Shown: piece after piece, positions 1 to 64,000 of the stretch
Position numbering within the stretch: the stretch's first letter is position 1
How the letters are laid out: each line of letters begins with the position of its first letter
Origin: an uncultured bacterium
Lineage (GTDB): Bacteria; Cyanobacteriota; Cyanobacteriia; CAZCXK01
Direction: 5' to 3'
Assembly: GCA_964502605.1 (NCBI GenBank)
Contig: CAZCXK010000003.1
Coordinates: 19,476 to 83,475 of the forward strand
DNA length: 64,000 bases
Position numbers and translations under genes: made by a program
The notes under the pieces: model-generated
The model's database searches: none
Told to the model about the DNA's origin: nothing
What the model saw: the letters and a program-made list of their open reading frames with translations, nothing else

Positions 1-80
1 TTGGCTTATCTGGCATGACTGGTGGCAAGATCACTTTCCCAAACTTTAATTTATTTAAAACTTAGTTTGCTTATCTAGCT

Positions 81-770
81 ATGAATACACCTCGCGTCAA
101 GCAAGATTCTCCGTCATTTCTACGTTTCGCTGGATATGGCTTATTGGTGGTAGGAATGATCCATATCGCTGATGTTTTTATTCCTCCCCAGTTTAGAAAT
201 GCAGCCTGGGAGATCGGCATGGTTTCCTTGCTGTTAGAGCGTATGCCCCTGGCCTTAATCGGTGTCGCTTTAGTTTTCCTAGGTGGAGCAACTGAGCGCA
301 GCAAGGTGGAGATGTTACTACTTAAAGTCATTTCCTGGCTGACCCTAATTGTCGGTGTATCATTTTTCTTGTTAATTCCACTGGGAGTATCGGCTTTTGT
401 AAGACTCAATGAACAGGCTAACGACCAAATTAATGCACAGTATGAACAGCAAATTCTTCAGCTTGGAGAAGCCCAGACTCGTTTAGACACCGCTGAATCA
501 AGTGACTTACAACTTCTTTTAGAAACTTTTAGAGCTCAGGATGAGTTTGCGAGCATAACTACTCCCCAAGCTCTTAAAAGTAGGCTCGGCGAAGAGATTA
601 AGCAGGCTCGACAAGAGGCTGCTGACAACCGGAAAGCAGCGCAAAAGAGGGAACGTCTAGGACTTCAGCAAACAGTTATAAAGTCTTCTTTCATTTCCTT
701 AGTATCTTCTTACATGTTTATTTATGTTTGGTATAAAACCATCTGGGCACGGAAATCGAAGCTGAAATAA
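81..770 (+). CDS. Hypothetical membrane protein: N-terminal transmembrane helices followed by a Gln/Glu-rich coiled-coil segment
   Basis: 229-aa ORF. Three hydrophobic stretches (LLVVGMIHIADVFI, LALIGVALVFLGG, LTLIVGVSFFLLIPLGV) are followed by a heptad-like, Q/E/A-rich region (QYEQQILQLGEAQTRLD...). No enzymatic motif recognised. Confidence 0.4.
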   Translation: MNTPRVKQDSPSFLRFAGYGLLVVGMIHIADVFIPPQFRNAAWEIGMVSLLLERMPLALIGVALVFLGGATERSKVEMLLLKVISWLTLIVGVSFFLLIPLGVSAFVRLNEQANDQINAQYEQQILQLGEAQTRLDTAESSDLQLLLETFRAQDEFASITTPQALKSRLGEEIKQARQEAADNRKAAQKRERLGLQQTVIKSSFISLVSSYMFIYVWYKTIWARKSKLK

Positions 771-789
771 GGCTATCTCGGATCTTACA

Positions 790-1900
790 CCTTTCCTGAT
801 AAGCCAAGCTAGGCAATGATTTGAGAGCAATTTCAAACCCATACCGTGCTGCAATATCTGTACTCATTCGGATCTGTTTGAGTAATTGAACCGTGGAGTC
901 TGTGTCAAGCTGAGCAAACGGGTGCCATTACAGTGGAGAAATGGCAACCATCATGCCCTCATAAACGCGTCGCACTTCATCAGCTAAATATATAGAGGGA
1001 GATTCCCGCTTCAATTTGTCGGCTCCATGTACACTGCGCATCGCGGCTTGAGCGACCACCAGCAGAAGGTGTGGTTGAAGACCAATTGAACCGATTGTTC
1101 AGACACCGCTCCAGTTTCGCTATGCCCCACAAACACCCGCTCATCGAGCGCTTGCCAGGGCAATAAACCATGCTGGCGAATTACCCAAGCAGCTCCTCGC
1201 CCATGCAGACCCAAGAGAAATCCCACCGTTGAGAAATTGTGGTCGGCAATCCACAAATCTTCCTCCGTCACCGTCGCCAACACCCGACGCAACAGCGCCC
1301 GCTCCTGAGCATGACCATCCTCACAGGCAAACACATCAATCGCCAACATTAAAGCCGGATCGAGAATCACTAGCGCATGACCCGGCAGGGGCGCACTGTT
1401 GATGGCACGCAGCATCTCCAGGCGGCGCTCGGTCGCTGCCAAATGATTGTCATCAAGGATTTTGACGCGCTATCCCGCCAGCAGCGGAGGGAGACTGCCA
1501 TCCAGCCGCTCCATCAATCCTTCAACCCGTGTGATCACATGCTGCAGTAAGGCTTCGACGATCTGAGGTTCCATCCCATTCAGCTTGTTATAAACCGACT
1601 GAATGCTCACACCGATGCCCTTCGCTTTGGCTTGATAAGCAGCGTTGACCGACGGTACAATGCTACAAACTACTAAGCTCATCAAATTCACTACCGTTGA
1701 AAACAGTAATTCCCGATGATATTGTCGTTGGGCTTGCGGCTCAAACAATTCATCGATTTCCTCGGCGGGCAGACTCTGTTCTAACAGCACCCTTAGCATC
1801 ACGCAGAACAGACTCTCGGTCATGAACCGCTCAAACACTTCCCCTAAGATTATGGCTCAAACGCGGGTCGTTAAACTTTCAGCTTCCAGGATAGAGGGCT
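790..1900 (-). mobile_element. Degenerate insertion-sequence remnant surrounding the transposase pseudogene
   Basis: Extent is inferred from the transposase fragments and the flanking non-coding sequence. The boundaries are approximate and no terminal inverted repeats were confirmed by eye. Confidence 0.35.
1011..1838 (-). pseudogene. Disrupted DDE transposase (IS4/IS5-like superfamily): N-terminal and central parts in the same frame but separated by an in-frame TAG, C-terminus missing
   Basis: ORFs 1470..1838 and 1011..1442 lie on the same strand. Reverse-complementing 1443..1469 reads ...LPPLLAG-TAG-RVKILDDNHLAATERRL..., so one nonsense codon splits a single reading frame. The central part carries an ILDPAL...DLWIADHNFST stretch resembling the DDE region of IS4-like transposases. 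The total length is far short of the roughly 400 aa typical for this class, and no full inverted repeats were identified. Confidence 0.5.
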
Positions 1901-2115
1901 GAAAGCCAACAATCACAGGCATGACAAAAATATTAAGAAGCTCTCAAATGACCTTTAGAGGGCTGGGCTACAGACCCAACTCGATGCATCCACATCTTTC
2001 TACATTTGCCAGCCCAGACTCCAAAGATGATGTGATTTTTGGCAGACTGTCCTGATGTAGAGGTTTGTGGCTGTCAAAGATAACATATGCATCAGGATGG
2101 AGCACCTCAAGACGT

Positions 2116-3225
2116 ATGAGTCAATTGTGTGTATTAGCAGGTCTGCTAGCGGGATGCGGACACCCTATTCAACATCAACGACACATCCAGCCACAGATTG
2201 ATGGTGATGTAGCACCGATGATGTCAGTTTCGTCTCGATTGCCGCTCTCATCTGAATCGTCTCCAGCCATGGCGATCGCCCCTCCAATCGCCCCGATCCT
2301 CAAGTCAGCACCATACCTTAAATCAGTGGAATGGTCTGATGTCACAGGTTTAGAATCAGCAGATTTTGGACCGCGATCGCCCCAGATCCGCGTCCTCAAG
2401 CCTCAAATGCCGTTGCCGAGCTTGCCTCACCCACAGTTGCCAGGGCCTCATCCGGCACCCCAACCATCGACACCCGAGACAATCCGTCTTACTCGGCGAG
2501 CCGTTAGCCCACCAACGGCTCGCCCTTATACCAATAGCCAGCTCTATCATCAGCGCGTTGCGGCGATTCGAGCCGGACGTACCTACACGCGTCTCCCCCC
2601 CGACAGCTTTCGAGCCGATTGGCTCAACGCCACCCAGCAGCCCAATTATCAACAGTGGATCAATCTATTGGGACATGAAGCTGAGGCGATGGCGCGAGGC
2701 CAAGGCCATAATCCTCTGACCGTATTAGTTGGCGATTCGCTCAGCATGTGGTTTCCGAGCGATCGCCTTTCGAGTCAGGGATTTGTGCTCAACCAGGGCA
2801 TCTCAGGCGACACCACCACAGGCGTTTTGCAGCGGCTCAACCGATTTAGCCAAACTCGCCCCCATAGAATTCACGTTATGGTCGGCATCAACGATTTGCG
2901 TCAAGGTGCCTCAGATCAGACCGTGCTCATCAATCTCCACCAGATTATGCGCCAACTGAAGCAAACGCATCCCCAAGCTCAGATTGTGGTTCACTCAATT
3001 TTGCCCACCCGGTTAGTCACTATTCCAGTGCGTCGAATTCAATCGCTAAATGCTCAGCTATCGACCATCACTCAGCACGAAGGCTTGCAATATCTCAACT
3101 TGCAGGTCTATTTTGCTGATGAGTCTGGTCAATTGCGCCAAGAACTGACTACAGATGGTTTGCATCTCAACCTCCATGGATACTCCGTTTGGCAGTCAGT
3201 CTGGCAGCAGTTCAGTTTGGTTTAG
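2116..3225 (+). CDS. Lipoprotein, SGNH/GDSL-family hydrolase (lipase/esterase-like) with a Pro-rich N-terminal linker
   Basis: ATG at 2116 gives MSQLCVLAGLLAGCG with an LAGC lipobox. A Pro-rich low-complexity region follows. The C-terminal half has the SGNH hallmarks: VLVGDSLS (block I Ser), GISGDTT (block II Gly), VMVGINDL (block III) and DGLHLN (block V Asp/His). The six-frame ORF starts at 2065; the lipoprotein start is preferred. Confidence 0.7.
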   Translation: MSQLCVLAGLLAGCGHPIQHQRHIQPQIDGDVAPMMSVSSRLPLSSESSPAMAIAPPIAPILKSAPYLKSVEWSDVTGLESADFGPRSPQIRVLKPQMPLPSLPHPQLPGPHPAPQPSTPETIRLTRRAVSPPTARPYTNSQLYHQRVAAIRAGRTYTRLPPDSFRADWLNATQQPNYQQWINLLGHEAEAMARGQGHNPLTVLVGDSLSMWFPSDRLSSQGFVLNQGISGDTTTGVLQRLNRFSQTRPHRIHVMVGINDLRQGASDQTVLINLHQIMRQLKQTHPQAQIVVHSILPTRLVTIPVRRIQSLNAQLSTITQHEGLQYLNLQVYFADESGQLRQELTTDGLHLNLHGYSVWQSVWQQFSLV

Positions 3226-3861
3226 CGATCGCTTTTATGATCAGAACCCTGATTGACGAACAAAGCTACTTATAACCCATATTCTGCATGGGGTCAGGTA
3301 TCCTGCATGAGATCAGGAGCTCTGCCCCCTACATCCGATGAAATACTGTAAGGGTGCAGTTTCCGCATCCCATGCAGTATTTTTTGTCAGACAACCAAGA
3401 GCAGAACCTAAGCGAGTAAAAACCGTGAACGTTGCCGAGTTGGCAACAGGCTTTAGTGGCAAGGTTCAAACCGATTCCCATTACAAACGCTTGGTCTGGT
3501 GTCTGCTTGATAAGCGAGGGAATTCCAACAGTGATGAACGCATGAGGTTGTTCAATCAGTTTCTAGTGCTGGGTTGGGTTGACGCTGTTAATGTTCTTAG
3601 AATTCTAAGCATATCGATGAACTTCATTTTTTTAAGGTGAAGCATAGAGAATTCCATGCCATCCTGACCTATCATGTGATTTATTAAAAATAGTTAAGTC
3701 CTTTTTATGTAGCCATTACGACCAGATGTAGCCTTTTAGAGGTTCATTTAAGTCATAAGACAACGCCTTTTATCTCGAAGTATGAGCCCTAAAATGCATA
3801 GCCTTCCGAGCGATGCTGTCAATGATGACGGTTCGCTATATGCCGACTTCCTGAGGTCAAA

Positions 3862-4380
3862 GTGGCTTGCTTTATCGTGGCTTTTTACTGTAAACCGTCT
3901 TCATCAATGCCCTTGAACTCCTACAGTAAGCACCCTCCGAAAACTCCGTCATCCTCATCCCTTAGCACCAGCCAACCGTCCTCTAAATTCGCCGAAGACG
4001 ACTCTGATCAGCAGCCCAATATTACCGAGGATGATTCTTCGAAACCTTCATCTCTTACATCTTTGCCATCGGCAACTCTGCCGACATTGCTATTTGAACA
4101 ACTTGCCCAGGCAGGACTGACTGATTATCAAGCAGGTAATTATCGTGAAGCGATCGCCATCTTTAATCAAGCCCTGCACCATAACCCCAAGGCGGCTGCC
4201 ATCTGGGCAGTTCGAGCTGAGTGTCTGGCACAGGTGCACCACTATGAGGCGGCACTGCGATCGATTCATGAGGCCGTTCGTCTAGAACCAGACAACAGCA
4301 GTTTTCAACGCGATCGCGAGCTTCTGATTAGCCTCCAGGGGATGTACATTACCAAAGACGCTGGCTCCAGAGGATCTTAG
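3862..4380 (+). CDS. TPR-repeat protein with a Ser/Pro-rich low-complexity N-terminus
   Basis: The C-terminal 100 aa show TPR-like helices (AGNYREAIAIFNQALHHNPKAAAIWAVRAECLAQVHHYEAALRSIHEAVRLEPDN). The true start may be the internal Met (MPLNSY, about 3907). Confidence 0.45.
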   Translation: MACFIVAFYCKPSSSMPLNSYSKHPPKTPSSSSLSTSQPSSKFAEDDSDQQPNITEDDSSKPSSLTSLPSATLPTLLFEQLAQAGLTDYQAGNYREAIAIFNQALHHNPKAAAIWAVRAECLAQVHHYEAALRSIHEAVRLEPDNSSFQRDRELLISLQGMYITKDAGSRGS

Positions 4381-4418
4381 CCATCGTGGTGAGTGTCTGA
4401 TCCTCAAACTAACCGCCC

Positions 4419-5114
4419 TTAGCTTACCAACAGTTGATCATATTTAGCCCGCACCTCTTGAATATCTTGCCACATCAGCCATTTAGGACTGCCCTTATCC
4501 CGCGACTGATTGCGTAATAGATAAGCGGGATGAAAGATGGGCATACATAGCCGACCATCCCATTCCATCCATTGGCCGCGAATTTTTGTGATGCCCCGCT
4601 TGTCTCCAATCAGGCCTTTGACGGACGACGCCCCAGTCAACAAAATGATTTTGGGGTCAACCATGCGAATTTGCTCAGTCAGATAGGGGCGGCAAGCATC
4701 CATTTCTGTCTGCGTCGGAGTGCGATTGTCGGGCGGACGGCATTTCACAATGTTACAAATGTAAACGTCTACTTCGCTGTCTAATTTAACCGACGCCAGA
4801 ATTTTTTCTAATAGTTGCCCTGCTTTTCCTACGAAGGGTAGCCCTGTTTCATCTTCATTTTGACCAGGGCCTTCACCAATAATCATAATTTTGGCGGCCA
4901 AATTACCCCGACCCACGACAGCATGAGTGCGCGTTGCCCCTAAGCCACACCGCTGACACTGATTGCAGTGCTGCTTCATCATCTCCATATCTGGATAGAT
5001 CCCCGGTGGAATGGGAACCTTGGCATCTGTGGGGATCAGGTTAATATCAATCTCGTCTGGAGAGGGGGATGCTTCCATCTCCCCAAACAGGTCAATCTGC
5101 TGGTCGTTTACCAT
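4419..5114 (-). CDS. Uracil-DNA glycosylase, family 4 (4Fe-4S type)
   Basis: CxxC...GEGPGQNEDETGLPFVGKAGQLL motif, IVKCRPPDNRTP and the HPAYLLRN C-terminal motif are classic family-4 UDG signatures. Confidence 0.85.
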   Translation of the reverse strand: MVNDQQIDLFGEMEASPSPDEIDINLIPTDAKVPIPPGIYPDMEMMKQHCNQCQRCGLGATRTHAVVGRGNLAAKIMIIGEGPGQNEDETGLPFVGKAGQLLEKILASVKLDSEVDVYICNIVKCRPPDNRTPTQTEMDACRPYLTEQIRMVDPKIILLTGASSVKGLIGDKRGITKIRGQWMEWDGRLCMPIFHPAYLLRNQSRDKGSPKWLMWQDIQEVRAKYDQLLVS

Positions 5115-5192
5115 GAATTCGAAGGCTGGAGAACGGCGTCAAACACCCTGAAATTAGCAAACTGAGGCACTTGAGGCTGAGGTTTGAATATC

Positions 5193-5429
5193 TCAGTCAG
5201 CATGCCAATGCAGCAGGGCACTATTTGCAAAGTGTATTGGATTCTGAATCGAATTGCCAGATCGAATTGCCAGGAAAAGATACTGCTTAATATCTTTCGC
5301 AGATCTAGCCATCTGAATAGCCACCTCATCCCACAATTTTTTGTCTGAGATGTATCTGATTGCATCAGCGATCTTGACTGCTTGTTGAAAACTTTGATAT
5401 CCCAAATGCTCTCTGACTTCACTTTCCAA
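5193..5429 (-). CDS. Small hypothetical protein (78 aa)
   Basis: Only ORF evidence between the UDG and glycosyltransferase genes. An overlapping alternative-frame ORF 5108..5422 also exists. No motif recognised. Confidence 0.2.
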   Translation of the reverse strand: MESEVREHLGYQSFQQAVKIADAIRYISDKKLWDEVAIQMARSAKDIKQYLFLAIRSGNSIQNPIHFANSALLHWHAD

Positions 5430-5567
5430 CCAAGAAGTATTATTGAGCCTGTCTAGGATGCTATTCGATACCCAACTACAGAGTGCAACGACTGGAGGCG
5501 GAGTCAGCTAAAGTATTCTACATTTGTTACATCTGTGTCGTGTTGTCGCATCTTACTGCTGCACATC

Positions 5568-6761
5568 TTACTGCTGCAAAAGAGTATGGTACGCCAGGAT
5601 TGTTTTCTGGGCGATCGCCTCCCAACTATAGTGGGCTTTGGCATAGGTCTGAGCATTTGCCCCTCGGTGCTGTCGTTCGGCCCCATCCGCTAGAGCTTGG
5701 TGCAACTGATCCACCAACGACTCGATCGCACAGGAGCACACCCACCCTGCTGATGCTTGCTGCACATCTTCATAGATATGCACCTGATCGGAAATTAAGA
5801 CGGGCACCCGAGCAACCATCGCTTCTGCAACCGCAATGCCAAAATTTTCGTAGTATGACGGCAACACAAACAAATCAGCAAGCTGTAGCAAAGCCGTTTT
5901 ACATTCTCCCGAAATAAATCCGGCGATTGTCGTATGGGGAGCCAGCGCCGATGTCTGAATCATGTGACCGATAAAGTCTTCATATGCCGGGTCTTGAAGA
6001 TTAGACCCCGCCAAGACGAAGTGGAACGGCAGCCCATCTGCCAGTAAGCGTTCCAATGCTGGCAAGAGTAAGTCTAGCCCTTTTTTGGGGTCGATGCGAG
6101 ACATATAGACCAGGATTGGCCCATTCGACTCAGGGATGACAAGGCCAGATGCAGCCAGAATTTGGCGAGGATCGGGAAGAGGCGTAGGCGGCACAACCCC
6201 CAACGGCAAAATTAGGTCTGGAGTTGAGGTGCCAAATCGCTCAGATATTTTAGCTTCTTGAGCACTGGTGAAATGAATTGCTGTTGCGCCTGCAAGATTT
6301 GGACGTTCCAACAGGGTTGCATAGATCTGCTTGAGGCGACGTTTTTTGCGGAGATCGGCCGGGTCAAGCGTCCCCAAGGGGCGCAACACATATGGCAGAG
6401 AGCGAGATCGGGCGATCGCCGCTGAGAAACTGCTAACCGGTGAAAACAAGGCATGAATGTGAGCAATATCGTAGCCGCTAGCATGACGGGCAAGCCACTG
6501 GAGCAGCCCCAGCGAAAACTTGTAGCGACGAAACGGAGAACAATGAAAATACCGAATGCAATATCCATGCTGTTCGACGGGGCGATCGAAAGGCACCTCT
6601 AATGGCGGCTGTCCGGTATCACCATTAGAATCGGTCGTCAGAATCGTCACCTCAACTGATTGAGCTGCCAGAGCCTGAGCAAACCCCAACACCATTTGGC
6701 TAGGGCCGCCATACACTAGAGAAATCGACGGCACGATTTGAAGAACTTTTAGCGGAGTCAT
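5568..6761 (-). CDS. Glycosyltransferase family 4 (GT-B, group 1)
   Basis: N-terminal VYGGPSQMVLGFAQALAAQSVEVTILT and C-terminal ENFGIAVAEAMVARVPVLISD (the E-x7-E region of GT4 enzymes). ATG at 6759-6761 overlaps the upstream gene stop in an ATGA junction. The six-frame ORF begins with GTG at 6773. Confidence 0.8.
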   Translation of the reverse strand: MTPLKVLQIVPSISLVYGGPSQMVLGFAQALAAQSVEVTILTTDSNGDTGQPPLEVPFDRPVEQHGYCIRYFHCSPFRRYKFSLGLLQWLARHASGYDIAHIHALFSPVSSFSAAIARSRSLPYVLRPLGTLDPADLRKKRRLKQIYATLLERPNLAGATAIHFTSAQEAKISERFGTSTPDLILPLGVVPPTPLPDPRQILAASGLVIPESNGPILVYMSRIDPKKGLDLLLPALERLLADGLPFHFVLAGSNLQDPAYEDFIGHMIQTSALAPHTTIAGFISGECKTALLQLADLFVLPSYYENFGIAVAEAMVARVPVLISDQVHIYEDVQQASAGWVCSCAIESLVDQLHQALADGAERQHRGANAQTYAKAHYSWEAIAQKTILAYHTLLQQ

Positions 6762-7984
6762 GCCGATAAACACTTGAATACAGCTTGTTCAAAAATGTCG
6801 CAAAATGTCGATTCTGTATAGGCCGTCGCTCTGCTTCTAGCGGCCTGTCGATACGCATGCAGCTGCTCAGGGTGAGTTGCCATCACTTCCATCGCCTGAG
6901 CCAATTGGCTAACGTTGCCACATTCAAATACGCGACCAGCCGAGGGGGGTGCCATCCAATCTGGATACGACCCGGTGCGATCGCTCAGTAGCAAAGCCGT
7001 GCCTGAAATGGCTCCATCGAGAATTGCATAGGGCCAGGGATCCATCTGGGATGCGTGCAGCAAGACATCTGACGCCTGTAAAATAGCTGGAATTTGGCTT
7101 TGATTCTGAAAGCCGAGCCATCTAATTTTCTCTTCGACGCCAAGGTGCTGGCTGAGCGTTTTTAACTCATCAGTCAGCACTCCAGACCCCAAAAACCAAA
7201 GTTTAATTGGCAAATGCCTCATCCGGGCGATCGCTTGAATAGCATCTGCAGGTCGTTTTCGCGGCTCAAGTTTTCCCGACATAACGAACACGATCTCATC
7301 AGGAGCAGATCCCAAACCAGCCCGAAACTGCTGGCGAGCATCCTCATGCTCAAATGCCGTTACTCGAAAGACTTGAGAATCTGACACGCATGGCACCCAA
7401 ACGAGCTGATCGCTGCGGGCTCCATTGGTTTCCCAAAAGTCTCGATTTTGCTGCCCTTGATACATCACCTTGGCCGCATTTGTCGTGATGGGACGCACCA
7501 ACTGCCGACGAATTGCAGACTTCCATCCCCTCTTTTTGCCAATATTATCGCCATCACAGCGAATCAGATAAGGCAATCGATGCCGCATCGCCCATACCCA
7601 TCCCTGGAGCTGAATGGCATTGGTATAACCGTTGAGATGCACCACATCAGGGTTAAACGTGGCCAGCGCACTGGAAAGATGGCGGCTACGGCTGTTGAGA
7701 AATGGCCCATGCGGACGTTGAGCCGAGTCAGGGAGCACTTCGTCGGCAAAGGTTGTCTCGGCTCGATTATCCCAACTAATCTTGCGCCCAAACCCCTTGT
7801 CTTGAAAATTAGCCGTTTCGTGGGCATAGATGGCTTTGACGTCTATGTTGCCTCGCTGGTGCAGCTCTTCCAGCAGATTGACAAAATACTGAATGCGATG
7901 GGTCAATAGCCAGACAACGCGAGGTTTATCCATGTTTATATCCTTCGTCTCACCTTCAGCTCGGTCGGTTGAACGGGGTTTCAT
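6758..7984 (-). CDS. Glycosyltransferase family 4-like (group 1 GT)
   Basis: 408-aa ORF with a GT-B C-terminal domain pattern (LKLWFLGSG...LLHASQMDPWPYAILDGAISGTALLLSD). An internal ATG at 7933 (MDKPRVVWLL) is an alternative start. The stop is coupled to the downstream GT4 by the ATGA overlap. Confidence 0.65.
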   Translation of the reverse strand: MKPRSTDRAEGETKDINMDKPRVVWLLTHRIQYFVNLLEELHQRGNIDVKAIYAHETANFQDKGFGRKISWDNRAETTFADEVLPDSAQRPHGPFLNSRSRHLSSALATFNPDVVHLNGYTNAIQLQGWVWAMRHRLPYLIRCDGDNIGKKRGWKSAIRRQLVRPITTNAAKVMYQGQQNRDFWETNGARSDQLVWVPCVSDSQVFRVTAFEHEDARQQFRAGLGSAPDEIVFVMSGKLEPRKRPADAIQAIARMRHLPIKLWFLGSGVLTDELKTLSQHLGVEEKIRWLGFQNQSQIPAILQASDVLLHASQMDPWPYAILDGAISGTALLLSDRTGSYPDWMAPPSAGRVFECGNVSQLAQAMEVMATHPEQLHAYRQAARSRATAYTESTFCDIFEQAVFKCLSA

Positions 7985-8011
7985 TCCAACCTCAACTCTA
8001 ATCTCAATTCT

Positions 8012-9067
8012 TTAGGACTGGCTCTCACGTTGCATCATACGGCTATAGATTTGCCCGTCGTCCCAGACAGACTGGATTAATGTCTTCAGAGCGCTGATCA
8101 GGCCCAAACAATAGAACATGCCTCGCGTCAAAATTTTAATCAGGGAACCACTTTTATGACAGGGAGGCCGCCCCAGCACATGGCAGTCAAATAGTCGCAA
8201 CGATAGCCACAACACTTGCAACGGGGATAGATTCTTGAAAGCCATTAAGAAGTGATTGTGATAAAACGTAACCTGATATTGAAGCGATCGCGTACTGATA
8301 TCGTGACAGCCACCGCTTTCTTCTCCCAGGTGAATCAAATATGCCTCTGGGTCGTACCAAATGATATACCCTGTTTGGCGAACACGAAGGCAGAAATCAG
8401 ACTCTTCACGCACGGCACTGCCCCGAAAGCGCTCGTCAAACCGCAAACCATGCTGGTCAAAGATCTCGCGGCGAAACGACATATTGCAGCCTCGGGCGGT
8501 CAAAACCTGCTGTGGTTTTATGGTGTGCACAAGGTTGATGTAATACCAGGCAATACCAGGATCCATGGCCTGGGGTGGCAGATCTGTGATTTCTAGATCA
8601 GGCTCAAAATCAGACAGCTTCATGCGATCTAACACCCGGCCTGCTACAACACCGACATCTGAACGGTGTTGGAACACGCGAACATGTGCTGACAGGCAGC
8701 TCTCTGGCATCTGCACGTCGTCATCAATGAACAAAATGATGTCACCGCGCGATCGCCCCACTGCATAATTGCGGGCTCCGGGCAAACTCGCCCAGCTTAA
8801 CCGCATCCACTGAATCTTGTGCTCAGTAGCAAGCTGTTCCAAAACAGCCTGCGTATCAGGCTCATGCGTCTGCGTTTGGTCGATGACCAGCACCTCAAAG
8901 TTAGGATAATCCTGCTTGAGAACATCCGTCAGCGTGTCGCACAAGACCTGCTCACGACCATAGGTAGGAACGATGACTGAAAGGAGAGGATAAGACACAG
9001 GAGTGAGGGTGTGAAGAGTGTGGAGAACCGTTACGAAATTGGATGGTGCCAATGTCAGGCACTGCAA
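8012..9067 (-). CDS. Glycosyltransferase family 2 (GT-A)
   Basis: LSVIVPTYGRE...NFEVLVIDQ near the N-terminus and ILFIDDDV (DxD-type) are the canonical GT2 motifs. Confidence 0.8.
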   Translation of the reverse strand: MQCLTLAPSNFVTVLHTLHTLTPVSYPLLSVIVPTYGREQVLCDTLTDVLKQDYPNFEVLVIDQTQTHEPDTQAVLEQLATEHKIQWMRLSWASLPGARNYAVGRSRGDIILFIDDDVQMPESCLSAHVRVFQHRSDVGVVAGRVLDRMKLSDFEPDLEITDLPPQAMDPGIAWYYINLVHTIKPQQVLTARGCNMSFRREIFDQHGLRFDERFRGSAVREESDFCLRVRQTGYIIWYDPEAYLIHLGEESGGCHDISTRSLQYQVTFYHNHFLMAFKNLSPLQVLWLSLRLFDCHVLGRPPCHKSGSLIKILTRGMFYCLGLISALKTLIQSVWDDGQIYSRMMQRESQS

Positions 9068-9143
9068 CCGTAACTGTAGAACATTGAAATTACCCGCTAT
9101 TTATCATTCATAGCTCAATCATTTAGAACCGAACTCCCAAAGC

Positions 9144-10811
9144 CTACGCAAAGCTCCTGGATCGTTTCAAGCGTCGCCGTTTTTTGCTGTGGCGCGCATC
9201 GGCCTCGTCGGCCTCAACGTCTTCTTGCTGATCAAGCGTCGGCAGTCTCAGTACAACCCCCGCGAAAAACCAGTAGTAAACCGCGACGGGGTCAACATCT
9301 AGGGGGTAATAGTAGGTGTTGTAACTAATAAAGAGCACATAAACCCAGAAGGATGCGCCATAGCTGCGGAGAGTCGGATCGCGCACAGACCGATAGGCCT
9401 TAAACGTTTGAATCGTCAACATGGTCACAAGTGCTAAGAAACACAGCACCCCCAATGGCCCAATTTCATAGAGGACTTTGGGATAGTAAGTTTCGATCAG
9501 CGTTGTTTCTCCCAGTGCCCGCGCCGAATTGGTGGCCCGACCTAAGCCATTGCCAAAAATGCCATTTTGCGATCGCGCCACCCACTCAAACTGACCAACG
9601 ATAAACTGCTGGGGTGGTGAGGCCGCCCAGCGAGATTGAAAGCTAGTAATCCGTTCTTGCATTACCTCTGGGTTGCGAGCAGCAGTGATGCTTAGCAAGA
9701 TCGTGAGAACAAATGCAATTGGCACAAAGCGCTTGAGATTGGCAATTTGCCCTGTCAAAATCAGCAGCAGCACAACCGCCACCGGCACCAGCGCCATCGC
9801 AATTCGCTGACCAGAGAGCACCGACATCACAAACACTGATCCCAGAGCTAATAGGCCCATCGTGCGCCATCGCGCCGTTGGGTCATTAAAGGCGCAGGCA
9901 AACGAGAGAAACCCGGCTGAGATTAGAAACCAACCCCATTGCCATGGAGCCACAAACGTTCCTGGCAAACGAATCTGATTATGTTGAGGGCTATAGAGCA
10001 GTGCGCCCCCGACTAGACAGCGTGCGTTGAGCGACGCCCTAAATAGTTCTGCGCCTTGCTCAAACTGAGTGCCTTCACATCGACCTGTTTTCAAAAATAG
10101 ATATTGGGCAAACCCAAGCGCACAGCAAATCAAAATCAACAAAACGGTGAGGCGCATCAAGAAAAATAAATCTCGTTTGCTGCGCAGGAGATAGTAGGCA
10201 CACACAATCAGGGGGACATAGCCAATCAAAACCTTAAAGCCTAAGATTCCTAATAAAATTGGCTGTTCGCCGCCAGCACTCAACTGTTGACTCCCATTGA
10301 CAACAAGCAGCGTAATCATGCAAACCGATAGCAGAGCCATGAGGGGCAGCATCAGTGGCTTACATACGATGATGGGCAGATTTTCTCGGCGACAATATTG
10401 AATGACACCAATCAGCGCCGGAATGTAGAAGCCATCTTTAGCTAGTTGCAATAATGGGCTGTTGCCGATGCTGTAAGTAATCGTGCCGCCAAAGGGCAAA
10501 TAAATCAAAAATGCCCACAATGCATGTCGGGGATAGCGAAACGATAGCGAGGTATAAAGCACGCCTACGGCTGTACCAAGGCCAGCTTTGGGTTCGGCTA
10601 CTAACCCAATCAAAAACCCGATCAAGGCTGAGAAGAAGACGGCAAAGGCTGTAAAGCTGATGATTTCTTTGCGCAGGCGATCGCGCTTTTTCTTTTCAGT
10701 CAATCGCTCTTTCAACGTCAGCGCTGGCTTCTCTGACTTATTCTGTGTTGTTTTGCTTGACTTTTTTGAGCGTAACCGTCGCCCTGAAGAACCTGACCCT
10801 GCGATCGCCAT
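9144..10811 (-). CDS. Polytopic membrane protein, O-antigen ligase/polymerase (Wzy/WaaL-like) family candidate
   Basis: 555 aa with at least 10 predicted transmembrane helices and a Lys-rich cytoplasmic N-tail. It sits at the end of a three-glycosyltransferase block. Assignment is by architecture and context, not by a strict motif. Confidence 0.5.
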   Translation of the reverse strand: MAIAGSGSSGRRLRSKKSSKTTQNKSEKPALTLKERLTEKKKRDRLRKEIISFTAFAVFFSALIGFLIGLVAEPKAGLGTAVGVLYTSLSFRYPRHALWAFLIYLPFGGTITYSIGNSPLLQLAKDGFYIPALIGVIQYCRRENLPIIVCKPLMLPLMALLSVCMITLLVVNGSQQLSAGGEQPILLGILGFKVLIGYVPLIVCAYYLLRSKRDLFFLMRLTVLLILICCALGFAQYLFLKTGRCEGTQFEQGAELFRASLNARCLVGGALLYSPQHNQIRLPGTFVAPWQWGWFLISAGFLSFACAFNDPTARWRTMGLLALGSVFVMSVLSGQRIAMALVPVAVVLLLILTGQIANLKRFVPIAFVLTILLSITAARNPEVMQERITSFQSRWAASPPQQFIVGQFEWVARSQNGIFGNGLGRATNSARALGETTLIETYYPKVLYEIGPLGVLCFLALVTMLTIQTFKAYRSVRDPTLRSYGASFWVYVLFISYNTYYYPLDVDPVAVYYWFFAGVVLRLPTLDQQEDVEADEADARHSKKRRRLKRSRSFA

Positions 10812-11056
10812 GACTTATCACCCAATGTGCCAACAGATTTGATGCGTTCCCGATTGGGGTCGTGTGGTCAGTAGTTTAGACACACCACATCACTCAACAC
10901 ATCCAACACTGTTGAGTCTATGAAATCTCACGTCAATAATTTCCCGCGATTGCAATATCTTTATCGACTCTTTGTAATCGACTTGTTAATTCACATGTCG
11001 CTCAGCGTGTTGATAGACTGATTTGATGCGGCGATCGGTTCCCGTAAGGGTGTGAA

Positions 11057-12340
11057 TTAGAGCATCTCTCGACCGAGATAGGGCTGCAAAGCGTCTGGAA
11101 TGTGCACGGTGCCATCAGCTTGCTGGTAGTTCTCTAGAATGGCCGACATGGTGCGGCCAACGGCTAACCCTGACCCATTGAGCGTGTGAACAAATTGTGT
11201 TCCTCTTTTGCCCGCTGCCTTAAAACGAATGTTGCCTCGACGCGCCTGAAAATCTTGACAGTTTGAGCAACTCGAAATTTCTCGATAGGTTCCAGATGAA
11301 GGCAGCCACACTTCTAAGTCGTAGGTTTTAGTGGCGGCAAAGCCTAAGTCGCCCGTGCACAGCTCAATCACCCGATAGGGTAACTTCAGCGCTTGTAAAA
11401 TGCCTTCAGCATCTTGAGTCAGGCGTTCGTGCTCATCGGCTGACGTATCGGGATGCACGAATTTATACATCTCGACTTTATTAAACTGGTGCAGCCGAAT
11501 CAGCCCCCGTGTGTCGCGGCCATAGCTCCCAGCTTCGCGGCGAAAACAGGGTGTAAATGCACAGTAATGAAGGGGCAAATCATCAGCAGTGAGAATTTCA
11601 TCACGATGGAAGCTCGTCAGTGGCACCTCCGCCGTTGGTGTTAGCCATAAATCATCGCGATCGCACTTAAAGCTTTCATCGGCAAACTTTGGCAGTTGCC
11701 CCGAAGCGGTTAATGACTCAGTGCTGACCAAAAATGGCGGCATGATCTCGGTATATCCAGCGGCCACATGGCGATCGAGCATAAACTGGATTAGCGCCCG
11801 CTCGAGCGCAGCCCCTGCACCCACCAGTGAGACAAAACGGCTTTGGGCAATCCGCGTTGAGCGTTCAAAATTGAGAATACCCAGTTTTTCTCCCAGATCC
11901 CAGTGGGGCAGCAGTGCCGCCGAATCGGCTGGCAGATACTCATCTCCCCAGCGCCGCACCTCAATATTCTCGGTTTCATCGCGGCCAGTGGGCGTCGTCT
12001 GGCCAGGAAGATTGGGCAATGCTAACAGTTTGGCTTCAAGCACCGCCTTCAGGTCTCGTTCTTGAGGTTCTAGCTGACTCAGTTGCGCTTTGATCTGGTT
12101 GCCTTCGGTTTTCAGCGCGGCGATTTCATCACTCTGAGGGCTAACACCTGACTTGATCTTCTGGCCTACGGCTTTGCCAATTTCATTGCTGCGAGCCTGA
12201 AGTTGCGATCGCATTCCTTCTAATTCTCGCTGGCGTTGGTCAAGCTCCAGGATGGGCTGCAACTCGTAGCCGGGGCCCCGCAGGTTGAGGCGGGTTTGCA
12301 TCTCGTCTGGCTGGTCTCGGATCTGCTTGATATCTAGCAC
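11057..12340 (-). CDS. serS: Seryl-tRNA synthetase
   Basis: 427 aa. The N-terminal coiled-coil arm ([22 protein letters not shown]...) and class-II core motifs ([30 protein letters not shown]) are typical SerRS. Confidence 0.9.
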
Positions 12341-12623
12341 GAGGGTTCTCTAATTGGCGATCGCTTACTCAATGTTTACAACACTATAATGCCGTCAGGC
12401 AACAAGTGGGAGCCCTGTACATCTTTGCTTTTCAGTGCAGATGTTTGCAGCGTAGATTCTGTTTATGGGAGGATGCCCATAAGCTGTGACGAAGACTGGG
12501 CAGTACTGTACTGCTGCTACCGGCGTTGTCTTTTTCGGTGACCATCTCCTGGCTCTACCTCAAACGCAACAGCACATTGGAAATGGGCTTCGTGCTCACG
12601 ACTCGTCCGCTGCTCTGAGTAGG

Positions 12624-13943
12624 CTACCCGCCCGTCAGCAAACGGGTTTGCCTCAACAGAAATTGTAAAAACGTTTCTTCTCGCGAGATGATGTTTGCCT
12701 CCGCCTGCATACCAGCCTGCAACTGACATGGCCGCCTGTTGCGGGGTGTCGTTTGGATCAGGGTAATAGCGTCAGGTTGCAGCGTCACTTCAAAGTAGCT
12801 GGCGAGACTCTCCGGGCGATCGCCCCCCACCTCTGATCGACTCACATCAGGGGCGATCGCGGAGACCGTTGCAGCTAACGTGCCATAGTCAGGAAACGGG
12901 CAGGCTTCGATGCGGAGCTGCGACAATTGTCCCACCTGCACCCGATCAATGTCTTGGGTGTCAACTCGGGCCTTAATCACTAAATTTTGGGTGTTGGGGG
13001 CAATTTGGGCCACCACGTCCCCTGCCTGCACCACTTGATTGGGATTGCGCAAATTGAGTTGAAACACCGTGCCCTCAGTCGCAGCTCGAATGATAGTCTT
13101 CACCAAATCGGCGTCTACTTGCTGCAAGTCTTGCTGGGCCTGCAGCAACTGGGCCTGCAGCTCAGCTTGATTTTGCAACAGCAGTTCTTGTTCGCGCTGC
13201 AAGGTCGCTAGGGTGGCCCGACCTCGCGACTCTTCATGCAAAATTTGCTGTTGGGCGATCGCCACTCCCGCATCAATTGGGTTTAACGCCGCCCGTGCCC
13301 GCCGCACCTGAGCCATTGCCGTTTGGACTGCTGCCCGCTTTTCGTCGAGTTGCAGTTGAGAAACCGCCCCTGAATCAACTAACTGCTGATATCGCTGCAC
13401 TTCAACAGTGGCCAGATCCAATGCAGCCTGTGCTTCTGCGAGGTCGGCCTCAGTGGTCGCCTGCTGTTCACTCAACTCGCGCTGATTGCGATCGAGTTCT
13501 GACTGAGCCGTTGCGACAGTTTGGGCGATCGCCCTGGATTCTGACGCCATCTGCGCCCGCATCAGCTGGATTTGAGTTTCCACCTGGGCTCGTTGAATCT
13601 GTAGTTGCTGAACACCGCCCTGCAACTGCTGCTGTTGTGAGTTGAGTTGGGTGGGGTCGAGGCGGGCGATCACATCTCCCTGCTGCACAGTTTGATTAGG
13701 CTGTATGTCAATACTGGCAACAGTTCCCGTTAGTGCAGACTGCACCACGCGCAGCTCTCCGGCTGGGCGAACAGTCGCAGGGGCTCTGACAGCAACGTTG
13801 TAGGTCACGATCGAGGCTAGCCCCACAGCCAACCCCACGGCACCGATGAGCAATCCCCCTCCGACAATTATCCAGCGGCTAACCGGGGGAAGAAACTCGT
13901 CAACTTGAAGCGATCGCAAGGGTGAAGGTTTGGGATTGAACAT
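12624..13943 (-). CDS. HlyD-family membrane-fusion/periplasmic adaptor protein of a type I (bacteriocin-type) export system
   Basis: ATG at 13943 (MFNPKPSPLRSL...) precedes one N-terminal transmembrane helix (WIIVGGGLLIGAVGLAVGLASIV). A very long Q/A-rich coiled-coil follows, then a C-terminal beta domain. It lies directly downstream of the C39-ABC transporter. The six-frame ORF extends to 14111 and would overlap the transporter gene. Confidence 0.8.
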   Translation of the reverse strand: MFNPKPSPLRSLQVDEFLPPVSRWIIVGGGLLIGAVGLAVGLASIVTYNVAVRAPATVRPAGELRVVQSALTGTVASIDIQPNQTVQQGDVIARLDPTQLNSQQQQLQGGVQQLQIQRAQVETQIQLMRAQMASESRAIAQTVATAQSELDRNQRELSEQQATTEADLAEAQAALDLATVEVQRYQQLVDSGAVSQLQLDEKRAAVQTAMAQVRRARAALNPIDAGVAIAQQQILHEESRGRATLATLQREQELLLQNQAELQAQLLQAQQDLQQVDADLVKTIIRAATEGTVFQLNLRNPNQVVQAGDVVAQIAPNTQNLVIKARVDTQDIDRVQVGQLSQLRIEACPFPDYGTLAATVSAIAPDVSRSEVGGDRPESLASYFEVTLQPDAITLIQTTPRNRRPCQLQAGMQAEANIISREETFLQFLLRQTRLLTGG

Positions 13944-14011
13944 GGGATGAAGCCAGGTAAAGTGGCGCGAAACAGGTGAGAAAGAAAGGGAAAGGGCGAG
14001 AGGGAGACGTT

Positions 14012-16153
14012 TTATACCATCAGAAACTCTAAGTGATCGCCCATGTGTTCCCGTAGTTGATCGGGTGTGCCTTGCCGTTGCAGTTTGCCATTGTCTAGAA
14101 AGACAATCCAATCTGCTAGCTTAATCACGTTGGGACGATGGCTGATCAAAATAGTGGTTTTGCCCTGGCGATATGCCAACACACTTTTTAGGACATGTGC
14201 TTCACTGACGGGGTCTAATCCAGCGGTCGATTCGTCTAGCAGCAGCACAGGTGGATGGTTGATCATGGCACGGGCGATCGCCAACCGCTGCTTTTGACCT
14301 CCTGATAGATTCGAGCCAAACTCTCCCAAAATAGTTTGATACTTTTCGGGCAACCGCCCGATAAACTCATCGGCTCCCGTCATTTCACAGGCTGCAACTA
14401 GATCCTCAAAGGTGAGATGCGGATTGCCCAACCGAAAGTTTTCAATGATAGATCGGCTCCAGAAGTGGGCGTCTTGTGGCACCAAAACAACCTGTTGTCG
14501 AATGCACTCTAGAGCCAGATCATCTAAGTTGTAGTGCCCCATACGAATGTTGCCCGACTGCAACGCATAGAGTCCGGCAATGACCTTGGCCAGAGTGCTT
14601 TTACCACAGCCCGACTTGCCAATCAATGCCGTCACCCGCCCCGCCGGAATGGTCAGCGAGAAGTCGTTCAGCAAATCTACCCGCCCTGGATAATGAAAGC
14701 GCAGATCAGTACAAACAATATTTGCCACCTGAATTTCTACCCAGGGCTTTTGGGAGTCATGCTGGGTTTCAGGGGTGGCTTTGATCACCTCATCCAGCCG
14801 GGTGCTGGCCGTTTGCACGCGAATCCAATCATCGACCACACCCACAAGTTCATCAATCAGCGCGGTAATATTGCGGTTGAGTGTCGTGAAGGCCAGCAAC
14901 TGCCCGATGCTGAGTTCTTGATTAATCACCAATAAGCCACCCAGCCCTAAAATCGCGGCACTGCCAATATCTGCAACGATTTCACTAAACGTGCTATTAA
15001 AAATGCTGATGCGCGTCGTGCTCAGCATCAAGTTGGCCAGCCGCCCAAAGCGGCTTTGCATCTCATCCCAAAACTGATGCTCGGCGGCAGTTGTTTTCAG
15101 CGTCAGTGCGCCCTTGAAGGTTTCTACTAAGACGCCCTGTGTCTCGGTTTCCAACACCATCTCACTGCGGGTTTTCTGTCGCAAGATGGGCTGAAACACG
15201 ATAGTTGAAAGAGTCATTAAGACGGCCACAACCAGCGCCACTGCGGTCAGTTTCCAACTATAAAACAGCATCAGCCCCAGTGAAACTAGAGCAATCAACA
15301 CCGTGCTGGGCAGATTAATGATCACGCCTGAAACTAGCCGATTAATTTCTTCAATATCGCGCAGGCGGCTGACCACTTCTCCACTGCGGCGTGTTTCATA
15401 ATAAGTGAGGGGCAGGCGCAAAATCTGCTGACCAAACTCCAACACAAAACCCAGTTCCAGTCGTTGAGCAAAGTGAGCAATCAGATTGTCGGCCACCAAG
15501 CCTAAGCCACTTCTCACCAGATACATCAGCACAACCGCCAGCACAATGCCCAGCAGCAGGCGCGTGTCGCCGCGAATCAACACATCATCCGTCAAGATTT
15601 GGATAAAGAAAGGGGACGCCAGTGACAGTAAGCCAATCAGCGTGACACATAGCAACGATTCTAGTAAGATGCTGCGATAAGGTAGCAGTCGCCAGAGAAA
15701 CTGCCCCACACCGGTTATCGGGTCATCAGACTGGTGATAAAAGCGGCTAGGGTCTGGCTCAACCAGCAAAATCACGCCATCATGCCAGTCTTCTCTCAGC
15801 TCGGCTTCAGAGAGATAGCGCACACCCACGGCAGGGTCGGCAATCACATAGGTTTTTCCCCGCTTGCCATATAAAATTACCCAATGTTTGCCCCGCCAGT
15901 GAATCACAGCAGGCAGCGCGATGTCATGGAGGCGATCGAGAATTTCAGGAGAGGCGATCGCCGATCGGGCAAAAAATCCTAAGGCTTCACTGCCGCGCCG
16001 CAAGCCCAGCAGTGTCGTACCCAACTGTCCTGTTCCCACGGCTTCACGGGCGCGGCTGAGGCTAAATGTGCGCCCATAGTGTTTGGCAATGGAGGCCAAG
16101 CACGCGGCTCCACAGTCTTCTTCGCTGTGCTGCAAAACCAAGGGATAACGCAT
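14012..16153 (-). CDS. Peptidase-C39-containing ABC transporter (PCAT; bacteriocin/RiPP processing and export ATPase-permease)
   Basis: N-terminal C39 domain with the catalytic Cys in EEDCGAACLASIAKHYG and His in GKHWVILYG. Six transmembrane helices follow. The C-terminal ABC ATPase has Walker A GKSGCGKST, signature LSGGQKQRLAIARA and Walker B LLLDE. Confidence 0.85.
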   Translation of the reverse strand: MRYPLVLQHSEEDCGAACLASIAKHYGRTFSLSRAREAVGTGQLGTTLLGLRRGSEALGFFARSAIASPEILDRLHDIALPAVIHWRGKHWVILYGKRGKTYVIADPAVGVRYLSEAELREDWHDGVILLVEPDPSRFYHQSDDPITGVGQFLWRLLPYRSILLESLLCVTLIGLLSLASPFFIQILTDDVLIRGDTRLLLGIVLAVVLMYLVRSGLGLVADNLIAHFAQRLELGFVLEFGQQILRLPLTYYETRRSGEVVSRLRDIEEINRLVSGVIINLPSTVLIALVSLGLMLFYSWKLTAVALVVAVLMTLSTIVFQPILRQKTRSEMVLETETQGVLVETFKGALTLKTTAAEHQFWDEMQSRFGRLANLMLSTTRISIFNSTFSEIVADIGSAAILGLGGLLVINQELSIGQLLAFTTLNRNITALIDELVGVVDDWIRVQTASTRLDEVIKATPETQHDSQKPWVEIQVANIVCTDLRFHYPGRVDLLNDFSLTIPAGRVTALIGKSGCGKSTLAKVIAGLYALQSGNIRMGHYNLDDLALECIRQQVVLVPQDAHFWSRSIIENFRLGNPHLTFEDLVAACEMTGADEFIGRLPEKYQTILGEFGSNLSGGQKQRLAIARAMINHPPVLLLDESTAGLDPVSEAHVLKSVLAYRQGKTTILISHRPNVIKLADWIVFLDNGKLQRQGTPDQLREHMGDHLEFLMV

Positions 16154-16173
16154 GGAATATGGAGAACCGAGAA

Positions 16174-17250
16174 CTAGATGAATTCATTGAGAACCGAATA
16201 GCGATCGCCCGAATCTGGGTTGAGATAGGGCTGAGCGAGATCAATCTGATGGTGCTCAAACTGCTGCATGATGCAGTGTAGGCGATGGGCTGGTGTTTCA
16301 TCCCCTAGGGCTCTAGCAACTAAGAGCCCTTGAGCAACTAGCTGGCAGCGCTGTAAGCCAAAGTCAAGCGTGTCGTCATCGTCGGGGTCTTCTGCTAAGC
16401 CGATACCAGGTGCTAGCGGTTTCATAAACAGAGGAATAGCGGCATCAAGGTGCGATCGCCCCTGGTGATAAAACTGCTGCAATGGCACATAAATATCTGC
16501 ATAGCGATCGCGTTCGATCTGCAAAATAACTGCATCGTAGCGCCCATACTCTGCCGGATCATAAAGCGCTTTTAAGCTAAACGGCAGATCAGCGGCATTT
16601 AAGGCGGCGGGAATGTGCTGCATCAGGGCGATCGCCCCCACAGCACTTAGATTGAAGCAAATCTCAAGGCTGCTAGCCTCTTCGGGCACGAGTCCGGCAT
16701 TGCCCACGGCCACATAAAACCCCGCCTCTAGCCGGTTTTTTGGTAAGCGAATGGCCACCCGCTCACCCACATGGGCGGTCTGTTGAGCAGGATGGAGGTG
16801 GCGATCGCGCTCAATATGCACCGTCAGGTCTTCTTTTTGCACCGCCAAACTGCCGTCAGACTCTTGCCGCACAATGCTCCAGTCTGGATCAAAATATCCC
16901 TGCCCCGGATTGGCCTCATGCAATTGGGCATAAAAGTCGCGATTGACGCCTCGCAGCAGCTCATTCTTGAGCGGCGGCACTGGAGCAGCATCGGCCTCTA
17001 GCTCTAGCTCATGGCTGAAGTAAATGTCGTAAAGATAATCCCGTAGCTTTTGCTGCTGCAAGCGCTGCTGAAACGGAGTCGGCAGTTGCCGATAACAGGC
17101 AAGGACAGTCTCCGGCAGGTCTAAGGGCGGATAGGAAGCCTGCCAGATCTGAAAATCGGCGGCAATTTGAAGATGGGTGGCAATCTCAGTCAACGTTGCC
17201 ATCGTGGGAGTGGGAGTTAACACAGCAGGGGGCGAGGAGAAAGGCATCAT
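16174..17250 (-). CDS. Hypothetical 358-aa protein co-operonic with the kinase-like gene; candidate peptide-modification partner (possibly HopA1-like lyase-type), function unverified
   Basis: No motif I can name with certainty. It is tightly packed between the kinase-like gene (57-nt gap) and the PCAT gene (20-nt gap). It is soluble and acidic, with a DPDDDD patch. Confidence 0.35.
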   Translation of the reverse strand: MMPFSSPPAVLTPTPTMATLTEIATHLQIAADFQIWQASYPPLDLPETVLACYRQLPTPFQQRLQQQKLRDYLYDIYFSHELELEADAAPVPPLKNELLRGVNRDFYAQLHEANPGQGYFDPDWSIVRQESDGSLAVQKEDLTVHIERDRHLHPAQQTAHVGERVAIRLPKNRLEAGFYVAVGNAGLVPEEASSLEICFNLSAVGAIALMQHIPAALNAADLPFSLKALYDPAEYGRYDAVILQIERDRYADIYVPLQQFYHQGRSHLDAAIPLFMKPLAPGIGLAEDPDDDDTLDFGLQRCQLVAQGLLVARALGDETPAHRLHCIMQQFEHHQIDLAQPYLNPDSGDRYSVLNEFI

Positions 17251-17307
17251 AAGACAGCAAGAACCATAAGACTATCAGAACTGGAGCGGGCGATCGCCCC
17301 TGACGGA

Positions 17308-18492
17308 TCAAACTGGGAGCAACGGAGAAACCAGTTCAGACGCAGAGAGGCCCAACACTGCTGGAATTGATGGCTCTGGTGTAGACAACAAGGTTTTTGC
17401 AACTTGCAGCAAACAAATGCCTCGGTTGCCAAAAGGTTCTAGATAATAGAGCCGGGCTCGAATCGACTCTATCAATGCTAGCCCCGCAAACTGCATTATC
17501 CGCGTTAGCACATCGGGGCGGGCATTGACCAACGCCGGAAACTGCGTGAAATATGCGCGCAAAAATGCAATCATCGACGACTGGAGTGTTTCGAGTGGTG
17601 TGGTGGCAGACCGCAGAGACGTTTGCATATCGAGATCAGGGCTTACTACTAAACTCTTGAGCCAAATTTTGAGAAAATCTGCAATAATCATGCCGACATC
17701 ACTAGCCGGATCGCCCCAAATCCATTTTTCCCAGTCAATGAAGCGAATCGCAGGCTGGGGTACCCCAGCCTGTAAGTGAGACGACAGACCATCCCAATCG
17801 GTGTGCAACAGAATGTTGGTAAACTTCAAATCATTGTGGGTCAGACAGCAGGGAGTAAACGCTTTATTTAGAGCGGCGATCGCCCCTCCTAAGCTGTCAT
17901 AGCGCTGATACAGTTCATAAAATTTCAGCCCATCAGTAGCCACATTGCCAAAGATTTCAGGCGTAATTCTAGCCAGCCCATGACTCAAATCGGGAGGCTG
18001 ATCGAGTGGGTCATCGTCAAGCTTGCTCAGCGTTGTCTGAAACGTGCCGTGGTGAAACGTGGCCCTATGAACGGTTGCTAAGGCAGTACCTAAGGCCTTA
18101 GCAACCGCATCTGGAAATATCTGGTTGTGTTCATAAAACTGGTCTAGGTCACTATAGTTGTTGAGATAGTGAAACACCAAAATGGCATTTTCCGCATCCG
18201 CATCAATTGCAACTGAAAGCAGGGATTGCAGCTTGGCCAAATCAACATGCGATCGCATCCCTCGATAAAGCTGCCATTCATGCTCCAAATCTCGACGGGT
18301 GTTGCCCGCTTGATCATGGGGCTCTTGCTTGACTAGAAGAGAGCGATCGCCCGCTAAATGGACGAGTAAATTGAAGTTCTTAAAGATTTTAGGCTCAATG
18401 GTCGCACCCCGAAGGTCTGCGTTCGTGCAAAGATTTCGAGTGATTAAATACTCTAAAACAGTATCAGTTCCAAGAATTAAAGGCATTTTCAC
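17308..18492 (-). CDS. Protein-kinase-fold phosphotransferase (APH / CotS / choline-kinase-like family)
   Basis: An N-terminal lobe with a conserved Lys context (LLVKQE) is followed by the catalytic-loop motif HNDLKFTNILLH (compare HGDLhpgNil) and the downstream IDWEKW (compare IDWE), as in aminoglycoside-phosphotransferase-type kinases. Confidence 0.65.
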   Translation of the reverse strand: MKMPLILGTDTVLEYLITRNLCTNADLRGATIEPKIFKNFNLLVHLAGDRSLLVKQEPHDQAGNTRRDLEHEWQLYRGMRSHVDLAKLQSLLSVAIDADAENAILVFHYLNNYSDLDQFYEHNQIFPDAVAKALGTALATVHRATFHHGTFQTTLSKLDDDPLDQPPDLSHGLARITPEIFGNVATDGLKFYELYQRYDSLGGAIAALNKAFTPCCLTHNDLKFTNILLHTDWDGLSSHLQAGVPQPAIRFIDWEKWIWGDPASDVGMIIADFLKIWLKSLVVSPDLDMQTSLRSATTPLETLQSSMIAFLRAYFTQFPALVNARPDVLTRIMQFAGLALIESIRARLYYLEPFGNRGICLLQVAKTLLSTPEPSIPAVLGLSASELVSPLLPV

Positions 18493-18657
18493 TCCAGTCG
18501 CCGTAACACCCAGATATCATTTAATACTAGATTGGTTCCGTTTTTTTACATAAAAAAGCAAGGTCTTGATCATAGCTTTTTACCGCGTGATCAGCCCTGC
18601 TTTATGATTAAACTAGCACTTAACACGCCCTCAATTGATCATCGAGAAATGCCTGAC

Positions 18658-18954
18658 TTAGGTGCTGCTATTGCTGCGGCTGCGACCCGCTCGTAGCCGA
18701 CGCAGCCTGCGACGACGACGAAGTCTCCTGCGGCGGCGGCGAAGTCTCTTGCGACGGCGATCGCTTCTGCTAATAGATTTTTTACCTCCACCAATCATAG
18801 ACTCATCTTCTTCAGATAAGTCTTTCAAAAGGCTATCAGCGCCTAACAATAACGCTGAGCCAATTGCATGCTGATCAAGATCTACAGTTTCAATCATGGC
18901 TATATCTCCACAATTACTAACAGCTTCGACCGATTTAGAAGCTGATTTATTCAT
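18658..18954 (-). CDS. Candidate precursor peptide: 57-aa leader ending in a double-glycine motif (LKDLSEEDESMIGGG) followed by a 41-aa hyper-basic Arg-rich core
   Basis: The ATG at 18954 begins the operon. The leader matches the LSxxE(L)xxIxGG consensus cleaved by C39 peptidases. The core (KKSISRSDRRRKRLRRRRRRLRRRRRLRRLRAGRSRSNSST) is about 60% Arg. The plus-strand ORF 18662..18874 is its antisense shadow. Confidence 0.5.
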   Translation of the reverse strand: MNKSASKSVEAVSNCGDIAMIETVDLDQHAIGSALLLGADSLLKDLSEEDESMIGGGKKSISRSDRRRKRLRRRRRRLRRRRRLRRLRAGRSRSNSST

Positions 18955-19042
18955 TGATTTTTTCTTCTTCTTTAAGAATAAACCTTAAACTTAGAGGCAT
19001 GTCTCTTCATGAGAAACTTCTCACAGTTTCCTAATCGTGATC

Positions 19043-19495
19043 TCATCTAAAAATGAGGCGTTGGTAAGAAGCAAGATGAATTAGGCAGGAACAGGGACAT
19101 CCCTGAACTTGAGGTAATGGATCAACAATCGGATAGAATGCTACAGTCCAGATCCAGATCTTATTTTGCTTTTTGCCTACAAAAGTCTCCAGTTCATCCA
19201 GTTCCCCCACTTGGGGGATTTCCTTTGGGTCATAGCTGTCCGGTAAGCGTTCCCCAGCCTGTGCAATCCAGTTCAAAATCGTGGTGTGGGCAATATTTGT
19301 CACACGGCTGATGCTGCGTACGCCCATACCATTGACATACATTCTCAAGCACAACTGTTTCACGTCATCGCTATAGCCTTGGCAGTCATAATGATCGAGA
19401 AACTGCCGTCCGCAGTTCACGCAAATGTAGTTCTGTTTCTGCTTTCGATGCCCATTTTTGCGAATATGTTCTCCACCACAATCAGGACATTTCAT
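19043..19495 (-). mobile_element. Truncated IS1-family transposase fragment (InsA-like zinc-finger/HTH part plus the first residues of the InsB-like catalytic part)
   Basis: CPDCGGEHIRKNG...YICVNCGRQF zinc finger, an HTH (GMGVRSISRVTNIAHTTILNWI) and then GELDELETFVGKKQNKIWIWTAV, which resembles the InsB N-terminus. The ORF ends after 150 aa, so the DDE domain is absent and the element is an inactive remnant. Confidence 0.6.
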
Positions 19496-19729
19496 CTGTG
19501 CTCCTCTCCTCTCGGTATGCTCCTCTCATGTTGTGGCTTTTGGGCTGCCTAAAACATTTAATTCATCTGTCAATTTACCAACGCCGATCAATGAGTAACC
19601 GCTCTGAGGCTTGAACAGGCTGCACATCCGTAAATAACCGATGGTCTTCCACGATCGCTAACCCAAATGTTGCCTGCACCTGAGCCAAGGTGAAATCGCT
19701 GTATGCCCTCCTCTTGTTCTCCTCAGTCG

Positions 19730-20386
19730 TTAAACACTGGCAGCGGGTTGAAACTGAGTCATCAACCAGGCTCCCACCTGGGATTGGTCTTGGCTGCGGC
19801 TGCGTTGCAGCGCTTCGTCTAGAGTCGCCATCTCCAGCCCTGGAAACATAAGAGAACTATCAATCCGCTGGCTACCGCGATCGCTCATCTGATAAGCCCA
19901 CACGTCTGCCGTTTCCACCTTCACAATCCAATATTCAGCAATGCCCATCTCTTCGTAGAGCACCCGCTTCACCGTGCGATCGTCCAACAGTGACGATTTC
20001 GCTACTTCTACCACCAAATCTGGCACTGGATACTGATCCAGATTGACAACATCGGTGCCACTAGGAATCGCATTCGCCTTAGCACCCACGTAATAGGCTA
20101 AGTCGGGCTGAAATTCTGCATAGCCCGTCCTCCGGAAAGAACAGTTATCTAACTCTGTAAATGCGATCGCCCGCAAAATGCTGAACAAGTTAATGGCCAG
20201 GGAAATTACACTGTGATCTTTACTGTGGTCAAATCCTACGGATAGTTGCATTTCTAATCGCATCCACCCATTGCTGTAATAGCCCTTAGATTTGGCATGG
20301 GCGGGGTCATCCAAGGCGCGGAGGTATTCTTCCCAGGTAGCAGGAATCCAAGTGTCGCTGGGAATCAAGGTAGAAGGTTGGTTCAT
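19730..20386 (-). CDS. Uma2-family (DUF820) putative restriction-endonuclease-like protein
   Basis: 218 aa with the common cyanobacterial Uma2 pattern (WEEYLRALDDP...GYYSNGWMRLEM...PDLAYYVG...PDLVVEV). Confidence 0.65.
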   Translation of the reverse strand: MNQPSTLIPSDTWIPATWEEYLRALDDPAHAKSKGYYSNGWMRLEMQLSVGFDHSKDHSVISLAINLFSILRAIAFTELDNCSFRRTGYAEFQPDLAYYVGAKANAIPSGTDVVNLDQYPVPDLVVEVAKSSLLDDRTVKRVLYEEMGIAEYWIVKVETADVWAYQMSDRGSQRIDSSLMFPGLEMATLDEALQRSRSQDQSQVGAWLMTQFQPAASV

Positions 20387-20442
20387 GACCGTCGTCTATC
20401 AGCGAAAATCTACCTTTAGTCTATGCCATTGCTTCTAGAGGC

Positions 20443-22284
20443 TCAAAAGCTAAACGTGGCTCTAAAGCTGCCGATGACACTATCGCTATTGCTGGCATCT
20501 TGATTGGGAGCGCTGATCCAGATGATGCCAGGAGTCACCGAAAGATAGTCAGATAGCCGCAGTTTGTAGAAGGCTTCTAAATGGAGTGAGGTGTCATTTT
20601 CGAGACTGAGATCCGCTCTATTGGTGCTTCCTAGATAGGGTTCTACCCCAAGCAAGAGACCGCCAAAACTGCCCGGTAGCAGGAGATCTGGAAAGCCAAA
20701 CCCAATGCCGTAATACCAGATTTCACCTGATCCGCCAGTTCCAAACGCAAGATCGGTATAGCCACCAAAGGTGTGCAGCATAAAGCGAGAGTTGACGCGA
20801 TATGCCGCCTGGATGCCGTAGGAGTTGGTAATCGCGGATGAGCCTAATTCAATGTGAGCTGCGTTAGCTGGACTCGTGCCCACGTAAAATTCACTATCGT
20901 CTCCCAAGTCGAAAATGCTATTGGTATCCGTGTGGTAACCGTGGACGTAGGTGACCCCAATCTGCAAGCGATCGCCCGGTGTAAACGAGATCTGCCCCAG
21001 GGCCGCATAGTCGCCATTGAGTAGCCCACTATTGGATGTGGGGCTAGCGGCTTCATCAGCAAGATAGCCAACCGTAAGCGACAGCATTTGTTGATCGTCG
21101 AGAAACACAGTCAGTCCGGCTCCGGTGCCGCCACCAATGCGATAAATCGGGCTTTGCTGACTAAATGCCGAGAGAGAGCCGTTGCCCCCGTCAAAATCTT
21201 CAAATAGCGGGCTAAACGTGCTAGGCACATAGTCACTGTGGATGCCTCCAGTGGCGCTGACATAGGCTGCAACGCGATCGCCAATGGGTAGGCTATAGGC
21301 CAGCCAATCGAGCCCGACTTCATTGTCGGTGTTGCCGCCGATCCGTGAAATCAGCGTGCCCTCAGCCGTGCCAGCTTCGACAGCGTCAAAGCCGCTAGAG
21401 GTGCGAAAGGGAGACGCATTCCCCGCTGCCAAGCGCAAATTGAGTCGATCTGAGCCGCTAAAACTAGTAACTAAATCAAGCCGCAGGCGATCGCGGAACA
21501 CCGTGCGGTTGGCCTCTCCATTGCTGAGCTGTCCTGCCAAGGAAAAAATTGCTTCTCCATGCAGCTTGGTGGTCGTAGAAAACTGATTGGTTTCAAGCTG
21601 GGTTGTTCGAGATTCGAGCGATCGCACTCGACCTCTGAGTAGTGCTAAGTCGGCAGAAAACTCCGTTTGGAGACGCAGCAGTGTGGCCAAGTCATCGCGC
21701 GCCACGGCATGATCGCCTAACCTCTGGTCAATGATTGCCTGAATGCGATCGAGCGCCGTCAGCAGCGCCGCCGCAAACTCAGAGCGACTGAGGACGCGAT
21801 CGCCACGAAAGGTGCCATCGGAGTAGCCTCCAATCACCCCATAGCGTTCGACTAGCGATCGCAACGCCTGATAGGCCCAATCGGTCGGCTGCACATCTGA
21901 TAGCTGATCGACCGAAGTGACTTGCCCCATTGCCTCTGGTGCGTTTCTAATCGTCGGTACGACGTGGGGCACATCAGCACTTGATGTAGTATTCGCGCCA
22001 GTATTCGAGCTAGCATAAGCGTCCCCCACGGGTGCAGCCGATCGCTGCAACAGCAACGGTTCTAGCGATGCAGCAGGCTGAGACTCGGGTGTAGTCGGAG
22101 TCACCAAAACAGAGATTGGATGCTGAACCAGCGCACCGGGCTGAAACGTCTCGACAGCAGACTCAGCCGTGCCCCGCGCATCAACCTGAGGAGTCGCTTG
22201 AAGAGCCTTATCAGGAAGAGCGATCGCCCCACTGCCCCATAAGGGCGCTGAGGCCAATAGCGTGATCGGCAGAGATTTAAGCAT
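20443..22284 (-). CDS. Outer-membrane porin with an N-terminal S-layer-homology (SLH) domain and a C-terminal OprB-like beta-barrel
   Basis: ATG at 22284 gives a signal peptide MLKSLPITLLASAPLWGSGAIA. An SLH motif (WAYQALRSLVERYGVIGGYSDGTFRGDRVLSRSEFAAALLTAL) and a coiled-coil linker follow. The C-terminal half is Gly/Ser/Thr/Tyr-rich with alternating hydrophobics and ends in ATFSF. This is the typical cyanobacterial SLH-OprB porin architecture. Confidence 0.8.
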   Translation of the reverse strand: MLKSLPITLLASAPLWGSGAIALPDKALQATPQVDARGTAESAVETFQPGALVQHPISVLVTPTTPESQPAASLEPLLLQRSAAPVGDAYASSNTGANTTSSADVPHVVPTIRNAPEAMGQVTSVDQLSDVQPTDWAYQALRSLVERYGVIGGYSDGTFRGDRVLSRSEFAAALLTALDRIQAIIDQRLGDHAVARDDLATLLRLQTEFSADLALLRGRVRSLESRTTQLETNQFSTTTKLHGEAIFSLAGQLSNGEANRTVFRDRLRLDLVTSFSGSDRLNLRLAAGNASPFRTSSGFDAVEAGTAEGTLISRIGGNTDNEVGLDWLAYSLPIGDRVAAYVSATGGIHSDYVPSTFSPLFEDFDGGNGSLSAFSQQSPIYRIGGGTGAGLTVFLDDQQMLSLTVGYLADEAASPTSNSGLLNGDYAALGQISFTPGDRLQIGVTYVHGYHTDTNSIFDLGDDSEFYVGTSPANAAHIELGSSAITNSYGIQAAYRVNSRFMLHTFGGYTDLAFGTGGSGEIWYYGIGFGFPDLLLPGSFGGLLLGVEPYLGSTNRADLSLENDTSLHLEAFYKLRLSDYLSVTPGIIWISAPNQDASNSDSVIGSFRATFSF

Positions 22285-22327
22285 TAGGGTTGCACTCGTC
22301 ACACCAAACCCATTTAAGCAGAAACTT

Positions 22328-22777
22328 TTAAGCAGAAATTGACAGAGGAACCTCACCACTGACTTGCAGCGATCGCCACGCCCGCCTGGAGCACTGGTCT
22401 GCCGTCAGCCGACAAATTGGCAGCCAACGAATGCCGTTAGGCCCAACTTCAGGATCATCACTGGTCAGGGCTTGCGGCTTGGGAGACACCGAGCACCGAT
22501 ACACAATGTTAATCGTATGCACCATGCAGCCAGCCTTCTCCGGAAAGAAGCTATCAAGCACCGTCAGCACGCCATCTACCTGAAAGTCGGTAAGGCCAGT
22601 CTCTTCTTGCACTTCGCGCCGCAGCCCGTCTAGTAGCGGTTCATGAGGCTCCAAGCCACCGCCGGGTAAATCCCAACAGTTGGGCTCGGGGAGGGTGGTT
22701 TGGTGCAGCAGTAAGACTTCACCCCCATCAACGAACAAGCCTACCACACTGACCAGGATGCGAGTTACAGGAGTCAT
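22328..22777 (-). CDS. NUDIX hydrolase
   Basis: Nudix box GGGLEPHEPLLDGLRREVQEETGL (Gx5Ex7REUxEExGU). Confidence 0.75.
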   Translation of the reverse strand: MTPVTRILVSVVGLFVDGGEVLLLHQTTLPEPNCWDLPGGGLEPHEPLLDGLRREVQEETGLTDFQVDGVLTVLDSFFPEKAGCMVHTINIVYRCSVSPKPQALTSDDPEVGPNGIRWLPICRLTADQCSRRAWRSLQVSGEVPLSISA

Positions 22778-22780
22778 CGG

Positions 22781-23458
22781 CTAAAACTCGATTCCAGCTT
22801 GGGCTTTGACCCCTTGCTCTCGAAACGGGTGTTTGATGAGTGTCATTTCTGTGACCAGGTCTGCAGCATCAATCAGCGCTGGAGGTGCGCCGCGCCCAGT
22901 CAAGATGACATGAGAATCGTCTGGTTTTTGGGCTAGCCCAGAGAGCACCTGATCAGCCGAAAGATAGTCGAGCTTGAGGGCAATGTTGATTTCATCGAGC
23001 AAAACCAGGCGAAACTCAGGATTGATGAGAAATGTCAGCGCTTTTTCCCATGCCTGCTGTGCCATTTGGATGTCGCGATCGCGATCTTGAGTTTCCCAGG
23101 TAAATCCTTCACCCATCGCGTGAAACTCAAGCTGATGCGACCATTGACTCAACACCGACTTCTCCGCAGGTTCCCATGCGCCTTTAATAAACTGCACAAT
23201 CGCCACCCGATAGCCATGCCCCAGCGATCGCATCACCATGCCCAAGGCGGCAGTCGTTTTGCCCTTGCCGTTCCCCGTATGGACAATGACTAGCCCTTTT
23301 TCTTGATTGCGCTGGCTCAGTCGCTGCTCTTGCACCTCTTTACGCCGCTGCATTTTGCGACGATATGAGTCATCTGTTGAGGATATCGTATCCGTTTCCA
23401 CGTCGATTGCACTCCTTTGGTTCGGGGCACTGGATTTCCTACTATACAGAGATACCAT
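22781..23458 (-). CDS. cobO: Cob(I)yrinic acid a,c-diamide adenosyltransferase (CobO/BtuR type)
   Basis: P-loop HTGNGKGKTTAALG, the conserved FIKG segment and LVLLDEINIALKLDYL, followed by the HPFREQGVKAQ C-terminal region of CobA/CobO-family ATP:corrinoid adenosyltransferases. An N-terminal extension of about 50 aa is also present. Confidence 0.8.
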   Translation of the reverse strand: MVSLYSRKSSAPNQRSAIDVETDTISSTDDSYRRKMQRRKEVQEQRLSQRNQEKGLVIVHTGNGKGKTTAALGMVMRSLGHGYRVAIVQFIKGAWEPAEKSVLSQWSHQLEFHAMGEGFTWETQDRDRDIQMAQQAWEKALTFLINPEFRLVLLDEINIALKLDYLSADQVLSGLAQKPDDSHVILTGRGAPPALIDAADLVTEMTLIKHPFREQGVKAQAGIEF

Positions 23459-23570
23459 GACGGCACGCGCTAAAACGGCTGTTGTGGAACTTGGGTTAGC
23501 GCCGCCATATCGCCCGCCTTTATAATTTTCGTCTAAGCAGTCTCTGTGGCCTTGCCCCGTTCAATCGAGA

Positions 23571-24026
23571 TTAAGTATGTGGGAATAGTGATGCAGACAG
23601 CTGATCCTTTAGGTATCGGATATGAGGGGTAACTACGTTTTTATCAAGGATATCATCTGACAGAAACCTCGCACCTTTAATGATTCCAAGGCACTGCTCT
23701 GCCCCACAGACGCATGTAAACGGGCGTTGCATTTCCCACTCTGTGCTGGGGTAAAAGAACGTCAATTCTTCGTGAGCATTAATATCTTTGAGTGCCCGTA
23801 GACCCATCATTTTTAGATCGATCATGATGTTGGGATCACAGGAATGATTCAGGTATATCACAGCATCTTCCCAAAGATGCTGGTCAGAACTAATTTGAAT
23901 ACTTTGATATGTAGGCTGATTCAGTATCATGTAGTTTTTAATTTGATAAAACAGCGTGTCCTTTTTAATAGTATTTAGAGAAATTAGACGCTTTCCTAGA
24001 GCCTGATCTTGTTGAACATAAATCAT
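23571..24026 (-). CDS. SET-domain protein (putative protein-lysine methyltransferase), 151 aa
   Basis: NHSCDPN motif, EELTFFY (ELxF/DY) and a post-SET Cys cluster CVCGAEQC. The gene is markedly AT-rich compared with its neighbours. Confidence 0.7.
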   Translation of the reverse strand: MIYVQQDQALGKRLISLNTIKKDTLFYQIKNYMILNQPTYQSIQISSDQHLWEDAVIYLNHSCDPNIMIDLKMMGLRALKDINAHEELTFFYPSTEWEMQRPFTCVCGAEQCLGIIKGARFLSDDILDKNVVTPHIRYLKDQLSASLFPHT

Positions 24027-24096
24027 GACCTTTACAACTCCTTAAACGTAATGTTTCTGACCTTCAGAATATCAGACTTTTCCTGCCACAGTATTA

Positions 24097-27000
24097 CTAG
24101 AAAGTTGTTCCAATCATGCTAAGTAGATATTTATGTACCAACGTTTCATCAACATTTGGACAGACGATTCCACTACCACGCAACGCTGTAAGAGTCTGTT
24201 GGCAATCAAATATCTGGCTACCAGATAGCCAACCTTCTAATCGACCTAGCTGCTGCTTTGAGATCGAGCCAGGGTCGGTGATCATTTGGGCTAATGGGCC
24301 AAGAGCAGAATCATGGGTCTGAATCAGAGCTTTCCAATGCTGATAGGGAACCTGCTCAACAGCGTAGCCCAAGCGATTCATCTGGTGAACAACATGATCA
24401 AACACAATCGGTTGAGGATTAACCAGATGAAATGACTGACGAAACGAGGTCGGCTGACGAGACAGATAGACCGTCGCTTGGCTGACATAGTCAACCGGAG
24501 TCATATCAACTTTAAAGTCGAGCTTGGGAGCCACCTTAAGCTCAAGAAAACTTTTGAGCAAGCGCCATAAGACATCGTCTGGATTGCAAATACCACTGGC
24601 TTGACTGCCGCTAATCATGCCAAGGCGATAAATACAGATTGGTAGCCCCGCTTCACCGGCACGGGAGACTAACTGTTCGGCAACCCACTTGCTTTGAGCA
24701 TAGCCTCCTGTAATTTTCTCTCCTTGGGCGATCGCCTCATGTTCATAAATGGTGGCATCACTTATTGCCATGCGAGCCTCAAAGACATCTAACGTAGACA
24801 TAAAATGTATTGGCTTGAGCTTGCCATGGTTAGCAAACGCCAAGATTGACCTAGTTCCGACCACATTCACAGCTTTGAGCGCAGCATAGGGAAGAACCAG
24901 GTTGACGTTAGCGCCGCTGTGATAGACCACATCGACCGTCGTAGCTAAGGTTTGAAATGTATTTCTCGGCAATCCGAAGAGCGGTTGCGCCAAATTGCCC
25001 ACAACAGGGATGATGCGAGAATAAAAGGGATTCAGATCAAGTTTATATTTCTGAGCGGTTTGGCGGAGCTTTTGATAAGCTTCCGTCAAATTTTGAGCCC
25101 GAATGAGGCAATAAATTGTAGCGTCTGTCTGCTGCAAGAGTTCCAACAAGATGGCAGCACCGATAAATCCAGTAGCCCCCGTTAGTAGAACTGACTGGGG
25201 AACCGTCCAGTGAGTTTGATCTGCGACCTTAGCCTTGAGGGTAAAATCTAACGTCGCCTCAGCCTGTAACTGAAGCAGCGTTACTTGCTTAGGGATAGCT
25301 GATACGGCGGGACTCTGAATTTGCTGAGCCAGACCACTGATGGTAGGTCTATGAAAAAATTCCTCCAGCGACAGGCTAACTTGATGAGTCTGTTCGACAT
25401 GAGAAACTAACTCCATCAACCGGAGTGAATTGCCGCCTAACTCGAAAAAGTTATCGTGTAGACCAATCGCTTCAATTTCTAGCACCGTTGACCAAATCAT
25501 CGAGAGGTCTTGCTCAAGAGGAGTGGTGGGCGCGACAAAGTCCACATCTAAGTCAGGCCTGACCTGACCCGGTGTAGGCAACGCCTGGAAATCGATCTTG
25601 CCGTTAGGTGTTAGAGGCACCGAGTCAAGCGTGACAAATGCCGAAGGCACCATATAGGCAGGTAGTTGCTGCAGCAAATAGGAGCGTAGTTCTCGGGAAA
25701 GGTAATGTGCTGCCTTTTCCTGGAGTGGATTATTAGCATAGGACTGCCAAGATCGTTGGGTTCGACAACTCTGAGGCGACAATGATGCGATTGGTAATAG
25801 TTGCACATCACCATCCAGTGGCGATCGCCGCTTAATCAAGACATCATACGATCCTTCTACTCCACCTGCGGCCCAACTCAGTGTGACGTCATATGGCACC
25901 TCTCCCAAGCGGTGCCATAGGTCTTCTGGATTAACTCCCTTAGAGGAAGTCTGGTGTGTGAGGGCTTGCCTGAGTTCTCCCACCGTTATGGGGCAAGCCT
26001 CCTGACGCAACATCTGCAATGCCCAGACAGCTGCTAACACCCGTGCATTTGGAACCTTGTGAATGCCCAAGACTGGAGGAGGGCATTCACCATTTAGCAG
26101 GTGGTGTAACGCGGGCACCGTCAGTTGATGTTGTTGCCAGTCTAGCCAGGGATACTCCTCTGGAATCAAAAGCTCAGCATCAATCCGCAGGATGGCGTCA
26201 TAGCGAAACTGAGTCAGCTCATTCTCAAACTCACCTCGTTTCAACAGCACTTGCACCTGGCTAACTTGCGGCAGATGCTGCTGAAGAGCACTAAAAAATT
26301 CGGGATCAAGGGTCAGTTCTCCTTCCTGATCAAGTCGCTTTTGAATGCGATCGCGCAGAACATCAGTTGACATATCATCAGGAGCTTGAAACAGCTCAAC
26401 GGACGCAGCAAAGGTTTCTTGCAAGACATAGTTGCGAATGTCTCCAATGAAAATGACGCCGCCCGGTTTAACTAGTTCGACCGCCTGCTTGATGACCCGT
26501 AGGAGATAGGCAACACTGGGAAAATATTGAATAACAGAGTTAATAATAACCGTATCAAACGACTGGGGTTCTAGCCCTTCTAAGCGATCAGCCATCCGCT
26601 GTTCCAGCACAACCTGAGGTAGATTTACAGACGGATGGTTGAGTTGCTGGTTGACATACTCTAATGCAGCTGTAGAGAAATCGATGCCAACATATCGCAG
26701 ACAAGAGGGGGCAATGCGAAAAAGCAAGAGCCCTGTGCCACAGCCAATTTCTAAAACCTGTTGAGGCCGATAGGTCAAAATTCGCTCGACTGTGTGGTTG
26801 ACCCATTCATGCATTTCACAGTCAGGGATGAGTGCTTCGGTATAGCTACTCATCCAGCCGCTGATGTTAAATGTACCGTCCCAGCCTGATTTAGCAGGAT
26901 TTAGATAGTCATCACTGTGAATGAAACGCCATTGCTTAATTTGCTCTGCTTCTAGTTGAGAAAGTCCAGCCTCGTTCAGGTGCTTCCGGTCAGTCAAAGC

Positions 27001-28401
27001 ATTCACAACATAGGCAACCAGATATTTGCCTCCCAAAGTATCGTCTCTGGCCACAACGATGGCCTCTTGCACAGCAGCATGTTGCGCTAGAACTAGTTCA
27101 ATTTCTCGCAGCTCAACGCGAAAGCCACGAATTTTTTCCTGGCGATCGCCCCGATCTAGAAACTCTAGATGCCCATCAGAGCGAGATCGCACCCGATCGC
27201 CAGTCTTATAAAGACGAACTGGAAGGTTGCCATGTAAACTCACAAACACAAACTGTTTGGCCGTCAGCTGCGGACAATTGAGATAGCCCCGAGCCAAACC
27301 GGCTCCGCCAATGTAGAGATCGCCAATTTCACCAGGACGAACGGGTCGTCTATCTACATTCAGAACATAGGTTTGAATATTGGAGAGCGGCAACCCAATT
27401 GGCACTAGTTCAGTATCAACAGCAACGGCATTGGAGCCAACTAAGTCGCAGCAGGTTGCAATCACTGTCGATTCGGTGGGGCCATAGGCATTGATCAGCC
27501 TTACCTGAGGGCTCACATAGGCCTTCCACAGGTCTAGCCATCGAGGCAGTGCTCGTTCTCCACCAATCAACACCAAACGAATCGTAGATGGAAAAGGGAT
27601 AGTTGTTAAGCCACCACACAGTTTGTGCCAGAAAGCTGTTGATAGGTCTAATACCGTTAGTTTTAAAGTATCGCACGCACTGAAAAAAGCAGACACAGAA
27701 TGGAGCATATCAGGAGAACGCAGCACAAGTGTCGCCCCTTGTGTCAGAGTAATGAAAATTTCCTCAACTGCGTGATCAAAACTAATTGACGAAAATTGTA
27801 AGACGCGATCGCCCGCTACAACCCCATAGGCATCTCCTGCGGCTTGGGCAAAATTGACCAAGGCTCGATGTTCAATCATCACGCCTTTGGGCCTGCCAGT
27901 GGAGCCTGAAGTATAAATAACATAGGCCAGATTGTCGGGAATTGCCAGCGGTTCAGGGTTTTGCGCGGGTTCTTGAGCAATGCGCTCCCCATCAGTTTCT
28001 AAACAAACAACCTTAGTTGGATACGCTGAAAACCATGAAGCCAAAGGATGCTGGCACAACATCACTGCAACTTGTGAATCACCCAGCATCACGGCTAAGC
28101 GTTCTTCAGGATAGTCAGGATCAAAGGGCACATATGCGCCACCCGCTTTGAGAATGGCTAGCACCCCTACAATCATGGCAGGCGATCGCTCAAAATGGAG
28201 ACCAACCAACACCTCTGGAGCAACATTTAATCGTCGCAAATAGTGAGCCAGACGATTAGCCTGCTGGTTTAACTCATCATAAGTCAGATGCGTATTACCG
28301 GAAATTAGGGCGATTGCATCGGGAGTTTCAGAAACCGTTGCTTCAAACCATTCGTGAATGCAAAAACTGTAATCCTTCGTAGGATGGGAGAAGATAGACA
28401 T
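24097..28401 (-). CDS. Single-module non-ribosomal peptide synthetase-like enzyme: adenylation domain with embedded SAM-methyltransferase, then PCP, then a C-terminal thioester reductase (A(MT)-T-R)
   Basis: A-domain core motifs YTSGSTGRPKG (A3), NAYGPTESTV (A5), GEIGDLYIGGAGLARGY (A6), YKTGD (A7) and GRxDxQxKIRGFRVEL (A8). An inserted methyltransferase carries VLEIGCGTGLLL. Motifs A9/A10 follow (LPAYMVPSAFV...NGKID), then PCP (FFELGGNSLRLMEL) and a reductase Rossmann motif (LLTGATGFIGAAIL) in an SDR-like domain. Confidence 0.85.
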   Translation of the reverse strand: MSIFSHPTKDYSFCIHEWFEATVSETPDAIALISGNTHLTYDELNQQANRLAHYLRRLNVAPEVLVGLHFERSPAMIVGVLAILKAGGAYVPFDPDYPEERLAVMLGDSQVAVMLCQHPLASWFSAYPTKVVCLETDGERIAQEPAQNPEPLAIPDNLAYVIYTSGSTGRPKGVMIEHRALVNFAQAAGDAYGVVAGDRVLQFSSISFDHAVEEIFITLTQGATLVLRSPDMLHSVSAFFSACDTLKLTVLDLSTAFWHKLCGGLTTIPFPSTIRLVLIGGERALPRWLDLWKAYVSPQVRLINAYGPTESTVIATCCDLVGSNAVAVDTELVPIGLPLSNIQTYVLNVDRRPVRPGEIGDLYIGGAGLARGYLNCPQLTAKQFVFVSLHGNLPVRLYKTGDRVRSRSDGHLEFLDRGDRQEKIRGFRVELREIELVLAQHAAVQEAIVVARDDTLGGKYLVAYVVNALTDRKHLNEAGLSQLEAEQIKQWRFIHSDDYLNPAKSGWDGTFNISGWMSSYTEALIPDCEMHEWVNHTVERILTYRPQQVLEIGCGTGLLLFRIAPSCLRYVGIDFSTAALEYVNQQLNHPSVNLPQVVLEQRMADRLEGLEPQSFDTVIINSVIQYFPSVAYLLRVIKQAVELVKPGGVIFIGDIRNYVLQETFAASVELFQAPDDMSTDVLRDRIQKRLDQEGELTLDPEFFSALQQHLPQVSQVQVLLKRGEFENELTQFRYDAILRIDAELLIPEEYPWLDWQQHQLTVPALHHLLNGECPPPVLGIHKVPNARVLAAVWALQMLRQEACPITVGELRQALTHQTSSKGVNPEDLWHRLGEVPYDVTLSWAAGGVEGSYDVLIKRRSPLDGDVQLLPIASLSPQSCRTQRSWQSYANNPLQEKAAHYLSRELRSYLLQQLPAYMVPSAFVTLDSVPLTPNGKIDFQALPTPGQVRPDLDVDFVAPTTPLEQDLSMIWSTVLEIEAIGLHDNFFELGGNSLRLMELVSHVEQTHQVSLSLEEFFHRPTISGLAQQIQSPAVSAIPKQVTLLQLQAEATLDFTLKAKVADQTHWTVPQSVLLTGATGFIGAAILLELLQQTDATIYCLIRAQNLTEAYQKLRQTAQKYKLDLNPFYSRIIPVVGNLAQPLFGLPRNTFQTLATTVDVVYHSGANVNLVLPYAALKAVNVVGTRSILAFANHGKLKPIHFMSTLDVFEARMAISDATIYEHEAIAQGEKITGGYAQSKWVAEQLVSRAGEAGLPICIYRLGMISGSQASGICNPDDVLWRLLKSFLELKVAPKLDFKVDMTPVDYVSQATVYLSRQPTSFRQSFHLVNPQPIVFDHVVHQMNRLGYAVEQVPYQHWKALIQTHDSALGPLAQMITDPGSISKQQLGRLEGWLSGSQIFDCQQTLTALRGSGIVCPNVDETLVHKYLLSMIGTTF

Positions 28402-28763
28402 GCAATCTAGTTGTCTCTCATCGAGACTCGATATATTAGCACCGCTGACATCTCAGTGTAATACCAAATTACAGACTTGGTGTCTGCTTCTAGCAGCTAT
28501 TGAGAGTCTTTCATTCTAAACTGCCTAATTAACGAGATGTTTCAACAGTTCCTGCACTCGCTTTTGCATCACGATCAGATGCAAACAGATCCCAATCACC
28601 CGAACTGACTTGACATCATTGGGCATCCAGCGCTCGTCTGAGCAGGTCTTAAATCTTTCCACCATTCCAACGACCGACATAGATGAGTATTGCGTCGATC
28701 TGAATCAGCACGCCCTGGCCAAAATTTTTGGTGTCATAGTATTAAGATTATTTACATTCGGTC

Positions 28764-28948
28764 TGTGGAAAAGCACCTATTCTCTGTGGAGAACTGGTGA
28801 ACAGGCCAGGGAAAACCTTTAAACTCAAGGGGGAAAGTTCTCATGAGTATTTATACTCTGTGAGAAACTCAATCAGTTATCCCCATGTTTTCCACAGGCT
28901 ACATGCGTTGTGATTTCCTTTCCGAAACTGATCCCCCACTTTTCCACA
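28764..28948. promoter_or_regulatory. Cluster of DnaA boxes (TTTTCCACA type) upstream of dnaN; candidate chromosomal replication origin core
   Basis: Two perfect TTTTCCACA boxes at 28888-28896 and 28940-28948. One perfect reverse box TGTGGAAAA at 28764-28772 and a one-mismatch reverse box TGTGGAGAA at 28785-28793. A 90-nt AT-rich stretch (28961-29050) follows before dnaN. Confidence 0.55.
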
Positions 28949-29182
28949 GTTTCCCCAGGCTCTACTACTACTCTTACTTTTAAATAGATTTTAAAGATTC
29001 CTTAGCTTTACAAACCAGATTTAGCAAAATTGAACCTTTTTTTCAGGAGTGATAGGATCTCGTTCCAGGCTGATTCATTGCATCAGTGCAACTCCACTGG
29101 TCTCCGATTGTCATCATCGAGCTGGGGGCGCTACGGATTCACCTGTTTCTCCGTGCTATTGTTTCATTGGTTTCTGAGCATT

Positions 29183-30364
29183 ATGAAATTCACCTGTGCC
29201 CAAAGTGAACTCAACACTCATCTTTCGCTTGTGAGTCGGGCGGTGCCCTCGCGCCCTAGCCATCCTGTTTTAGCTAACGTATTGCTCCGAGCAGACGAAA
29301 AAAAACAGCGCGTTAGTCTAACAGGGTTTGACTTGAGTTTGGGAGTTCAAACTAGTTTTCCTGCTGAGATTGAGTCAGGAGGCGATTTGACTCTTCCAGC
29401 TAAGCTATTGGGAGATATTGTTTCGCACCTATCTGAGGGAAACATCACCTTGAATGATGACGCTGGAGCGGCGATGGTCACGCTGACGTCTTCTTCTGGT
29501 CACTACCAGATTAGAGGTTTAGCAGCTGATGAATTTCCAGAACTCCCCATGATTGAAGATGGAGCTGTGGCCTACGTGTCTGTCGATGCGTTGCTAGATG
29601 GGTTGAAAGGTGCTTTGTTTGCGTCCAGTACTGACGAAACTAAGCAGGTTTTGACGGGTGTGCATCTGATGAGTGAGTCAGATAGCCTGGAATTTGCTGC
29701 GACGGATGGGCATCGGTTAGCCGTTGTCCAGACGCTTAATGTCCGAGATGACGAAGCTACACCTCCTGCATCGGCCAATGAAATGGCCAATGAGGCGAGT
29801 CAGGTTGCGGCACTCAATGTGACAGTACCTGGAAAGGCGCTACGTGAACTGGAGCGAATGTTGCAGATTCACCCGGCTTCAGAGGCGATCGCCCTTCAGT
29901 TTGATCCGAGTCAACTTGTGATTGAATGGGCTAATCAGCGGCTGACAAGCCGCCTATTAGAAGGTCAATATCCCAACTATCGGCAGCTGGTGCCCAAGCA
30001 GTTTTCTCGGCAAATGACAGTGGAGCGGCGATTGTTTATTAGTGCCCTCGATCGCATTGCAGTGTTAGCTGATCAAAAGAACGGTATCGTCAAGCTAAGC
30101 TTAGATTCGACTCGGCAAGCTCTTACCTTAAGTGTTGATGCGGCAGATGTAGGTAGTGGCGAAGAATCAGTTTCGGCGCAGATTTCTGGCGATGATTTAG
30201 ATGCGGCATTTAATGTACGGTATCTGTTGGACGGCCTCAAGGCGTTTAATACATCTGAAGTGCAAATGCAGTTTAATTCATCGACGAGTCCGTCGGTGCT
30301 GACTCCTCTCGGCGGGCTGAAGATTACCTATCTGGTGATGCCTGTTCAAATTAGAGGAAACTAA
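29183..30364 (+). CDS. dnaN: DNA polymerase III beta sliding clamp
   Basis: From ATG 29183: MKFTCAQSELNTHLSLVSRAVPSRPSHPVLANVLL... is the canonical DnaN N-terminus, with three-domain length. The six-frame ORF's upstream extension (29030-29182) is not supported. Confidence 0.85.
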   Translation: MKFTCAQSELNTHLSLVSRAVPSRPSHPVLANVLLRADEKKQRVSLTGFDLSLGVQTSFPAEIESGGDLTLPAKLLGDIVSHLSEGNITLNDDAGAAMVTLTSSSGHYQIRGLAADEFPELPMIEDGAVAYVSVDALLDGLKGALFASSTDETKQVLTGVHLMSESDSLEFAATDGHRLAVVQTLNVRDDEATPPASANEMANEASQVAALNVTVPGKALRELERMLQIHPASEAIALQFDPSQLVIEWANQRLTSRLLEGQYPNYRQLVPKQFSRQMTVERRLFISALDRIAVLADQKNGIVKLSLDSTRQALTLSVDAADVGSGEESVSAQISGDDLDAAFNVRYLLDGLKAFNTSEVQMQFNSSTSPSVLTPLGGLKITYLVMPVQIRGN

Positions 30365-30578
30365 TCCTGTCAATCGATGTGTCAAGTGCCGGTTTGCTGC
30401 TGAAATCAACGGTAAGTCTGAGTAACGAGCGTCGTGTATGCAGTGCCCTAGCTCAACCTTGCCAGGTGCGATCGCCACCCCATCATCCAAAGCGGCTAAA
30501 ACAGATCAAATTTAAAACTGACTTAGGATGGTGCGATCGCAGTCGCATAAAGAGATAACGTGGTGTTTGCTTCCAGCG

Positions 30579-32153
30579 TTAACTACGGTGCCAGTCGGTG
30601 ATGCCTCCGGGTTTATCGATCAGGGTGATGCCCTGGGCTGTGAGTTCATTGCGAATGCGGTCAGCTTCGGCAAAGTTTTTGGCTTGCTTGGCTACCTGGC
30701 GTTGTTGAATCAGAGCCTGAACCTTTTGATCGCTGTATCTAATGTCTGTGTTAGCGTCAGCAGAGGATTGACCTGTAACCGCTGCGGACATAGTGACAAA
30801 TTTACTACCTTTTAATCCAAGGACTTCTGCCAGGACAACGAGTGTTTGCCATTCGGTTCGCAAAGCCTGCGAACCCTTCGTTGTGTCTCCTTGATGGGTG
30901 ATCAAATTTCCAGCTTTTCGTAAATCTTTGGCGAGTTCAAACAGAACGGAGATCGCCCCAGGAGTGTTGAAATCATCGTTCATGGCCAGGGTAAACTGCT
31001 GTACGGCCTCACTCTCAGATGGAATTCGCATGAATTCTGGGTTGCCAAATGATTCGTCGTCGGTGTCGCTCCAGCCTAGACCTTTACCATGCTTATAGCC
31101 AAATTGCAGCCCCTCTTGCAGGGTTGCCCAACTGTTGGTGGCCGAGGCGATCGCCTCATCTGTAAAATCCATGGGTTTGCGATAGTGGGCTTGCAGCACA
31201 AAGAGCCGCAGCGCCATGGGGTGAATGCCAGATGCTAAGAAAGCCCGAATGGTGGTGAAGTTGCCGAGGGATTTCGACATTTTTTCTCCGCCCACATTGA
31301 CCATGCCGTTATGCATCCAGTAAGTCGCCAGCGGTTTACCCGTTGCTGCTTCTGATTGGGCAATTTCATTCTCATGATGCGGGAATACTAGGTCGCCACC
31401 GCCGACATGAATATCGATGCTGTCACCGAGGTGGTCATTGCCCTGGGAGGTGCCAAATGCCTCTCGAATCATGGCCGAGCATTCGATGTGCCAACCCGGA
31501 CGGCCCGCTCCCCAAGGAGAGTCCCAGGACGGTTCGCCGGGGCGAGCTGCTTTCCAAAGCGCAAAGTCAAATGGGTCTTTCTTTTTGGGAGCAGTTGAGT
31601 CGGCCTCAAGCCGCCCACTAGCTCCTGCTTGCAGGTCGTCGAGTTGGCGTCCTGATAGTCGCCCATAGGCCGGAAAGCTTCGCACTGCATAATAAACATC
31701 TCCACTGGCCGGATAGGCGACGCCTTTCTGCTCTAGCTCATGAATCAGGCGCTGGATGCCGTTGATGGTGTGCGTGGCGCGGGGATAGTCGTCGGCGTCG
31801 CGGATGTTGAGCTGCGCCATATCTTCAAAGTAGGCGTCGGTATATTTTTGGGCGATCGCCTCCATGGTCGAGCCTTCTTGCATGGCTCGATTCAAGATTT
31901 TGTCGTCGATATCGGTGAAGTTTTGTACATAGCGCACGGCATAGCCACTCCATTCGAGATAGCGCCGCACCGTATCCCAGATGATATAGGATCGTGCATG
32001 GCCGAGATGGCAGTAGTCGTAGACGGTGACTCCGCAGCAATACATCTTGACATGCCCCGGCACAAGCGGCACAAGCGGCTCTTTCTGACGGGTTAAGGTA
32101 TTGTAAAGACGCAAGGATGTTGGGGATTGGATATTGCGTGGGTCGCTGCTCAT
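30579..32153 (-). CDS. cysS: Cysteinyl-tRNA synthetase
   Basis: HLGHARSYIIWDTVRRYLEW (HIGH region) and KMSKSLGN (KMSKS). The zinc-binding Cys context is present. The true start is possibly a TTG a few codons in (LRLYNTLTRQKE). Confidence 0.9.
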   Translation of the reverse strand: MSSDPRNIQSPTSLRLYNTLTRQKEPLVPLVPGHVKMYCCGVTVYDYCHLGHARSYIIWDTVRRYLEWSGYAVRYVQNFTDIDDKILNRAMQEGSTMEAIAQKYTDAYFEDMAQLNIRDADDYPRATHTINGIQRLIHELEQKGVAYPASGDVYYAVRSFPAYGRLSGRQLDDLQAGASGRLEADSTAPKKKDPFDFALWKAARPGEPSWDSPWGAGRPGWHIECSAMIREAFGTSQGNDHLGDSIDIHVGGGDLVFPHHENEIAQSEAATGKPLATYWMHNGMVNVGGEKMSKSLGNFTTIRAFLASGIHPMALRLFVLQAHYRKPMDFTDEAIASATNSWATLQEGLQFGYKHGKGLGWSDTDDESFGNPEFMRIPSESEAVQQFTLAMNDDFNTPGAISVLFELAKDLRKAGNLITHQGDTTKGSQALRTEWQTLVVLAEVLGLKGSKFVTMSAAVTGQSSADANTDIRYSDQKVQALIQQRQVAKQAKNFAEADRIRNELTAQGITLIDKPGGITDWHRS

Positions 32154-32227
32154 GGCTTCGGTGCAGGTGCTGCTCTTGCCTTTTACTATGCCATGAAATC
32201 AAGGCTTCTCAATGGGTGTCTGGATCG

Positions 32228-33367
32228 CTAAGCGTTTGCAGCGATGAGCGCATAGACGTGCTGGGCGGTGGCTGGCGCGAGTAAGACGCCGTTGCGATAA
32301 TGCCCCGTTGCCAGAATGACGTGGGGATAGTCTGGCAACGGCTCGATAATCGGAGCTGACCGATTCCATGGGCGAGGCCGCAACCCTGACCACTGATAGA
32401 CTCGGTTGGCAGTTTTCAGGGGAGGACACATGGCGATCGCCCCAGCCAACACGGTTTCCAATTGAGTATCGTCTGCGGTAATCACATTGCCTTCGTCTGG
32501 AAACTCAACAGTGGCCCCGACCCAATAGTCGCGATCGCCCAAAGGCACAATATGAACATCATGGCCGCTAATAACTGGGTGAAACTGGGATAACCCCATG
32601 GGGTGCTCAACCTGAAGATGAATGGCCTGCCCCAAGACTGGGCGAATATCAATTGGATGATTGGCGTGCTGAGATAGGGGAGCCGCACCTAACCCTGCTG
32701 CCATGATTACCCAGTCGGCAATCAGCTCGTGCTCGTGATGGCACGATGTTAAATAGCGAAGGGTTGGATAGGTTTGAGTTGCATGGGGTGCTGATGCCGC
32801 ATCTAGCGGCTGCACCTCGGCGTTGAAGTGAAACGTAACGCCGTTTTGTTGGGCGGCTTTGACGAGCGCGTGGGTCAACGCAACTGGATGAATTTGCCGA
32901 TCGTGGGGTGAATAGACGGCACCCGTAATCGCCTGATCATCAAGTGAGTCGCCGATATATGGGCAGCGATCGCCCAGTTCAGATCGAGTCCACAGGTGCA
33001 GATCCCAGCCTTGAGTCTGGCGCAGTGCCCTCAGTCGCTGCCATTTGCCTGGGTCATCATGTTCACCTAACAGCATGACAATGCCATCCCGGTTGGCGGG
33101 AATGCGATCGCCCGTCTGAGCCTCAAGTTCAGGAATCAGCTCAGCATATCGGCGCAGACTGGTTTCTCTCAAGCTCCAGGCGCGACCTTTGGTTTTATGG
33201 CTGACCACCCCCATCAAGACGCCCAGAGCTGCCCCTGTTGACTCATGAGCTGGAGACTGGCGATCGAGCACCGTAACCTGGAGAGACTCTATGCGGCTAA
33301 GCTCATAGGCGATTGTTGCGCCAATGATACCGCAGCCCACAATCACGATCTGGTTCCTACCCATCAC
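32228..33367 (-). CDS. FAD-dependent oxidoreductase of the glycine-oxidase (ThiO) / D-amino-acid-oxidase family
   Basis: The N-terminus IVIVGCGIIGATIAYELS matches the GxGxxG dinucleotide fold. The C-terminal [16 protein letters not shown] is nearly identical to the corresponding segment of the ThiO half of the thiO-thiG fusion at 56804..58861. Confidence 0.65.
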   Translation of the reverse strand: MMGRNQIVIVGCGIIGATIAYELSRIESLQVTVLDRQSPAHESTGAALGVLMGVVSHKTKGRAWSLRETSLRRYAELIPELEAQTGDRIPANRDGIVMLLGEHDDPGKWQRLRALRQTQGWDLHLWTRSELGDRCPYIGDSLDDQAITGAVYSPHDRQIHPVALTHALVKAAQQNGVTFHFNAEVQPLDAASAPHATQTYPTLRYLTSCHHEHELIADWVIMAAGLGAAPLSQHANHPIDIRPVLGQAIHLQVEHPMGLSQFHPVISGHDVHIVPLGDRDYWVGATVEFPDEGNVITADDTQLETVLAGAIAMCPPLKTANRVYQWSGLRPRPWNRSAPIIEPLPDYPHVILATGHYRNGVLLAPATAQHVYALIAANA

Positions 33368-33453
33368 GCTCTATATCCCATAACAAACTCATGCCCGCCA
33401 GTAAGATGCGAGACGGTGATCCCAGAAATTAATGTGAAATGCTGACCTGAGAG

Positions 33454-34428
33454 CTATTCCTGGCTGCCGCTATCAGACGGAGATGACCCGCCATCGGGTT
33501 GCGGTTCGCCTTCAAAGAAGAACTGAGTGCCCGCATCGAGATCGCCAATGCGCCCTGGTGGCCAAAATCTAACCGCAGCGCGCCCGATAATGTTTTCGCG
33601 CGGGACAAATCCCCAAAAATGGCTATCGTAGCTATTGTTACGATTGTCTCCTAACACCAGATAGGAGTCATCTGGCACGACCTCTGGCCCCCACTGGTAT
33701 TCAGGCTCATCAAAGATATAGTTTTCTCGCAGTGGCTGATCATTGACGTAGACGCGCCCGCCCTGAACCTCAATAGTTTCACCTGGGAGGCCGATAATGC
33801 GCTTGATAAACGCATCTTTTAAGCTGGGGTTTTCCTCTTTCAGGCGCTCAGTGGGCCAGAAGACCACAATATCTCCGCGCTGGGGAGCATCAAAGCGATA
33901 GGTGACTTTTTCGACAATCAGGCGATCGTTGATCTCTAGAGTGGGTAGCATCGACTCCGATGGAATGTAGCGTGCCTCGGCGACAAAATGCCGAATGCCC
34001 AGCGCTAGAATGGCACTGAGTCCAACAACTTGAAGCCCCTCTAACCAAGGGTTTTCCCCGGACTTAGCAGCGGTTTCATGAGCCGTGGGTGTCGGCAGAG
34101 TTTCGGTTGGAGCCCCTACCTGTGGCAATGGTGACGAGCTGGGCGAGTCGTGAGCTGTGTTGGCCTCAGATGATGCTTGTAGGGAGTTAGAGACAGCCAA
34201 TTCAGGATCTACCTCTGACGCTGCAGTCTGAATTGGCTGATCTGATTCAATAGTGGAGTTGGCGGGGGAGTCGGCATTCTGCACGGCCTCATCCTGATGG
34301 TTTGGCAGAATTATTGCCGCTTCTGATGTGGGGTCAGAAGCGGGTGAGCCCTCAGCGTGAGTCGTTTCAGGGTTGAGATCGGGATTTTCTTCGAAGTTGT
34401 TAGGCACTGACTGATGTCCAAGACTCAT
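33454..34428 (-). CDS. lepB: Signal peptidase I (S26 family) with a disordered N-terminal extension of about 120 aa
   Basis: Catalytic Ser in IPSESMLPTL and Lys region (INDRLIVEK), plus GDNRNNSYDSHFWGFVP (box E). The N-terminal 120 aa are Ser/Pro/Glu/Ala-rich low complexity. Confidence 0.8.
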   Translation of the reverse strand: MSLGHQSVPNNFEENPDLNPETTHAEGSPASDPTSEAAIILPNHQDEAVQNADSPANSTIESDQPIQTAASEVDPELAVSNSLQASSEANTAHDSPSSSPLPQVGAPTETLPTPTAHETAAKSGENPWLEGLQVVGLSAILALGIRHFVAEARYIPSESMLPTLEINDRLIVEKVTYRFDAPQRGDIVVFWPTERLKEENPSLKDAFIKRIIGLPGETIEVQGGRVYVNDQPLRENYIFDEPEYQWGPEVVPDDSYLVLGDNRNNSYDSHFWGFVPRENIIGRAAVRFWPPGRIGDLDAGTQFFFEGEPQPDGGSSPSDSGSQE

Positions 34429-34596
34429 ATGATGACTATCAAAGGATAGTAGTGCGACTCGGCTAAAAGATACAGAGTATCTTTACTAAAATCAGGAAGC
34501 TGAGTCATGTAGTCAATTCTAGCGAGAGGACGCTGAATTGTTTAGCTAGAGTTGACACCCCTTGTCTCGGTTTACCTTAGCGAGTTGCTCTCAACG

Positions 34597-35928
34597 ATGT
34601 CTACCATGTCTATACTGCTTATTCGTCAAGCTCAAACGCGATTACCCGATGATCAAATTGCTCTCTGCGACGTTGAGATTCGAGATGGCCGCATTGCCAA
34701 TGTGGCGTCTGAGATTACTCTTGAGCCCAATGAAGCCGACTCTGCGCGAGAACTCGATGCCAGAGGGCTGACGCTGTTGCCGGGGGTGATTGATCCACAG
34801 GTTCATTTTCGAGAACCAGGATTGGAGCATAAGGAAGATTTATTCACCGCGAGTTGTGCCTGCGCTAGGGGTGGGGTGACGTCGTTTCTGGAAATGCCCA
34901 ATACCCGACCACTGACGACGACCCAAGCTGCACTCGATGATAAGTTGGCACGGGCGGCGCAGAAGTGTGTGGTCAATTATGGGTTTTTTATTGGGGCGAC
35001 GGCAGACAATCTGGAGGTTTTAAATTCGGCTGCTCCGACGCCAGGGATCAAAATCTTCATGGGGTCATCCCATGGGGCGCTATTGGTCGATGATGCTGAG
35101 GTGCTAGATCACATTTTTGCCCAAGGCGATCGCCTGATTGCCGTTCATGCCGAAGATCAGGCGCGCATTCGGCAGCGCCGCCAGGAATTTGCAGGCATCA
35201 CTGATCCGGTAATTCACTCGACGATTCAAGACAATCAGGCGGCATTGCTGGCCACCCAACTGGCTCTGTCGCTGTCTAAGAAATATCAGCGACGGCTGCA
35301 TATCTTGCATCTGTCTACTGCTGATGAAGCCGAGTTGTTGCGACATGACAAGCCTGCCTGGGTGACGGCTGAGGTTACCCCGCAGCACTTGCTGCTCAAT
35401 ACGAATGCCTATGCTCAGATTGGCACGCTGGCGCAGATGAACCCCCCCTTGCGATCGCCCCACGATAATGACGTGCTATGGCAAGCTCTGCTAGATGGGG
35501 TGATTGATTTTATTGCAACTGACCATGCGCCTCACACCCTAGAGGAGAAGGCCAAGGGCTATCCGCAGACGCCATCAGGGATGCCTGGTGTCGAAACCTC
35601 GCTGCCGCTGATGTTGACCCAGGCGATGCAGGGGCGCTGCACTGTGCAGCAAGTGTCTCACTGGATGTCTACTGCCGTAGCGCAAGCATACAAAATTCCC
35701 AACAAAGGGGCGATCGCCCCCGGCTATGATGCCGATTTAGTGCTGGTGGATCTCACAACCTACCGCCCCGTGCAACGACAGGAGTTGCTTACCAAATGTG
35801 GCTGGAGCCCGTTTGAAGGCTGGAGCCTGACGGGATATCCGGTCACAACGATTGTGGGGGGGCAGATCGCCTTTGAGCATGGCACAGTCAACTCCCAAGT
35901 TCGTGGTCAGGCGCTGCAGTTTGGCTAA
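34597..35928 (+). CDS. pyrC: Dihydroorotase (cyclic amidohydrolase superfamily; allantoinase/DHOase-like long form)
   Basis: Metal-binding HxH context (DPQVHFREPG), carboxylated-Lys region, and DHAPHT with the catalytic Asp in the C-terminal part. Start chosen at ATG 34597 (MSTMSILL). The six-frame ORF begins at 34552. Confidence 0.7.
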   Translation: MSTMSILLIRQAQTRLPDDQIALCDVEIRDGRIANVASEITLEPNEADSARELDARGLTLLPGVIDPQVHFREPGLEHKEDLFTASCACARGGVTSFLEMPNTRPLTTTQAALDDKLARAAQKCVVNYGFFIGATADNLEVLNSAAPTPGIKIFMGSSHGALLVDDAEVLDHIFAQGDRLIAVHAEDQARIRQRRQEFAGITDPVIHSTIQDNQAALLATQLALSLSKKYQRRLHILHLSTADEAELLRHDKPAWVTAEVTPQHLLLNTNAYAQIGTLAQMNPPLRSPHDNDVLWQALLDGVIDFIATDHAPHTLEEKAKGYPQTPSGMPGVETSLPLMLTQAMQGRCTVQQVSHWMSTAVAQAYKIPNKGAIAPGYDADLVLVDLTTYRPVQRQELLTKCGWSPFEGWSLTGYPVTTIVGGQIAFEHGTVNSQVRGQALQFG

Positions 35929-36061
35929 TGCCAGTTCTTCAGACTTATCATCTATCAAAAATCGATAGGGGCACAGCACACTGCGTCTCCCTTGGAGGCA
36001 TACCTTGTCCATACAACTGCTATCACCCCGAATGATTAGAGAGTTGGACGGCGTCAACCCT

Positions 36062-39000
36062 CTATGAGTCAGCAACCTCTGGAGTTACCAATACCTCACC
36101 TCGGAGCATTCGCTGAGCCGCATCTAGCAGCGCTTCTTCCAAATAGGGTTTCGTGAAATACCCCTTTGCACCCAACTGCACCGCCATTTGACGGTGCCGA
36201 TCGGCACCGCGCGATGTCAGCATGGCCACAGGTAAATCACTCAGATGAGGATCTTTTTGAATCCGAGAGAGCAGCTCCAGACCATCCATTCTGGGCATTT
36301 CAATATCACAGAACACAAGCTGACAGGGCAATCCCGATCGCAGTTTCTCCCAGGCTTCTTGACCGTCACGCGCTTGTTCAACGCGATATCCCACCTTAGT
36401 AAAGGTCATCGACAGCAACTCTCGCACCGTAATGGAATCATCCACAATGAGCACAGTGGGTTCACTCTTGGTGCCGGGAGTTTCTGCCGGGGGTTGGCTG
36501 TAGTCTTTTTCCCAAAGAGAACTGCCTGCTTCGCGGCGGAGGCGGCCCATTGACAGATCAATTAGCTCTAAAACATCGGCGATCGGCATAATGCGCCCAT
36601 CACCTAATACAGTGGCACCGGCAATGCCAATTGGCTTGGGCACTGGAGGTTCAAGCTGCTTGATCACAATTTCCTGTTCTCCCAGCACCTGATCGACTTG
36701 CAACGCCAGAAAGTTGCCCGCACTTCTCAACACAATGACAGAAACAATATCGTCTTCCTGATTGCCGCCATAGACGCTACCCCGTCCCAAGACACGGTTA
36801 TAGCGCAGTAAGTCAGCCAGCGGATGAAAAGGCAGCAGGATATCGCGCCACAAAATGCATGAGCGGCCTTGATCATCCGTTTGAATCCGCTCTTTGGGCA
36901 CGTCGAGCATGTCTTCGACTCCATCCATCGGGAACGCGATGCGAGCGCGATTGCTGACGCAGAGTAGCGCCTTAGAGATGCTGAGCGTTAATGGTAGTCG
37001 AATCGTAAACGTGGTGCCCTTCCCGACGCTGGAATCAATGTTGATGACACCCCGAATTTCATTCAAACTCGTGCGCACAACATCCATACCAACACCCCGC
37101 CCAGAGAAGTCGTCTGCCTTGTCTTTCGTGCTAAATCCATGATGGAACAGCAGATCGTAAATATCAAGTTGCGAGAGGGTTCGAGCTTCTTCTGGCGTAA
37201 TCAGGCCACGTGCAACGGCCTTTTGCGTCACCAAGTCTGAGTCAATGCCTGCCCCATCATCGGTGACAGAGATGACAGTTTGGTTGCCTTGGTGGAAGGT
37301 ACGAATCGTAATTTTGCCAGTGGGAGGCTTGCCCGATGCCAGACGTACCTCAGGGGGCTCAATGCCGTGAGTAATCGCATTGTTAACCAGGTGAGTCATT
37401 GGGTCATAAAGCTGCTCTAAGATCATCTTGTCAATCAGCGTGTCACGACCTTCGATGACTAACTCAGCCTGCTTACCACACTTAATCGAAATGTCTCGTA
37501 CAGCTCGAGGTAGACGGTCAGCGGCTTGACCGAATGGCACCATTCGTGATCGCGTCAGACCTTCTTGCAGCTGTGTTGTGACCTGACGAAACATGCGAGT
37601 GATTTGGTCATTTTCGTCAACTACAAAGTCAATGTCAGAGGCAGACTCTCGCACTCGAACAATCAGCTCAATCATTTCTTGTGAGAGCGTATGGAATCCA
37701 GTAAATCGATCCATCTCTAGAGCGTCAAAGCTAGCACCCGTCGAGTGCATACCCTGGCTAGGAATGTTGTGCAGATGGGACGACAGGTGATAGCTGCGCC
37801 GATTGGATAGCAGAGAACTCTCGAGGAGCGATCGCTCGTAAAGATCTCGCATGCGTTGCCCGACATCGCTCAACTGCTGCACTTGGTAAAGCAAGTTATC
37901 TAGAAACTGGCGCAACCGTTCCTGAGTTTGTTCAAGGCTATTGCGGTTGACCACCAACTCCCCGACCAAGTTGTTGAGGTTGTCAAGATGTTTAACCGAT
38001 ACACGCATTGTCTGGTCTGTCAGCACGCCTCGCCGCCCAGTTCGGCGGGCAGCAGGAGCCGAACTCCGACGACTCGTTAAGTTCGTTGGGGGGCCTCCTA
38101 AGGTTTTATCTGCATCTGCCAGTAGCCGTTCTAGATCATCAAACTCGTCTTCTCCGTGTTCTTCCTCAATCAGAGGGAGGCTGTCCAAGCCTGTCAGATC
38201 GACTAAATCAGAGTCATCGGCAGCAAACTCATTATCGAGTAGCGTCTCTAAATCGACAGCGGCGTCCTCTAGTTCGAAGGAGACGATATCAGCTTGAGGG
38301 GGGGCAGGCTCGGGAGTCTCGCCGTAAGACCCAAGCAACGCATCTAAATCTGCCAACTCGCTGCTCAAATTTGTGAATTCATTCCCTAAATCCGCTGTGG
38401 GGTCTGAGATAGGGTCAGAAGTCGTTGTTTCAGATGCTTCTGGCTCTGCGGCTCCCAACAGGGCATCTAAATCATCAAAAGCATCTATGTCATGAACTGG
38501 ATCAGATGTGGCTGTTTCAGGCATTGCAGATGATTCAAGAGGTTCTGCAGAAAAATCTGATGTGAGATCAGAGTCAGAGACCTGATCGGCCTCAACGTCT
38601 CCAGAATCCAATTCCAGGTCAAAGCCTGATAACTCCTCATTCCTAAATAACTCATCAGTTAAGTCGATATCAGCCTCTAACAGGAGATCCTCGGCTTCGG
38701 CATTTGGTTCACGGTCAAATAAGGCATTCAAATCATCAGCGGATGGGGAGGTCATCCGATCAGAGCTTCGATCGGAGCTTCGATCGGATGAAGATGCCGG
38801 GATTTCAGGTTCTGGTATCTTCAGATCATCGTCTGCGACAGCAGCAGCAGGACGAGATTCTTCAGGATCATGAATAGTAGATTCTGGGGCAATTTCTGGG
38901 GCAGTTTCTGGAATCAGTTGGGCACTGACCGCAGATGGCTCTTGGCTGAGATCTGGCTCTGGCAAGGCCTCAGGCTCGGCTTGTCCAGACTCGTCGATCT

Positions 39001-41302
39001 CCATTGAAGACAAGGCACCATCATCACTGGAGAGCTGCTCCCAGTCGAAATCTAAGTCAGCAAGATCTAAATCGTCCAAGGAAAGGTCTAACTCGGGGGC
39101 AGGATTTAATTCGTCTTCTGATGAGATGCAGTCAAAGGCGCTCTCGCTTGCCTGTGTGTCTAGAGGGCGATCGCCCTCTAAGCTATCCCAGAGGTCAGAG
39201 GTCACATCAGTATCGTCAACCTCAGATGCTGCGAACTCAGACGCTGCAACTTCAAAACTATCAAAAGCACTCTCATCAAAAGTTATACTCTCATCAGCCG
39301 TTGCAGACTGCTGATCCGGAGCCTCTAACTCGGAATTTACCTCAACAAATACCTCTCCACTCTCTGAGGGGTCTGGCTCTAACGCATCGAATGCTAGGTC
39401 ATCTAGCAGAGCGTCTGACAACTCCACTGGCTCTGGAGAAGTAGACTCATTGAAACTAGCCTCAGGCGTATCTGAGATCTCATTCAACAACGCATCAAAA
39501 TCATCGAGTTCGGGGTCGGCATTAAGTTCAACATCAGCACCTCCTGCGTTACCTCCCAGATTGGGAGTAGGCGCATCGACCTCTAGAACTTCCGGATCAG
39601 GCTGATCAAACCCCGACTGGGGATCGTTAAATTCGGAGAAAAACTCACCTAAACGATCAATATCCTCAGGGTCTGGGAGCGACTCCAGTGACATATCAGC
39701 AAAACTATCTCCTAGATTCTGAGTGGCAACGCTATCTAACTCAGTATCCAGTGTCTCTGAAATCGCAGGATCTAAAACAGAGTCCAGCGAATCGACCAAT
39801 TCATCTAGAGCAGCCAAATCCGTAAGCTCATTAGAGGTTGCCTCAGTATGATTGGCTTCAAATTCTGAATTGTTTAGCAACCCAGAGAGGTCATCATCAA
39901 TATCAGATTCGCTGGCAAAAAAGGGCTCCGCCCTATCATTGTCAAACAGCAGATCAGAAAAATCGTTGGATTCATCAAACTCCAAAGAATCCGCCCCGCC
40001 TTCACCGCTTTGCCCGATGGCATCATCGTCTTGCCAAGTCATATCCAGATCAGGCACTTCGCTTTCAAACAAGTCAGCCAGACTGTTAAGCTCCGCCATG
40101 CCGACTTCTGGACCTGACTGGCTAATCGGATGAGGCGTCGGAGTAGAGGGCTGGACGTCAGCATCGGAGGCAAAGAAATCGACAAACTGTGCGTTGTCGG
40201 GCGATTCATCAAGGGAGAATGTCGTGGCACTGTCAGTTAAGGAGAGGGCATCTGTAGACTCTGCCGGTGTGACTGGCTGAGAGGTCGCATCTAAGGCCGT
40301 TAGCCATGCCTCATCAAAATCATCTCCCTCGGCTGAGGGTAAGTCGGTCGCGACGTCAATATCAAGATCTGAAACTCCGCTGATCCAATCGTCATCAGCC
40401 ATCAGGCGATCGAAGTCAAAATCATCCAAATTGCCGCCCGAAGCTGCCGCGACTGGCAATAGGGCAAGAAGCACGTCGCTCGCTTGAATTGCGTCAAATC
40501 GTTCGGCTAAGACGAGTTCTTGAGCCTGTTTGATATCTTTGATGACTATGGGAGCCAGCACCCGAAAACTGTTATCAGAATGGGCGATCGCCTGTTGGGT
40601 TATTTGGATCAGATTAACCCAACTGCTAATCTGAAGCAGCTCCCCCCCCTGCACGAGCTGTTGGCAAATTGCATGTAGTTCTGATCGGCTAGTAGGCTGC
40701 TCGGGCTGCTTAAACACATGGAGCATTGCCCGTAAATGAGTCGGCACCTCAGTTAAGAAGAATGGCCGCCATGGATGACTAGCAGAAGCCGCAGCCTGAT
40801 TGGCAATTGCTTCCTGAGGAATAGACAGATCAACATCTGAGGGCAGAGTTTTGCCCCCTTGTGCCACTAGCACCGCTAAATGCTGATTGAGATCATTAAA
40901 GACAGGCTCAACGTCTGCCATAATTTCACGGGCCTTGTCGTCGGGCAACCCAAATGGCCCTTGCAGTTGTTCTAACAGGTCTTGCAGGGTATCAAAGACC
41001 CGCAGCAGAAACGTCTCTAATTTCTGATCGACTTGCAGCGGACACTCTTTCAAGACTTTGAAATAATCTTCTAGCCGATGGGATGTTTGCTGGATACTGT
41101 CAAGCCCCAGCATTGCAGCACCGCCTTTGACAGAGTGGGCAGCCCGAAAGACTTCGCTAATCATTTCTGAGTCTTCAATGGTGCGCTGCAAGTCTAGCAA
41201 ACCCTGCTCAATCGTACTGAGGTGGTCTTTTGCCTCCTCAATGAAGTAACCCATGATTCGCTGTTGTTGTTCTGACTGCATCACGGTTCCCCCCTTCTGC
41301 AT
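36062..41302 (-). CDS. pilL: Hybrid CheA-type histidine kinase (Hpt, long acidic disordered linker, dimerisation/HATPase, CheW-like domain and C-terminal receiver); PilL/HmpE-type kinase of the pilus-motility chemosensory system
   Basis: Hpt motif HSVKGGAAMLGL near the N-terminus. A linker of about 700 aa is extremely D/E/S-rich. The HATPase has the G1/G2 boxes (DDGAGID, GRGVGMDVV). A CheW-like domain follows, and the C-terminal REC domain has DD...D (LIVDDSITVRELL...FCDIEMPRMDGLELL...K). ATG at 41302 (MQKGG) was chosen; the six-frame ORF starts with TTG at 41335. Confidence 0.8.
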   Translation of the reverse strand: MQKGGTVMQSEQQQRIMGYFIEEAKDHLSTIEQGLLDLQRTIEDSEMISEVFRAAHSVKGGAAMLGLDSIQQTSHRLEDYFKVLKECPLQVDQKLETFLLRVFDTLQDLLEQLQGPFGLPDDKAREIMADVEPVFNDLNQHLAVLVAQGGKTLPSDVDLSIPQEAIANQAAASASHPWRPFFLTEVPTHLRAMLHVFKQPEQPTSRSELHAICQQLVQGGELLQISSWVNLIQITQQAIAHSDNSFRVLAPIVIKDIKQAQELVLAERFDAIQASDVLLALLPVAAASGGNLDDFDFDRLMADDDWISGVSDLDIDVATDLPSAEGDDFDEAWLTALDATSQPVTPAESTDALSLTDSATTFSLDESPDNAQFVDFFASDADVQPSTPTPHPISQSGPEVGMAELNSLADLFESEVPDLDMTWQDDDAIGQSGEGGADSLEFDESNDFSDLLFDNDRAEPFFASESDIDDDLSGLLNNSEFEANHTEATSNELTDLAALDELVDSLDSVLDPAISETLDTELDSVATQNLGDSFADMSLESLPDPEDIDRLGEFFSEFNDPQSGFDQPDPEVLEVDAPTPNLGGNAGGADVELNADPELDDFDALLNEISDTPEASFNESTSPEPVELSDALLDDLAFDALEPDPSESGEVFVEVNSELEAPDQQSATADESITFDESAFDSFEVAASEFAASEVDDTDVTSDLWDSLEGDRPLDTQASESAFDCISSEDELNPAPELDLSLDDLDLADLDFDWEQLSSDDGALSSMEIDESGQAEPEALPEPDLSQEPSAVSAQLIPETAPEIAPESTIHDPEESRPAAAVADDDLKIPEPEIPASSSDRSSDRSSDRMTSPSADDLNALFDREPNAEAEDLLLEADIDLTDELFRNEELSGFDLELDSGDVEADQVSDSDLTSDFSAEPLESSAMPETATSDPVHDIDAFDDLDALLGAAEPEASETTTSDPISDPTADLGNEFTNLSSELADLDALLGSYGETPEPAPPQADIVSFELEDAAVDLETLLDNEFAADDSDLVDLTGLDSLPLIEEEHGEDEFDDLERLLADADKTLGGPPTNLTSRRSSAPAARRTGRRGVLTDQTMRVSVKHLDNLNNLVGELVVNRNSLEQTQERLRQFLDNLLYQVQQLSDVGQRMRDLYERSLLESSLLSNRRSYHLSSHLHNIPSQGMHSTGASFDALEMDRFTGFHTLSQEMIELIVRVRESASDIDFVVDENDQITRMFRQVTTQLQEGLTRSRMVPFGQAADRLPRAVRDISIKCGKQAELVIEGRDTLIDKMILEQLYDPMTHLVNNAITHGIEPPEVRLASGKPPTGKITIRTFHQGNQTVISVTDDGAGIDSDLVTQKAVARGLITPEEARTLSQLDIYDLLFHHGFSTKDKADDFSGRGVGMDVVRTSLNEIRGVINIDSSVGKGTTFTIRLPLTLSISKALLCVSNRARIAFPMDGVEDMLDVPKERIQTDDQGRSCILWRDILLPFHPLADLLRYNRVLGRGSVYGGNQEDDIVSVIVLRSAGNFLALQVDQVLGEQEIVIKQLEPPVPKPIGIAGATVLGDGRIMPIADVLELIDLSMGRLRREAGSSLWEKDYSQPPAETPGTKSEPTVLIVDDSITVRELLSMTFTKVGYRVEQARDGQEAWEKLRSGLPCQLVFCDIEMPRMDGLELLSRIQKDPHLSDLPVAMLTSRGADRHRQMAVQLGAKGYFTKPYLEEALLDAAQRMLRGEVLVTPEVADS

Positions 41303-41368
41303 GCTCTGGGCGATCGCCCAACGACTATAGTTCAAACATTACCCACATCTCGAACTCAAGCAAGCACA

Positions 41369-44233
41369 TCACGGGTTTTCTGATTGCTCTACCTTAAACC
41401 GCTCAACAGAATTCAGTAGGTCGCGGGCAACCCCCACAAGGCTCTGGAGTGACCCAGACACCCGCTGAGCTTCTTGAGACGTCTCTTGAGCCGTTAATTC
41501 AACAGATTGCATCACTTGAGCCACAGCGCGAGACGTTTCGGTCTGCTCAACTGTATCAGCAGTAATCGATCGCACGAGCACGTCAATGCGATTTGACACT
41601 TGAATGATGTCTTCGAGCGATCGCTTGGCCTGTTCTGCCAACCGGGTGCCTTCAATTACCTGTTGCGTCCCTTCTTCCATTGCGGTCATCACAGATCCCG
41701 TTTCACTTTGGATTTGCAACACAATCTGCTCGATTTCTTTTGATGCTTTTGCAGCTCGATCGGCCAACTGGCGCACCTCATCAGCTACGATCGCAAACCC
41801 CCGTCCGGCTTCTCCAGCCCGTGCCGCCTCGATGCTGGCGTTCAGCGCCAGCAAGTTGGTGCGCGAAGCAATTTGGGAAATTAAGGCGACGATTTTAGAA
41901 ATTTCTTGTGACGACTCAGCCAACCGCTTAACCTTACGAGTCGTTTCTGCCACTGTTTCTCGAATTTCCAAAATACCCGATACCGTTCGTTCGACGGCTT
42001 CTCCTCCCTTGAGGGCAGTTGCAGAGGCCGACCGCGCCACCTCTTCGGCCTCGCGCGCGCTTTCGGCCACCCGCTGGATCGAGTTGGTCATTACCTGCAC
42101 TGAGTTAAGGGTGACAGCCAGTTCTTCAGCTTGGCGCAGGGCATCTGACGAGAGCGATCGCGCAAAAATCTCATTTTCTGCTGACCCTTTGCTCACTTGG
42201 CGAGCAGCCTGCTTGACCTGTAAAACGATTTCACGCAGATTTTGAATCGTCAGGTTAAAGGAGTCAGCCACCGCACCCAACACATCAGCCGTCACCTCAG
42301 CTTGAACAGTCAAGTCACCCCGCGCTGCGCCTTCCACATCATCTAAGAGTCGAATCACCTGCCGCTGGAGATCTTCTTTGGCCTGCTCCTGCTCTTCAGC
42401 CTTGCGCTGCGCCTCACTCGTCGTCGTTAAGATCACCCGCGCCATCTGGTTGAACTCATTAGACAGTTGCCCAAACTCATCTTCTGAAAAGACACTGGCA
42501 CGGGCGTTGAGGTTACCTCGCGTCACCGATGCAAACTGGGCATGCAGATCAGCCGTTGTCTTTTGCAACGGTCGGAACGCGACTCCTCCCATGGCTAATG
42601 AGGTGCCAAAGCCTGCCACTCCAGCCGCGATCGCCATGATGCCCCCCGTAGTCGCGACCACACTCTTTTGCTCCTGGTTGGCAGTAAAGAAGTTGGCAGA
42701 CCCATAACTCACAACCGCCACGGCGATCGCCGAAACGACACCCGTCACGCCAGCAATCACAAGTTTTTTGGCTCCCAACGAAGCATTTTCCAACGGAGCC
42801 AGCCATCCCTGCTCGACCGTCACCTCAGGCTCACTACTGCGAATATCAGACTGGGCAAACGTGGGGAGCTGATCCGCCGTTCCAGCGATACTAAAAATTT
42901 CGTCTTCCCGAATCACAGACTGGTCAACAAATTCATCCGTATCAAACCCGACGTCATCGGTTGGAATCGCCCCCCCACTCGAATGGGTAAAGCCCGATGA
43001 GCCCACTGTCGGGCTCGTGAAACCCGCAGAGTTGTCAGACAAGTCAAAATCTGGCAAGCTGCCAAGATCGTCAAACTCGTCAAATTCATCTAGAAAATCA
43101 ACACTACTTTGATCCGTCGGGTTAGACCCTCTTGCCTCTGGATAAAGATGCTCTTCACTCGTTGAAAAGCCATCACCGTCAATATCGTCAAAGCGATCAA
43201 AATCAAACTCTGAGCTATTACCAGAGACAAACGTCTGCTCTCCAGGATCAGAATAGCCATAGGCAGGCCTAGAGTCTTCGACATAACGCGACGACGCATC
43301 GACATCGGCACGAGGATACTCGCCATAATCCTCTGGATAAGTCTGTTGAGGAGACCCATAGCCATCTGGATATGCATCCGCCTCATCTGCCCCCATAAAT
43401 AGAGTCTCCTCGTCTCCTCGATGGGAGTGAGCAACGGGAGGATGTGCAGAAGAAGCAGACTCTTCACCCAACGACAGGTCAGCAAACGTTGCATCTCCTA
43501 GATCTGACACAGAGGCATCAGCATGCCCATAGCCACCATCCCTTTCTCTCTCATTCAGGGTCGCATTGCCTCTAGACTGGTCGTCATCAAAGGACGGTTC
43601 AAACGAAAACGGGTCTTCAAACGTGTCAGACGACTGCGCCGGGATCGGGTTGATCGGCTCGGCAACTGCCTCTGCCACTTCGTCAGCCGCAAATGGATCC
43701 GCAAACTCGTCATCAAACGGCGAATCCTGATTAAAAGTTGAGGCCAGCGAAGGATTTAACCCATGGCTGGTAACACTGTCTGCCGATGAATCCAGGTCAA
43801 GATCGGCAAAGTTAAAATCATCCCCAAAATCTGCGTTAGCCAAATCGTCCCATTTAGGATCAGCAGAACTAGGCGTACCATGATTGGCCTCAGCCTGAAC
43901 CCCAGTTAACTCCGCATAGTCAAACTCACCCTCGTATGCTGGCGAGTCTGGGTTCCCATGAAACTGACTGGCATAGGCAAGGCCATTATTGGCGTAGTCT
44001 ACATATTCCGGGTCAGAGGTCATATTCAGAACAGATTGATATTGCTCACTGGCAATGTCGTATCTCTGAAGGCCATAGCAGTAAATATGCCCTCTTAACA
44101 GTTGCACGTTGAGATCGGCAGGATTACTTTCCCGTAACCGATCAACAATTTGTGCTGCCTCTTCATAGTTGCCGAGCATGTAGGCCCGTTCAGCCTGTTG
44201 ATATTCTTGCGCGTAGTCCGTACCTGGTCCCAT
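41369..44233 (-). CDS. pilJ: Methyl-accepting chemotaxis protein (N-terminal TPR-like segment, acidic disordered region, 2 TM, HAMP, MCP signalling domain); PilJ/HmpD type
   Basis: A HAMP region ([11 protein letters not shown]...FNQMA) and the highly conserved MCP signalling segment [31 protein letters not shown]. Two hydrophobic helices lie around aa 490-550. Confidence 0.8.
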
Positions 44234-44276
44234 TTGCTATCTCCCGCCTGTGCGAGTGTTCAATCGAGGTATACAG

Positions 44277-44807
44277 TTATGCTGCCCATCGGGCTGATCG
44301 CAGAATTGAAACTTGGTCGAGTAGGCGAAGGTAGCGATCAGACGGGGGGTCTGCTGGCCACTCTCCTCTGATGAAGGGAGCCATCCCGTCGGGCATATTG
44401 CTTGGCATTTGCACATCATCGACATCTAGCCAGTCCATCCCAACAATGCGATCGACTGCCAAGCCTAACATCATGTCTTGATCTTCGACTGCAATCACTG
44501 GAATCTCAGCCCGATCGGTGCCCAACTGATTAAGATCGCCCAAAAATTGACCTAAATCTGCGACCCAAATCACGCGACCTCGAACATTGAGCGTGCCCAA
44601 GAGCAGAGGTGAAATATTGGGAATGGGGGTAATCCGTTCTGGAGGTGGCGAAATGACTTCTCGAATCCCAGTTGCAGGAAGAGCAAATTCTTCATCAGAC
44701 GAGGTGAAGAATCTCAGGTGCAGCTCACCTTCAGGGCTTTCTAGCTCCTGAAATTCAGGCACCTGCTCTTGCCCTTTATTCGTTAGAAAATCTGGATTAC
44801 CGACCAT
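44277..44807 (-). CDS. pilI: CheW-like coupling protein (PilI/HmpC type)
   Basis: 176 aa with the CheW-fold pattern (FALPATGIREVI...VRGRVIWVADLGQFLG...IAVEDQDMMLGLAVDRIVGM). Positioned between the MCP and CheY genes. Confidence 0.7.
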   Translation of the reverse strand: MVGNPDFLTNKGQEQVPEFQELESPEGELHLRFFTSSDEEFALPATGIREVISPPPERITPIPNISPLLLGTLNVRGRVIWVADLGQFLGDLNQLGTDRAEIPVIAVEDQDMMLGLAVDRIVGMDWLDVDDVQMPSNMPDGMAPFIRGEWPADPPSDRYLRLLDQVSILRSARWAA

Positions 44808-44830
44808 TACATCTAACCTTACTCACAACC

Positions 44831-45196
44831 TTATCCACGTAGTAGCTGCTTTACAGTTCCAACCAATTCAGTCGGTTGGAATGGTTTTGCAATGTATGCA
44901 TCCGCCCCTTGTTTCATGCCCCAGTAGCGATCGAACTCTTCTCCCTTAGACGAGCACATGACCACAGGCACGTTCTGGGTTTTGGGATCAGCCTTTAGCC
45001 TGCGACACACCTCATAGCCGTTCATTCTAGGCATTACAATGTCTAATATGACAAGATCAGGACAGTGACCTTTGATTTGTTCGAGCGCATCGACGCCATC
45101 ACTTGCTACTGTCACGTCGAGACCGCTGCATTTGAGGAGGTCTGTAATCATTTCCCGTTGGGTCACGCTATCTTCTACTACTAGAACTGTACTCAT
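44831..45196 (-). CDS. pilH: CheY-like single-domain response regulator (PilH/HmpB type)
   Basis: 121 aa with VLVVEDS, DLVILDIVMPRMNGYEV and the conserved Lys in YIAKPF. Confidence 0.85.
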   Translation of the reverse strand: MSTVLVVEDSVTQREMITDLLKCSGLDVTVASDGVDALEQIKGHCPDLVILDIVMPRMNGYEVCRRLKADPKTQNVPVVMCSSKGEEFDRYWGMKQGADAYIAKPFQPTELVGTVKQLLRG

Positions 45197-45265
45197 AACT
45201 GCCTACCTGTTAACCGTCCAAGGAAACGGGAAAGATGCTTGCCACTCATCCTCATGATTGTAGAG

Positions 45266-46585
45266 TCAGGATAGGATACTTTGCGATGCCCCGCTGTAAG
45301 ACTCGAATGGGATCGGCGTTGAGTCGGGGATATCAATTTCTAACTCATCTTCGAGTGCTTCTGCCAGTAGTTTGCTGGATCGAGTGGACTGTTGAGACGT
45401 ATCGAGGTGGCCTTGACCAATATATTTCTCTACTAATGTAAGCAATTCTTGCTCTCCAAAGGGTTTTGTTAAGTAGTCCGTGGCACCGACAATGCGGGCT
45501 TTGATGCGATCGATGAACCCATCTTTGCCTGTTAGCATAATGATAGGGGTCTGACGAAACGTTTTTGATTGCCGCAGCATGGCACAAATTTCGTAGCCAT
45601 CAAGTTCTGGCATGGCAATATCGCAGAGAATCAGATCTGGCTTGATTTTGAAAGCTAAGCTGAAGGTGTCTAACGGATTAGCGATCGCGGTGATCTGATA
45701 TCCACGATGATTCAAAATATATTCAACGGCCTTCCGAATCGTGACTCCATCATCAACGCAAATTATCGTCTTCAGGGCATTGGAGGCAGCAGCAGGGTGA
45801 TGAGTGGCCTGTAAACCCATTAAATTATTTGTTGGAGAATAAATTTGCACCAGCCCTTGCTGAACGTAGGGATAGAGTGCTCTGGCAATGGTTAAGATAT
45901 CTCGATTGAGATATCGAGCCATTTGTCTAATGGACGTTTTGCCATCAACCCAGCGCTCTAGTGCGTTAAATGTGCTCTCCTTGAGGCTCTCGCGCAGAGG
46001 ATCAGGATTAGCGATCGCCGGACAGTGATCTGGAGATTTGAGGTGGGGATGAAGCTGCTTCCATTCCTGGATTTGCTTCATAATAGTGCTGACTAGGGAG
46101 CTGATTTCAAGTGTGGTGAGCTGGGGCACAAGGGGTGGGCTAATCTCGAAGGTAAACGCCCCTTGATGCAGGCTCAGCAGATCAAATAGCGTTTCATGCA
46201 CCATCCCTTGAATTATGGTTCGCACCTGAGCAGGAGTAAGCACATGATTTTCTAACAGAGCCCACAGATGGCCATATTCGGGAGCATTGACAGTGGCAAT
46301 TGATGAGACGCTGATGTCATTGAGGTCGGCATGAAGCTGATACCGTCGGAGATAATCGCGCAGTCGGTCTAAGTTGCCGCTGTTTTCACCCGCATAGATG
46401 ATTTCTCCATTCAGAAAAAAGACAAACCATGACAATCCGCTAGAGGAAAGGCGAGAAGGGCGATCGCGATCTAAAGGTCGCCTAAGAGAGCTATAGGCTT
46501 CTACAAAAAGCTCCCCCGTCCTCTGGCCTAACTCAATGAGCTGCAAAATGCTGCGAATATCGATTTCGTTCAGCTCGCCTTGCAT
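45266..46585 (-). CDS. pilG: PatA-subfamily response regulator (N-terminal PATAN domain plus C-terminal receiver); PilG/HmpA type
   Basis: The C-terminal REC domain has TIICVDDG...LILCDIAMPELDGYEICAMLRQ...IIMLTGKDG...DYLTKPF. The N-terminal roughly 280 aa resemble the PATAN domain found in PatA/PixG/PilG regulators. Confidence 0.7.
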   Translation of the reverse strand: MQGELNEIDIRSILQLIELGQRTGELFVEAYSSLRRPLDRDRPSRLSSSGLSWFVFFLNGEIIYAGENSGNLDRLRDYLRRYQLHADLNDISVSSIATVNAPEYGHLWALLENHVLTPAQVRTIIQGMVHETLFDLLSLHQGAFTFEISPPLVPQLTTLEISSLVSTIMKQIQEWKQLHPHLKSPDHCPAIANPDPLRESLKESTFNALERWVDGKTSIRQMARYLNRDILTIARALYPYVQQGLVQIYSPTNNLMGLQATHHPAAASNALKTIICVDDGVTIRKAVEYILNHRGYQITAIANPLDTFSLAFKIKPDLILCDIAMPELDGYEICAMLRQSKTFRQTPIIMLTGKDGFIDRIKARIVGATDYLTKPFGEQELLTLVEKYIGQGHLDTSQQSTRSSKLLAEALEDELEIDIPDSTPIPFESYSGASQSILS

Positions 46586-48225
46586 GTAATTACAACACTC
46601 TCCTCAATATTGCTCCAGTTTGGTTGAGCGCAAGTCAGTTTTTTCTTAAGCAGTCATGATATCAACAGATTTAAGCAACAACTCAACCCTGAGCCGTTTC
46701 TAACCTTGATGCAAAAATCTAAATGCAGAAAATATTTAATCAATACAGTTTCATCTATGTGATAACACTATAGCTCTCTGATCGAGCCTGGATCGAAAAC
46801 CCGATCTTTTGTAATTTCTCACGTTGTGGTGAATGTCAATTTATATAGCCTCCAATCTCTACAAGGCTTAACATATTTTTTGCTCCATACAATTCTTAAG
46901 CTGATTGGGTCGATCCATTTACATTTTGTGACCAAAGATTCTGTCTGAGTTCTGGTTTTATGTGATACCAGGCATCAATAGACACAAATAAATCGGGCCA
47001 ATGTCAAGAAAGGAGTACGAGAGAAAGGAGTGCGAGAGAACAGATCCTGAATTTATTTTTTTTGCAGTATTTGCCGTCAACCGACAATTTTAGACTCGCT
47101 TGGGTGCGAAGAGAGGAAGAACCATCAAGAGGCTATTACAGAGGTGTCTTGCCCTGTGTTGCCAACACCCCTGTAGGTGGAAAACGACGCACTTATATCT
47201 GCCATGTTTACAACAGTCTAGAGAGACTAACATTGCATCCTACACAGCTTCAAACTGTTTAAGGTTGACTGCTCACTCAAAACATTTGTCTGTATAATGT
47301 TGCCCAATCGTCAATTTAGTGGGGCATAGAGCATTGGCAAGCTTCCATCAGTCCTGCATTATGGGGGGTCTGAACAGTCGATATCAACAGTATCAATGTC
47401 AATGTCGTCAGGCCAAACATGCTGAAAATCATATCTAGGGACGCCTGCGTTAATCTAGACAGGCTACCCCTGATTATGCGGATTCAGACGATGGGTTCCC
47501 ATATCATTTACAACAGTTGAGAGGTCACCGCACAACATGATAGATGACTGTATGATTGTGCGCCTTCTAAATAGGAAGCCTTAATTAAATAACGTCGTTA
47601 AGTGTACTGCTGGTTAACTGGCAAAACATGAGCCTCTCATCCCCCTACCCCTTCTCCCACAAGGGCGAGGAGGAGTCAGAGCGATTTAGTTCATCAAAGT
47701 CCTTCTACTGCTCTGGAAGAGGTTTGTAGGGCGAGGACAGAAGACTTTTATTAGTCGATCAGTAATGTACTGGGCTGTCGCCACAACACACTGTCGGGGT
47801 TAGCTGCGGTGCATTTAGCTTTACAAATAAATGAAGGCCATTTACTTAGGTTTACTATGATAATGCCTTTCCCCAAGTTGACTCCAGACTACTCTGATCG
47901 CTTAGAATTGGCGGATAGGGCAAGGTCAACAGAGCTATGTCAGGTAAGCTATGCTTTGCCAGTATCAAGAGTACGTTTCATTAATCTGATGATTCAGTAC
48001 AGCAACTTGAGGGCTAGTAGCGCAATAACACGAGTAGGTCAGCAACAATAGGGAAACATCGCCAATTGCTGCAGAATTTTGTCAGGCGATAAATAGTCTT
48101 TACATAGCTTTCAGGATGTTGTTTAGCCTGACATTATCTCCTTAAAACTGAATTCAAGCAGGTGAGCTTAATGCTCAAATGCTTATCTTGGGATCGAGCC
48201 ATAGACACGAAAGAGGATTATCAGC

Positions 48226-49977
48226 GTGCTGTATTTAGCAGAAGTACAGAAGAAGACCAGAGTAATTGGAAGCGGCAAAGTTGAATTCAAACTACTAGCT
48301 TGTCAGCGGTCTGAAAACAGCTGGAGTGCTATTGGCGAAGAAACAATTCCCGCTCCTGACGATGTGAACTATAACTCTGGAGCCTTGGTCATGGTCGATT
48401 TGTCTACTAATCGCCAAGTCCAGCGACATATGGAGGCAGGACGCCAACTCGTCAGTATCTTACAAAATTTTTCACGACTGCAGGAAAAGTTTAAAACTCA
48501 AGAAGAAGAAATCGAACAGTGGAAGCAGTCGCTAACTTATCAGAGTCAAGAACTTAATCGTCGGGAAATGGAGATGGAAGCCCGACAAGAGCAGCTTCAA
48601 CAAATGGAAGAAGACTTTGAACGCCTAGAGCAACAGCGCCAAGAGATTGAAGCAGCGCGTGAGGAAGCCAATCGGTTGCAAGAAGATTTTTCTCGAAAAA
48701 CGCAAGACCTTGAAGGTGCATGGGCCCATTTAGACGGCGAAAAACAGCGTCTAGAAGAACAACGGGAGCAAATTCAGCAGAAGCCAGGGTTAGACGGAGA
48801 ACAAGCCCGACATATTCAAGAATTGCTGTACCGGATTTCAAGTACTGTGGCTCCGACAGAATCTGTTCGAGATCACCTACGTATTTCCTTTGAAATTGTG
48901 GAACAGCAACAAGGAAATTTAGATCAATATTGGCATACTCTAGAGACGCAGCACGCTTCGGCTCAACAGCAGCAAGATGAGGTCAACCAGCAAGGGCAAG
49001 AGATCCACGAATGTTGGCAGCAATGGCATCAAGCGCAAGAATCTCTCGAACAGGCTCGTGCTGAATTGGGCTGGCAAAAGAGTGCTTTGGACGCAAAGCG
49101 CGATGCCGTCCAGGCATTGACGTCTCATGTTCAGCAACAGACCAATTTATATGAACAAACTCAGCAACTGGCCGACACTGGGGTTGGCTCCATTGCGCGG
49201 GTTGATGTGGAAGCGCTTGAGAAAAAGCCGCTTGGTCAGCTGCAGTCAACTGTTGAAGATCTAGAGCAAGAACTAGAGAAAAATTCTCGGTTTGTCAGTA
49301 GCCAAGAAGAAGAGTTATCACTTCAGCGAGAGGAGATAGAAAAGCTCCAGGTGAAGATGCAGCAAGCGAGTGAGTATGATCGGCTCAGCTTAGAGGCTCA
49401 GATTGCTGATGAGCAGGAGAGCTATCGCATGCTCAATGAGACGCTGGTTGGTCAGCGGCGCAACTTACAGGAGAGAGAAGCCGTTTTGAAGCAGCATCAA
49501 ATTATTCTCGCGCGTCGCCAAGGTCTGCCTCTAGAGACAGGCCAACCCAACACCATCAATGTAGACCCACTACTTAGACAAATTGATGCCATTCGGCAAC
49601 ATCAGATTCAAGAATTGCAAAAGTTGGAGGAGCAGGTGCGACAACTGCAGCTATCTGTGGATGAAGCGGAGCACCGGGTAACCCATCAAACGCAAGCTCA
49701 AGAATCTACTCTGAATGATTTGAAACAGCTAGAGCAAGATTGGAGGGCTAAGAATGTAGCGGTTGCAGAGTTGTGGAGCAAGCTCAACACGTATGAGGAG
49801 GTGCTACAGCCCGTTCAAGCGAGTCTCAATAGTCTCCGAGAGAAGCTAGATGCGATCGCCAATCTGATGGCTCAGTTTCAAGAGTCGAGTGACTACCAGT
49901 TGCAGTCGATCAATGAAATGCAGCAGCAAGTTCAGCAGTTGACTGATGCCGTATCCCCTGAGCTGGCAGCATCATAA
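48226..49977 (+). CDS. hmpF: Coiled-coil protein, HmpF-like (pilus/motility polarity factor encoded divergently from the hmp/pil chemosensory operon)
   Basis: A roughly 100-aa globular N-terminus (MLYLAEVQKKTRVIGSGKVEFKLL...) is followed by about 480 aa of Q/E/L-rich heptad coiled coil. It is divergent from the PatA-type regulator gene, the same arrangement as hmpA/hmpF in Nostoc punctiforme. The symbol is given on architecture and synteny only. Confidence 0.5.
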   Translation: MLYLAEVQKKTRVIGSGKVEFKLLACQRSENSWSAIGEETIPAPDDVNYNSGALVMVDLSTNRQVQRHMEAGRQLVSILQNFSRLQEKFKTQEEEIEQWKQSLTYQSQELNRREMEMEARQEQLQQMEEDFERLEQQRQEIEAAREEANRLQEDFSRKTQDLEGAWAHLDGEKQRLEEQREQIQQKPGLDGEQARHIQELLYRISSTVAPTESVRDHLRISFEIVEQQQGNLDQYWHTLETQHASAQQQQDEVNQQGQEIHECWQQWHQAQESLEQARAELGWQKSALDAKRDAVQALTSHVQQQTNLYEQTQQLADTGVGSIARVDVEALEKKPLGQLQSTVEDLEQELEKNSRFVSSQEEELSLQREEIEKLQVKMQQASEYDRLSLEAQIADEQESYRMLNETLVGQRRNLQEREAVLKQHQIILARRQGLPLETGQPNTINVDPLLRQIDAIRQHQIQELQKLEEQVRQLQLSVDEAEHRVTHQTQAQESTLNDLKQLEQDWRAKNVAVAELWSKLNTYEEVLQPVQASLNSLREKLDAIANLMAQFQESSDYQLQSINEMQQQVQQLTDAVSPELAAS

Positions 49978-50013
49978 TCTGTTCAGTATTCCCCAAAACA
50001 CATTCCTCAGCAG

Positions 50014-51027
50014 CTAAGCGTTAGTCATCACAATCCATTCATGATCCACTCGGGCGATCGCCCCACCAGGGAACGGATCGGTCTGGGTGCGCTGGGCGGC
50101 TGTAATCAGAGCGGTTAGCTTTTCAATATGGGCAAATGTCGGGGCTGCTGGCAAAATCTGGTATAGCCAGCGGCGGATAACTCGACGTTGCAGCGCCAGA
50201 GGTGCAGATTGCAATACAAGGCGGTTTAATCGTAATTGCGGTGCAGCGTCAGCAGATGAAGGGGGCATAGTCGCCTGTTGCCAGAGCGTTTGAGTTTGAG
50301 TTTCGAGGTAGTCTACCTCGGCCTGTAATATTTCAACGGTTTGGTTGAGCGCCTGCTCAACATGGGGATTCAAATGGCGTTGAAGATAGGGCAAGACATC
50401 ATGACGAATCCGGCTGCGGGCATAGCGGCGGTCATAATTAAACGGATCATCATAGACGGCTAGAGTGCGATGATGGCAAAAGGCGGCAGTCTGGTCGCGC
50501 GTGACGTCAAGCAGGGGGCGCACCAAGTGCACCGTTGGATGAAGGTGCCGCGTCCAACTCAAGGACTGGAGGCCATCGGCTCCGCTGCCTCGCACCAAGT
50601 TATGAATCAACGTCTCTGCCCGATCGCTCGCCGTATGCGCCGTCACAATAGCGGCATAGCCGTGGGCGATCGCCACTTGCAATAGAGCCTGATAGCGCCA
50701 CTGTCGAGCAGATCCCTCCCGATCATCAATTTCTGCGGCGGTCAGTCCATAAAACGGCACCTGCCACTGCTCAGCCCACACAGCCATGTGAGCCGCCACC
50801 CGATCTTCGTCTGGAGCCCATCGATGATTGCAGTGGGCGATCGCTATGTTCCACTGCCACTTAGGCTGCAAATCTAGCAGCAAGCGAATCAAGCAGACCG
50901 AATCTTGCCCACCCGATACTGCAACCAAAAGGCGATCGCTCTTGGTAAAAAGCTGCCGTTGACGAATGGTACGATGCAGACGAGCATGTAGATCAGTCCA
51001 CTCTGGAGCCATGCGCGTACGACACAC
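50014..51027 (-). CDS. tilS: tRNA(Ile)-lysidine synthetase
   Basis: PP-loop LLVAVSGGQDSVCL (SGGxDS) near the N-terminus, with a length and C-terminal domain typical of TilS. Confidence 0.8.
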   Translation of the reverse strand: MCRTRMAPEWTDLHARLHRTIRQRQLFTKSDRLLVAVSGGQDSVCLIRLLLDLQPKWQWNIAIAHCNHRWAPDEDRVAAHMAVWAEQWQVPFYGLTAAEIDDREGSARQWRYQALLQVAIAHGYAAIVTAHTASDRAETLIHNLVRGSGADGLQSLSWTRHLHPTVHLVRPLLDVTRDQTAAFCHHRTLAVYDDPFNYDRRYARSRIRHDVLPYLQRHLNPHVEQALNQTVEILQAEVDYLETQTQTLWQQATMPPSSADAAPQLRLNRLVLQSAPLALQRRVIRRWLYQILPAAPTFAHIEKLTALITAAQRTQTDPFPGGAIARVDHEWIVMTNA

Positions 51028-51032
51028 CTGCG

Positions 51033-52154
51033 TTAGAAAAACCAGCCGTAGCTATGCAGACCTTTGCCCAACAAGTTGACCCCGAGATAACACACCCAAA
51101 TCACTAAAAAGCCAGAGGCAGCAAGAATAGCAGGTCGTCGCCCTTGCCATCCTCGAGTAATCCGAGCGTGTAAATAGGCAGCAAATACTAGCCAGGTAAT
51201 TAACGCCCACGTCTCTTTCGGATCCCAACTCCAGTATGATCCCCAGGCTTCATTTGCCCATACCGCTCCAGCAATGATCCCAATTGTCAGCAACGGAAAT
51301 CCCAGGCCAATAATGCGATAGCTAACATTGTCGAGAGTGTCGGCTAGACTCAACCTCTGGGGCGAGAGTAGGGGCTCAGTTGCGTCATTGGGCTCAGCTT
51401 CGACTAATGTGGCCAGCGCCTCAGCAGGGGCTTCCGCCCGAAGCACGGCTGTTGACCACGCTGCAGAGGTCGTTTGGCTAGAAGCATTGCCCTCTGGGGC
51501 AGTTATAAACATGTTCGAGAGTGTCGTGCTGGAAATACTCGCAGCCGCTTGCCCGGATCGATACAAATGATAGCGCCCAGTGCGATAGGCACCCGTACCT
51601 ACCGAGCTGCCACGCAGTTCAATCGCTTGACCTCGCGTCACTACAAGAAAGGCGATCGCCACCAGAGCACCCACCATCAGAGCGGCATAACTCAACAGCA
51701 TAATGCTGACATGCATCATCAGCCAGTTTGACTTCAGCGCAGGCACCAATGGCTCAGAGTGCTGCATCGAGTCGGGTAACGCCAGAGCAGAAAATGCCGC
51801 AATCCCCATGGCGATGGGAGCCGTAACCACTCCCACCAAGCGACTCCGACTCAAATGCTCTGCAAAAAGATGAACAGCTGTAATGCCCCATGCCACGAAA
51901 AAGAGCGATTCGTAGAGATTGCTCAATGGAAAATAGCCCGCTTCTATCCAGCGCGCACCCAACAGCGCAGCTATGCAGAGATTGGCGATCGCCATACCAG
52001 TTGTGCCTAGCATTGTGAAGTAGGGCACCCTCGGGAAAGCCGCCCCACCCCAGTAAATTAGCATCGTCACCAACAAAACAGCGAACGAGGTATTATCAAG
52101 CCAGCCTTGAAGCGTCACAAGATCCATAACACAAGATTCACGAACAGATTGCAA
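51033..52154 (-). CDS. ccsA: Cytochrome c-type biogenesis protein CcsA (System II heme handling, WWD domain)
   Basis: Polytopic membrane protein with the Trp-rich motif [26 protein letters not shown] and conserved His residues. An insertion loop lies between the TM blocks, as in cyanobacterial CcsA. Confidence 0.85.
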
Positions 52155-52663
52155 ACAGGTTCTAAACGTTTTTTAGAGAATTTCTCAGAATCAAACTCAA
52201 TGCTTAACTGTTAAACAGAGACCAACAGATTAAGACTCAAGTGAGATAACACATCAAACCTTTATAGAAGATGGCATTGTGGTTTTGCATTAGCACAAAG
52301 CCTGCCATTGCCGCTCGATTGACTCTACACAGGTATGCGCTGATAGCGACTTAGAAACTGACTCCTGCATCTATTATCCTATCCAGTCTTGGCCCTTCTG
52401 GAGCACCCACGCACATGGTCTTATCAGAAAGAGTTATGGGGAGGCGCTCAAACTGCAGTGAAGTTTTATAACAAAAGAACTGTGTAGCTTGCTACACTGG
52501 TTTCCGGAAAAGGAATTAGCACTCATGTTGATATCCTTTAGGCCGACTGTCGATTTGGGAACGCACAGTTCGGGCTTCTTCCAATTGAGAACGCAACCTT
52601 TATCAAAGAACGACCTTAAACTGGTTCTACATGAGCCAGTTTTTTTATATGCTTCTCGATCGA

Positions 52664-55600
52664 CTAGAGCTTTGGCAAAATTTCAGGCAGCAACGACCCC
52701 GGAAGTAGCGAGAGCGCAATATTTTGTCCTTCCAGACCTCCTTTATTAAAGAAGGCACGAACCGTTTGAATGATGCACTGCAGCGCTGTTTGCCGCAGCT
52801 CTAACCGATGTTGCCAGCCTTGAAAAGCCACAATGTGGTTTTTCAGGGACGCTTTGAGACAGTCTGACCAGTTTGTGCCAACCAGAGTGATGTGAGCATC
52901 ATTAACGAGTTCATAATGAACTAGACCCAAATTATTATGCGTCGCTAAAACATCGAAATTGAGAGGTACAGGCCCTCCCGCTGCAGATGAGAGCTGGTGC
53001 ACCGCTGTTAGAGCACTGTCATAGGCGGCGATCGCCCGTTCGAGGTAATCTCGTTTCGTCTCAGGATTATCGTTTGTATGGGTAGCCATATGCCAATAGG
53101 CCGTGCCCAAGTTATTTTGCGTGGCGGCAAAGGCCAGCGGAGCCTGCTCCATCGTTCGATATTTCAGAGCCATCCGATAGGCACCCAGGGCTAGGGCCAG
53201 CCAATCTTGAGGCTGGTCATACTGAGCCAAGTTCCAGTAGGCGGTGCCCAGATTGTTTTGAATCATGGCATAGTTGAGCGGCTCTTGTTCTGGGCGATAG
53301 TATCTCAGAGCTTCGGCATAGGAGGCGATCGCCTGTTTGAGATAAACCCGAGGCTCATGATGTTGAGCCAAATTCCAGTAGGTGGTGCCCAGATTATTCT
53401 GCGTTGAAGCATATCGCATCGGATCATCTTCCGCTTTGCGGTAACGCAGGGCTTCTTGATAGGCTTGCGTCGAACGTTGAAGATTTTCCACAGGGTCTTG
53501 ATAGCGTGCCAAATCACCATGCGCTGCCCCCAAATTATTTTGAATCATGGGATAGGTTTGCGGATGAGTTTGGGGTGAAATTTTAGTTAGCGCCACTTGA
53601 TAAAACTGGATACCCTGCTGCAAATAGGGTAATCCTTGATCGGGGCTCGGCGACGATCGCGACAGCAGCCAGCATAGGTTGCCCATATCATTGAGCACTT
53701 CGGCCCAAAGCGGCGACCCATCATCGAGCCAGCGCAGCACTTGCTCATAGGCACTCATGGCCGCCATCAGCGTCTGGGGCGACGCATTGCCTTGTTCAAT
53801 GCGATCGCGATAGAGATTACCCAACGCTCGATACGCATGAGCCAACACCATTGGCTCTGCTCGACGGCGATGCAGCTGCTCAATCTGATTCAAAAAGCTC
53901 TGAGCTTGCGGATCAGATGGCATATCCTGCCGATGCAGGTCTGCATCCCCAGGGTCTGATCGGTTGGCCAACCGATCAGACGTTGCAGCCTCTTGAGTAG
54001 CCTTGACAGAACCTTGCAACGACCAATCTAAGAAATCCGGTTCTGCATCAACGATATCCAGCTCGTTCAGATCGAGTTCATCGAGAATGTCAGGCTCGTT
54101 AGCGCTGCCGCTGCTAAGTGGAGTCCCCATCGGCGCAGCATCAGCCGCTGCTGGAGGAGGGCTATATCCGGTGAAGTCAAGCTCATCCGCTTCAATCTCT
54201 TGACTGATGTTAAACCTCGATGAGACCACGTCTACCGCAGTGATATCCATCTCACCACCATCCCAGTCATATTCGAGGTTTAATCCAGCATCGACGGGAT
54301 CAATCTCGGTGATAGGCAGGGATTCGCCGCTCGCAGATGCTGCTTGAACCTGACTACTATCAGTTGGTGCAATTTCTAGACTATCTGGACTGTCTGAGTG
54401 GGCAGAATTGGCATTAGCACGATTGATATTGACATTTACACGAGATCCAGCGGTTCTATCCGTGCGACTCGGTGGCACAGATGTCACCGGAACTGACGAC
54501 GCAGCTTGGGGCGGAAGGGACAGCGTCTCGTCTGGGGTATCAGATGACACGAAAGACCGAGTCGGTTCTGGAGGCGGAGCCGACATCGGACTAGGGGCGC
54601 GCTCTGACTCCGACGGGGCAAAATCAATCTCATCGAATTCTGCGACATCGGCTTCGATATCCGACAACGAAATCGGCTCATGTGACTGCCCCGTGAGGTA
54701 GATCGCGTCACTCACTCTAGCTGCCGACACTGCATTCCGGCTGGGGCGATTTGCAGAAAACGACCGTACCGGAGACCCGACAGTCTCGTTCGAGGGCAAG
54801 GGTGGCGATATAGGTCGAGCCACGCGATCGCCAGAAGGATCTGGCAACCTTGCCTGAGAGTTTGGAGTCGGCAATTGCGAGTCTGCGACGGGCGGAGAAC
54901 TCGCTCGGGCTGGCTCGACAGGCTTCGACACTCCCATATCAGACGACGTGGGGAGTGGGGTGATAGCTGCAGACGGCTGACGGTCAGACGGTTTGCCTGA
55001 CTGGCTCTGGGAGTTTGACGGATGATTAGCAGACGGGGCTGGTGTAGACCGAGAGGGCGATGATTCTGAAGGGGACAGTGGATTGGATTGGGAAGTAGCC
55101 TTGGATGACAACGGAGTTTGAGTCTGGGGCTCGGCAGACAGAGAGTTGGATGGAGCAGCAGGAAGGCGATCGCGCTGAGATGAAATTGAAAGGCTGGGCG
55201 GCGGCGGCGGCACCGCTGCTGCTGGAGACGGAGCGGTCAGAGGTTGACGGGGTGCCACTGGTTGACGAGGCGATCGCGGCTGATGTGATGGCGCGGTCGA
55301 GGACAGCTGTTGGGGCTTTTGTCGCGCTACAGGCGTAGGTTCTCCCACAAAATCAAACAGTGCAGTGCGGCAGTGCCAAAATTCAGGCGCAGACTGAGGA
55401 ATAATCCGCACCCATGGACGGGGCATCCAAAACAAGATGCTCGATTCGAGTGCAGGAAGACTACGCTCAATGCCCTGTAAATAGGTGAGGAACAGCCACT
55501 GAACTGAGGCTGGCTGGCGGCTGAGCAACTCAATCCCCAAAATCTGAAAGGCTGGCATGGGCATTCGCACTCCACCCTGCTGAGGCGGAGGAAATTTAGC

Positions 55601-55963
55601 TAGCCAATGAGAAATCTGGATGATCGGGTTAGGATTTTGAATATCAAGATTGAGACTGACCAAACGCGAATAGCGGGCGATTTGTGGCGACGATTCAGGT
55701 TGGGGGATTTGAGCAGGATTGAAGAGGCCACCCAAATCGACCTGAAGCTGGTGAGCAATGCGATCGCGCAAGATCAAGTCATCGCAAACCGCAACAAAAA
55801 CCTGCCGTCTGAGATTTAAGCCAAGTGCAGCTTTTAATCGGATATAAGTTTCCTGATTCTGCCCTGATGGGGTGTGGGAGTCGGTATTGGCCACGGCAGT
55901 GCCTGCGGAAAAAGGAAGATCAGTCACGTTAGGAGACGTAAAAGCTCCAACAGAATTAACCAT
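52664..55963 (-). CDS. Large multidomain protein: unknown N-terminal domain of about 230 aa, Pro/Ser/Ala-rich disordered linker of about 450 aa, acidic segment, C-terminal array of at least 6 TPR-like repeats
   Basis: Repeated 34-40-aa units in the C-terminal third (e.g. AIASYAEALRYYRPEQEPLNYAMIQNNLGTAYWNLAQ and variants). The linker is dominated by P, S, A and Q. Confidence 0.5.
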   Translation of the reverse strand: MVNSVGAFTSPNVTDLPFSAGTAVANTDSHTPSGQNQETYIRLKAALGLNLRRQVFVAVCDDLILRDRIAHQLQVDLGGLFNPAQIPQPESSPQIARYSRLVSLNLDIQNPNPIIQISHWLAKFPPPQQGGVRMPMPAFQILGIELLSRQPASVQWLFLTYLQGIERSLPALESSILFWMPRPWVRIIPQSAPEFWHCRTALFDFVGEPTPVARQKPQQLSSTAPSHQPRSPRQPVAPRQPLTAPSPAAAVPPPPPSLSISSQRDRLPAAPSNSLSAEPQTQTPLSSKATSQSNPLSPSESSPSRSTPAPSANHPSNSQSQSGKPSDRQPSAAITPLPTSSDMGVSKPVEPARASSPPVADSQLPTPNSQARLPDPSGDRVARPISPPLPSNETVGSPVRSFSANRPSRNAVSAARVSDAIYLTGQSHEPISLSDIEADVAEFDEIDFAPSESERAPSPMSAPPPEPTRSFVSSDTPDETLSLPPQAASSVPVTSVPPSRTDRTAGSRVNVNINRANANSAHSDSPDSLEIAPTDSSQVQAASASGESLPITEIDPVDAGLNLEYDWDGGEMDITAVDVVSSRFNISQEIEADELDFTGYSPPPAAADAAPMGTPLSSGSANEPDILDELDLNELDIVDAEPDFLDWSLQGSVKATQEAATSDRLANRSDPGDADLHRQDMPSDPQAQSFLNQIEQLHRRRAEPMVLAHAYRALGNLYRDRIEQGNASPQTLMAAMSAYEQVLRWLDDGSPLWAEVLNDMGNLCWLLSRSSPSPDQGLPYLQQGIQFYQVALTKISPQTHPQTYPMIQNNLGAAHGDLARYQDPVENLQRSTQAYQEALRYRKAEDDPMRYASTQNNLGTTYWNLAQHHEPRVYLKQAIASYAEALRYYRPEQEPLNYAMIQNNLGTAYWNLAQYDQPQDWLALALGAYRMALKYRTMEQAPLAFAATQNNLGTAYWHMATHTNDNPETKRDYLERAIAAYDSALTAVHQLSSAAGGPVPLNFDVLATHNNLGLVHYELVNDAHITLVGTNWSDCLKASLKNHIVAFQGWQHRLELRQTALQCIIQTVRAFFNKGGLEGQNIALSLLPGSLLPEILPKL

Positions 55964-56276
55964 TGCATAACATTAGGGCGAATGATCGAAGCGGTTAGGT
56001 GTTACAGGTGACATGACAGCCTATCAGAGCAAGCAAATTGCTGTCCGCGTGAATCTATGCACCAATGTGCGGTTAGTCATGCGATCGCACACTAAAACCC
56101 CTTTCCTCAGAGGGTTACACCATGCTTACAACAGAATGAACACCTATCCAAAGGTCTTACCTCTCTCTTCACGTCATTCAGTTCAAAGTCAGGATGAAAT
56201 CAGGTGGGCTGAGTCTGCCTGAGAGCAGGTCATCTTCAGGGTAGGATTCAGATTTTAGAACTCCGCGCAAAAAGAA

Positions 56277-56303
56277 CAGGCGTCCCAAAGCCTGGGACAC
56301 CTG
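56277..56303 (-). terminator. Hairpin terminator (10-bp stem with one mismatch, 7-nt loop) flanked by an A/T run
   Basis: caggcgtccc-aaagcct-gggacacctg. The plus-strand caaaaagaa run immediately before it becomes a U-run after the stem on the minus strand. A T-rich run also follows on the plus strand, so it may act bidirectionally. Confidence 0.35.
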
Positions 56304-56446
56304 CTAATCGGGGTTAATTCTTTTGATGAATTACAACGTCTCAAAGTTCCGTCTAGCAGATGATCGTTACCTGGAAACGCACTTTAATAACGCACTTTAA
56401 TGCTGTAAGCGTTGAGGCAACAACTAAGCCATCCAATTAAGACACC

Positions 56447-56617
56447 TTAAGACACCGAAACCGCTACAACAATCAAACCGCTCAGAAGCACAATTGCACT
56501 GACACCAATCAGGATAAAATTGCGCTTTTGTGCGTTGGTTGGAGGTTCTGCCTGATACATCTTTGGCTCAACTGCAAAGTTGTTCAAGCGACCGCCCTCT
56601 TCGGTGGTGTATGGCAT
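56447..56617 (-). CDS. Small (56-aa) single-pass membrane protein with an N-terminus resembling high-light-inducible (HLIP/Scp) proteins but lacking the chlorophyll-binding ExxNGR motif
   Basis: Not in the supplied ORF track because it is under 60 aa. The translation is MPYTTEEGGRLNNFAVEPKMYQAEPPTNAQKRNFILIGVSAIVLLSGLIVVAVSVS. RLNNFAVEP matches the RLNNFAIEP segment of HliA/HliB-type proteins. A hairpin terminator lies about 140 nt downstream. Confidence 0.3.
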   Translation of the reverse strand: MPYTTEEGGRLNNFAVEPKMYQAEPPTNAQKRNFILIGVSAIVLLSGLIVVAVSVS

Positions 56618-56803
56618 CGTCAAAATCCTCTAATGTCTAGATCTAATTATTCAATCTTAACAAAAATTCATAAAGAATCAAAGATTTAAATAGAAGCTAG
56701 CATCAACCCAGGCAATCTGTAAACTTTTGGTTCATCCAATCGCAAACATCACCCTTGACCTCAGAAACCCAGTCTAACCCTTTATCCGCAGGCTGAGCGA
56801 GGC

Positions 56804-58861
56804 TCAAGGGGCGATCGTGCCTGTCAGTGGCGAACTCGCCATTGCATAGTTTTTTAATGGAATCCGACCTGCCAGATACGCCAAGCGCCCCGCTGTCGTT
56901 GCCAAACCCATTGCCTGCCCCATTTTAACCGGGTTTTTTGCCTGGGCGATCGCCGTATTGATCAGCAGCGCATCCGCACCCATTTCCATCGCTTGTGCAG
57001 CCTCACTGGGGGTGCCAATCCCGGCATCCACCACCACCGGAACCTTGGCATTTTCAATGATGATTTCAATGTTAGCGGCATTGCGAATTCCCTGGCCTGA
57101 CCCAATGGGAGATCCGAGCGGCATCACAGTAGCACAACCTGCCTCTTCGAGCCGTTTGGCTAAGATCGGATCGGCATTGATATACGGCAATACGGCAAAT
57201 CCCTCTTTAACCAACTGCTCAGCAGCTTCCAGCGTCCCGATGGGGTCAGGCAGCAAATATTTAGCATCCGGAATCACCTCCAGCTTGACGAAATTGTTGT
57301 CCTCTTGGCCAAGGAGTTTCGCCATCTCCCGCCCCAAACGAGCCACACGCACGGCTTCTTCAGCCGTTTTGCAGCCTGCTGTGTTGGGCAACATCCAGAG
57401 TTTAGCCCAATCAAGCGCCTCTGCCAGTCCTTCATGACCAGGTGCATTCGTTTGCACTCGGCGAACAGCTACAGTAACAATCTGCGATCCGCTAGCAGAA
57501 ATGCTTTGGCGCATGTGATCAAACGTCCGATATTTGCCTGTCCCCGTCATTAATCGGGAGTTGAATGTGCGACCCGCAATGATTAAAGACTGATCCAGCA
57601 TTGGGAGTGATTCAGGTGTCGCAGGCGTTGCAGGCGTTAACGATTGCATGGGTATAGATGAGGGGGGTGACAGAGCAGTAAGTGACAGATGACTAGCGGC
57701 ATCCAACATCGTGTTGTGAACAGCAGCATTTGGCGATGCATCAGCCGTATGGGGACTGTAAAACCGCTCCCAATGAAATGACGACAAGAGCGCATCAGCA
57801 GCTTGATTTTCTACCCAGTCTGCAATCAGCTGAGCCGTGGCAGGGGCTAGCAAAATGCCGTTGCGATAGTGACCCACGGCCACGGTGAGATTGCTACATT
57901 GACTGGGGCCTAAAATCGGCAGCTCATCAGGGGTAGCAGGACGAAATCCCCACCAGCAGTCGTGCAGTGGAAACTCTTGCAGCATCGGATACAAGCGCAT
58001 GGCCCGATTGAGCAGAGCTTGAACGCCAGATGCCGTATTGTGGGGCAAAAACCCCGCCGCTTCGACAGTGGCACCAATGAGGATACGTCCATCGCGCCGA
58101 GGCACGATGTAAATGTCTGGGCCGAAGAGCACGCGTCGCAGGGGCAAGTAATCAGAATATCCAGGGCGATCGCCCCCTGCAAAGCCGGGCACCTGAACCG
58201 AGATCATTTGCCCTTTGCGCGGCTGCACCGGCACCGGCAACAGCTCATGCGACCACGCTCCGGTTGCGAGCACATAGTGATCGGCATTCCAGTCACCGCG
58301 ATCGGTGATTACGTTGACAATGCGCCCCTCATGCTGACGCAAATACTCCACTGCGACACCCAATTGCACATCAACCCCAATACTTTGAGCCGCTGTTTGC
58401 AAGGCTGTCGCTAAGGCTCGATTATCAACTTGCCCATCTTCAGGAAACCACCATCCTCCGGCCACATCATCACCCAAACCAGTCTGAGCCTGATGGATTG
58501 AATCACGCCCCAGCCAGTGTGTTAAGGCTGTCGAGGGGGCTCCCATGCCTGTTTCGACGATTTCGTACACCGGAGCCAAAATGCCACAGGGCCAATAGCC
58601 CGTTGACAGCCCACTGACTTCTTCTAGTTTTCTGACCCAATCTGGATAAAGGCTGCGACTTTTGAGGCACAGTTCTAGCATGGCTCCTGGCGGAATCGCT
58701 TCTGCCTGGGGTGCCAACATCCCGGCTGCGGCCTGAGTAGCTGCCTGTTGCATGTCTCGACTCAACACCGTGACGGTTGCACCCCGCAACCGTAGCTCCA
58801 TGGCGATCGCTAACCCAATGACACCACCGCCAATAATTAGAATGTCAGATGCAGTCTTCAT
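56804..58861 (-). CDS. thiOG: Bifunctional glycine oxidase ThiO / thiazole synthase ThiG fusion protein
   Basis: N-terminal FAD fold [17 protein letters not shown] and [15 protein letters not shown] (ThiO). A Ser/Pro/Thr-rich linker follows. The C-terminal TIM-barrel ThiG region has the PYINADP-type and [10 protein letters not shown] segments. Confidence 0.85.
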
Positions 58862-58929
58862 GTCTGAACGGCGATTGTGCGAAATGAATTCAACAGAGCC
58901 CTAGGTCGCTCAAACCGCAGAGCCAAGAG

Positions 58930-59313
58930 CTACCAGAGCGCATTGACAGGTTCATCTTCCTGCCGCTGAGTGTCCGGTGATGGCGATTGCGAAGGGGGCT
59001 GCGTTGCTGATGGGTCTGACCCTGTGCCCTCTTGATTTGGTGGGGCTTCTCCATTTGGGATATCGCTGCCGTCGGTTGAGAATGGACTCGATTGGCCAGG
59101 AGCGTCTGGCGACATGTCCTCCGTGCCCGGAGACGGAAATGATGAGCCAAACATCGGAAACACGTTGATCCGCCCCGTCGCTTGGGCGATCGCCAAAACT
59201 GCGATCGCCGCCAAAATCGCATAACTAATCACTCGGACAGCGCCTTTAAGCACTGTGCCAACAATGACTGCAAGCAACAACCCTGCAATAAGTACGCCAA
59301 CAACCTGTTCCAA
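58930..59313 (-). CDS. Hypothetical small membrane protein with a Pro/Ser/Gly-rich C-terminal tail
   Basis: The N-terminal 45 aa are hydrophobic (LIAGLLLAVIVGTVL...AILAAIAVLAIA). It lies immediately upstream of thiO-thiG on the same strand. ORF evidence only. Confidence 0.3.
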   Translation of the reverse strand: MEQVVGVLIAGLLLAVIVGTVLKGAVRVISYAILAAIAVLAIAQATGRINVFPMFGSSFPSPGTEDMSPDAPGQSSPFSTDGSDIPNGEAPPNQEGTGSDPSATQPPSQSPSPDTQRQEDEPVNALW

Positions 59314-60053
59314 CCTTGATATTGCCTCCAGCCACTAACGAGATGACCTAACCCTGTCAAACATCCGCTCTGACTTTATCATCTAGCAGAGCCCTGGCTA
59401 ACCTCAAGCACCGTGTGAAAAATCAATAATTTTCCGTTGATTTTTCAATGTCCTGTTCCACCCTAACGAAAGATGGGGCAACCCTGCCGACCAGACGAAT
59501 CCCTCGGAGAGATGCGTGAGCTTTGAGGTCTCAGTTTTGAATTGCTCTACACACTCACCATTCAAGATGCAACGCTCAAAACTTAATTTAATTCCAGATC
59601 TTGGGATGCGCGATCCCGCACTACACGGTTCCTACATCGTATCGCTCCCAGTATCTGCTCCCAATATTTGCTCCCCCACCGCATCTTTTAACCGGGCTAT
59701 CTAGATTGGCAAGTCATCTAATCAGAGCCGCTTGATTGTTATAAGGGGCAATCCCTTGGTCTAATAGAATATGACGCAGATTGACCCCAAATGAGCAGAC
59801 AAATGTTTTTCCGTGAGCTGTTACCGTAGGCATATTGACCCAATTAATTGACGTAATCTGTGGCAAGTGAGCTATTAATCGTGAATTGAGTTGACGGTTT
59901 AATGCGACGCTAGCTCAGCCATAGTAAAAACTTAATCTAGATAGATATTAATACCCTTTCTTGGGTTACGTTTCTCACCGTTTCGAACGCCGCCACATGG
60001 CCAATCTGTCTGTCACTCATTCGATTTGGATTCTGATTCTTGATGGTTGACCT

Positions 60054-61724
60054 ATGACTGAGACGCTTCCTGGGACTGAAAATACGCTTTGGGTTTACGA
60101 CACCACCTTGCGCGACGGGGCGCAGCGTGAAGGCCTGTCCCTATCGACAGACGATAAGCTCCGAATTGCCCGCCAGTTAGATCGTCTGGGGATTCCATTT
60201 ATTGAAGGGGGATGGCCAGGAGCCAACCCAAAAGATGTCCAGTTCTTCTGGCAGTTACAAGAAGAGCCGCTGACCCAGGCCGAAATCGTGGCCTTTTGTT
60301 CCACCCGGCGTCCGGGGCAAGCAGCCGCCAATGACCCCATGTTGCAGCCGATTTTGTCAGCTGGAACACGCTGGATCACTCTATTCGGAAAATCATGGGA
60401 TCTGCATGTCACAGATGGCCTCAAGACAACACTAGATGAAAATCTGGCGATGATTCAAGACACGATCCAGTTTCTGGGTCACCGAGAGCGCCGCGTTATT
60501 TATGATGCTGAACACTGGTTTGACGGCTATAAACACAATCCGAGCTATGCCTTAGAAACCCTCAAGGTGGCGATCGCCGCTGGCGCTGAATGGGTAGTGC
60601 TCTGTGACACCAATGGGGGCACTCTGCCCTACGAAATTTCTGAGATTGTGCGGCAGGTAGCGCAGGCTATTGGCCTGACATCTCAGTCATCTGCGGCTGC
60701 GCCTACGGTACAGCTTGGCATTCATACTCACAATGATTCAGGGACAGCCGTAGCCAACGCGCTAGCCGCTGTCAGGGAGGGAGCCCGCATGGTGCAGGGC
60801 ACCATCAACGGCTATGGTGAACGCTGCGGCAATGCCAATCTTTGTACTCTGATTCCCAATTTGCAGTTGAAGCTAGGCTATCGCTGCATGAGTGACCAAC
60901 GGCTCGCCCATCTCACCGAATCCAGTCGCTTCATTAGCGAGGTGGTCAATCTAGCTCCTGATGATCATGCCCCGTTTGTAGGGCTATCGGCCTTCGCCCA
61001 CAAAGGCGGCATCCATGTTAGCGCCGTTGAGCGCAACCCCATCACCTATGAGCACATTCAGCCAGATGTGATTGGCAATTGCCGTCGCATCGTCATTTCT
61101 GACCAAGCGGGGCTGAGCAATGTGCTGGCCAAAGCCCGCAGTTTTGGCATTGATCTCGACAAGCAAGCCCCCACCTGTCGGCAAATTTTACAGCGGCTGA
61201 AAAGCCTGGAGAGCGAAGGTTACCAGTTTGAGGCGGCAGAGGCCAGCTTTGAGCTGCTGATGCGAGAAGCATTGGGCAAACGAGATGTCTGGTTTACCCT
61301 GAGAGGGTTTCAGGTGCATTGTGAAGTTGCTCAAGGTGGAGAACTCTGGCATTCTAATTCGCTAGCGACGATCAAGGTAACGATCAATCAGCAAGACTTT
61401 TTGGAAGTCGCTGAAGGCAATGGCCCTGTCTCAGCGCTCGATGCAGCTCTCCGTAAGGCCCTAATGAACTTTTATCCGGCGATTTCAGAGTTCTATCTCA
61501 CTGATTACAAAGTTCGAATTTTGGATGGCAAGACTGGAACCTCTGCTAAAACCCGCGTCTTGGTCGAGTCCAGCAATGGACATCAGCGCTGGACGACCGT
61601 TGGTGTCTCGACCAATATTCTAGATGCCTCCTATCAGGCCGTAGTGGAAGGCATTGAATATGGGTTGATGTTGCAGAGTCAGGCACAGGCAGCACTGGGT
61701 TCATCTCCAGCGGCAGCAAGCTAG
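60054..61724 (+). CDS. 2-Isopropylmalate synthase / (R)-citramalate synthase family enzyme (LeuA/CimA, DRE-TIM barrel plus LeuA-dimer C-terminal domain)
   Basis: N-terminal LWVYDTTLRDGAQ (the TTLRDGEQ signature of HMGL-like enzymes) and the His-x-His metal site region (GIHTHNDSG). The 556-aa length includes a C-terminal regulatory domain. I cannot discriminate leuA from cimA by eye. Confidence 0.8.
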   Translation: MTETLPGTENTLWVYDTTLRDGAQREGLSLSTDDKLRIARQLDRLGIPFIEGGWPGANPKDVQFFWQLQEEPLTQAEIVAFCSTRRPGQAAANDPMLQPILSAGTRWITLFGKSWDLHVTDGLKTTLDENLAMIQDTIQFLGHRERRVIYDAEHWFDGYKHNPSYALETLKVAIAAGAEWVVLCDTNGGTLPYEISEIVRQVAQAIGLTSQSSAAAPTVQLGIHTHNDSGTAVANALAAVREGARMVQGTINGYGERCGNANLCTLIPNLQLKLGYRCMSDQRLAHLTESSRFISEVVNLAPDDHAPFVGLSAFAHKGGIHVSAVERNPITYEHIQPDVIGNCRRIVISDQAGLSNVLAKARSFGIDLDKQAPTCRQILQRLKSLESEGYQFEAAEASFELLMREALGKRDVWFTLRGFQVHCEVAQGGELWHSNSLATIKVTINQQDFLEVAEGNGPVSALDAALRKALMNFYPAISEFYLTDYKVRILDGKTGTSAKTRVLVESSNGHQRWTTVGVSTNILDASYQAVVEGIEYGLMLQSQAQAALGSSPAAAS

Positions 61725-61822
61725 GGGGCGATCGCCTGCCCACAATCAACCTCACACTGGCACCCTGGCACCCATCGCCTCCGACAGAAGAACTGACTAA
61801 CAGCCAATCTCGCAAGCTAGCG

Positions 61823-62155
61823 CTAGCTTTCGTTGGCTTCAGGACGATGATTCCGGATTTGCTCTGCTTCAGGGCAATCATCTGAAACCAGTGGCTCCAC
61901 GTCACCCTTCGGCACAGTAGCCAGCTTTTGCATCACGGCTCCGATGCTTTCCAAGCGAATCATTTCTTCCCAGGAGCAGGTCTCATCTTCTTCTTCCGTT
62001 TCATAGCGAAGCGTGACTAAATCGCCTTCAATATCGAGAATGCGCGCACGCTCGATCCAGCGCTGTTGATCCCGCAAGAAGATCCAGACTTCGCGACCAT
62101 CACAACAGATTTGATAAATCTTGCGGTGTAGCATGGATAGATTCTCCTGAGCCAA
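61823..62155 (-). CDS. Hypothetical small acidic protein (110 aa)
   Basis: ORF only. It is acidic (many E/D) with two Cys pairs (CCDGREV..., CSWEE). No recognised motif. Confidence 0.3.
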   Translation of the reverse strand: MAQENLSMLHRKIYQICCDGREVWIFLRDQQRWIERARILDIEGDLVTLRYETEEEDETCSWEEMIRLESIGAVMQKLATVPKGDVEPLVSDDCPEAEQIRNHRPEANES

Positions 62156-62872
62156 TAGCCCTTCAAAACTTAAATATGCTTAGCCAAACAGCGATAACAC
62201 GGGTTATGCATGACCCAAGCCAACCCAATCACAGGGTCAGAGCAGGTATTTGCAGGTAGAACTTAGACTAAGCAGCGCACAAAACCCTGGGTAAAATCGA
62301 ATGCCAGATGACAAACCGCTTGATTTTGAAACGACTTTCACAAGCGGATTAAGGGTCGCAAATGCAGGTAACGGTTTAACCCGCGATGCCTTAGAGAACA
62401 ATGACCCGACGGACGCATAAAATATCTTCATGAGCATGAACGCCTTTGTCATCAGTGCTGTATCCACGGCTGCAAAACTTATCACTCAGTAAGCAAGCCT
62501 CAACTCAGGCAGATAGCGAAGACTCGTAATCGGAATTTAAGGCAATTAAAGCTTGAGTTGCAACAATTGTGAAGGGGGGATCAAGTAATCTTGCGCGAAT
62601 TATCGATGGGTAACGGCACTGAATCGCAGTCTTACTAGTCAATTGAGGAGTTGTCATTGAATCGTAATCATACAGGGATTTCACGATCATTCCAGGGTAC
62701 AAACATCGTATCCTGGAATACTGAATGTACTCATCATTCTAACCAGTGTCAAAGGTAGATTGGGGGACATGTTAGAGAATTCAGTAGAATTCATAATCAT
62801 AATGCTAAGCACACCCAATCTTAATGGGCAGGGTGCAGAAATTGATGTAAGGCGATCGCAAGTTGAGGACTC

Positions 62873-63616
62873 ATGCTGCTCCATCTCATGACTTGGTGCG
62901 AAGTGGAGACCTATCTAAACCAATCTCGCGGCATTATTCTGCCGATCGGCTCAACTGAGCAACACGGGCCGACTGGGCTGATTGGCACCGACGCCATTTG
63001 TGCAGAAGCGATCGCTAAGGGTGTGGGCGATATGACCCACGCAATTGTCGGCCCCACCATTAACGTGGGTATGGCGCTTCACCATACCGAGTTTCCCGGC
63101 AGCATCAGTTTGAGACCTAGCACGCTTATGCTAGTAGTCCGAGATTATCTCATCAGCCTCTCTAAAGCCGGATTCACCAAATTTTTCTTTATTAACGGTC
63201 ACGGCGGCAACATCGCCACTCTCAAAGCCGCATTTTCAGAATGCTATGCGGTGCTGGCTGACTTGCACATTGTGGACGCAGATCGGGTGCAGTGTCAGCT
63301 TGCTAACTGGTTTATGTGCGGCTCTGTCTATAGCTTGGCCAAAGAGCTATATGGACAGCAAGAAGGCGCTCATGCTACCCCAAGTGAAGTGGCGCTGACT
63401 CAATATGTCTACCCAGATGCCATCAAGCAAGCTGCACTCTCTGCCGAGGTGGCATCGGGGCATCCGATATACAGCGCGGTAGACTTTCGCCGCCATTACA
63501 CGGATGGTCGTATGGGGTCAAACCCTTCCCTGGCAACGCCTGAGCATGGCCAACAATTTTATGAGCTTGCTGTCAAGGACTTATCGGCACGATATCTAGA
63601 ATTTTTGAACGCCTGA
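62873..63616 (+). CDS. Creatininase-family amidohydrolase (creatinine amidohydrolase-like)
   Basis: LPIGSTEQHGP (the GSxEQHG motif) and FINGHGGN, both diagnostic of the creatininase fold. A possible true start is the ATG at 62888 (MTWCEV). Confidence 0.8.
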   Translation: MLLHLMTWCEVETYLNQSRGIILPIGSTEQHGPTGLIGTDAICAEAIAKGVGDMTHAIVGPTINVGMALHHTEFPGSISLRPSTLMLVVRDYLISLSKAGFTKFFFINGHGGNIATLKAAFSECYAVLADLHIVDADRVQCQLANWFMCGSVYSLAKELYGQQEGAHATPSEVALTQYVYPDAIKQAALSAEVASGHPIYSAVDFRRHYTDGRMGSNPSLATPEHGQQFYELAVKDLSARYLEFLNA

Positions 63617-63733
63617 TATAAAGTCTTAAAGACTCTGGTCTCTCGTTCTGTCCTTTCTCTGCACGATCTGCCTCTGTTCCATCCTGTACAATCAGGGCGT
63701 TGAATCAAGACAGGCAATGCCAGTTTAGTGTGC

Positions 63734-64000
63734 ATGAGCAACACCCTAGCCGAGTTTTTGACGGATCAGCAAATTCAATTTGTTCGAATCCTCTGGTGTG
63801 ATAATGCCAATGTGATTCGAGGCAAAGCCTTTCACACGGCATTTTTAAACGAGCATGACGAACATGGCATCGGCATTTCGATCGCCCAACAAGCGATTCC
63901 GGTGATGGCCGATATCGTAGTGCCGGAAGCTGGCTTGGGGCCTGTGGGTGAGGCTTGGCTGGTGCCAGATTGGTCAACGCTCAACCCGTTACCCTATGCA
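63734..64000 (+). CDS. Glutamine-synthetase-family protein (type I/III-like; GlnA or gamma-glutamyl-polyamine synthetase-like), 5' portion only. The ORF runs off the window end
   Basis: The N-terminal beta-grasp domain pattern FLTDQQIQFVRILWCDNANVIRGKAF matches the conserved GS N-domain. Truncated by the window boundary. Confidence 0.55.
   Translation, partial: MSNTLAEFLTDQQIQFVRILWCDNANVIRGKAFHTAFLNEHDEHGIGISIAQQAIPVMADIVVPEAGLGPVGEAWLVPDWSTLNPLPYA

Follow-up and report, generated by a model that had tools for sequence, protein, structure and literature searches.

The window, a 64,000-nucleotide stretch of DNA from an uncultured bacterium, carries five genes on the minus strand between positions 12624 and 18954. 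By ORF calling and translation they encode a precursor peptide, a kinase, a HopA1-like protein, a PCAT and an HlyD adaptor, in that order. All five ORFs lie where a preliminary description of this DNA had placed them, and with the starts it used, the intergenic gaps do come to the reported 165, 57, 20 and 68 nt. The flanking genes, identified with Pfam, encode SerS, an OprB porin, a Uma2 protein, an IS1 fragment and a 555-aa membrane protein, with the IS1 fragment just upstream of the precursor locus. An identical locus is present in a public contig from a stromatolite metagenome. Pfam gave no match to LanX, LanD or LanC in either the operon or the flanking genes, the operon proteins and their neighbors gave no match to YcaO, TfuA or Cys decarboxylase, and no immunity gene is present at the operon.

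The precursor gene (18658..18954, minus strand) was described as a 98-aa ORF with a leader ending in ...LLKDLSEEDESMIGG. Those coordinates hold, while the length probably does not: the likelier start is an internal ATG at 18897, with GGAG 8 nt upstream, giving a 79-aa peptide whose N-terminus agrees with those of relatives such as MPDILEVDLYPAGS. The precursor has no Pfam or NCBIfam match, and its homologs were found with a leader HMM. The leader ends in MIGG, the GG cleavage motif, and is followed by a core (18661..18786, minus strand) of 42 residues, GKKSISRSDRRRKRLRRRRRRLRRRRRLRRLRAGRSRSNSST, consisting of an SxSxS cap, a poly-Arg block broken by Leu and an RSRSNSST cap. With 24 Lys/Arg, one Asp, eight Ser/Thr and a net charge of +23, it is the Arg-rich cargo that had been predicted, and it has no Cys. 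Tandem Repeats Finder reports 2.6 copies of a 21-nt repeat within the core (18706..18760, minus strand), encoding an LRRRRRR unit; the poly-Arg block has grown through duplication of a 7-codon unit. An antisense ORF of 70 aa (18662-18874) was rejected as a gene, as it is simply the Arg codons read from the other strand.

Next in the operon is a LanK-type APH-fold Ser/Thr kinase (17308..18492, minus strand, 394 aa), with a probable start at ATG 18486 that gives 392 aa, as called in the identical public contig. Against the NCBIfam LxmK model it scores 75 bits (E = 3.8e-21), where the equivalog cutoff is 315 bits, which makes it a homolog only; its matches to Pfam APH/Kdo models are weak. This relationship to LxmK agrees with the APH fold proposed earlier, and neither the kinase nor the 358-aa protein beside it falls into a housekeeping family. 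The catalytic residues of the kinase are intact (K55, E72, H219-x-D221-x-x-x-x-N226 and D253) and invariant in both the polybasic clade to which this locus belongs and the canonical clade of kinase-LanY clusters. Across 169 loci, the kinase is directly upstream of LanY in 147.

The 358-aa protein (16174..17250, minus strand; 357 aa from its probable start at 17247, as called in the identical public contig) is a LanY-type HopA1-fold protein, a resemblance that the preliminary description had raised without confirming. A profile-HMM search with PF17914 matched at 145 bits (E = 2.4e-42; gathering score 22.7), and the protein also matches LxmY by profile (9dk1_B, E = 1e-13), with the catalytic stretch mapping gap-free. 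The best PDB matches found by Foldseek for its AF2 model (pLDDT 86.7) are likewise LxmY, with E ~4e-19 and TM 0.68-0.78.

The active site of this LanY contains E175, E196, K227, R237, Q244 and D296, of which E196, K227, R237 and Q244 correspond to R187, K219, R229 and Y236 of CaoY, as mapped through R189, K221, R231 and Y238 of LxmY. Thus only two of the four highlighted CaoY residues are kept, Arg187 being replaced by Glu196 and Tyr236 by Gln244. Arg187, Lys219 and Arg229 were tested in CaoY by mutagenesis, Tyr236 being reported as conserved only, and with R187A there was almost no elimination and phosphopeptides remained (PMC9486802). The earlier suggestion of a kinase paired with a working HopA1-like lyase therefore stands as to the families and is weakened as to lyase activity. 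Throughout the polybasic lineage, Glu, Asp, Asn, Tyr, Ala or His stands where CaoY has Arg187. The position of Tyr236 varies widely (R, Y, Q, C, H or N), as though under no constraint, and in some members (L081 and L112) the Arg229 equivalent is missing too, so that of the four residues just the Lys is left. In the polybasic-type group, sampled by 41 cluster representatives, other positions are well kept (K227 in 88%, R237 in 80%, D239 in 80% and R301 in 98%), and 71 LanY positions are conserved in both clades. Such a pattern suggests that purifying selection acts on more than scaffolding.

The PCAT (14012..16153, minus strand, 713 aa; Pfam C39, ABC_membrane and ABC_tran) combines a C39 protease, a transmembrane domain and an ATPase. 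Its C39 domain, with Q8, C14, H90 and D106, aligns full-length with those of ComA and PCAT1, and the catalytic Cys14 and His90 noted previously are in place together with Asp106. The HlyD-family periplasmic adaptor (12624..13943, minus strand) has 439 aa from the ATG at 13943, the mechanical ORF extending back to a TTG at 14111, and its assignment is borne out by matches to Pfam HlyD_3 and NCBIfam type_I_hlyD (E = 5.7e-47). In polybasic loci, PCAT orthologs 64-88% identical to this one neighbor the kinase and LanY genes, in every such case directly downstream, and HlyD is colinear in eight loci (L161, L162, L164, L167, L002, L003, L012 and L086). None of 108 canonical loci has a colinear PCAT directly downstream.

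At least 583 confirmed LanK/LanY-type matches were found across species-representative genomes; the 80 that were fetched are cyanobacterial, except for one bin labeled Rhizobium and a few unnamed bins. From about 19 loci we collected 16 distinct related precursors, which share the leader ...FLKDLSEEDExxIxGG and have cores made of poly-Arg blocks with SxS/SxSxS caps or of (KS)n/(RT)n repeats. In the orthologous operons, too, an Arg/Lys-rich precursor lies upstream. The complete gene order with a polybasic precursor is kept in L001/L166, L002, L003, L012, L086 and L161-L168 and, with variations, in L081, L112, L114 and L129. The plan of an SxSxS cap, poly-Arg and a Ser cap recurs in L001/L166, L162, L164, L167 and L168; the cores of L003/L012/L086 have a shorter N-terminal SxS cap. 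Apart from the basic residues, polybasic cores systematically retain nothing but Ser and Thr, either in these caps or alternating strictly as (KS)n/(RT)n, which argues that Ser and Thr are modification sites. Cys is absent from the core of every poly-Arg relative. Deeper-branching relatives (L114, L129 and a Pleurocapsa peptide) have Cys-rich C-termini. Each locus of the polybasic lineage has one precursor, with a core K+R fraction of 0.31-0.61. The polybasic clusters constitute one lineage, newly recognized here, and each of them has one precursor and a colinear exporter of its own.

Within this lineage the enzymes carry charge changes that are not random but directional. In LanY they are Q175E, R196E/D and S296D; in the kinase they are K352E and R58P, with a net charge of -16 versus -10 in canonical kinases. 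Precursors with a K+R fraction of at least 0.30 are found beside R196 LanYs in 1 of 288 cases versus 19 of 22 loci with a residue other than Arg or Lys at position 196, an association that rests on essentially one evolutionary lineage and not on independent replicates.

The nearest characterized systems are the class V LanK/LanY pairs of cacaoidin (CaoK/CaoY) and lexapeptide (LxmK/LxmY), along with the thioamitide pairs TvaC/TvaD and TsaC/TsaD, in which a stand-alone APH-fold kinase also sits beside a HopA1-fold partner. Shared with class V are the LanY fold and most conserved motifs, including the equivalents of the catalytic Lys, Arg229 and Arg301, as well as a leader-bearing ribosomal precursor with Ser/Thr in its core. 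Unlike those systems, the operon described here has a Cys-free core, and so no AviCys or (methyl)lanthionine, the latter being the class-defining cross-link; it has neither LanX, LanD (Va) or LanC (Vb) nor YcaO or TfuA, and its LanY has Glu for Arg187 and Gln for Tyr236. It also differs in its cyanobacterial host, double-glycine leader, dedicated PCAT/HlyD and polycationic cargo. From thioamitides it is set apart by the lack of YcaO/TfuA and Cys decarboxylase genes in the operon and its neighborhood.

Cyanobacterial clusters of HopA1 and phosphotransferase genes with GG leaders have been cataloged by genome mining as 'Family 1A' (Eyles et al. 2021, PMC8153245), and the 'type-B' LanA of Liang et al. 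2022 (PMC9486802) belong to the same kind of cyanobacterial clusters, again from genome mining alone. Poly-Arg precursors appear in the supplementary table of PMC8153245 as separate small families (103, 118 and 142), undiscussed and uncharacterized. The combination, unrecognized in the preliminary description, has thus already been described in part. The locus shares with Family 1A/type-B clusters the phylum, the kinase-LanY pair, a homologous GG leader (xSESFLxDLSExE...GG) and a nearby PCAT and HlyD. Canonical loci, however, carry several precursors (288 in 120 loci) that are non-identical and hypervariable, with mostly hydrophobic, near-neutral cores (median K+R 0.05); their LanY has Q175/R196/Y244 whereas that of the polybasic lineage is acidic and remodeled, and their PCAT is 31-34% identical and never directly downstream, in place of the colinear PCAT seen here. 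The GG leader, the C39 Cys/His/Asp triad and the HlyD-type adaptor recall PCAT-exported class II bacteriocins and competence peptides (ComA, PCAT1, LahT), but the cargo here is a near-homopolymeric polycation with two predicted tailoring enzymes in the same operon and no immunity gene. In composition only, with no homology implied, the Arg/Lys-dominated cores with Ser clusters as kinase targets resemble protamines, SR/RS domains and diatom silaffins, with the (KS)n relatives recalling silaffin repeats; these eukaryotic proteins, unlike the peptide here, have no leader peptide, dedicated export or lyase partner.

We propose, with a probability of about 0.5, that the five genes form a RiPP cassette complete in itself, one of the LanK/LanY (class-V-lanthipeptide-type) dehydratase family from a distinct cyanobacterial lineage. 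A reading of this kind, with a kinase and HopA1-like partner acting on a GG precursor with an Arg-rich, Ser-containing core before PCAT/HlyD export, had been put forward in the preliminary description, and the PF17914 match and the orthologous operons support it. In our model, the precursor, whose gene is conserved, would be made with an acidic double-glycine leader of ~36 aa. As CaoK/CaoY and LxmK/LxmY dehydrate Ser/Thr as heterodimers (PMC9486802; PMC12141560), homology to these pairs and the intact kinase motifs suggest that a kinase-LanY heterodimer would bind the leader and that, most likely, the kinase phosphorylates the Ser/Thr capping the poly-Arg block (SxSxS at both ends). LanY would then beta-eliminate the phosphate, leaving dehydroalanine/dehydrobutyrine caps; this is the least secure step. 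The substitution of Glu for Arg and the acidic mouth residues probably accommodate substrate Arg/Lys and perhaps replace the role of the missing Arg. No lanthionine ring can form, since the core has no Cys. With its domains and catalytic residues intact, the PCAT would cleave after Gly-Gly and, together with HlyD and an unlinked channel in the outer membrane, export the 42-residue, ~+23 peptide. This linear polycation would most plausibly serve outside the cell as an antimicrobial or as a binder of polyanions. Counting against this model as a whole are the kinase score, far below the LxmK equivalog cutoff, and the absence of an immunity gene. We judge the odds that the remodeled LanY still eliminates phosphate to give dehydroalanine to be roughly even; a Glu at the Arg187 position, which cannot stabilize the enolate or bind phosphate, counts against it, as do the variability at the Tyr236 position and the loss of the Arg229 equivalent in some members.

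A possible, if less probable, alternative is that phosphorylation is the end point and that LanY, without lyase chemistry, is kept as the kinase's obligatory structural partner and acidic docking surface. The caps would then be stable phosphoserine/phosphothreonine, and (KS)n/(RT)n relatives would be phosphorylated throughout to give zwitterionic peptides, likened to phosphorylated protamines, SR domains and diatom silaffins, with a phosphate that could mask a toxic polycation inside the producer. Lineage-wide replacement of the Arg187 equivalent, the unconstrained Tyr236 position and the members that keep the Lys alone (L112 and L081) all favor this, as does the phosphopeptide that accumulates with CaoY R187A (PMC9486802). 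LxmK is insoluble without LxmY (PMC12141560), so even a non-catalytic LanY would be kept by selection, and neutralizing charge would have a large effect on a +23 peptide where a few Dha residues would have little. A pure scaffold, however, would not need K227, R237, D239 and R301, which are mostly conserved; the acidic substitutions cluster beside the active-site motifs, suggesting that the core still enters the site; and the Cys-rich C-termini of the deeper-branching relatives would be sensible if Dha is formed. A little less probable again is the specific picture of the HopA1-fold partner as an acidic, substrate-holding pseudo-enzyme in a pathway that halts at phosphorylation and secretes a phospho-polyarginine, (KS)n or (RT)n peptide. 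If true, this would make the secreted peptide a bacterial equivalent of phosphorylated protamines and silaffins, one that could condense or organize extracellular polyanions or minerals (eDNA, sulfated EPS, polyphosphate, silica or carbonate) in mats and stromatolites instead of killing competitors.

We consider it quite unlikely that the peptide is an unmodified double-glycine bacteriocin, with the kinase-LanY pair acting elsewhere or merely co-located. The PCAT, HlyD and GG leader alone do make a complete class-II-like export module, but even where LanY identity falls to ~41%, the precursor is always immediately upstream of the pair and oriented like it, and by HMM its leader is homologous to those of canonical kinase-LanY clusters; enzyme electrostatics co-vary with cargo charge, and cores that are otherwise purely basic keep their Ser/Thr positions. 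Very improbable is a spurious frame through a GC-rich tandem repeat, with the real substrate encoded elsewhere. The 21-nt repeat, the long Arg/Ser/Leu ORF on the opposite strand and the disturbance marked by the IS1 fragment would fit such an artifact, yet conservation effectively refutes it: at least 16 distinct sequences, drawn from different cyanobacteria and differing in their codons and repeat structures, share the leader and have a polybasic core. The leader here is non-repetitive, matches the family model (E = 1e-13) and belongs to the sole GG-leader ORF found in the window. In related loci, too, the leader HMM picks up a small homologous ORF directly upstream of the kinase (E = 1e-8 to 1e-16), and the precursor ORF is not a product of chance.

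In the literature searched, we found no characterized product of, or experiment on, any cyanobacterial LanK/LanY cluster. With five genes, one precursor and no cyclase, the polybasic sub-lineage would be the simplest entry point to these clusters. The directional charge changes in its two enzymes, along with a transporter lineage of its own, offer a clean natural example of enzymes tracking the charge of their cargo. The mechanistic question is whether a Glu-for-Arg LanY still eliminates phosphate, perhaps via substrate arginines, or whether a former dehydratase now acts purely as a peptide kinase. Both outcomes would widen the knowledge of HopA1-fold lyases, a group that includes plant-pathogen effectors. 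We found no description in the literature searched of a bacterial peptide of the type predicted here, a ribosomal, enzymatically capped and secreted polyarginine. Such a polyarginine would bear on antimicrobial and cell-penetrating peptides and on protamine-like binding of polyanions.

Five consecutive minus-strand ORFs, separated by gaps of 165, 57, 20 and 68 nt, make up the operon, and the layout given in the preliminary description holds in every coordinate. A 98-aa precursor ORF (18954-18658) is followed by a 394-aa APH-fold kinase (18492-17308), a 358-aa protein (17250-16174), a 713-aa C39-ABC exporter, or PCAT (16153-14012), and a 439-aa type I HlyD adaptor (13943-12624). Whether the 358-aa protein is HopA1-like had been left unsettled; it is, matching PF17914 with 145 bits (E = 2.4e-42; gathering score 22.7). 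A profile of this LanY-type protein and its homologues matches chain B of crystal structure 9DK1, the lexapeptide dehydratase LxmKY, at E = 1e-13, and its AlphaFold2 model (pLDDT 86.7) has LxmY as its best match (Foldseek E about 4e-19, TM 0.68-0.78). The kinase matches NCBIfam NF038156 (LxmK) at E = 3.8e-21, far below the equivalog cutoff in score, and is therefore an LxmK homologue, not an orthologue; its catalytic residues are intact (K55, E72, H219/D221/N226, D253). Its single sequence found no match among solved structures and a six-sequence profile found only marginal ones (an APH at 0.053, LxmK at 0.068), so that kinship with LxmK rests on the NCBIfam model and the gene pairing. In alignment with ComA and PCAT1, the C39 domain of the PCAT retains Cys14, His90 and Asp106.

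Translation of the precursor probably starts at an internal ATG at 18897, giving 79 aa. A GGAG lies 8 nt upstream of this codon, and the N-terminus read from it (MIETVDLDQHAIGSALLLG...) matches the point where the relatives begin (MPDILEVDLYPAGSALLLG...). The leader ends in ...LLKDLSEEDESMIGG, and the 42-aa core, GKKSISRSDRRRKRLRRRRRRLRRRRRLRRLRAGRSRSNSST, contains 24 Lys/Arg, one Asp, eight Ser/Thr and no Cys; a 21-nt tandem repeat coding for LRRRRRR makes up part of the poly-Arg block. With Nif11, NHLP and class II signal leader models considered, the precursor has no Pfam or NCBIfam match at E up to 0.1. A 70-aa Arg/Ser/Leu-rich ORF overlaps the core in antisense (18662-18874, plus strand); it mirrors the precursor's CGN/AGR codons, and nothing independent supports it.

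The flanks are unrelated to the operon and comprise a seryl-tRNA synthetase, an SLH-OprB porin, a Uma2 nuclease and a truncated IS1 transposase. The last of these (19043-19495, minus strand; 150 aa) matches positions 1-119 of the 199 in the NCBIfam IS1 profile at E = 1e-40. It stands upstream of the precursor ORF at a distance of 89 nt and may have displaced the native promoter. This arrangement is not an assembly artefact, since an independent stromatolite-metagenome contig (L169) holds the identical locus, including the IS1 fragment and the Uma2 gene. Also on the minus strand, the synthetase gene (11057-12340) follows HlyD after 283 nt, and its position beside a Ser-modifying operon is probably coincidence because the adjacency is not conserved in relatives. 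On the minus strand, a consensus scan for terminators reported none in the gap that separates precursor and kinase. RNA from this gap (about 18550-18606, minus strand) has a hairpin followed by a U-run (...CUUGCUUUUUUAU), with a z of only -1.84 against shuffles, and could be a leaky terminator that raises the precursor-to-enzyme transcript ratio.

LanY homologues are widespread in cyanobacteria, with 195 matches at E <=1e-5 in a protein search and at least 583 confirmed loci in species-representative genomes. We compared 169 sources, the window and 168 fetched loci. The kinase lies directly upstream of LanY in 147 of them, PCAT and HlyD fall within 10 kb in most, and an iterated leader HMM recovered 315 small ORFs with GG leaders; the general cyanobacterial form of this leader, xSESFLxDLSExE...GG, and that of the window are homologous. 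Scanning metagenomes with the window LanY alone returned nothing, and doing so with a subclade alignment returned 80 loci, all <=47% identical; it was exact-protein look-ups that supplied the close relatives. Querying a large protein database with the leader gave no candidate precursor homologues, and our count of polybasic precursors is a lower bound because small ORFs of this type are seemingly not indexed there.

Two kinds of locus emerge. The canonical set (120 loci, 288 precursors) carries several precursors per locus, with near-neutral, mostly hydrophobic cores (median K+R fraction 0.05; at or above 0.30 in one of the 288), a LanY with Q175/R196/Y244 in window numbering, and a PCAT that is 31-34% identical to that of the window and directly downstream in 0 of 108 loci. 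The window lineage has one precursor per locus, with a polybasic core, and a dedicated PCAT that is 64-88% identical, adjoins the kinase-LanY pair and, in nearly all loci with sequence there, immediately follows LanY. We considered whether polybasic cargo is a general mark of this exporter clade, and locus L079 (13697-17245) refutes this: there a 59%-identical PCAT lies beside two large non-basic GG-leader proteins (128 and 114 aa, ...ATVEGG and ...AVIEGG), so the clade is not restricted to such cargo. L001 and L166, which share precursor and cluster, run from precursor through kinase and LanY to PCAT with no HlyD homologue detected downstream; in L166 a CsbD gene follows about 700 nt after the PCAT.

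The preliminary description had named a consistent lack of an upstream Arg-rich ORF in homologous operons as an observation that would speak against it, and the relatives instead conserve the Arg-rich core. Their polybasic cores read DRSNSNSGRRPRRRRRRRRRNRSISRT (L001/L166), DRSNSRSDRRPRRRPRRRPRRNRSRSRT (L164), ARSRSNSRRAVVRRRRAAARRRRLIRRRRRRVAARRNASSMSFSRT (L162), ANSVSNSGLSLAQRRRRQLALRRRR...AAAANSVSRS (L167) and KRSQSGRAKKKKKRRVRRARRRVVRSRSNSRS (L003); those of deeper-branching relatives are RRTRTRTRGRTRTRTRTGRR (L112), RHGRGGGRTRTRTRG (L002) and, in L114 and L129, (KS)n followed by a Cys-rich tail. A core plan recurs in which alternating Ser (SxSxS or SxS) caps a basic block on either side; in the alternative plan Lys/Arg alternates with Ser/Thr throughout. 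As the only non-basic residues systematically kept, Ser and Thr are the likely modification sites. Canonical-clade precursors of L064 (8067-8267) and L062 (5749-5952) have strikingly Thr-periodic cores (ARATVTITLTYTVTLTRTYSYTWTRTRTF; VMITPTITTITLTTTITFTLRRR), and alternating hydroxy residues thus recur as a substrate theme beyond the polybasic lineage. At the opposite charge extreme from the window cargo, the LanY of L121 (2099-3139), with Trp at 196, has a precursor whose core is acidic and rich in Pro and Thr (TAETPGPDETPPPTPDETPGTT).

The enzymes themselves are remodelled. Over the catalytic stretch the window LanY aligns with LxmY free of gaps, and LxmY R189/K221/R231/Y238 become E196/K227/R237/Q244. 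The identical spacing, with a two-residue offset, equates these with R187/K219/R229/Y236 of the cacaoidin enzyme CaoY, in which K219A abolished phosphate elimination and R187A nearly did so, both leaving phosphopeptides, and R229Q impaired it (PMC9486802). R196/Y244 is found in 143 LanYs across the loci; at every locus with a polybasic precursor, residue 196 is not Arg, mostly Glu, and 175 is Glu or Asp. Among 119 LanY cluster representatives plus the window protein, the two groups are told apart by a small number of directional changes (Q175E, R196E/D, S296D, G75D), and 71 positions are conserved in both. Q175E lies three residues before a Phe/Tyr pair described as guarding the active site of LxmY (PMC12141560), and S296D directly precedes the invariant FG...R motif. 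Polybasic-type LanYs largely keep K227 (88%), R237 (80%), D239 (80%) and R301 (98%), while Y244 is unconstrained. The kinase follows the same trend (K352E, R58P; mean net charge -16 versus -10), with all catalytic residues unchanged. The leader is not more acidic in the polybasic clade, as masking of the core might require; the median charge of its last 30 residues is -5 there and -6 otherwise.

Residue 196 tracks cargo charge strikingly: 19 of 22 loci with neither Arg nor Lys there have polybasic cargo, against 1 of 288 peptides beside R196 LanYs. We looked for repeated independent origins, but in an NJ tree the polybasic-associated LanYs form essentially one lineage, so the association reflects essentially one evolutionary event, maintained over deep divergence (LanY identity down to about 41%), and does not count as replicated. 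A second, divergent kinase-LanY pair occurs in some loci of Nostoc, Brasilonema and Iphinoe, about 2-3 kb beyond the first on its downstream side (L015 13556-14587, L030 13164-14192, L037 9637-10683, L039, L045, L048, L101; also L139, L141, L144). These second LanYs have I196/Y227/R244 or E227/L237/K244, also lack the canonical catalytic set, and sit on long branches on the same side of the tree as the polybasic lineage. In a Nostocales subgroup that keeps R196, the CaoY K219 equivalent is Gln or Glu in 17 of 73 R196 representatives, among them Anabaena, Cylindrospermum and Calothrix proteins (P0090, P0091, P0094, P0106-P0108, P0117), and Tyr244 is often His, which makes the subgroup a second natural exception to the CaoY catalytic set.

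Homology and conservation argue well for a pathway in which the kinase-LanY heterodimer would recognize the precursor through its leader, the kinase would phosphorylate the Ser/Thr caps, and PCAT with HlyD would cleave at Gly-Gly and export the peptide. We put at about 0.5 the probability that LanY then eliminates phosphate to give Dha/Dhb caps. The catalytic Lys and three other polar residues common to LxmY are retained, the acidic substitutions cluster at active-site motifs as if a basic core still enters, and the Cys-rich tails of some relatives would fit Dha. However, Glu could not do the job proposed for Arg187, the Tyr position has drifted, and some members of the lineage retain only the Lys. 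One possible way around the missing Arg is that Arg/Lys of the substrate itself, held by E175/E196/D296, might replace it during elimination.

Those same losses would suit a phosphorylated end product with no elimination at all, which we consider less likely than dehydration; LanY would then be kept because the kinase needs it, and LxmK is insoluble alone (PMC12141560). Slightly less probable again is a kinase-only pathway, whose phosphorylated exopeptide would resemble protamines or silaffins. No lanthionine can form, since Cys and a cyclase are both lacking, and by definition the product is not a lanthipeptide. Most simply, the secreted +23 peptide would be an antimicrobial or polyanion-binding agent; no immunity gene supporting a bacteriocin role is present at the operon.

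The kind of cluster is already known from genome mining. The interpretation in the preliminary description is supported, with its claim of novelty somewhat overstated. Eyles et al. (2021) catalogued 1,340 HopA1 proteins, 96% paired with a phosphotransferase, and, restricted to cyanobacteria, a 'Family 1A' whose 570 GG-leader precursors have hypervariable cores and come from 183 clusters (PMC8153245). Poly-Arg and (KS)n precursors stand in separate small families of its supplement and are not discussed in the text: family 118 (filamentous cyanobacterium CCP1, Cyanobium PCC 7001), family 142 (Leptolyngbya sp. IPPAS B-1204, L. ohadii IS1) and family 103 (Scytonema) (PMC8153245). Liang et al. (2022) listed cyanobacterial 'type-B' LanA candidates, selecting only Cys-containing ORFs (PMC9486802). 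In full-text literature searches, neither a characterised product of a cyanobacterial member nor a description of a polybasic class came up. Apparently undescribed so far are the unity of the polybasic lineage, its five-gene layout with one precursor and a dedicated exporter, and the swap of charge in the active site. The type of product, a ribosomal, enzyme-capped, secreted polyarginine, is one we did not find described from bacteria, and the operon offers a compact experimental system with a sharp question on the chemistry of HopA1-fold lyases.

Follow-up and report, generated by a model that had tools for sequence, protein, structure and literature searches.

A candidate LanK/LanY-type kinase–lyase pair beside a polyarginine precursor in a five-gene cyanobacterial operon

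Introduction

Peptide-modifying heterodimers composed of a kinase and a lyase have been demonstrated experimentally for LxmK/LxmY (PMC12141560) and CaoK/CaoY (PMC9486802). These class V LanK/LanY dehydratases, of lexapeptide and cacaoidin respectively, consist of an APH-fold kinase and a HopA1-family lyase. In CaoY, residues R187, K219, R229 and Y236 were mutated and shown or proposed to matter in the lyase, and the R187A substitution nearly abolished elimination (PMC9486802). [quoted passage not shown] Cyanobacterial clusters of this already characterised pair type were catalogued bioinformatically as HopA1/phosphotransferase RiPP-like clusters, namely 'Family 1A' (Eyles et al., 2021); the supplement of that study holds the small RiPPER families 103 and 118 and lists polybasic peptides such as the one described below from the filamentous cyanobacterium CCP1, Cyanobium PCC 7001 and Scytonema. 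Kinase/HopA1 loci number more than 580 in one-genome-per-species data, and no characterised product of any cyanobacterial kinase/HopA1 cluster was found in the literature.

Here we describe a five-gene operon in a 64,000-nucleotide stretch of DNA from an uncultured cyanobacterium (the window). The favoured reading, to which we assign a probability of about 55%, is that its kinase and HopA1-family protein form a LanK/LanY-type split peptide dehydratase within a minimal cyanobacterial RiPP operon. As in LxmKY and CaoKY, an APH-fold kinase is paired with a HopA1-family protein, the presumed substrate is a leader-bearing ribosomal precursor, and the catalytic Lys and second Arg of the lyase (CaoY K219 and R229) are kept. 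The differences are a sequence identity of about 17–21%, a Glu and a Gln at the positions of CaoY R187 and Y236, a cyanobacterial rather than actinomycete host, a polyarginine core, and leader processing of the double-glycine type through a C39-ABC exporter. The locus differs from thioamitide clusters in lacking YcaO/TfuA, decarboxylase and all further thioamitide genes and in having an unrelated precursor. With the clusters of Eyles et al. (2021) it shares the phylum, the enzyme pair, the double-glycine leader and C39-ABC/HlyD export. One precursor, two enzymes and one exporter make the operon about the smallest possible test case for this chemistry, and the predicted product, a polyarginine peptide of charge +23 whose two ends carry modified Ser blocks, would be chemically unusual.

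Results

Organization of the operon

The five genes lie on the minus strand in the order precursor, kinase, HopA1-family lyase, C39-ABC exporter and HlyD adaptor. The 394-residue open reading frame of the kinase and that of the 358-residue lyase-like protein are separated by 57 nt (17251–17307), and the exporter gene begins 20 nt downstream of the latter; the coordinates thus bear out the spacing, and the placement between precursor and exporter, given in the first-pass annotation. The same five-gene order is found in the nine sister loci with long enough contigs (L002, L003, L012, L114–L116 and L118–L120), and L001 and L117 match it up to the exporter. The operon is surrounded by an IS1 fragment and genes for a Uma2 protein, a porin, a NUDIX protein, serS and glycosyltransferases.

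The exporter (713 residues; 14012–16153, minus strand) is a peptidase-containing ABC transporter with C39 (Pfam Peptidase_C39, 2e-32), permease (ABC_membrane, 2e-34) and ATPase (ABC_tran, 8e-32) domains, and it matches TIGR03796 at E = 1e-129. Both C39 motifs, QHSEEDCGAAC (DCGAAC) and KHWVIL...ADP, are present and supply the catalytic Cys and His. Its identity to the exporters of L001, L002, L003 and L012 is 68–79%, compared with about 33% for those of loci with a canonical lyase. The HlyD-family periplasmic adaptor (12624–13943, minus strand; HlyD_3, 1.9e-16; TIGR01843, 8.8e-47) has 439 residues from its ATG, a length also given by an independent gene call, and its longest open reading frame starts at 14111. 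A GG-type leader, a C39-ABC transporter and an HlyD adaptor, the elements of double-glycine export, are therefore all present, and the exporter is expected to cleave after the GG and export the peptide.

The precursor and its predicted product

The precursor gene (18658–18954, minus strand) is the only leader-like open reading frame in the window and the single match there of a leader HMM (E = 9e-15). The longest frame encodes 98 residues, with a leader ending in ...LLKDLSEEDESMIGGG followed by an Arg/Ser core. The true start is most likely M20, the ATG at 18897, which has a GGAG 8 nt upstream; it yields a 38-residue leader, the same length as in homologues. This leader (MIETVDLDQHAIGSALLLGADSLLKDLSEEDESMIGGG; 18784–18897, minus strand) is acidic, with a charge of about −8, and reads ...EDESMIGGG at its C-terminus, so that the double-glycine motif stands at its end. 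Homologous leaders occur in L001, L003, L012 and L115–L121, and the consensus F/L-L-K/R-D-L-S-E/A-E-D-E-x-x-I-x-G-G is kept in all loci of the polybasic clade defined below.

The 41-residue core (KKSISRSDRRRKRLRRRRRRLRRRRRLRRLRAGRSRSNSST; 18661–18783, minus strand) contains 21 Arg, 3 Lys, 7 Ser and 1 Thr and is devoid of Cys. It had been described as a Ser-rich core of RS type; the 7 Ser and the RS-type repeats are there, but with 21 Arg among 41 residues the core is dominated by Arg and not simply rich in Ser. The hydroxyl residues cluster at the two ends (KKSISRSD...RSNSST), with Ser at positions 3, 5, 7, 35, 37, 39 and 40 and Thr at 41. A layout of SxSxS, poly-Arg/Lys and SxSxS/T is common to L001, L003, L012, L081, L115–L118 and L121. 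Because the SxSxS blocks are conserved at both core ends across the poly-Arg loci, we infer that S3, S5, S7, S35, S37, S39, S40 and T41 are the modification sites. The interior is encoded in part by a 21-nt tandem repeat of 2.6 copies (18706–18760), which specifies RRRRRxL heptads. An antisense frame of 70 Arg/Leu-rich residues on the plus strand (18662–18874) was rejected as an artefact, since it mirrors the repetitive CGN codons.

We predict a linear product of roughly 5.2 kDa with a charge of about +23, and the Cys-free core leaves no place for thioether rings. Judged from composition only, the peptide likely serves as an antimicrobial polycation or binds polyanions. Protamines and SR-type Arg/Ser peptides likewise combine stretches of poly-Arg with flanking Ser clusters, which are kinase substrates; the likeness is one of composition and not of homology, the present peptide being bacterial, leader-dependent and exported. 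A polyarginine product raises the question of how its producer can withstand and secrete it.

The kinase retains a complete catalytic apparatus

For the kinase gene (17308–18486, minus strand), the ATG at 18486 is the most likely start: a GGAG lies 5 nt upstream, and the resulting length of 392 residues was also obtained by an independent gene call on an identical contig; the 394-residue frame starts from a GTG at 18492. The APH-type catalytic loop is intact as first described (CCLTHNDLKFTNILLH ... IRFIDWEKW), with every catalytic residue kept. In the clade alignment K55, E72, H219, D221, N226, D253 and E255 are invariant and N220 and K223 near-invariant, and all eight catalytic positions are retained in 17 of the 18 kinases of the polybasic clade. 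Homologues at E ≤ 1e-10 number 1769.

The best NCBIfam match of the kinase is the class V lanthipeptide synthetase subunit LxmK (E = 3.8e-21), at 75.5 bits and hence below the curated cut-off of 315; its score is also under the Pfam APH cut-off. These sub-threshold scores count against the dehydratase reading. With the sequence alone, phmmer found no match to the kinase in the PDB, and a kinase clade profile reached LxmK at just E = 0.018. An AF2 model (pLDDT 87.7) had LxmK as its top Foldseek match (9dk3_A, E = 8e-13, TM 0.69/0.78), with methylthioribose (MTR) kinases a close second.

That second match, together with homologues annotated as aminoglycoside phosphotransferase, thiamine kinase-like or methylthioribose kinase, is what speaks for a small-molecule kinase of the APH, methylthioribose or choline kinase-like type, unrelated to the peptide and placed beside it by coincidence. 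Such a kinase would hardly be expected to lie directly upstream of a HopA1 gene wherever the upstream flank was captured (80 genome loci), to be fused to it in L003, L012 and L081 as one protein of 812–819 residues, or to lie, throughout the polybasic clade, between the precursor and exporter genes at each locus, and the top fold match is LxmK. We regard the metabolic reading as very improbable and reject it; the tailoring role that had been proposed from gene position is supported. Among the 80 genome loci, a kinase match is absent in L007, L014 and L073.

The 358-residue protein has a LanY fold with a variant active site

The gene at 16174–17250 (minus strand) encodes a LanY/HopA1-family protein with a phospho-Ser/Thr lyase fold. 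It matches PF17914 at E = 2.4e-42 and LxmY (9dk1_B) at E = 7.8e-10, or 2.2e-14 with a profile, and has 195 homologues, the best non-identical one at E = 2e-158. The structure prediction that had been suggested as a check returned a lyase-type fold (AF2 pLDDT 93; Foldseek match to LxmY at E = 2e-19), and the two chains of LxmKY (PDB 9DK1-3) are the best structural matches of both window proteins. These matches, with the LxmK-like kinase fold, support the proposal that the two genes represent a phosphorylation/elimination pair type. The suggested HopA1/OspF-type relationship survives in its first half: the protein belongs to the HopA1 family (PF17914) and has no detectable sequence similarity to OspF, SpvC or HopAI1, nor to LanL/LanKC lyase domains. 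It does not carry the catalytic Lys104/His106/Lys136 set of OspF/SpvC, and the Lys104/His106 pair is absent from LanY proteins generally (PMC9486802). OspF-type enzymes also differ in acting on host MAP kinases, and LanL/LanKC lyases in being domains of one large synthetase.

The LxmY active site was taken as described in a review (PMC12141560) and defined further by the CaoY mutagenesis (PMC9486802). At the positions that read R-K-R-Y in LxmY, the window protein has E196, K227, R237 and Q244, so that two of the four are kept; E196 corresponds to CaoY R187, K227 to K219, R237 to R229 and Q244 to Y236. At the R189 column, the single-sequence phmmer alignment with LxmY shows a one-residue register shift, and three other alignments are concordant. 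Across the clade the Lys is present in 44/54 members, the Arg equivalent to R237 in 44/54 and the Tyr in 9/54, and none of the four positions is still a conserved column. Clade-specific acidic residues, E175, E196, D231 and D296 (Q175E, R196E, N231D and S296D), adjoin the catalytic motifs.

Loss of the first lyase Arg coincides with polybasic cores

Homologues without the first lyase Arg form one clade and all cluster together in a neighbour-joining tree. Polybasic cores with RS/KS repeats were found at 18/18 scored loci lacking this Arg and at 0/68 canonical loci (Fisher test, p = 6.6e-19, counted without phylogeny correction); two more loci without the Arg, tested afterwards, have polybasic cores as well. 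Since the Arg-less lyases cluster, the association reflects one or few evolutionary events and not 18 independent ones. Each locus of the polybasic clade has a single precursor with 21–61% Arg+Lys, unlike Family 1A loci, which combine about 2.4 precursors each, whose cores are hydrophobic or neutral, with a lyase that has the canonical R-K-R-Y. The main text of Eyles et al. (2021) makes no mention of a link between core charge and active-site change. The strict linkage of catalytic-Arg loss to polybasic substrates provides a concrete, mutationally testable hypothesis relating structure to function in LanY lyases.

No difference between the two clades was found in the whole-protein net charge of their HopA1 homologues (−9.7 vs −10.4, p = 0.72), so that any charge adaptation would be local. 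At the specificity positions of the kinase, the charge shift in the polybasic clade is only −2. A metagenome contig scan with an alignment of the E196-bearing clade found no relative above 45% identity.

Discussion

The split dehydratase reading would proceed in three steps. The kinase would bind the acidic double-glycine leader and phosphorylate the Ser/Thr residues of the S-x-S-x-S blocks at both core ends. Its HopA1-family partner, judging with some uncertainty from homology and fold, would eliminate the phosphates to give dehydroalanine or dehydrobutyrine. Conjecturally, the acidified site formed by E175, E196, D231 and D296 binds an Arg or Lys beside each phospho-Ser, and that substrate side chain may replace the lost enzyme Arg in a form of substrate-assisted catalysis. 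The C39 domain would then cleave after the GGG, and the ABC/HlyD pair would export the peptide. The retention of K227 and R237, the adjacency and fusions of kinase and HopA1 genes and the clade-specific acidic substitutions speak for dehydration. Observations pointing the other way are that E196 occupies the position at which an Ala mutant of CaoY nearly abolished elimination and that Q244 replaces a conserved Tyr.

The main competitor of dehydration is phosphorylation only, in which the kinase is active, the HopA1-like protein is a non-catalytic kinase stabiliser or substrate holder, and the exported peptide keeps up to eight phosphates. The choice is thus the one framed in the first-pass annotation, between a dehydroalanine-containing product and a secreted phospho-peptide. 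The phosphates would mask part of the +23 charge, protect the producer and ease export, and extracellular phosphatases might re-activate the peptide. The two substitutions just named, which fall at sites that elimination requires or that are conserved for it, fit this proposal, as does the variation of all four lyase positions in a clade whose kinase catalytic residues are fixed, a pattern consistent with relaxed selection on the lyase chemistry. LxmK is insoluble without LxmY (PMC12141560), which makes a purely structural partner role plausible, and some cyanobacterial RiPPs are phosphorylated in their final form, through a cyanobactin kinase domain (PMC12639078). However, K227 and R237 are present here and each in most clade members, the lyase fold is intact in a high-confidence model, and the four acidic changes are directional, which suggests adaptation toward a cationic substrate more than decay. 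Moreover, all characterised kinase/HopA1 pairs dehydrate their substrate. On balance we consider phosphorylation only less likely than dehydration.

For the clade as a whole we put forward, tentatively, that these proteins are a deep LanY-like clade in cyanobacteria in which elimination chemistry was rewired or lost alongside a switch to polycationic RS/KS-repeat substrates. This idea has two versions, substrate-assisted β-elimination, and a pseudo-lyase whose pathway exports a phospho-polyarginine peptide with a removable charge mask.

That the operon is a true class V lanthipeptide (lanthidin) cluster with thioether or AviCys rings, as the best matches of both proteins to LxmKY might suggest, has a negligible probability and is rejected, because a Cys-free core combined with no LanX-type second kinase-fold gene (one kinase HMM and one HopA1 HMM match in the whole 64 kb) and no LanD decarboxylase or reductase gene among the operon neighbours makes lanthionine or AviCys impossible.

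A consensus promoter and terminator scan of 12000–19800 gave counts no higher than in shuffled sequence. In the gap that separates the stop codon of the precursor from the start of the kinase gene, a hairpin followed by a U-run (18555–18603, minus strand), absent from the output of that terminator scan, lies in a 121-nt region with a predicted fold of −30.8 kcal/mol (z = −2.5), and it may act as a partial terminator or attenuator.

A kinase and a HopA1-like protein encoded between a polyarginine precursor and its exporter

The operon lies on the minus strand and comprises a precursor ORF (98 aa, 18658–18954), a kinase ORF (394 aa, 17308–18492), a HopA1-like ORF (358 aa, 16174–17250), an exporter ORF (713 aa, 14012–16153) with Peptidase_C39, ABC_membrane and ABC_tran domains, and an HlyD-type adaptor ORF (12624–14111) that overlaps or adjoins the exporter ORF. 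The ORF listing, Pfam and NCBIfam bear out the first-pass annotation, which had described two genes 57 nt apart with a precursor on one side and an exporter on the other; the spacing is exactly 57 nt, and 20 nt separate the 358-aa ORF from the exporter ORF. On an identical contig of 17.7 kb, genes called independently put the kinase at 392 aa (from the ATG at 18486), the second protein at 357 aa and the adaptor at 439 aa. The C39 exporter carries its catalytic motif in the sequence. The window contains a single leader-like ORF, a single LxmK-like kinase and a single HopA1-like gene.

The precursor has a double-glycine leader. Translation probably starts at M20 (18897), with GGAG 8 nt upstream, and this start gives a 38-aa leader that matches those of the homologues. 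Cleavage after MIGGG would leave a Cys-free core of 41 residues, KKSISRSDRRRKRLRRRRRRLRRRRRLRRLRAGRSRSNSST, that includes 21 Arg and 3 Lys; Ser occupies positions 3, 5, 7, 35, 37, 39 and 40, and Thr the last position, 41. The core has a charge of about +23, as against about −8 for the leader. Its Arg heptads are encoded by a 21-nt tandem repeat, and the layout SxSxS, polybasic stretch, SxSxS/T is conserved. An antisense ORF mirroring the core (70 aa, Arg/Leu-rich, 18662–18874, plus strand) was rejected as a gene; the conserved leader exists only in the minus-strand frame, and the ORF is a by-product of repetitive CGN/AGR codons.

A hairpin with a U-run (18555–18603, z=−2.5) separates the precursor from the kinase and could set the precursor-to-enzyme ratio. 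Directly upstream of the precursor gene is a truncated IS1-family transposase (150 aa, 19043–19495, minus strand; NF033558, E=1e-40, 119 of 199 model positions matched); a putative endonuclease of the Uma2 family (19730–20386, minus strand) lies beyond it, farther from the precursor. The native promoter region may have been displaced by this insertion remnant.

Both proteins resemble the lexapeptide dehydratase

The kinase matches the NCBIfam model "class V lanthionine synthetase subunit LxmK" with E=3.8e-21, below the curated cut-off. The motifs HNDLKFTN and IDWE noted in the first-pass annotation are present, and the catalytic residues K55, E72, H219, D221, K223, N226, D253 and E255 are all retained. 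The best fold match of the kinase model (pLDDT 87.7) is LxmK (E=8e-13, TM 0.69/0.78), followed by methylthioribose kinases, PsiK, choline kinases and TvaE.

The 358-aa protein belongs to the Pfam HopA1 family (PF17914, E=2.4e-42). Its only significant sequence match among solved structures is chain B of 9DK1-3 (E=7.8e-10; 2.2e-14 with a profile); chain B is LxmY, which serves as the lyase in the LxmK/LxmY dehydratase of lexapeptide (PMC12141560). An AlphaFold2 model built with 76 homologues (pLDDT 93, pTM 0.89) also has LxmY as its top Foldseek hit (E=2e-19, TM 0.68/0.76), a positive outcome for the structural check proposed earlier. The best structural relatives of the pair are therefore the two chains of one characterised kinase-lyase heterodimer, which supports the earlier interpretation of a phosphorylation/elimination pair. 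In the related cacaoidin system, CaoK/CaoY reconstituted in vitro phosphorylated Ser/Thr residues iteratively, after which the phosphate was eliminated (PMC9486802).

A conserved gene neighbourhood in cyanobacteria

A scan of one genome per species detected relatives in at least 583 loci, nearly all cyanobacterial. Among the best 80 of these, the kinase gene immediately precedes the HopA1 gene in all cases where that flank had been captured, and a C39-ABC/HlyD pair is usually close by; three of the 80 (L007, L014, L073) gave no kinase match. In L003, L012 and L081 the kinase and HopA1-like protein are fused into a single protein of 812–819 aa. This context agrees with a previous survey in which 96% of 1,340 HopA1-domain proteins adjoin a phosphotransferase and in which the cyanobacterial "Family 1A", with 570 double-glycine precursors in 183 clusters, has no known product (Eyles et al., 2021, PMC8153245). 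Our literature search likewise found no characterised cyanobacterial product of a kinase/HopA1 pair.

All fetched loci of the poly-Arg subclade have their genes arranged as precursor, kinase, HopA1, C39-ABC, HlyD to the extent that the contigs cover them. Their exporters (L001, L002, L003, L012) are 68–79% identical to that of the window, compared with about 33% for canonical loci. In L115, two PhyH-family dioxygenase genes (10110–12031, minus strand) lie just downstream of the poly-Arg operon and might hydroxylate the peptide; they are not conserved in other loci.

Loss of the first lyase arginine accompanies polybasic cores

The four CaoY residues studied or highlighted previously (R187, K219, R229 and Y236; PMC9486802) were mapped onto the homologues. 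The LxmY equivalents are R189, K221, R231 and Y238 (chain numbering), with identical spacing, and R-K-R-Y is present in 91 of 130 locus-encoded homologues. The window protein has E196-K227-R237-Q244.

Precursors were located in every locus by a leader HMM. Where the first Arg is kept, Arg and Lys make up at most 19% of the core (68/68 scorable loci), with a mean of 2.4 precursors per locus. Where it is replaced by E, A, N, D or Y, the core is 24–61% Arg+Lys with RS or KS repeats (18/18 scorable), as in DRSNSRSDRRPRRRPRRRPRRNRSRSRT, ARSRSNSRRAVVRRRRAAARRRRLIRRRRRRVAARRNASSMSFSRT and KGKSKSKSKSKSKSKSKSKSRSGSGSGCCYCH, and all but one of these loci (17/18) have a single precursor, the exception being L120 with three. 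Two loci fetched afterwards served as a prospective test: one core, GGGYSSKTSKKGKKKNKSSS, is 35% Lys, and the other, TGGCGSGKSGKNKSKNKNKSGNCGCGCP, is 21% Lys, under the 24% line yet likewise made of KS/KN repeats. For the scorable loci Fisher's test gives p=6.6e-19, which overstates the evidence, since all sequences lacking the first Arg group together in a neighbour-joining tree computed without the catalytic columns and do not represent 18 independent events. RiPPER families 103 and 118, in the supplement to Eyles et al., already contain peptides of this kind, uncommented.

A sister group of the polybasic clade (L085, L087, L097, L100, L101, L124) has Lys/Ser-repeat cores ending in Cys-rich tails (CGCxGYC, CCYCH or CGCGCP), which could form rings or bind metal; the poly-Arg group is Cys-free.

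A remodelled lyase site is slightly favoured over a lost one

In the Arg-less clade the four lyase positions have dropped out of the conserved columns, ranking between the 31st and 91st percentiles by entropy; K and R are each kept in 44/54 and Y in 9/54. The partner kinases retain the full set of eight catalytic residues in 17 of the 18 loci. Four substitutions relative to the canonical clade, Q175E, R196E, N231D and S296D, are fixed in the window's subclade. E175 sits three residues ahead of the Phe aligned to LxmY F169, which is described as one of a pair of residues guarding the active site (PMC12141560); D231 is next to K227, and D296 next to an invariant FG motif. In the predicted model, residues 175, 196, 227 and 244 lie on consecutive strands (172–175, 194–199, 224–229 and 241–246).

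Elimination may have been lost, with the HopA1-like protein kept as the structural partner of the kinase, a role consistent with the insolubility of LxmK without LxmY (PMC12141560). However, K227 and R237 persist, and the four substitutions are directional and look adaptive rather than random. We therefore slightly favour a site remodelled for phospho-Ser flanked by Arg/Lys, in which a substrate cation replaces the lost enzyme Arg.

Homologues with the first Arg intact vary too: in 17 of 165, among them P0091, P0094, P0106 and P0108, Gln takes the place of the catalytic Lys (FSFQVLYNP), and often His that of Tyr. Carriers of the change include Anabaena, Cylindrospermum, Richelia and Calothrix. 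The lyase site is thus variable in more than one cyanobacterial lineage.

Proposed pathway and product

The leader would guide phosphorylation of the terminal Ser/Thr blocks of the core, β-elimination would yield dehydroalanine or dehydrobutyrine, and cleavage after GGG would be followed by export of a linear polycationic peptide. A lanthipeptide was considered and rejected because the core has no Cys and there is no cyclase and no decarboxylase. The composition of the peptide leads us to guess that it is antimicrobial, penetrates cells, or binds polyanions (for example DNA, polyphosphate or exopolysaccharide). The pair is of the experimentally characterised LanK/LanY kind, of which cyanobacterial clusters are already catalogued, but differs in its polyarginine, Cys-free substrate and the accompanying change in the lyase active site, which are what is new here.

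Additional observations

In several Nostocales loci (Nostoc, Brasilonema, Iphinoe), Cys-rich precursors (SxVCVGGSVACSVIIIGNTCSRT) are followed by another kinase-like/HopA1-like pair, the second in the locus: L015 10567–12590, L030 10184–12219, L037 8684–10710, L039 4888–7065, L045 9795–11809 and L048 10304–12318. The kinase-like member, of about 315 aa, has neither the N-lobe Lys/Glu nor the catalytic Asp (H/Y-T-K-N-N-E), and the partner tetrad is I-Y-R-R. The two may be a pseudo-kinase and a pseudo-lyase that together work as a cyclase, in the manner of the kinase-fold cyclases LanX.

Elsewhere on the minus strand of the window are a stand-alone NRPS-like protein (1434 aa, 24097–28401) with adenylation, methyltransferase, carrier and terminal reductase domains, and, within 36062–44233, a 954-aa methyl-accepting chemotaxis protein adjoining a 1757-aa hybrid histidine kinase that resembles CheA and has Hpt, dimerisation, ATPase, CheW and receiver domains. 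ORFs of 1099 aa (52664–55963, minus), 583 aa (48226–49977, plus) and 555 aa (9144–10811, minus) match no Pfam family at E≤1e-5; the last lies between serS and a row of glycosyltransferases, and JGI and Logan data contain close relatives of it.

What the first reader, a model, noticed from the sequence alone, without database searches (positions are those of the whole stretch)
18658..18954. Precursor peptide whose predicted mature core is about 60% arginine (KKSISRSDRRRKRLRRRRRRLRRRRRLRRLRAGRSRSNSST)
Cleavage after the GGG of the leader would release a 41-aa peptide with 24 Arg, 2 Lys, 8 Ser/Thr and no Cys. It resembles protamine or SR proteins more than any bacteriocin.

The Arg codons are mixed (CGC/CGT/CGG/CGA/AGG/AGA), so this is not a simple nucleotide repeat artefact.

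The +1 frame across the same DNA reads VKNLLAEAIAVARDFAAAAGDFVVVAGCVGYERVAAAAIAAPKSGISR, and the opposite strand gives another Arg-rich ORF (18662..18874). So which frame is biologically used deserves testing. The leader match and the ATG make the annotated frame the most parsimonious.
Basis: seen in the sequence. Interest (0 to 1): 0.8.

Follow-up and report, generated by a model that had tools for sequence, protein, structure and literature searches.

The report
Arginine-rich secreted peptide precursor, kinase-modified
This is a real gene for a small exported peptide whose mature part is about half arginine, one of at least 46 such peptides in cyanobacteria that sit next to a serine/threonine kinase and a lyase whose active site has changed along with these peptides, and no product of this kind turned up in the papers I could search.

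Summary
The ORF exists (minus strand, 18658..18954) and the arginine-rich frame is the one under selection. The likely start is the internal ATG at 18897 (79 aa).

Homologues from independent genomes and metagenomes all continue from a conserved double-glycine leader (…DLSEEDESxIxGG) into an Arg-rich core with Ser/Thr clusters at both ends. Indels are multiples of three. Differences concentrate at third codon positions. Other frames carry stops or lose similarity.

Every contig long enough shows the same order: precursor, LanK-like kinase, LanY-like (HopA1) lyase, peptidase-ABC exporter, HlyD adaptor. 43 of 46 Arg-rich cores lack Cys, so these are not lanthipeptides.

All 73 lyases not paired with charged cores keep the Arg that matches CaoY Arg187, which elimination needs. 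All 16 lyases paired with charged low-complexity cores, and one with no precursor found, lack it. In the window's subgroup it is usually Glu. Two further lyases, picked only by this signature, had Arg-rich precursors upstream.

The chemistry is inferred: Ser/Thr phosphorylation, then either elimination or retained phosphate, then cleavage and export of a roughly +23 peptide. Function is unknown.

The parts
18658..18897 (-). Precursor peptide gene, most likely form (79 aa, from M20 to the TAA stop)
   Evidence: ORF. The homologues' N-termini align with M20, and GGAG lies 8 nt upstream as in L004 and the other homologues. The leader profile hits it at E 4e-20.
18898..18954 (-). In-frame upstream extension (19 codons from the first ATG), probably not translated
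   Evidence: There is no GGAG-type ribosome-binding motif before the ATG at 18954. Homologues start at the position of M20.
18906..18909 (-). Shine-Dalgarno-like GGAG, 8 nt upstream of the ATG at 18897
   Evidence: Sequence read. Seven of the eight homologues have GGAG in the same place, and one has a weaker AGTAGA.
18784..18897 (-). Leader peptide (38 aa, MIETVDLDQHAIGSALLLGADSLLKDLSEEDESMIGGG; net charge about -8)
   Evidence: Alignment A1 gives invariant G13, L16, L27, S28, D31, E32 and GG. Charge.
18661..18783 (-). Core peptide (41 aa: 21 Arg, 3 Lys, 7 Ser, 1 Thr, no Cys; net charge about +23; monoisotopic mass 5313.24 Da unmodified)
   Evidence: Family architecture.
18552..18603 (-). Terminator-like hairpin followed by a run of U, between the precursor gene and the kinase gene
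   Evidence: Fold of 18530..18660 (-): -32 kcal/mol, z = -2.07 against shuffles. The consensus terminator scan did not report it because the stem is imperfect.
17308..18492 (-). LanK-like Ser/Thr kinase (aminoglycoside-phosphotransferase fold)
   Evidence: NCBIfam LxmK model E 3.8e-21 at 75.5 bits, below the 315-bit cut-off. Pfam APH and Kdo matches are weak. K55, E72, H219, D253 and E255 are invariant in the 79 kinases aligned with the window's.
16174..17250 (-). LanY-like phospho-Ser/Thr lyase homologue (HopA1 family) with a remodelled active site (E175, E196, K227, R237, Q244)
   Evidence: Pfam PF17914 E 2.4e-42. PDB 9dk1_B (LxmY) E 7.8e-10. Column analysis.
14012..16153 (-). Peptidase-C39 ABC exporter, which cleaves after Gly-Gly and exports
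   Evidence: Pfam Peptidase_C39, ABC_membrane and ABC_tran. NCBIfam bacteriocin-export models match below their curated cut-offs.
12624..14111 (-). HlyD-type membrane-fusion adaptor; the true start is probably downstream of the listed TTG, because the ORF overlaps the exporter gene by 100 nt
   Evidence: Pfam HlyD_3. NCBIfam type_I_hlyD E 8.8e-47, below its curated cut-off.
18639..18794 (-). +1-frame ORF (Ala/Val-rich, 51 aa): a by-product of CGN-rich DNA, not a gene
   Evidence: The equivalent frame has early stops in L005, L009 and L012, and is poorly conserved between paralogues.
18662..18874 (+). Antisense Arg/Leu-rich ORF (70 aa): a mirror-image by-product, not a gene
   Evidence: The equivalent antisense frames are interrupted in L007 and L012. 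It has no leader and no gene context of its own.

Best explanation
The ORF is the precursor gene of a ribosomally made, enzyme-modified, exported peptide, and it is translated in the arginine-rich frame.

Shown:
- Translation most likely starts at M20.
- The 38-residue acidic leader belongs to a large cyanobacterial leader family found next to LanK/LanY-type enzyme pairs.
- The leader ends in a double-glycine cleavage site.
- The kinase keeps its catalytic residues.
- The lyase keeps its candidate base Lys227 and Arg237. It has replaced the Arg needed for elimination in CaoY (Arg187) with Glu196, and the conserved Tyr with Gln244. It has also gained Glu175.

Inferred mechanism:
1. The leader docks the peptide on the kinase-lyase complex.
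2. The kinase phosphorylates the Ser/Thr residues clustered at both ends of the core. Most of these lie next to Arg or Lys.
3. The lyase removes the phosphate to leave dehydroalanine or dehydrobutyrine. The substrate's own arginines, held by the new acidic pocket, would take over the role of the missing enzyme Arg. I put this step at about 55%. The alternative, about 35%, is that the phosphates stay on.
4. The C39 domain of the ABC exporter cuts after GGG.
5. The exporter and the HlyD adaptor secrete a 41-residue polycation of about +23 charge.

Because the core has no Cys, no lanthionine ring can form. The biological role (antimicrobial polycation, or binder of anionic matrix, DNA or polyphosphate) is not determined.
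For: Reading frame:
- 8 of 8 homologues keep the leader frame equal to the Arg frame.
- Indels are multiples of 3 and third-position changes dominate.
- In the paralogue test, the core is 21/31 identical in the Arg frame against 10/30 and 13/30; 10 of 20 differing core codons are synonymous.
- The identical ORF occurs in an independent assembly.

Family:
- An exhaustive profile search found 95 cluster representatives at E<=1e-3, and 22 at E<=1e-10.
- There are 46 distinct Arg-rich cores: median length 31 aa, median 50% Arg, 3 of 46 with Cys, and 232 of 317 Ser/Thr next to Arg or Lys.

Gene order: precursor, then kinase and lyase (fused or split), then C39-ABC exporter, then HlyD adaptor, in the window and in L001, L005, L007, L008, L009 and L098. 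L015/16 carry the same genes with the exporter pair upstream.

Enzymes:
- Pfam HopA1 E 2.4e-42.
- LxmK model E 3.8e-21.
- LxmY crystal-structure chain 9dk1_B E 7.8e-10.
- Kinase catalytic residues are invariant in the 79 kinases aligned with the window's.
- CaoK/CaoY and LxmK/LxmY dehydrate Ser/Thr through phosphorylation and elimination (PMC9486802, PMC12141560).

Co-evolution:
- The column matching CaoY Arg187 is Arg in all 73 lyases not paired with charged cores. 58 of these have detected precursors, and none of those cores is basic.
- It is never Arg in the 12 loci with basic cores (Fisher p = 8e-11, not corrected for phylogeny).
- The losses appear several times in the tree.
- The E175/E196 pair recurs in 28 protein clusters close to the window's lyase, counting the window's own.
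- Two lyases chosen only by this signature (L098, L099) had Arg-rich precursors upstream.
- Kinases of the Arg group are more acidic: mean net charge -17 against -10.6 +/- 4.4.
- The lyase domain is still constrained: its divergence relative to the kinase is 1.14 in the Arg group against 0.94 elsewhere.
Against: - There is no expression, ribosome-profiling or mass-spectrometry evidence for any member.
- Two of the four canonical lyase residues are missing. CaoY R187A almost abolished elimination, so dehydration is uncertain.
- In L015/16 the catalytic Lys is also replaced, by Thr.
- The residue mapping to CaoY rests on sequence alignment through LxmY with moderate local confidence, plus or minus one column. 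No Arg or Lys lies within two positions in any lyase of the Arg group.
- Single-sequence codon scoring does not favour the Arg frame overall: -15.5 against -0.1 and +5.3 log2 odds. It favours it only on synonymous codon choice.
- No promoter-like site was found on the minus strand, and an insertion-sequence remnant lies directly upstream.
- No immunity gene is evident.
Confidence: 0.7

Rival explanations
1. The pathway stops at phosphorylation. The lyase homologue has lost elimination activity and serves as the kinase's structural partner or as a peptide-binding subunit. The exported product is then an Arg-rich peptide carrying up to eight phospho-Ser/Thr, a bacterial counterpart of phosphorylated protamine or RS domains.
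For: - The Arg matching CaoY R187 is Glu196, and the conserved Tyr is Gln244, in the window's lyase.
- CaoY R187A gave mostly phosphorylated, undehydrated peptide.
- In L015/16 the catalytic Lys is also lost, replaced by Thr.
- LxmK is insoluble without LxmY, so a purely structural role is plausible.
- The kinase's catalytic residues are fully conserved.
Against: - Lys227 and Arg237 are retained in most lyases of the Arg group, and the E175/E196 pair is itself conserved in 28 protein clusters, counting the window's own. This looks like a changed active site rather than a decaying one.
- The lyase domain evolves only about 20% faster, relative to the kinase, than in canonical systems.
Confidence: 0.35
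2. The peptide is exported unmodified, like a class II bacteriocin or a small secreted matrix protein. The kinase-lyase pair does not act on it.
For: The double-glycine leader and the C39-ABC/HlyD pair would be enough for processing and export. Cyanobacterial double-glycine peptides with matrix or biofilm roles are known (PMC4997328, listed).
Against: - Precursor and kinase-lyase genes are adjacent in every locus examined.
- The N-terminal half of the leader is shared with 143 precursors that all lie in LanK/LanY loci.
- The enzymes' residues and charge track the charge of the core.
- Ser/Thr clusters are a conserved feature of these cores.
Confidence: 0.07
3. The Arg-rich reading is an artefact. 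The real product comes from the Ala-rich +1 frame, the Ser/Pro-rich +2 frame or the antisense strand, through a sequencing indel or a programmed frameshift after the GGG.
For: - The +1 frame is open for 51 codons in the window.
- Generic codon scoring gives the other frames higher odds, because an Arg-rich composition is unusual.
Against: - The +2 frame has stops in all 8 homologues. The +1 frame stops early in L005, L009 and L012. Antisense frames are interrupted in L007 and L012.
- Paralogue identity is 21/31 in the Arg frame against 10/30 and 13/30.
- Indels are multiples of 3.
- Sequences come from independent projects (NCBI, JGI, ENA, Logan).
Confidence: 0.02
4. In this particular genome the locus is a silent remnant, cut off from its promoter by the insertion-sequence fragment directly upstream.
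For: A truncated IS1-like ORF lies at 19043..19495 on the same strand, 88 nt upstream. No sigma-70-like promoter was found on the minus strand.
Against: All five genes are intact and full-length, the ribosome-binding site is preserved, and the catalytic residues the kinase family shares are kept. Cyanobacterial promoters often escape a -35/-10 consensus scan (general knowledge).
Confidence: 0.05

Closest known systems
Class V lanthipeptide dehydratases LxmK/LxmY (lexapeptide) and CaoK/CaoY (cacaoidin) of Streptomyces
   Same: It has an APH-fold kinase and a HopA1-like lyase encoded next to a leader-bearing precursor. The lyase matches the LxmY crystal-structure chain 9dk1_B at E 7.8e-10. The kinase matches the LxmK model at E 3.8e-21. 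The candidate base Lys (CaoY K219) and Arg (R229) are conserved.
   Different: - The organism is a cyanobacterium, not an actinobacterium.
- There is no Cys in the core, so no lanthionine can form.
- The cluster has no LanX cyclase, LanD decarboxylase or reductase.
- Processing is by a double-glycine leader and a C39-ABC exporter.
- The equivalent of the essential Arg187 is Glu, and the conserved Tyr is Gln.
- In several relatives the kinase and lyase are fused into one protein of 790-875 aa.
'Type-B' putative cyanobacterial LanA precursors noted by Liang et al. 2022 (PMC9486802)
   Same: These are precursors found next to LanK/LanY pairs in cyanobacteria. They have conserved leaders and diverse cores, and none has been characterised. 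This is probably the same leader family as the 143 precursors found here, but the published alignment is an image, so I could not compare the sequences.
   Different: That survey kept only ORFs with Cys plus Ser/Thr in the C-terminal part. It would therefore have excluded 43 of the 46 Arg-rich cores. It does not mention Arg-rich cores or the changes in the lyase active site.
Double-glycine leader peptides exported by peptidase-containing ABC transporters (class II bacteriocins; cyanobacterial bacteriocin clusters of Wang et al. 2011, PMC3140520; EbfG/PteB of Synechococcus, PMC4997328)
   Same: It has Leu -12, Ser -11, an acidic residue at -8, Ile -4 and Gly-Gly at -2/-1. A C39-ABC exporter and an HlyD adaptor are adjacent.
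   Different: The leader matches neither the NHLP nor the Nif11 family; the precursor has no NCBIfam or Pfam hit. A kinase-lyase pair is also present. Wang et al. mention neither kinases nor arginine.
Protamines and the RS domains of SR proteins, with their kinases (SRPK); general knowledge
   Same: The composition is similar: arginine blocks and Arg-Ser repeats. A dedicated Ser/Thr kinase is encoded alongside.
   Different: There is no homology. This peptide is bacterial, made with a leader and exported. The resemblance is one of composition and possibly of charge-switching logic only.
Thioamitide dehydration enzymes TvaC/TvaD (ThoC/ThoD)
   Same: It is a kinase plus HopA1-like lyase pair that dehydrates Ser/Thr in a ribosomal peptide which is not a classical lanthipeptide.
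   Different: The cluster here has no YcaO/TfuA thioamidation genes. The organisms, leader and export route all differ.

Membership tests
Class V lanthipeptide (LanK/LanY/LanX pathway) | APH-fold Ser/Thr kinase (LanK) encoded in the cluster | tested here: met
   The NCBIfam LxmK model matches at E 3.8e-21, but at 75.5 bits against a 315-bit cut-off. It is a homologue, not an equivalog. K55, E72, H219, D253 and E255 are invariant across the 79 kinases aligned with the window's.
Class V lanthipeptide (LanK/LanY/LanX pathway) | HopA1-like phospho-Ser/Thr lyase (LanY) encoded in the cluster | tested here: met
   PF17914 E 2.4e-42. LxmY chain 9dk1_B E 7.8e-10.
Class V lanthipeptide (LanK/LanY/LanX pathway) | LanY catalytic set conserved (CaoY R187, K219, R229, Y236) | tested here: not met
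   K227 and R237 are present. The R187 equivalent is E196 and the Y236 equivalent is Q244.
Class V lanthipeptide (LanK/LanY/LanX pathway) | Core contains Cys and Ser/Thr, so that (methyl)lanthionine can form | tested here: not met
   The window's core has no Cys, and 43 of 46 Arg-rich cores have none.
Class V lanthipeptide (LanK/LanY/LanX pathway) | Cyclase (LanX) or other tailoring enzymes (LanD, reductase) in the cluster | tested here: not met
   On the precursor's strand the cluster holds only the precursor, kinase, lyase, C39-ABC exporter and HlyD adaptor. It is flanked by seryl-tRNA synthetase on one side and by an IS remnant, Uma2 and an OprB porin on the other.
Double-glycine-leader peptide exported by a peptidase-containing ABC transporter | Leader ending in Gly-Gly with conserved hydrophobic and acidic positions (-4, -7/-8, -12) | tested here: met
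   Alignment A1 gives L -12, S -11, D -8, I -4 and GG -2/-1 when cleavage is placed after GGG.
Double-glycine-leader peptide exported by a peptidase-containing ABC transporter | Adjacent ABC transporter with an N-terminal C39 peptidase domain, plus an HlyD-type adaptor | tested here: met
   Peptidase_C39 E 2e-32, ABC_membrane, ABC_tran and HlyD_3. The motif QHSEEDCGAAC is read from the translation.
Double-glycine-leader peptide exported by a peptidase-containing ABC transporter | Actual cleavage and secretion of the peptide | not testable with these tools
   This needs an in vitro C39 assay or mass spectrometry of culture supernatant.
NHLP / Nif11 leader families (cyanobacterial RiPP leaders) | Match to the curated leader models | tested here: not met
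   The precursor has no NCBIfam or Pfam hit, even at E 0.1.
   The leader profile hits the window at E 4e-20, and hits 143 ORFs in the loci collected around these precursors and LanY genes. Gene order.
Protamine / SR-protein RS domain | Homology or shared descent | not tested
   I made no comparison with protamines or SR proteins. The family profile search returned almost only short bacterial-type precursors. The similarity is compositional only.

The most novel reading that the evidence does not exclude
Cyanobacteria make and secrete a class of poly-arginine ribosomal peptides whose Ser/Thr-rich ends are phosphorylated by a dedicated LanK-type kinase.

The partner LanY-type subunit has been rebuilt into an acidic, arginine-binding pocket. 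It then does one of two things:
- It performs substrate-assisted elimination, using the peptide's own guanidinium groups in place of the lost active-site Arg.
- It no longer eliminates at all, and the exported product is a phospho-arginine-rich peptide.

The second outcome would be a prokaryotic, extracellular analogue of the protamine / RS-domain charge switch. It would also be a ribosomal natural product whose defining modification is stable O-phosphorylation.
Probability: 0.35. Interest if true: 0.85.

Novelty: new variant of a known kind. Interest (0 to 1): 0.72.

Why it matters
Kinase-plus-HopA1-lyase dehydration is known from a few Streptomyces lanthipeptides and thioamitides. A 2025 review states that class V lanthipeptides have so far been found only in actinobacteria (PMC12328550). 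The cyanobacterial branch was flagged in 2022 but not characterised, through a filter that required Cys (PMC9486802).

This locus shows three things.
- The cyanobacterial branch is large. 319 lyase relatives were found in one metagenome scan, and 143 precursors in the loci examined.
- Some of its cores are unlike any natural product described in the papers I could search: about 50% arginine, Arg-Ser, Arg-Thr or Lys-Ser repeats, and no Cys.
- The lyase active site has changed together with the charge of the core, on what appear to be several separate occasions.

The third point gives a prediction that can be tested directly: substrate-assisted elimination against retained phosphate. The same signature (E175/E196 in place of Gln/Arg) also serves as a mining handle, and it worked in two of two blind tries.

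If the products are made, they would be natural, enzymatically modified cell-penetrating-type polycations. Their ecological role is unknown and they may have practical uses.

Tried and rejected
- Pfam and NCBIfam searches on the precursor gave no family.
- Rfam on 18300..19200 gave only one sub-threshold miRNA match, which is noise.
- The consensus promoter/terminator scan found nothing on the minus strand. The hairpin after the gene was found by folding instead.
- Single-sequence codon scoring of the three frames was inconclusive. Total codon odds penalise the Arg frame because of its amino-acid composition. Synonymous-choice odds favour it over +1 but tie it with +2. Comparative evidence was needed.
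- phmmer of the kinase against PDB sequences gave no hit, although the lyase hits LxmY.
- The contigs carrying the poly-Asp core (P0035) and the Lys-Ser/Cys core (P0051) were too short to show neighbouring genes.
- The type-B alignment in the supplement of PMC9486802 is an image, so a direct sequence comparison was impossible.
- The primary LxmKY structure paper is not in the searchable library. Residue roles were taken from the CaoY mutagenesis paper and a review.
- Literature searches for arginine-rich or poly-arginine ribosomal peptides in cyanobacteria found nothing relevant.
- Considered and rejected: the +1, +2 and antisense frames, a sequencing indel, and membership in the lanthipeptides (no Cys, no cyclase).
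- I did not run a structure prediction. The tools return no coordinates, so it could not have tested whether the residues lie close together in the active site.
Full report
**1. The observation**

The minus strand carries an ATG ORF of 98 codons at 18658..18954.

- The residue counts were off. The 41-residue core holds 21 Arg, 3 Lys, 7 Ser, 1 Thr, 4 Leu and no Cys. That is 51% Arg, or 59% Arg+Lys.
- The Arg codons are mixed: CGC 9, CGT 5, AGA 3, AGG 2, CGG 1, CGA 1.
- The core DNA is 60% G+C, against 39% for the leader and 51% for the window.
- The +1-frame ORF at 18639..18794 and the antisense ORF at 18662..18874 exist as described.
- No other ORF in the six frames of the window comes near this Arg density: 18 Arg in 25 residues here, at most 10 elsewhere apart from its own antisense.

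**2. Which frame is used**

A word-indexed protein search returned six short proteins. All have a leader ending …DLSEEDESxIxGG, followed by an Arg-rich tail. An orthologous locus in Oculatella sp. LEGE 06141 has a seventh.

I fetched the DNA of eight homologues and translated all frames.
- The frame fixed by the conserved leader is the Arg frame in 8 of 8.
- The +2 frame has stops in all eight.
- The +1 frame stops within a few codons in L005, L009 and L012.
- Antisense frames are broken in L007 and L012.

Pairwise DNA alignments show only indels of 3, 6, 9 or 15 nt and an excess of third-position differences, for example 39 against 16 and 16 for L005 compared with L024.

Two paralogous precursors lie side by side in L007. 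Their cores are 21/31 identical in the Arg frame, against 10/30 and 13/30 in the shifted frames. Ten of 20 differing core codons are synonymous, mostly CGN to CGN.

The window's exact ORF also occurs in an assembly of a separate read set.

Codon scoring of the window sequence alone is not decisive. Overall odds penalise the odd amino-acid composition. Synonymous choice favours the Arg frame over +1.

**3. Start and cleavage site**

All homologues begin about 37-39 residues before the GG and, with one weaker exception (AGTAGA in L012), have GGAG 7-10 nt upstream. In the window this corresponds to the second ATG (M20, 18897), with GGAG 8 nt upstream. The sequence around it is nearly identical to that of its closest relative, L004. 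The first ATG has no such motif.

The alignment puts the window's third Gly in the column of the second Gly of the others. This gives Ile -4, Ser -11 and Leu -12, so cleavage after GGG is the consistent reading.

A hairpin followed by a run of U lies between the precursor and the next gene, at about 18552..18603. The fold is -32 kcal/mol with z = -2.07. This is the usual arrangement for high precursor-to-enzyme expression, but it is not proven here.

**4. Gene context**

Downstream on the same strand lie four genes:
- an APH-fold kinase related to LxmK (E 3.8e-21, below the curated cut-off);
- a HopA1-family protein (E 2.4e-42);
- a C39-peptidase ABC exporter;
- an HlyD adaptor.

The same order recurs wherever the contig is long enough. 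In several relatives the kinase and lyase are fused into one protein of 790-875 residues. L015/16 carry the same genes with the exporter pair upstream.

The lyase homologue matches chain B of PDB 9DK1 at E 7.8e-10. That chain is the LxmY lyase of the lexapeptide dehydratase LxmKY (PMC12141560). CaoK/CaoY and LxmK/LxmY dehydrate Ser/Thr by phosphorylation followed by elimination (PMC9486802).

**5. The family**

An exhaustive profile search of 1.84 billion representatives found 95 proteins at E<=1e-3. Nearly all are 43-105 residues long.

Their cores are extremely varied:
- Arg-rich with Ser/Thr-rich ends;
- Arg-Ser, Arg-Thr and Lys-Ser repeats;
- poly-Lys and poly-Asp;
- hydrophobic cores.

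A metagenome scan with the lyase profile found 319 relatives, of which 80 loci were kept. The leader family is therefore the general substrate family of cyanobacterial LanK/LanY pairs. Arg-rich cores are one subclass of it.

Pooling everything gives 46 distinct Arg-rich cores:
- median length 31 residues;
- median 50% Arg;
- composition 48.5% Arg, 16.5% Ser and 4.5% Thr;
- Cys in only 3;
- 232 of 317 Ser/Thr adjacent to Arg or Lys;
- Ser/Thr density highest in the first ten and last eight residues.

**6. Co-evolution of the lyase with the core**

I mapped the residues through LxmY onto the CaoY mutagenesis data. There, R187A and K219A abolish elimination, R229Q weakens it, and Y236 is conserved.

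In the window's lyase:
- K227 corresponds to K219, and R237 to R229;
- the R187 column is Glu196;
- the Y236 column is Gln244.

The local alignment to LxmY is only moderately confident, plus or minus one column. No Arg-group lyase has Arg or Lys within two positions of that column.

Across 90 loci:
- the column is Arg in all 73 lyases not associated with charged cores, and 58 of these have detected precursors, none basic;
- it is never Arg in the 12 loci with basic cores (Fisher p = 8e-11, uncorrected for relatedness);
- it is also not Arg in four loci with other charged low-complexity cores, nor in L037, where no precursor was found.

A rough neighbour-joining tree and nearest-neighbour identities suggest several independent losses. 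For example, L019 has Asp at this column and is 75% identical to the Arg-type L023.

The Arg group also shows Gln to Glu at position 175 and further gains of acidic residues at 231, 292, 296 and 307. Its kinases are more acidic, at -17 against -10.6 +/- 4.4, while keeping every catalytic residue.

Among 119 database homologues of the window's lyase, an E175/E196 signature recurs in 28 clusters, counting the window's own. The canonical Gln/Arg/Lys/Arg/Tyr signature occurs in 54.

As a blind test I took two E/E lyases from long contigs. Both have an Arg-rich precursor upstream:
- L098: DRSNSRSDRRPRRRPRRRPRRNRSRSRT;
- L099, from Acaryochloris sp. RU_4_1: RHGRGGGRTRTRTRG.

The lyase domain remains constrained. 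Its divergence relative to the kinase is 1.14 in the Arg group, against 0.94 in canonical pairs.

This co-variation is also independent support that the Arg-rich peptides are the real substrates.

**7. Mechanism**

Shown: the gene and its frame, the leader family, the enzyme homologies, the conserved kinase residues, the remodelled lyase residues and the export genes.

Inferred:
- the leader docks on the kinase-lyase complex;
- the flanking Ser/Thr are phosphorylated;
- the C39 domain cuts after GGG;
- the ABC/HlyD system exports the peptide.

The step after phosphorylation is open. I favour elimination assisted by the substrate's own arginines, held by the acidic pocket, at about 55%. The reasons are that the base Lys and Arg237 are kept and that the Glu pair is itself conserved.

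A phosphorylation-only pathway remains a serious rival, at about 35%. CaoY R187A is nearly dead, and the L015/16 lineage has also lost the Lys.

Either way the product is not a lanthipeptide. It would be a peptide of about 5.3 kDa and about +23 charge before modification. Its role is unknown.

**8. Comparison with what is known**

The machinery is a variant of the class V lanthipeptide dehydratase, joined to a double-glycine export system.

Liang et al. 2022 noted uncharacterised 'type-B' cyanobacterial precursors, but kept only Cys-containing ORFs. A 2025 review still places class V lanthipeptides only in actinobacteria. My searches found no report of Arg-rich ribosomal natural-product cores, or of the lyase remodelling. 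The library is incomplete, so absence of a report is not proof.

**Verdict.** I rate it a new variant of a known kind of system. The product chemistry is unusual and still unresolved, and the co-evolution signal can be tested directly.

Noticed in passing
window 19043..19495 (-): A 150-aa ORF with an N-terminal zinc-ribbon motif, ending in what looks like the start of a transposase domain (…LDELETFVGKKQNKIWIWTV…). It is probably a truncated IS1-type insertion-sequence remnant, 88 nt upstream of the precursor gene on the same strand. Pfam gives only weak zinc-ribbon hits.
   Followed up: partly
window 20443..22359 (-); L005 848..2425: An OprB-type porin with an SLH domain lies a few kb upstream of the precursor, both in the window and in the unrelated locus L005. 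This may be coincidence or an outer-membrane partner; it was not tested.
   Followed up: no
window 12624..14111 (-): The listed HlyD ORF (TTG start, 495 aa) overlaps the end of the exporter gene by 100 nt. The real start is probably an internal ATG near 13943 (MFNPKP…).
   Followed up: no
L029 1826..3718; L042; L044; L020: Other members of the same leader family have striking repeat cores, such as LLSITITITITITVTLAKAA, LLGITLTITITITITITL and TSITVTVSATWSVTWSWSWTW. Up to six precursors sit in a row next to canonical (Arg-type) lyases.
   Followed up: partly
P0035 / L014 743..949; L002 9818..10042; L056 343..528: Further odd cores on the same leader:
- poly-Asp (TFYKDDDDKDDDDKYDDDKYDDDKYDDKNT);
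- PFPTR repeats (RPFPTRPFPTRPFPTKPFPTKPFPT);
- acidic Thr/Pro-rich (TAETPGPDETPPPTPDETPGTT), the last of these paired with a lyase that has Trp in the Arg187 column.
   Followed up: partly
L018, L019, L049, L056, L061, L074 (lyase column equivalent to CaoY R229): In the Lys-Ser, Arg-Thr and acidic-repeat lineages, the second active-site Arg is replaced by Cys each time. These lineages fall in what the rough tree shows as three separate places. This may be convergence or a poorly resolved single clade.
   Followed up: partly
L015 and L016 (lyase domain of the 830/826-aa fusion): The lyase paired with Arg-Ser-Leu and Arg-Ser-Pro repeat cores has lost the catalytic Lys (Thr), the Arg187 equivalent (Ile/Ser) and the Tyr (Met). 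This is the strongest case for a lyase that no longer eliminates. Two precursors and a two-component regulator are adjacent.
   Followed up: partly
L075, L097 (lyase): Two lyases have Arg in the Arg187 column but Gln in place of the catalytic Lys. No precursor was detected within the fetched flanks.
   Followed up: no
L007 708..5722; L015 11471..13664; L099 1..3280: Two-component sensor/regulator genes flank several Arg-core loci, which suggests regulated production. None is present next to the window's cluster.
   Followed up: no
window 11057..12340 (-): Seryl-tRNA synthetase lies immediately downstream of the cluster. This is probably unrelated housekeeping.
   Followed up: no
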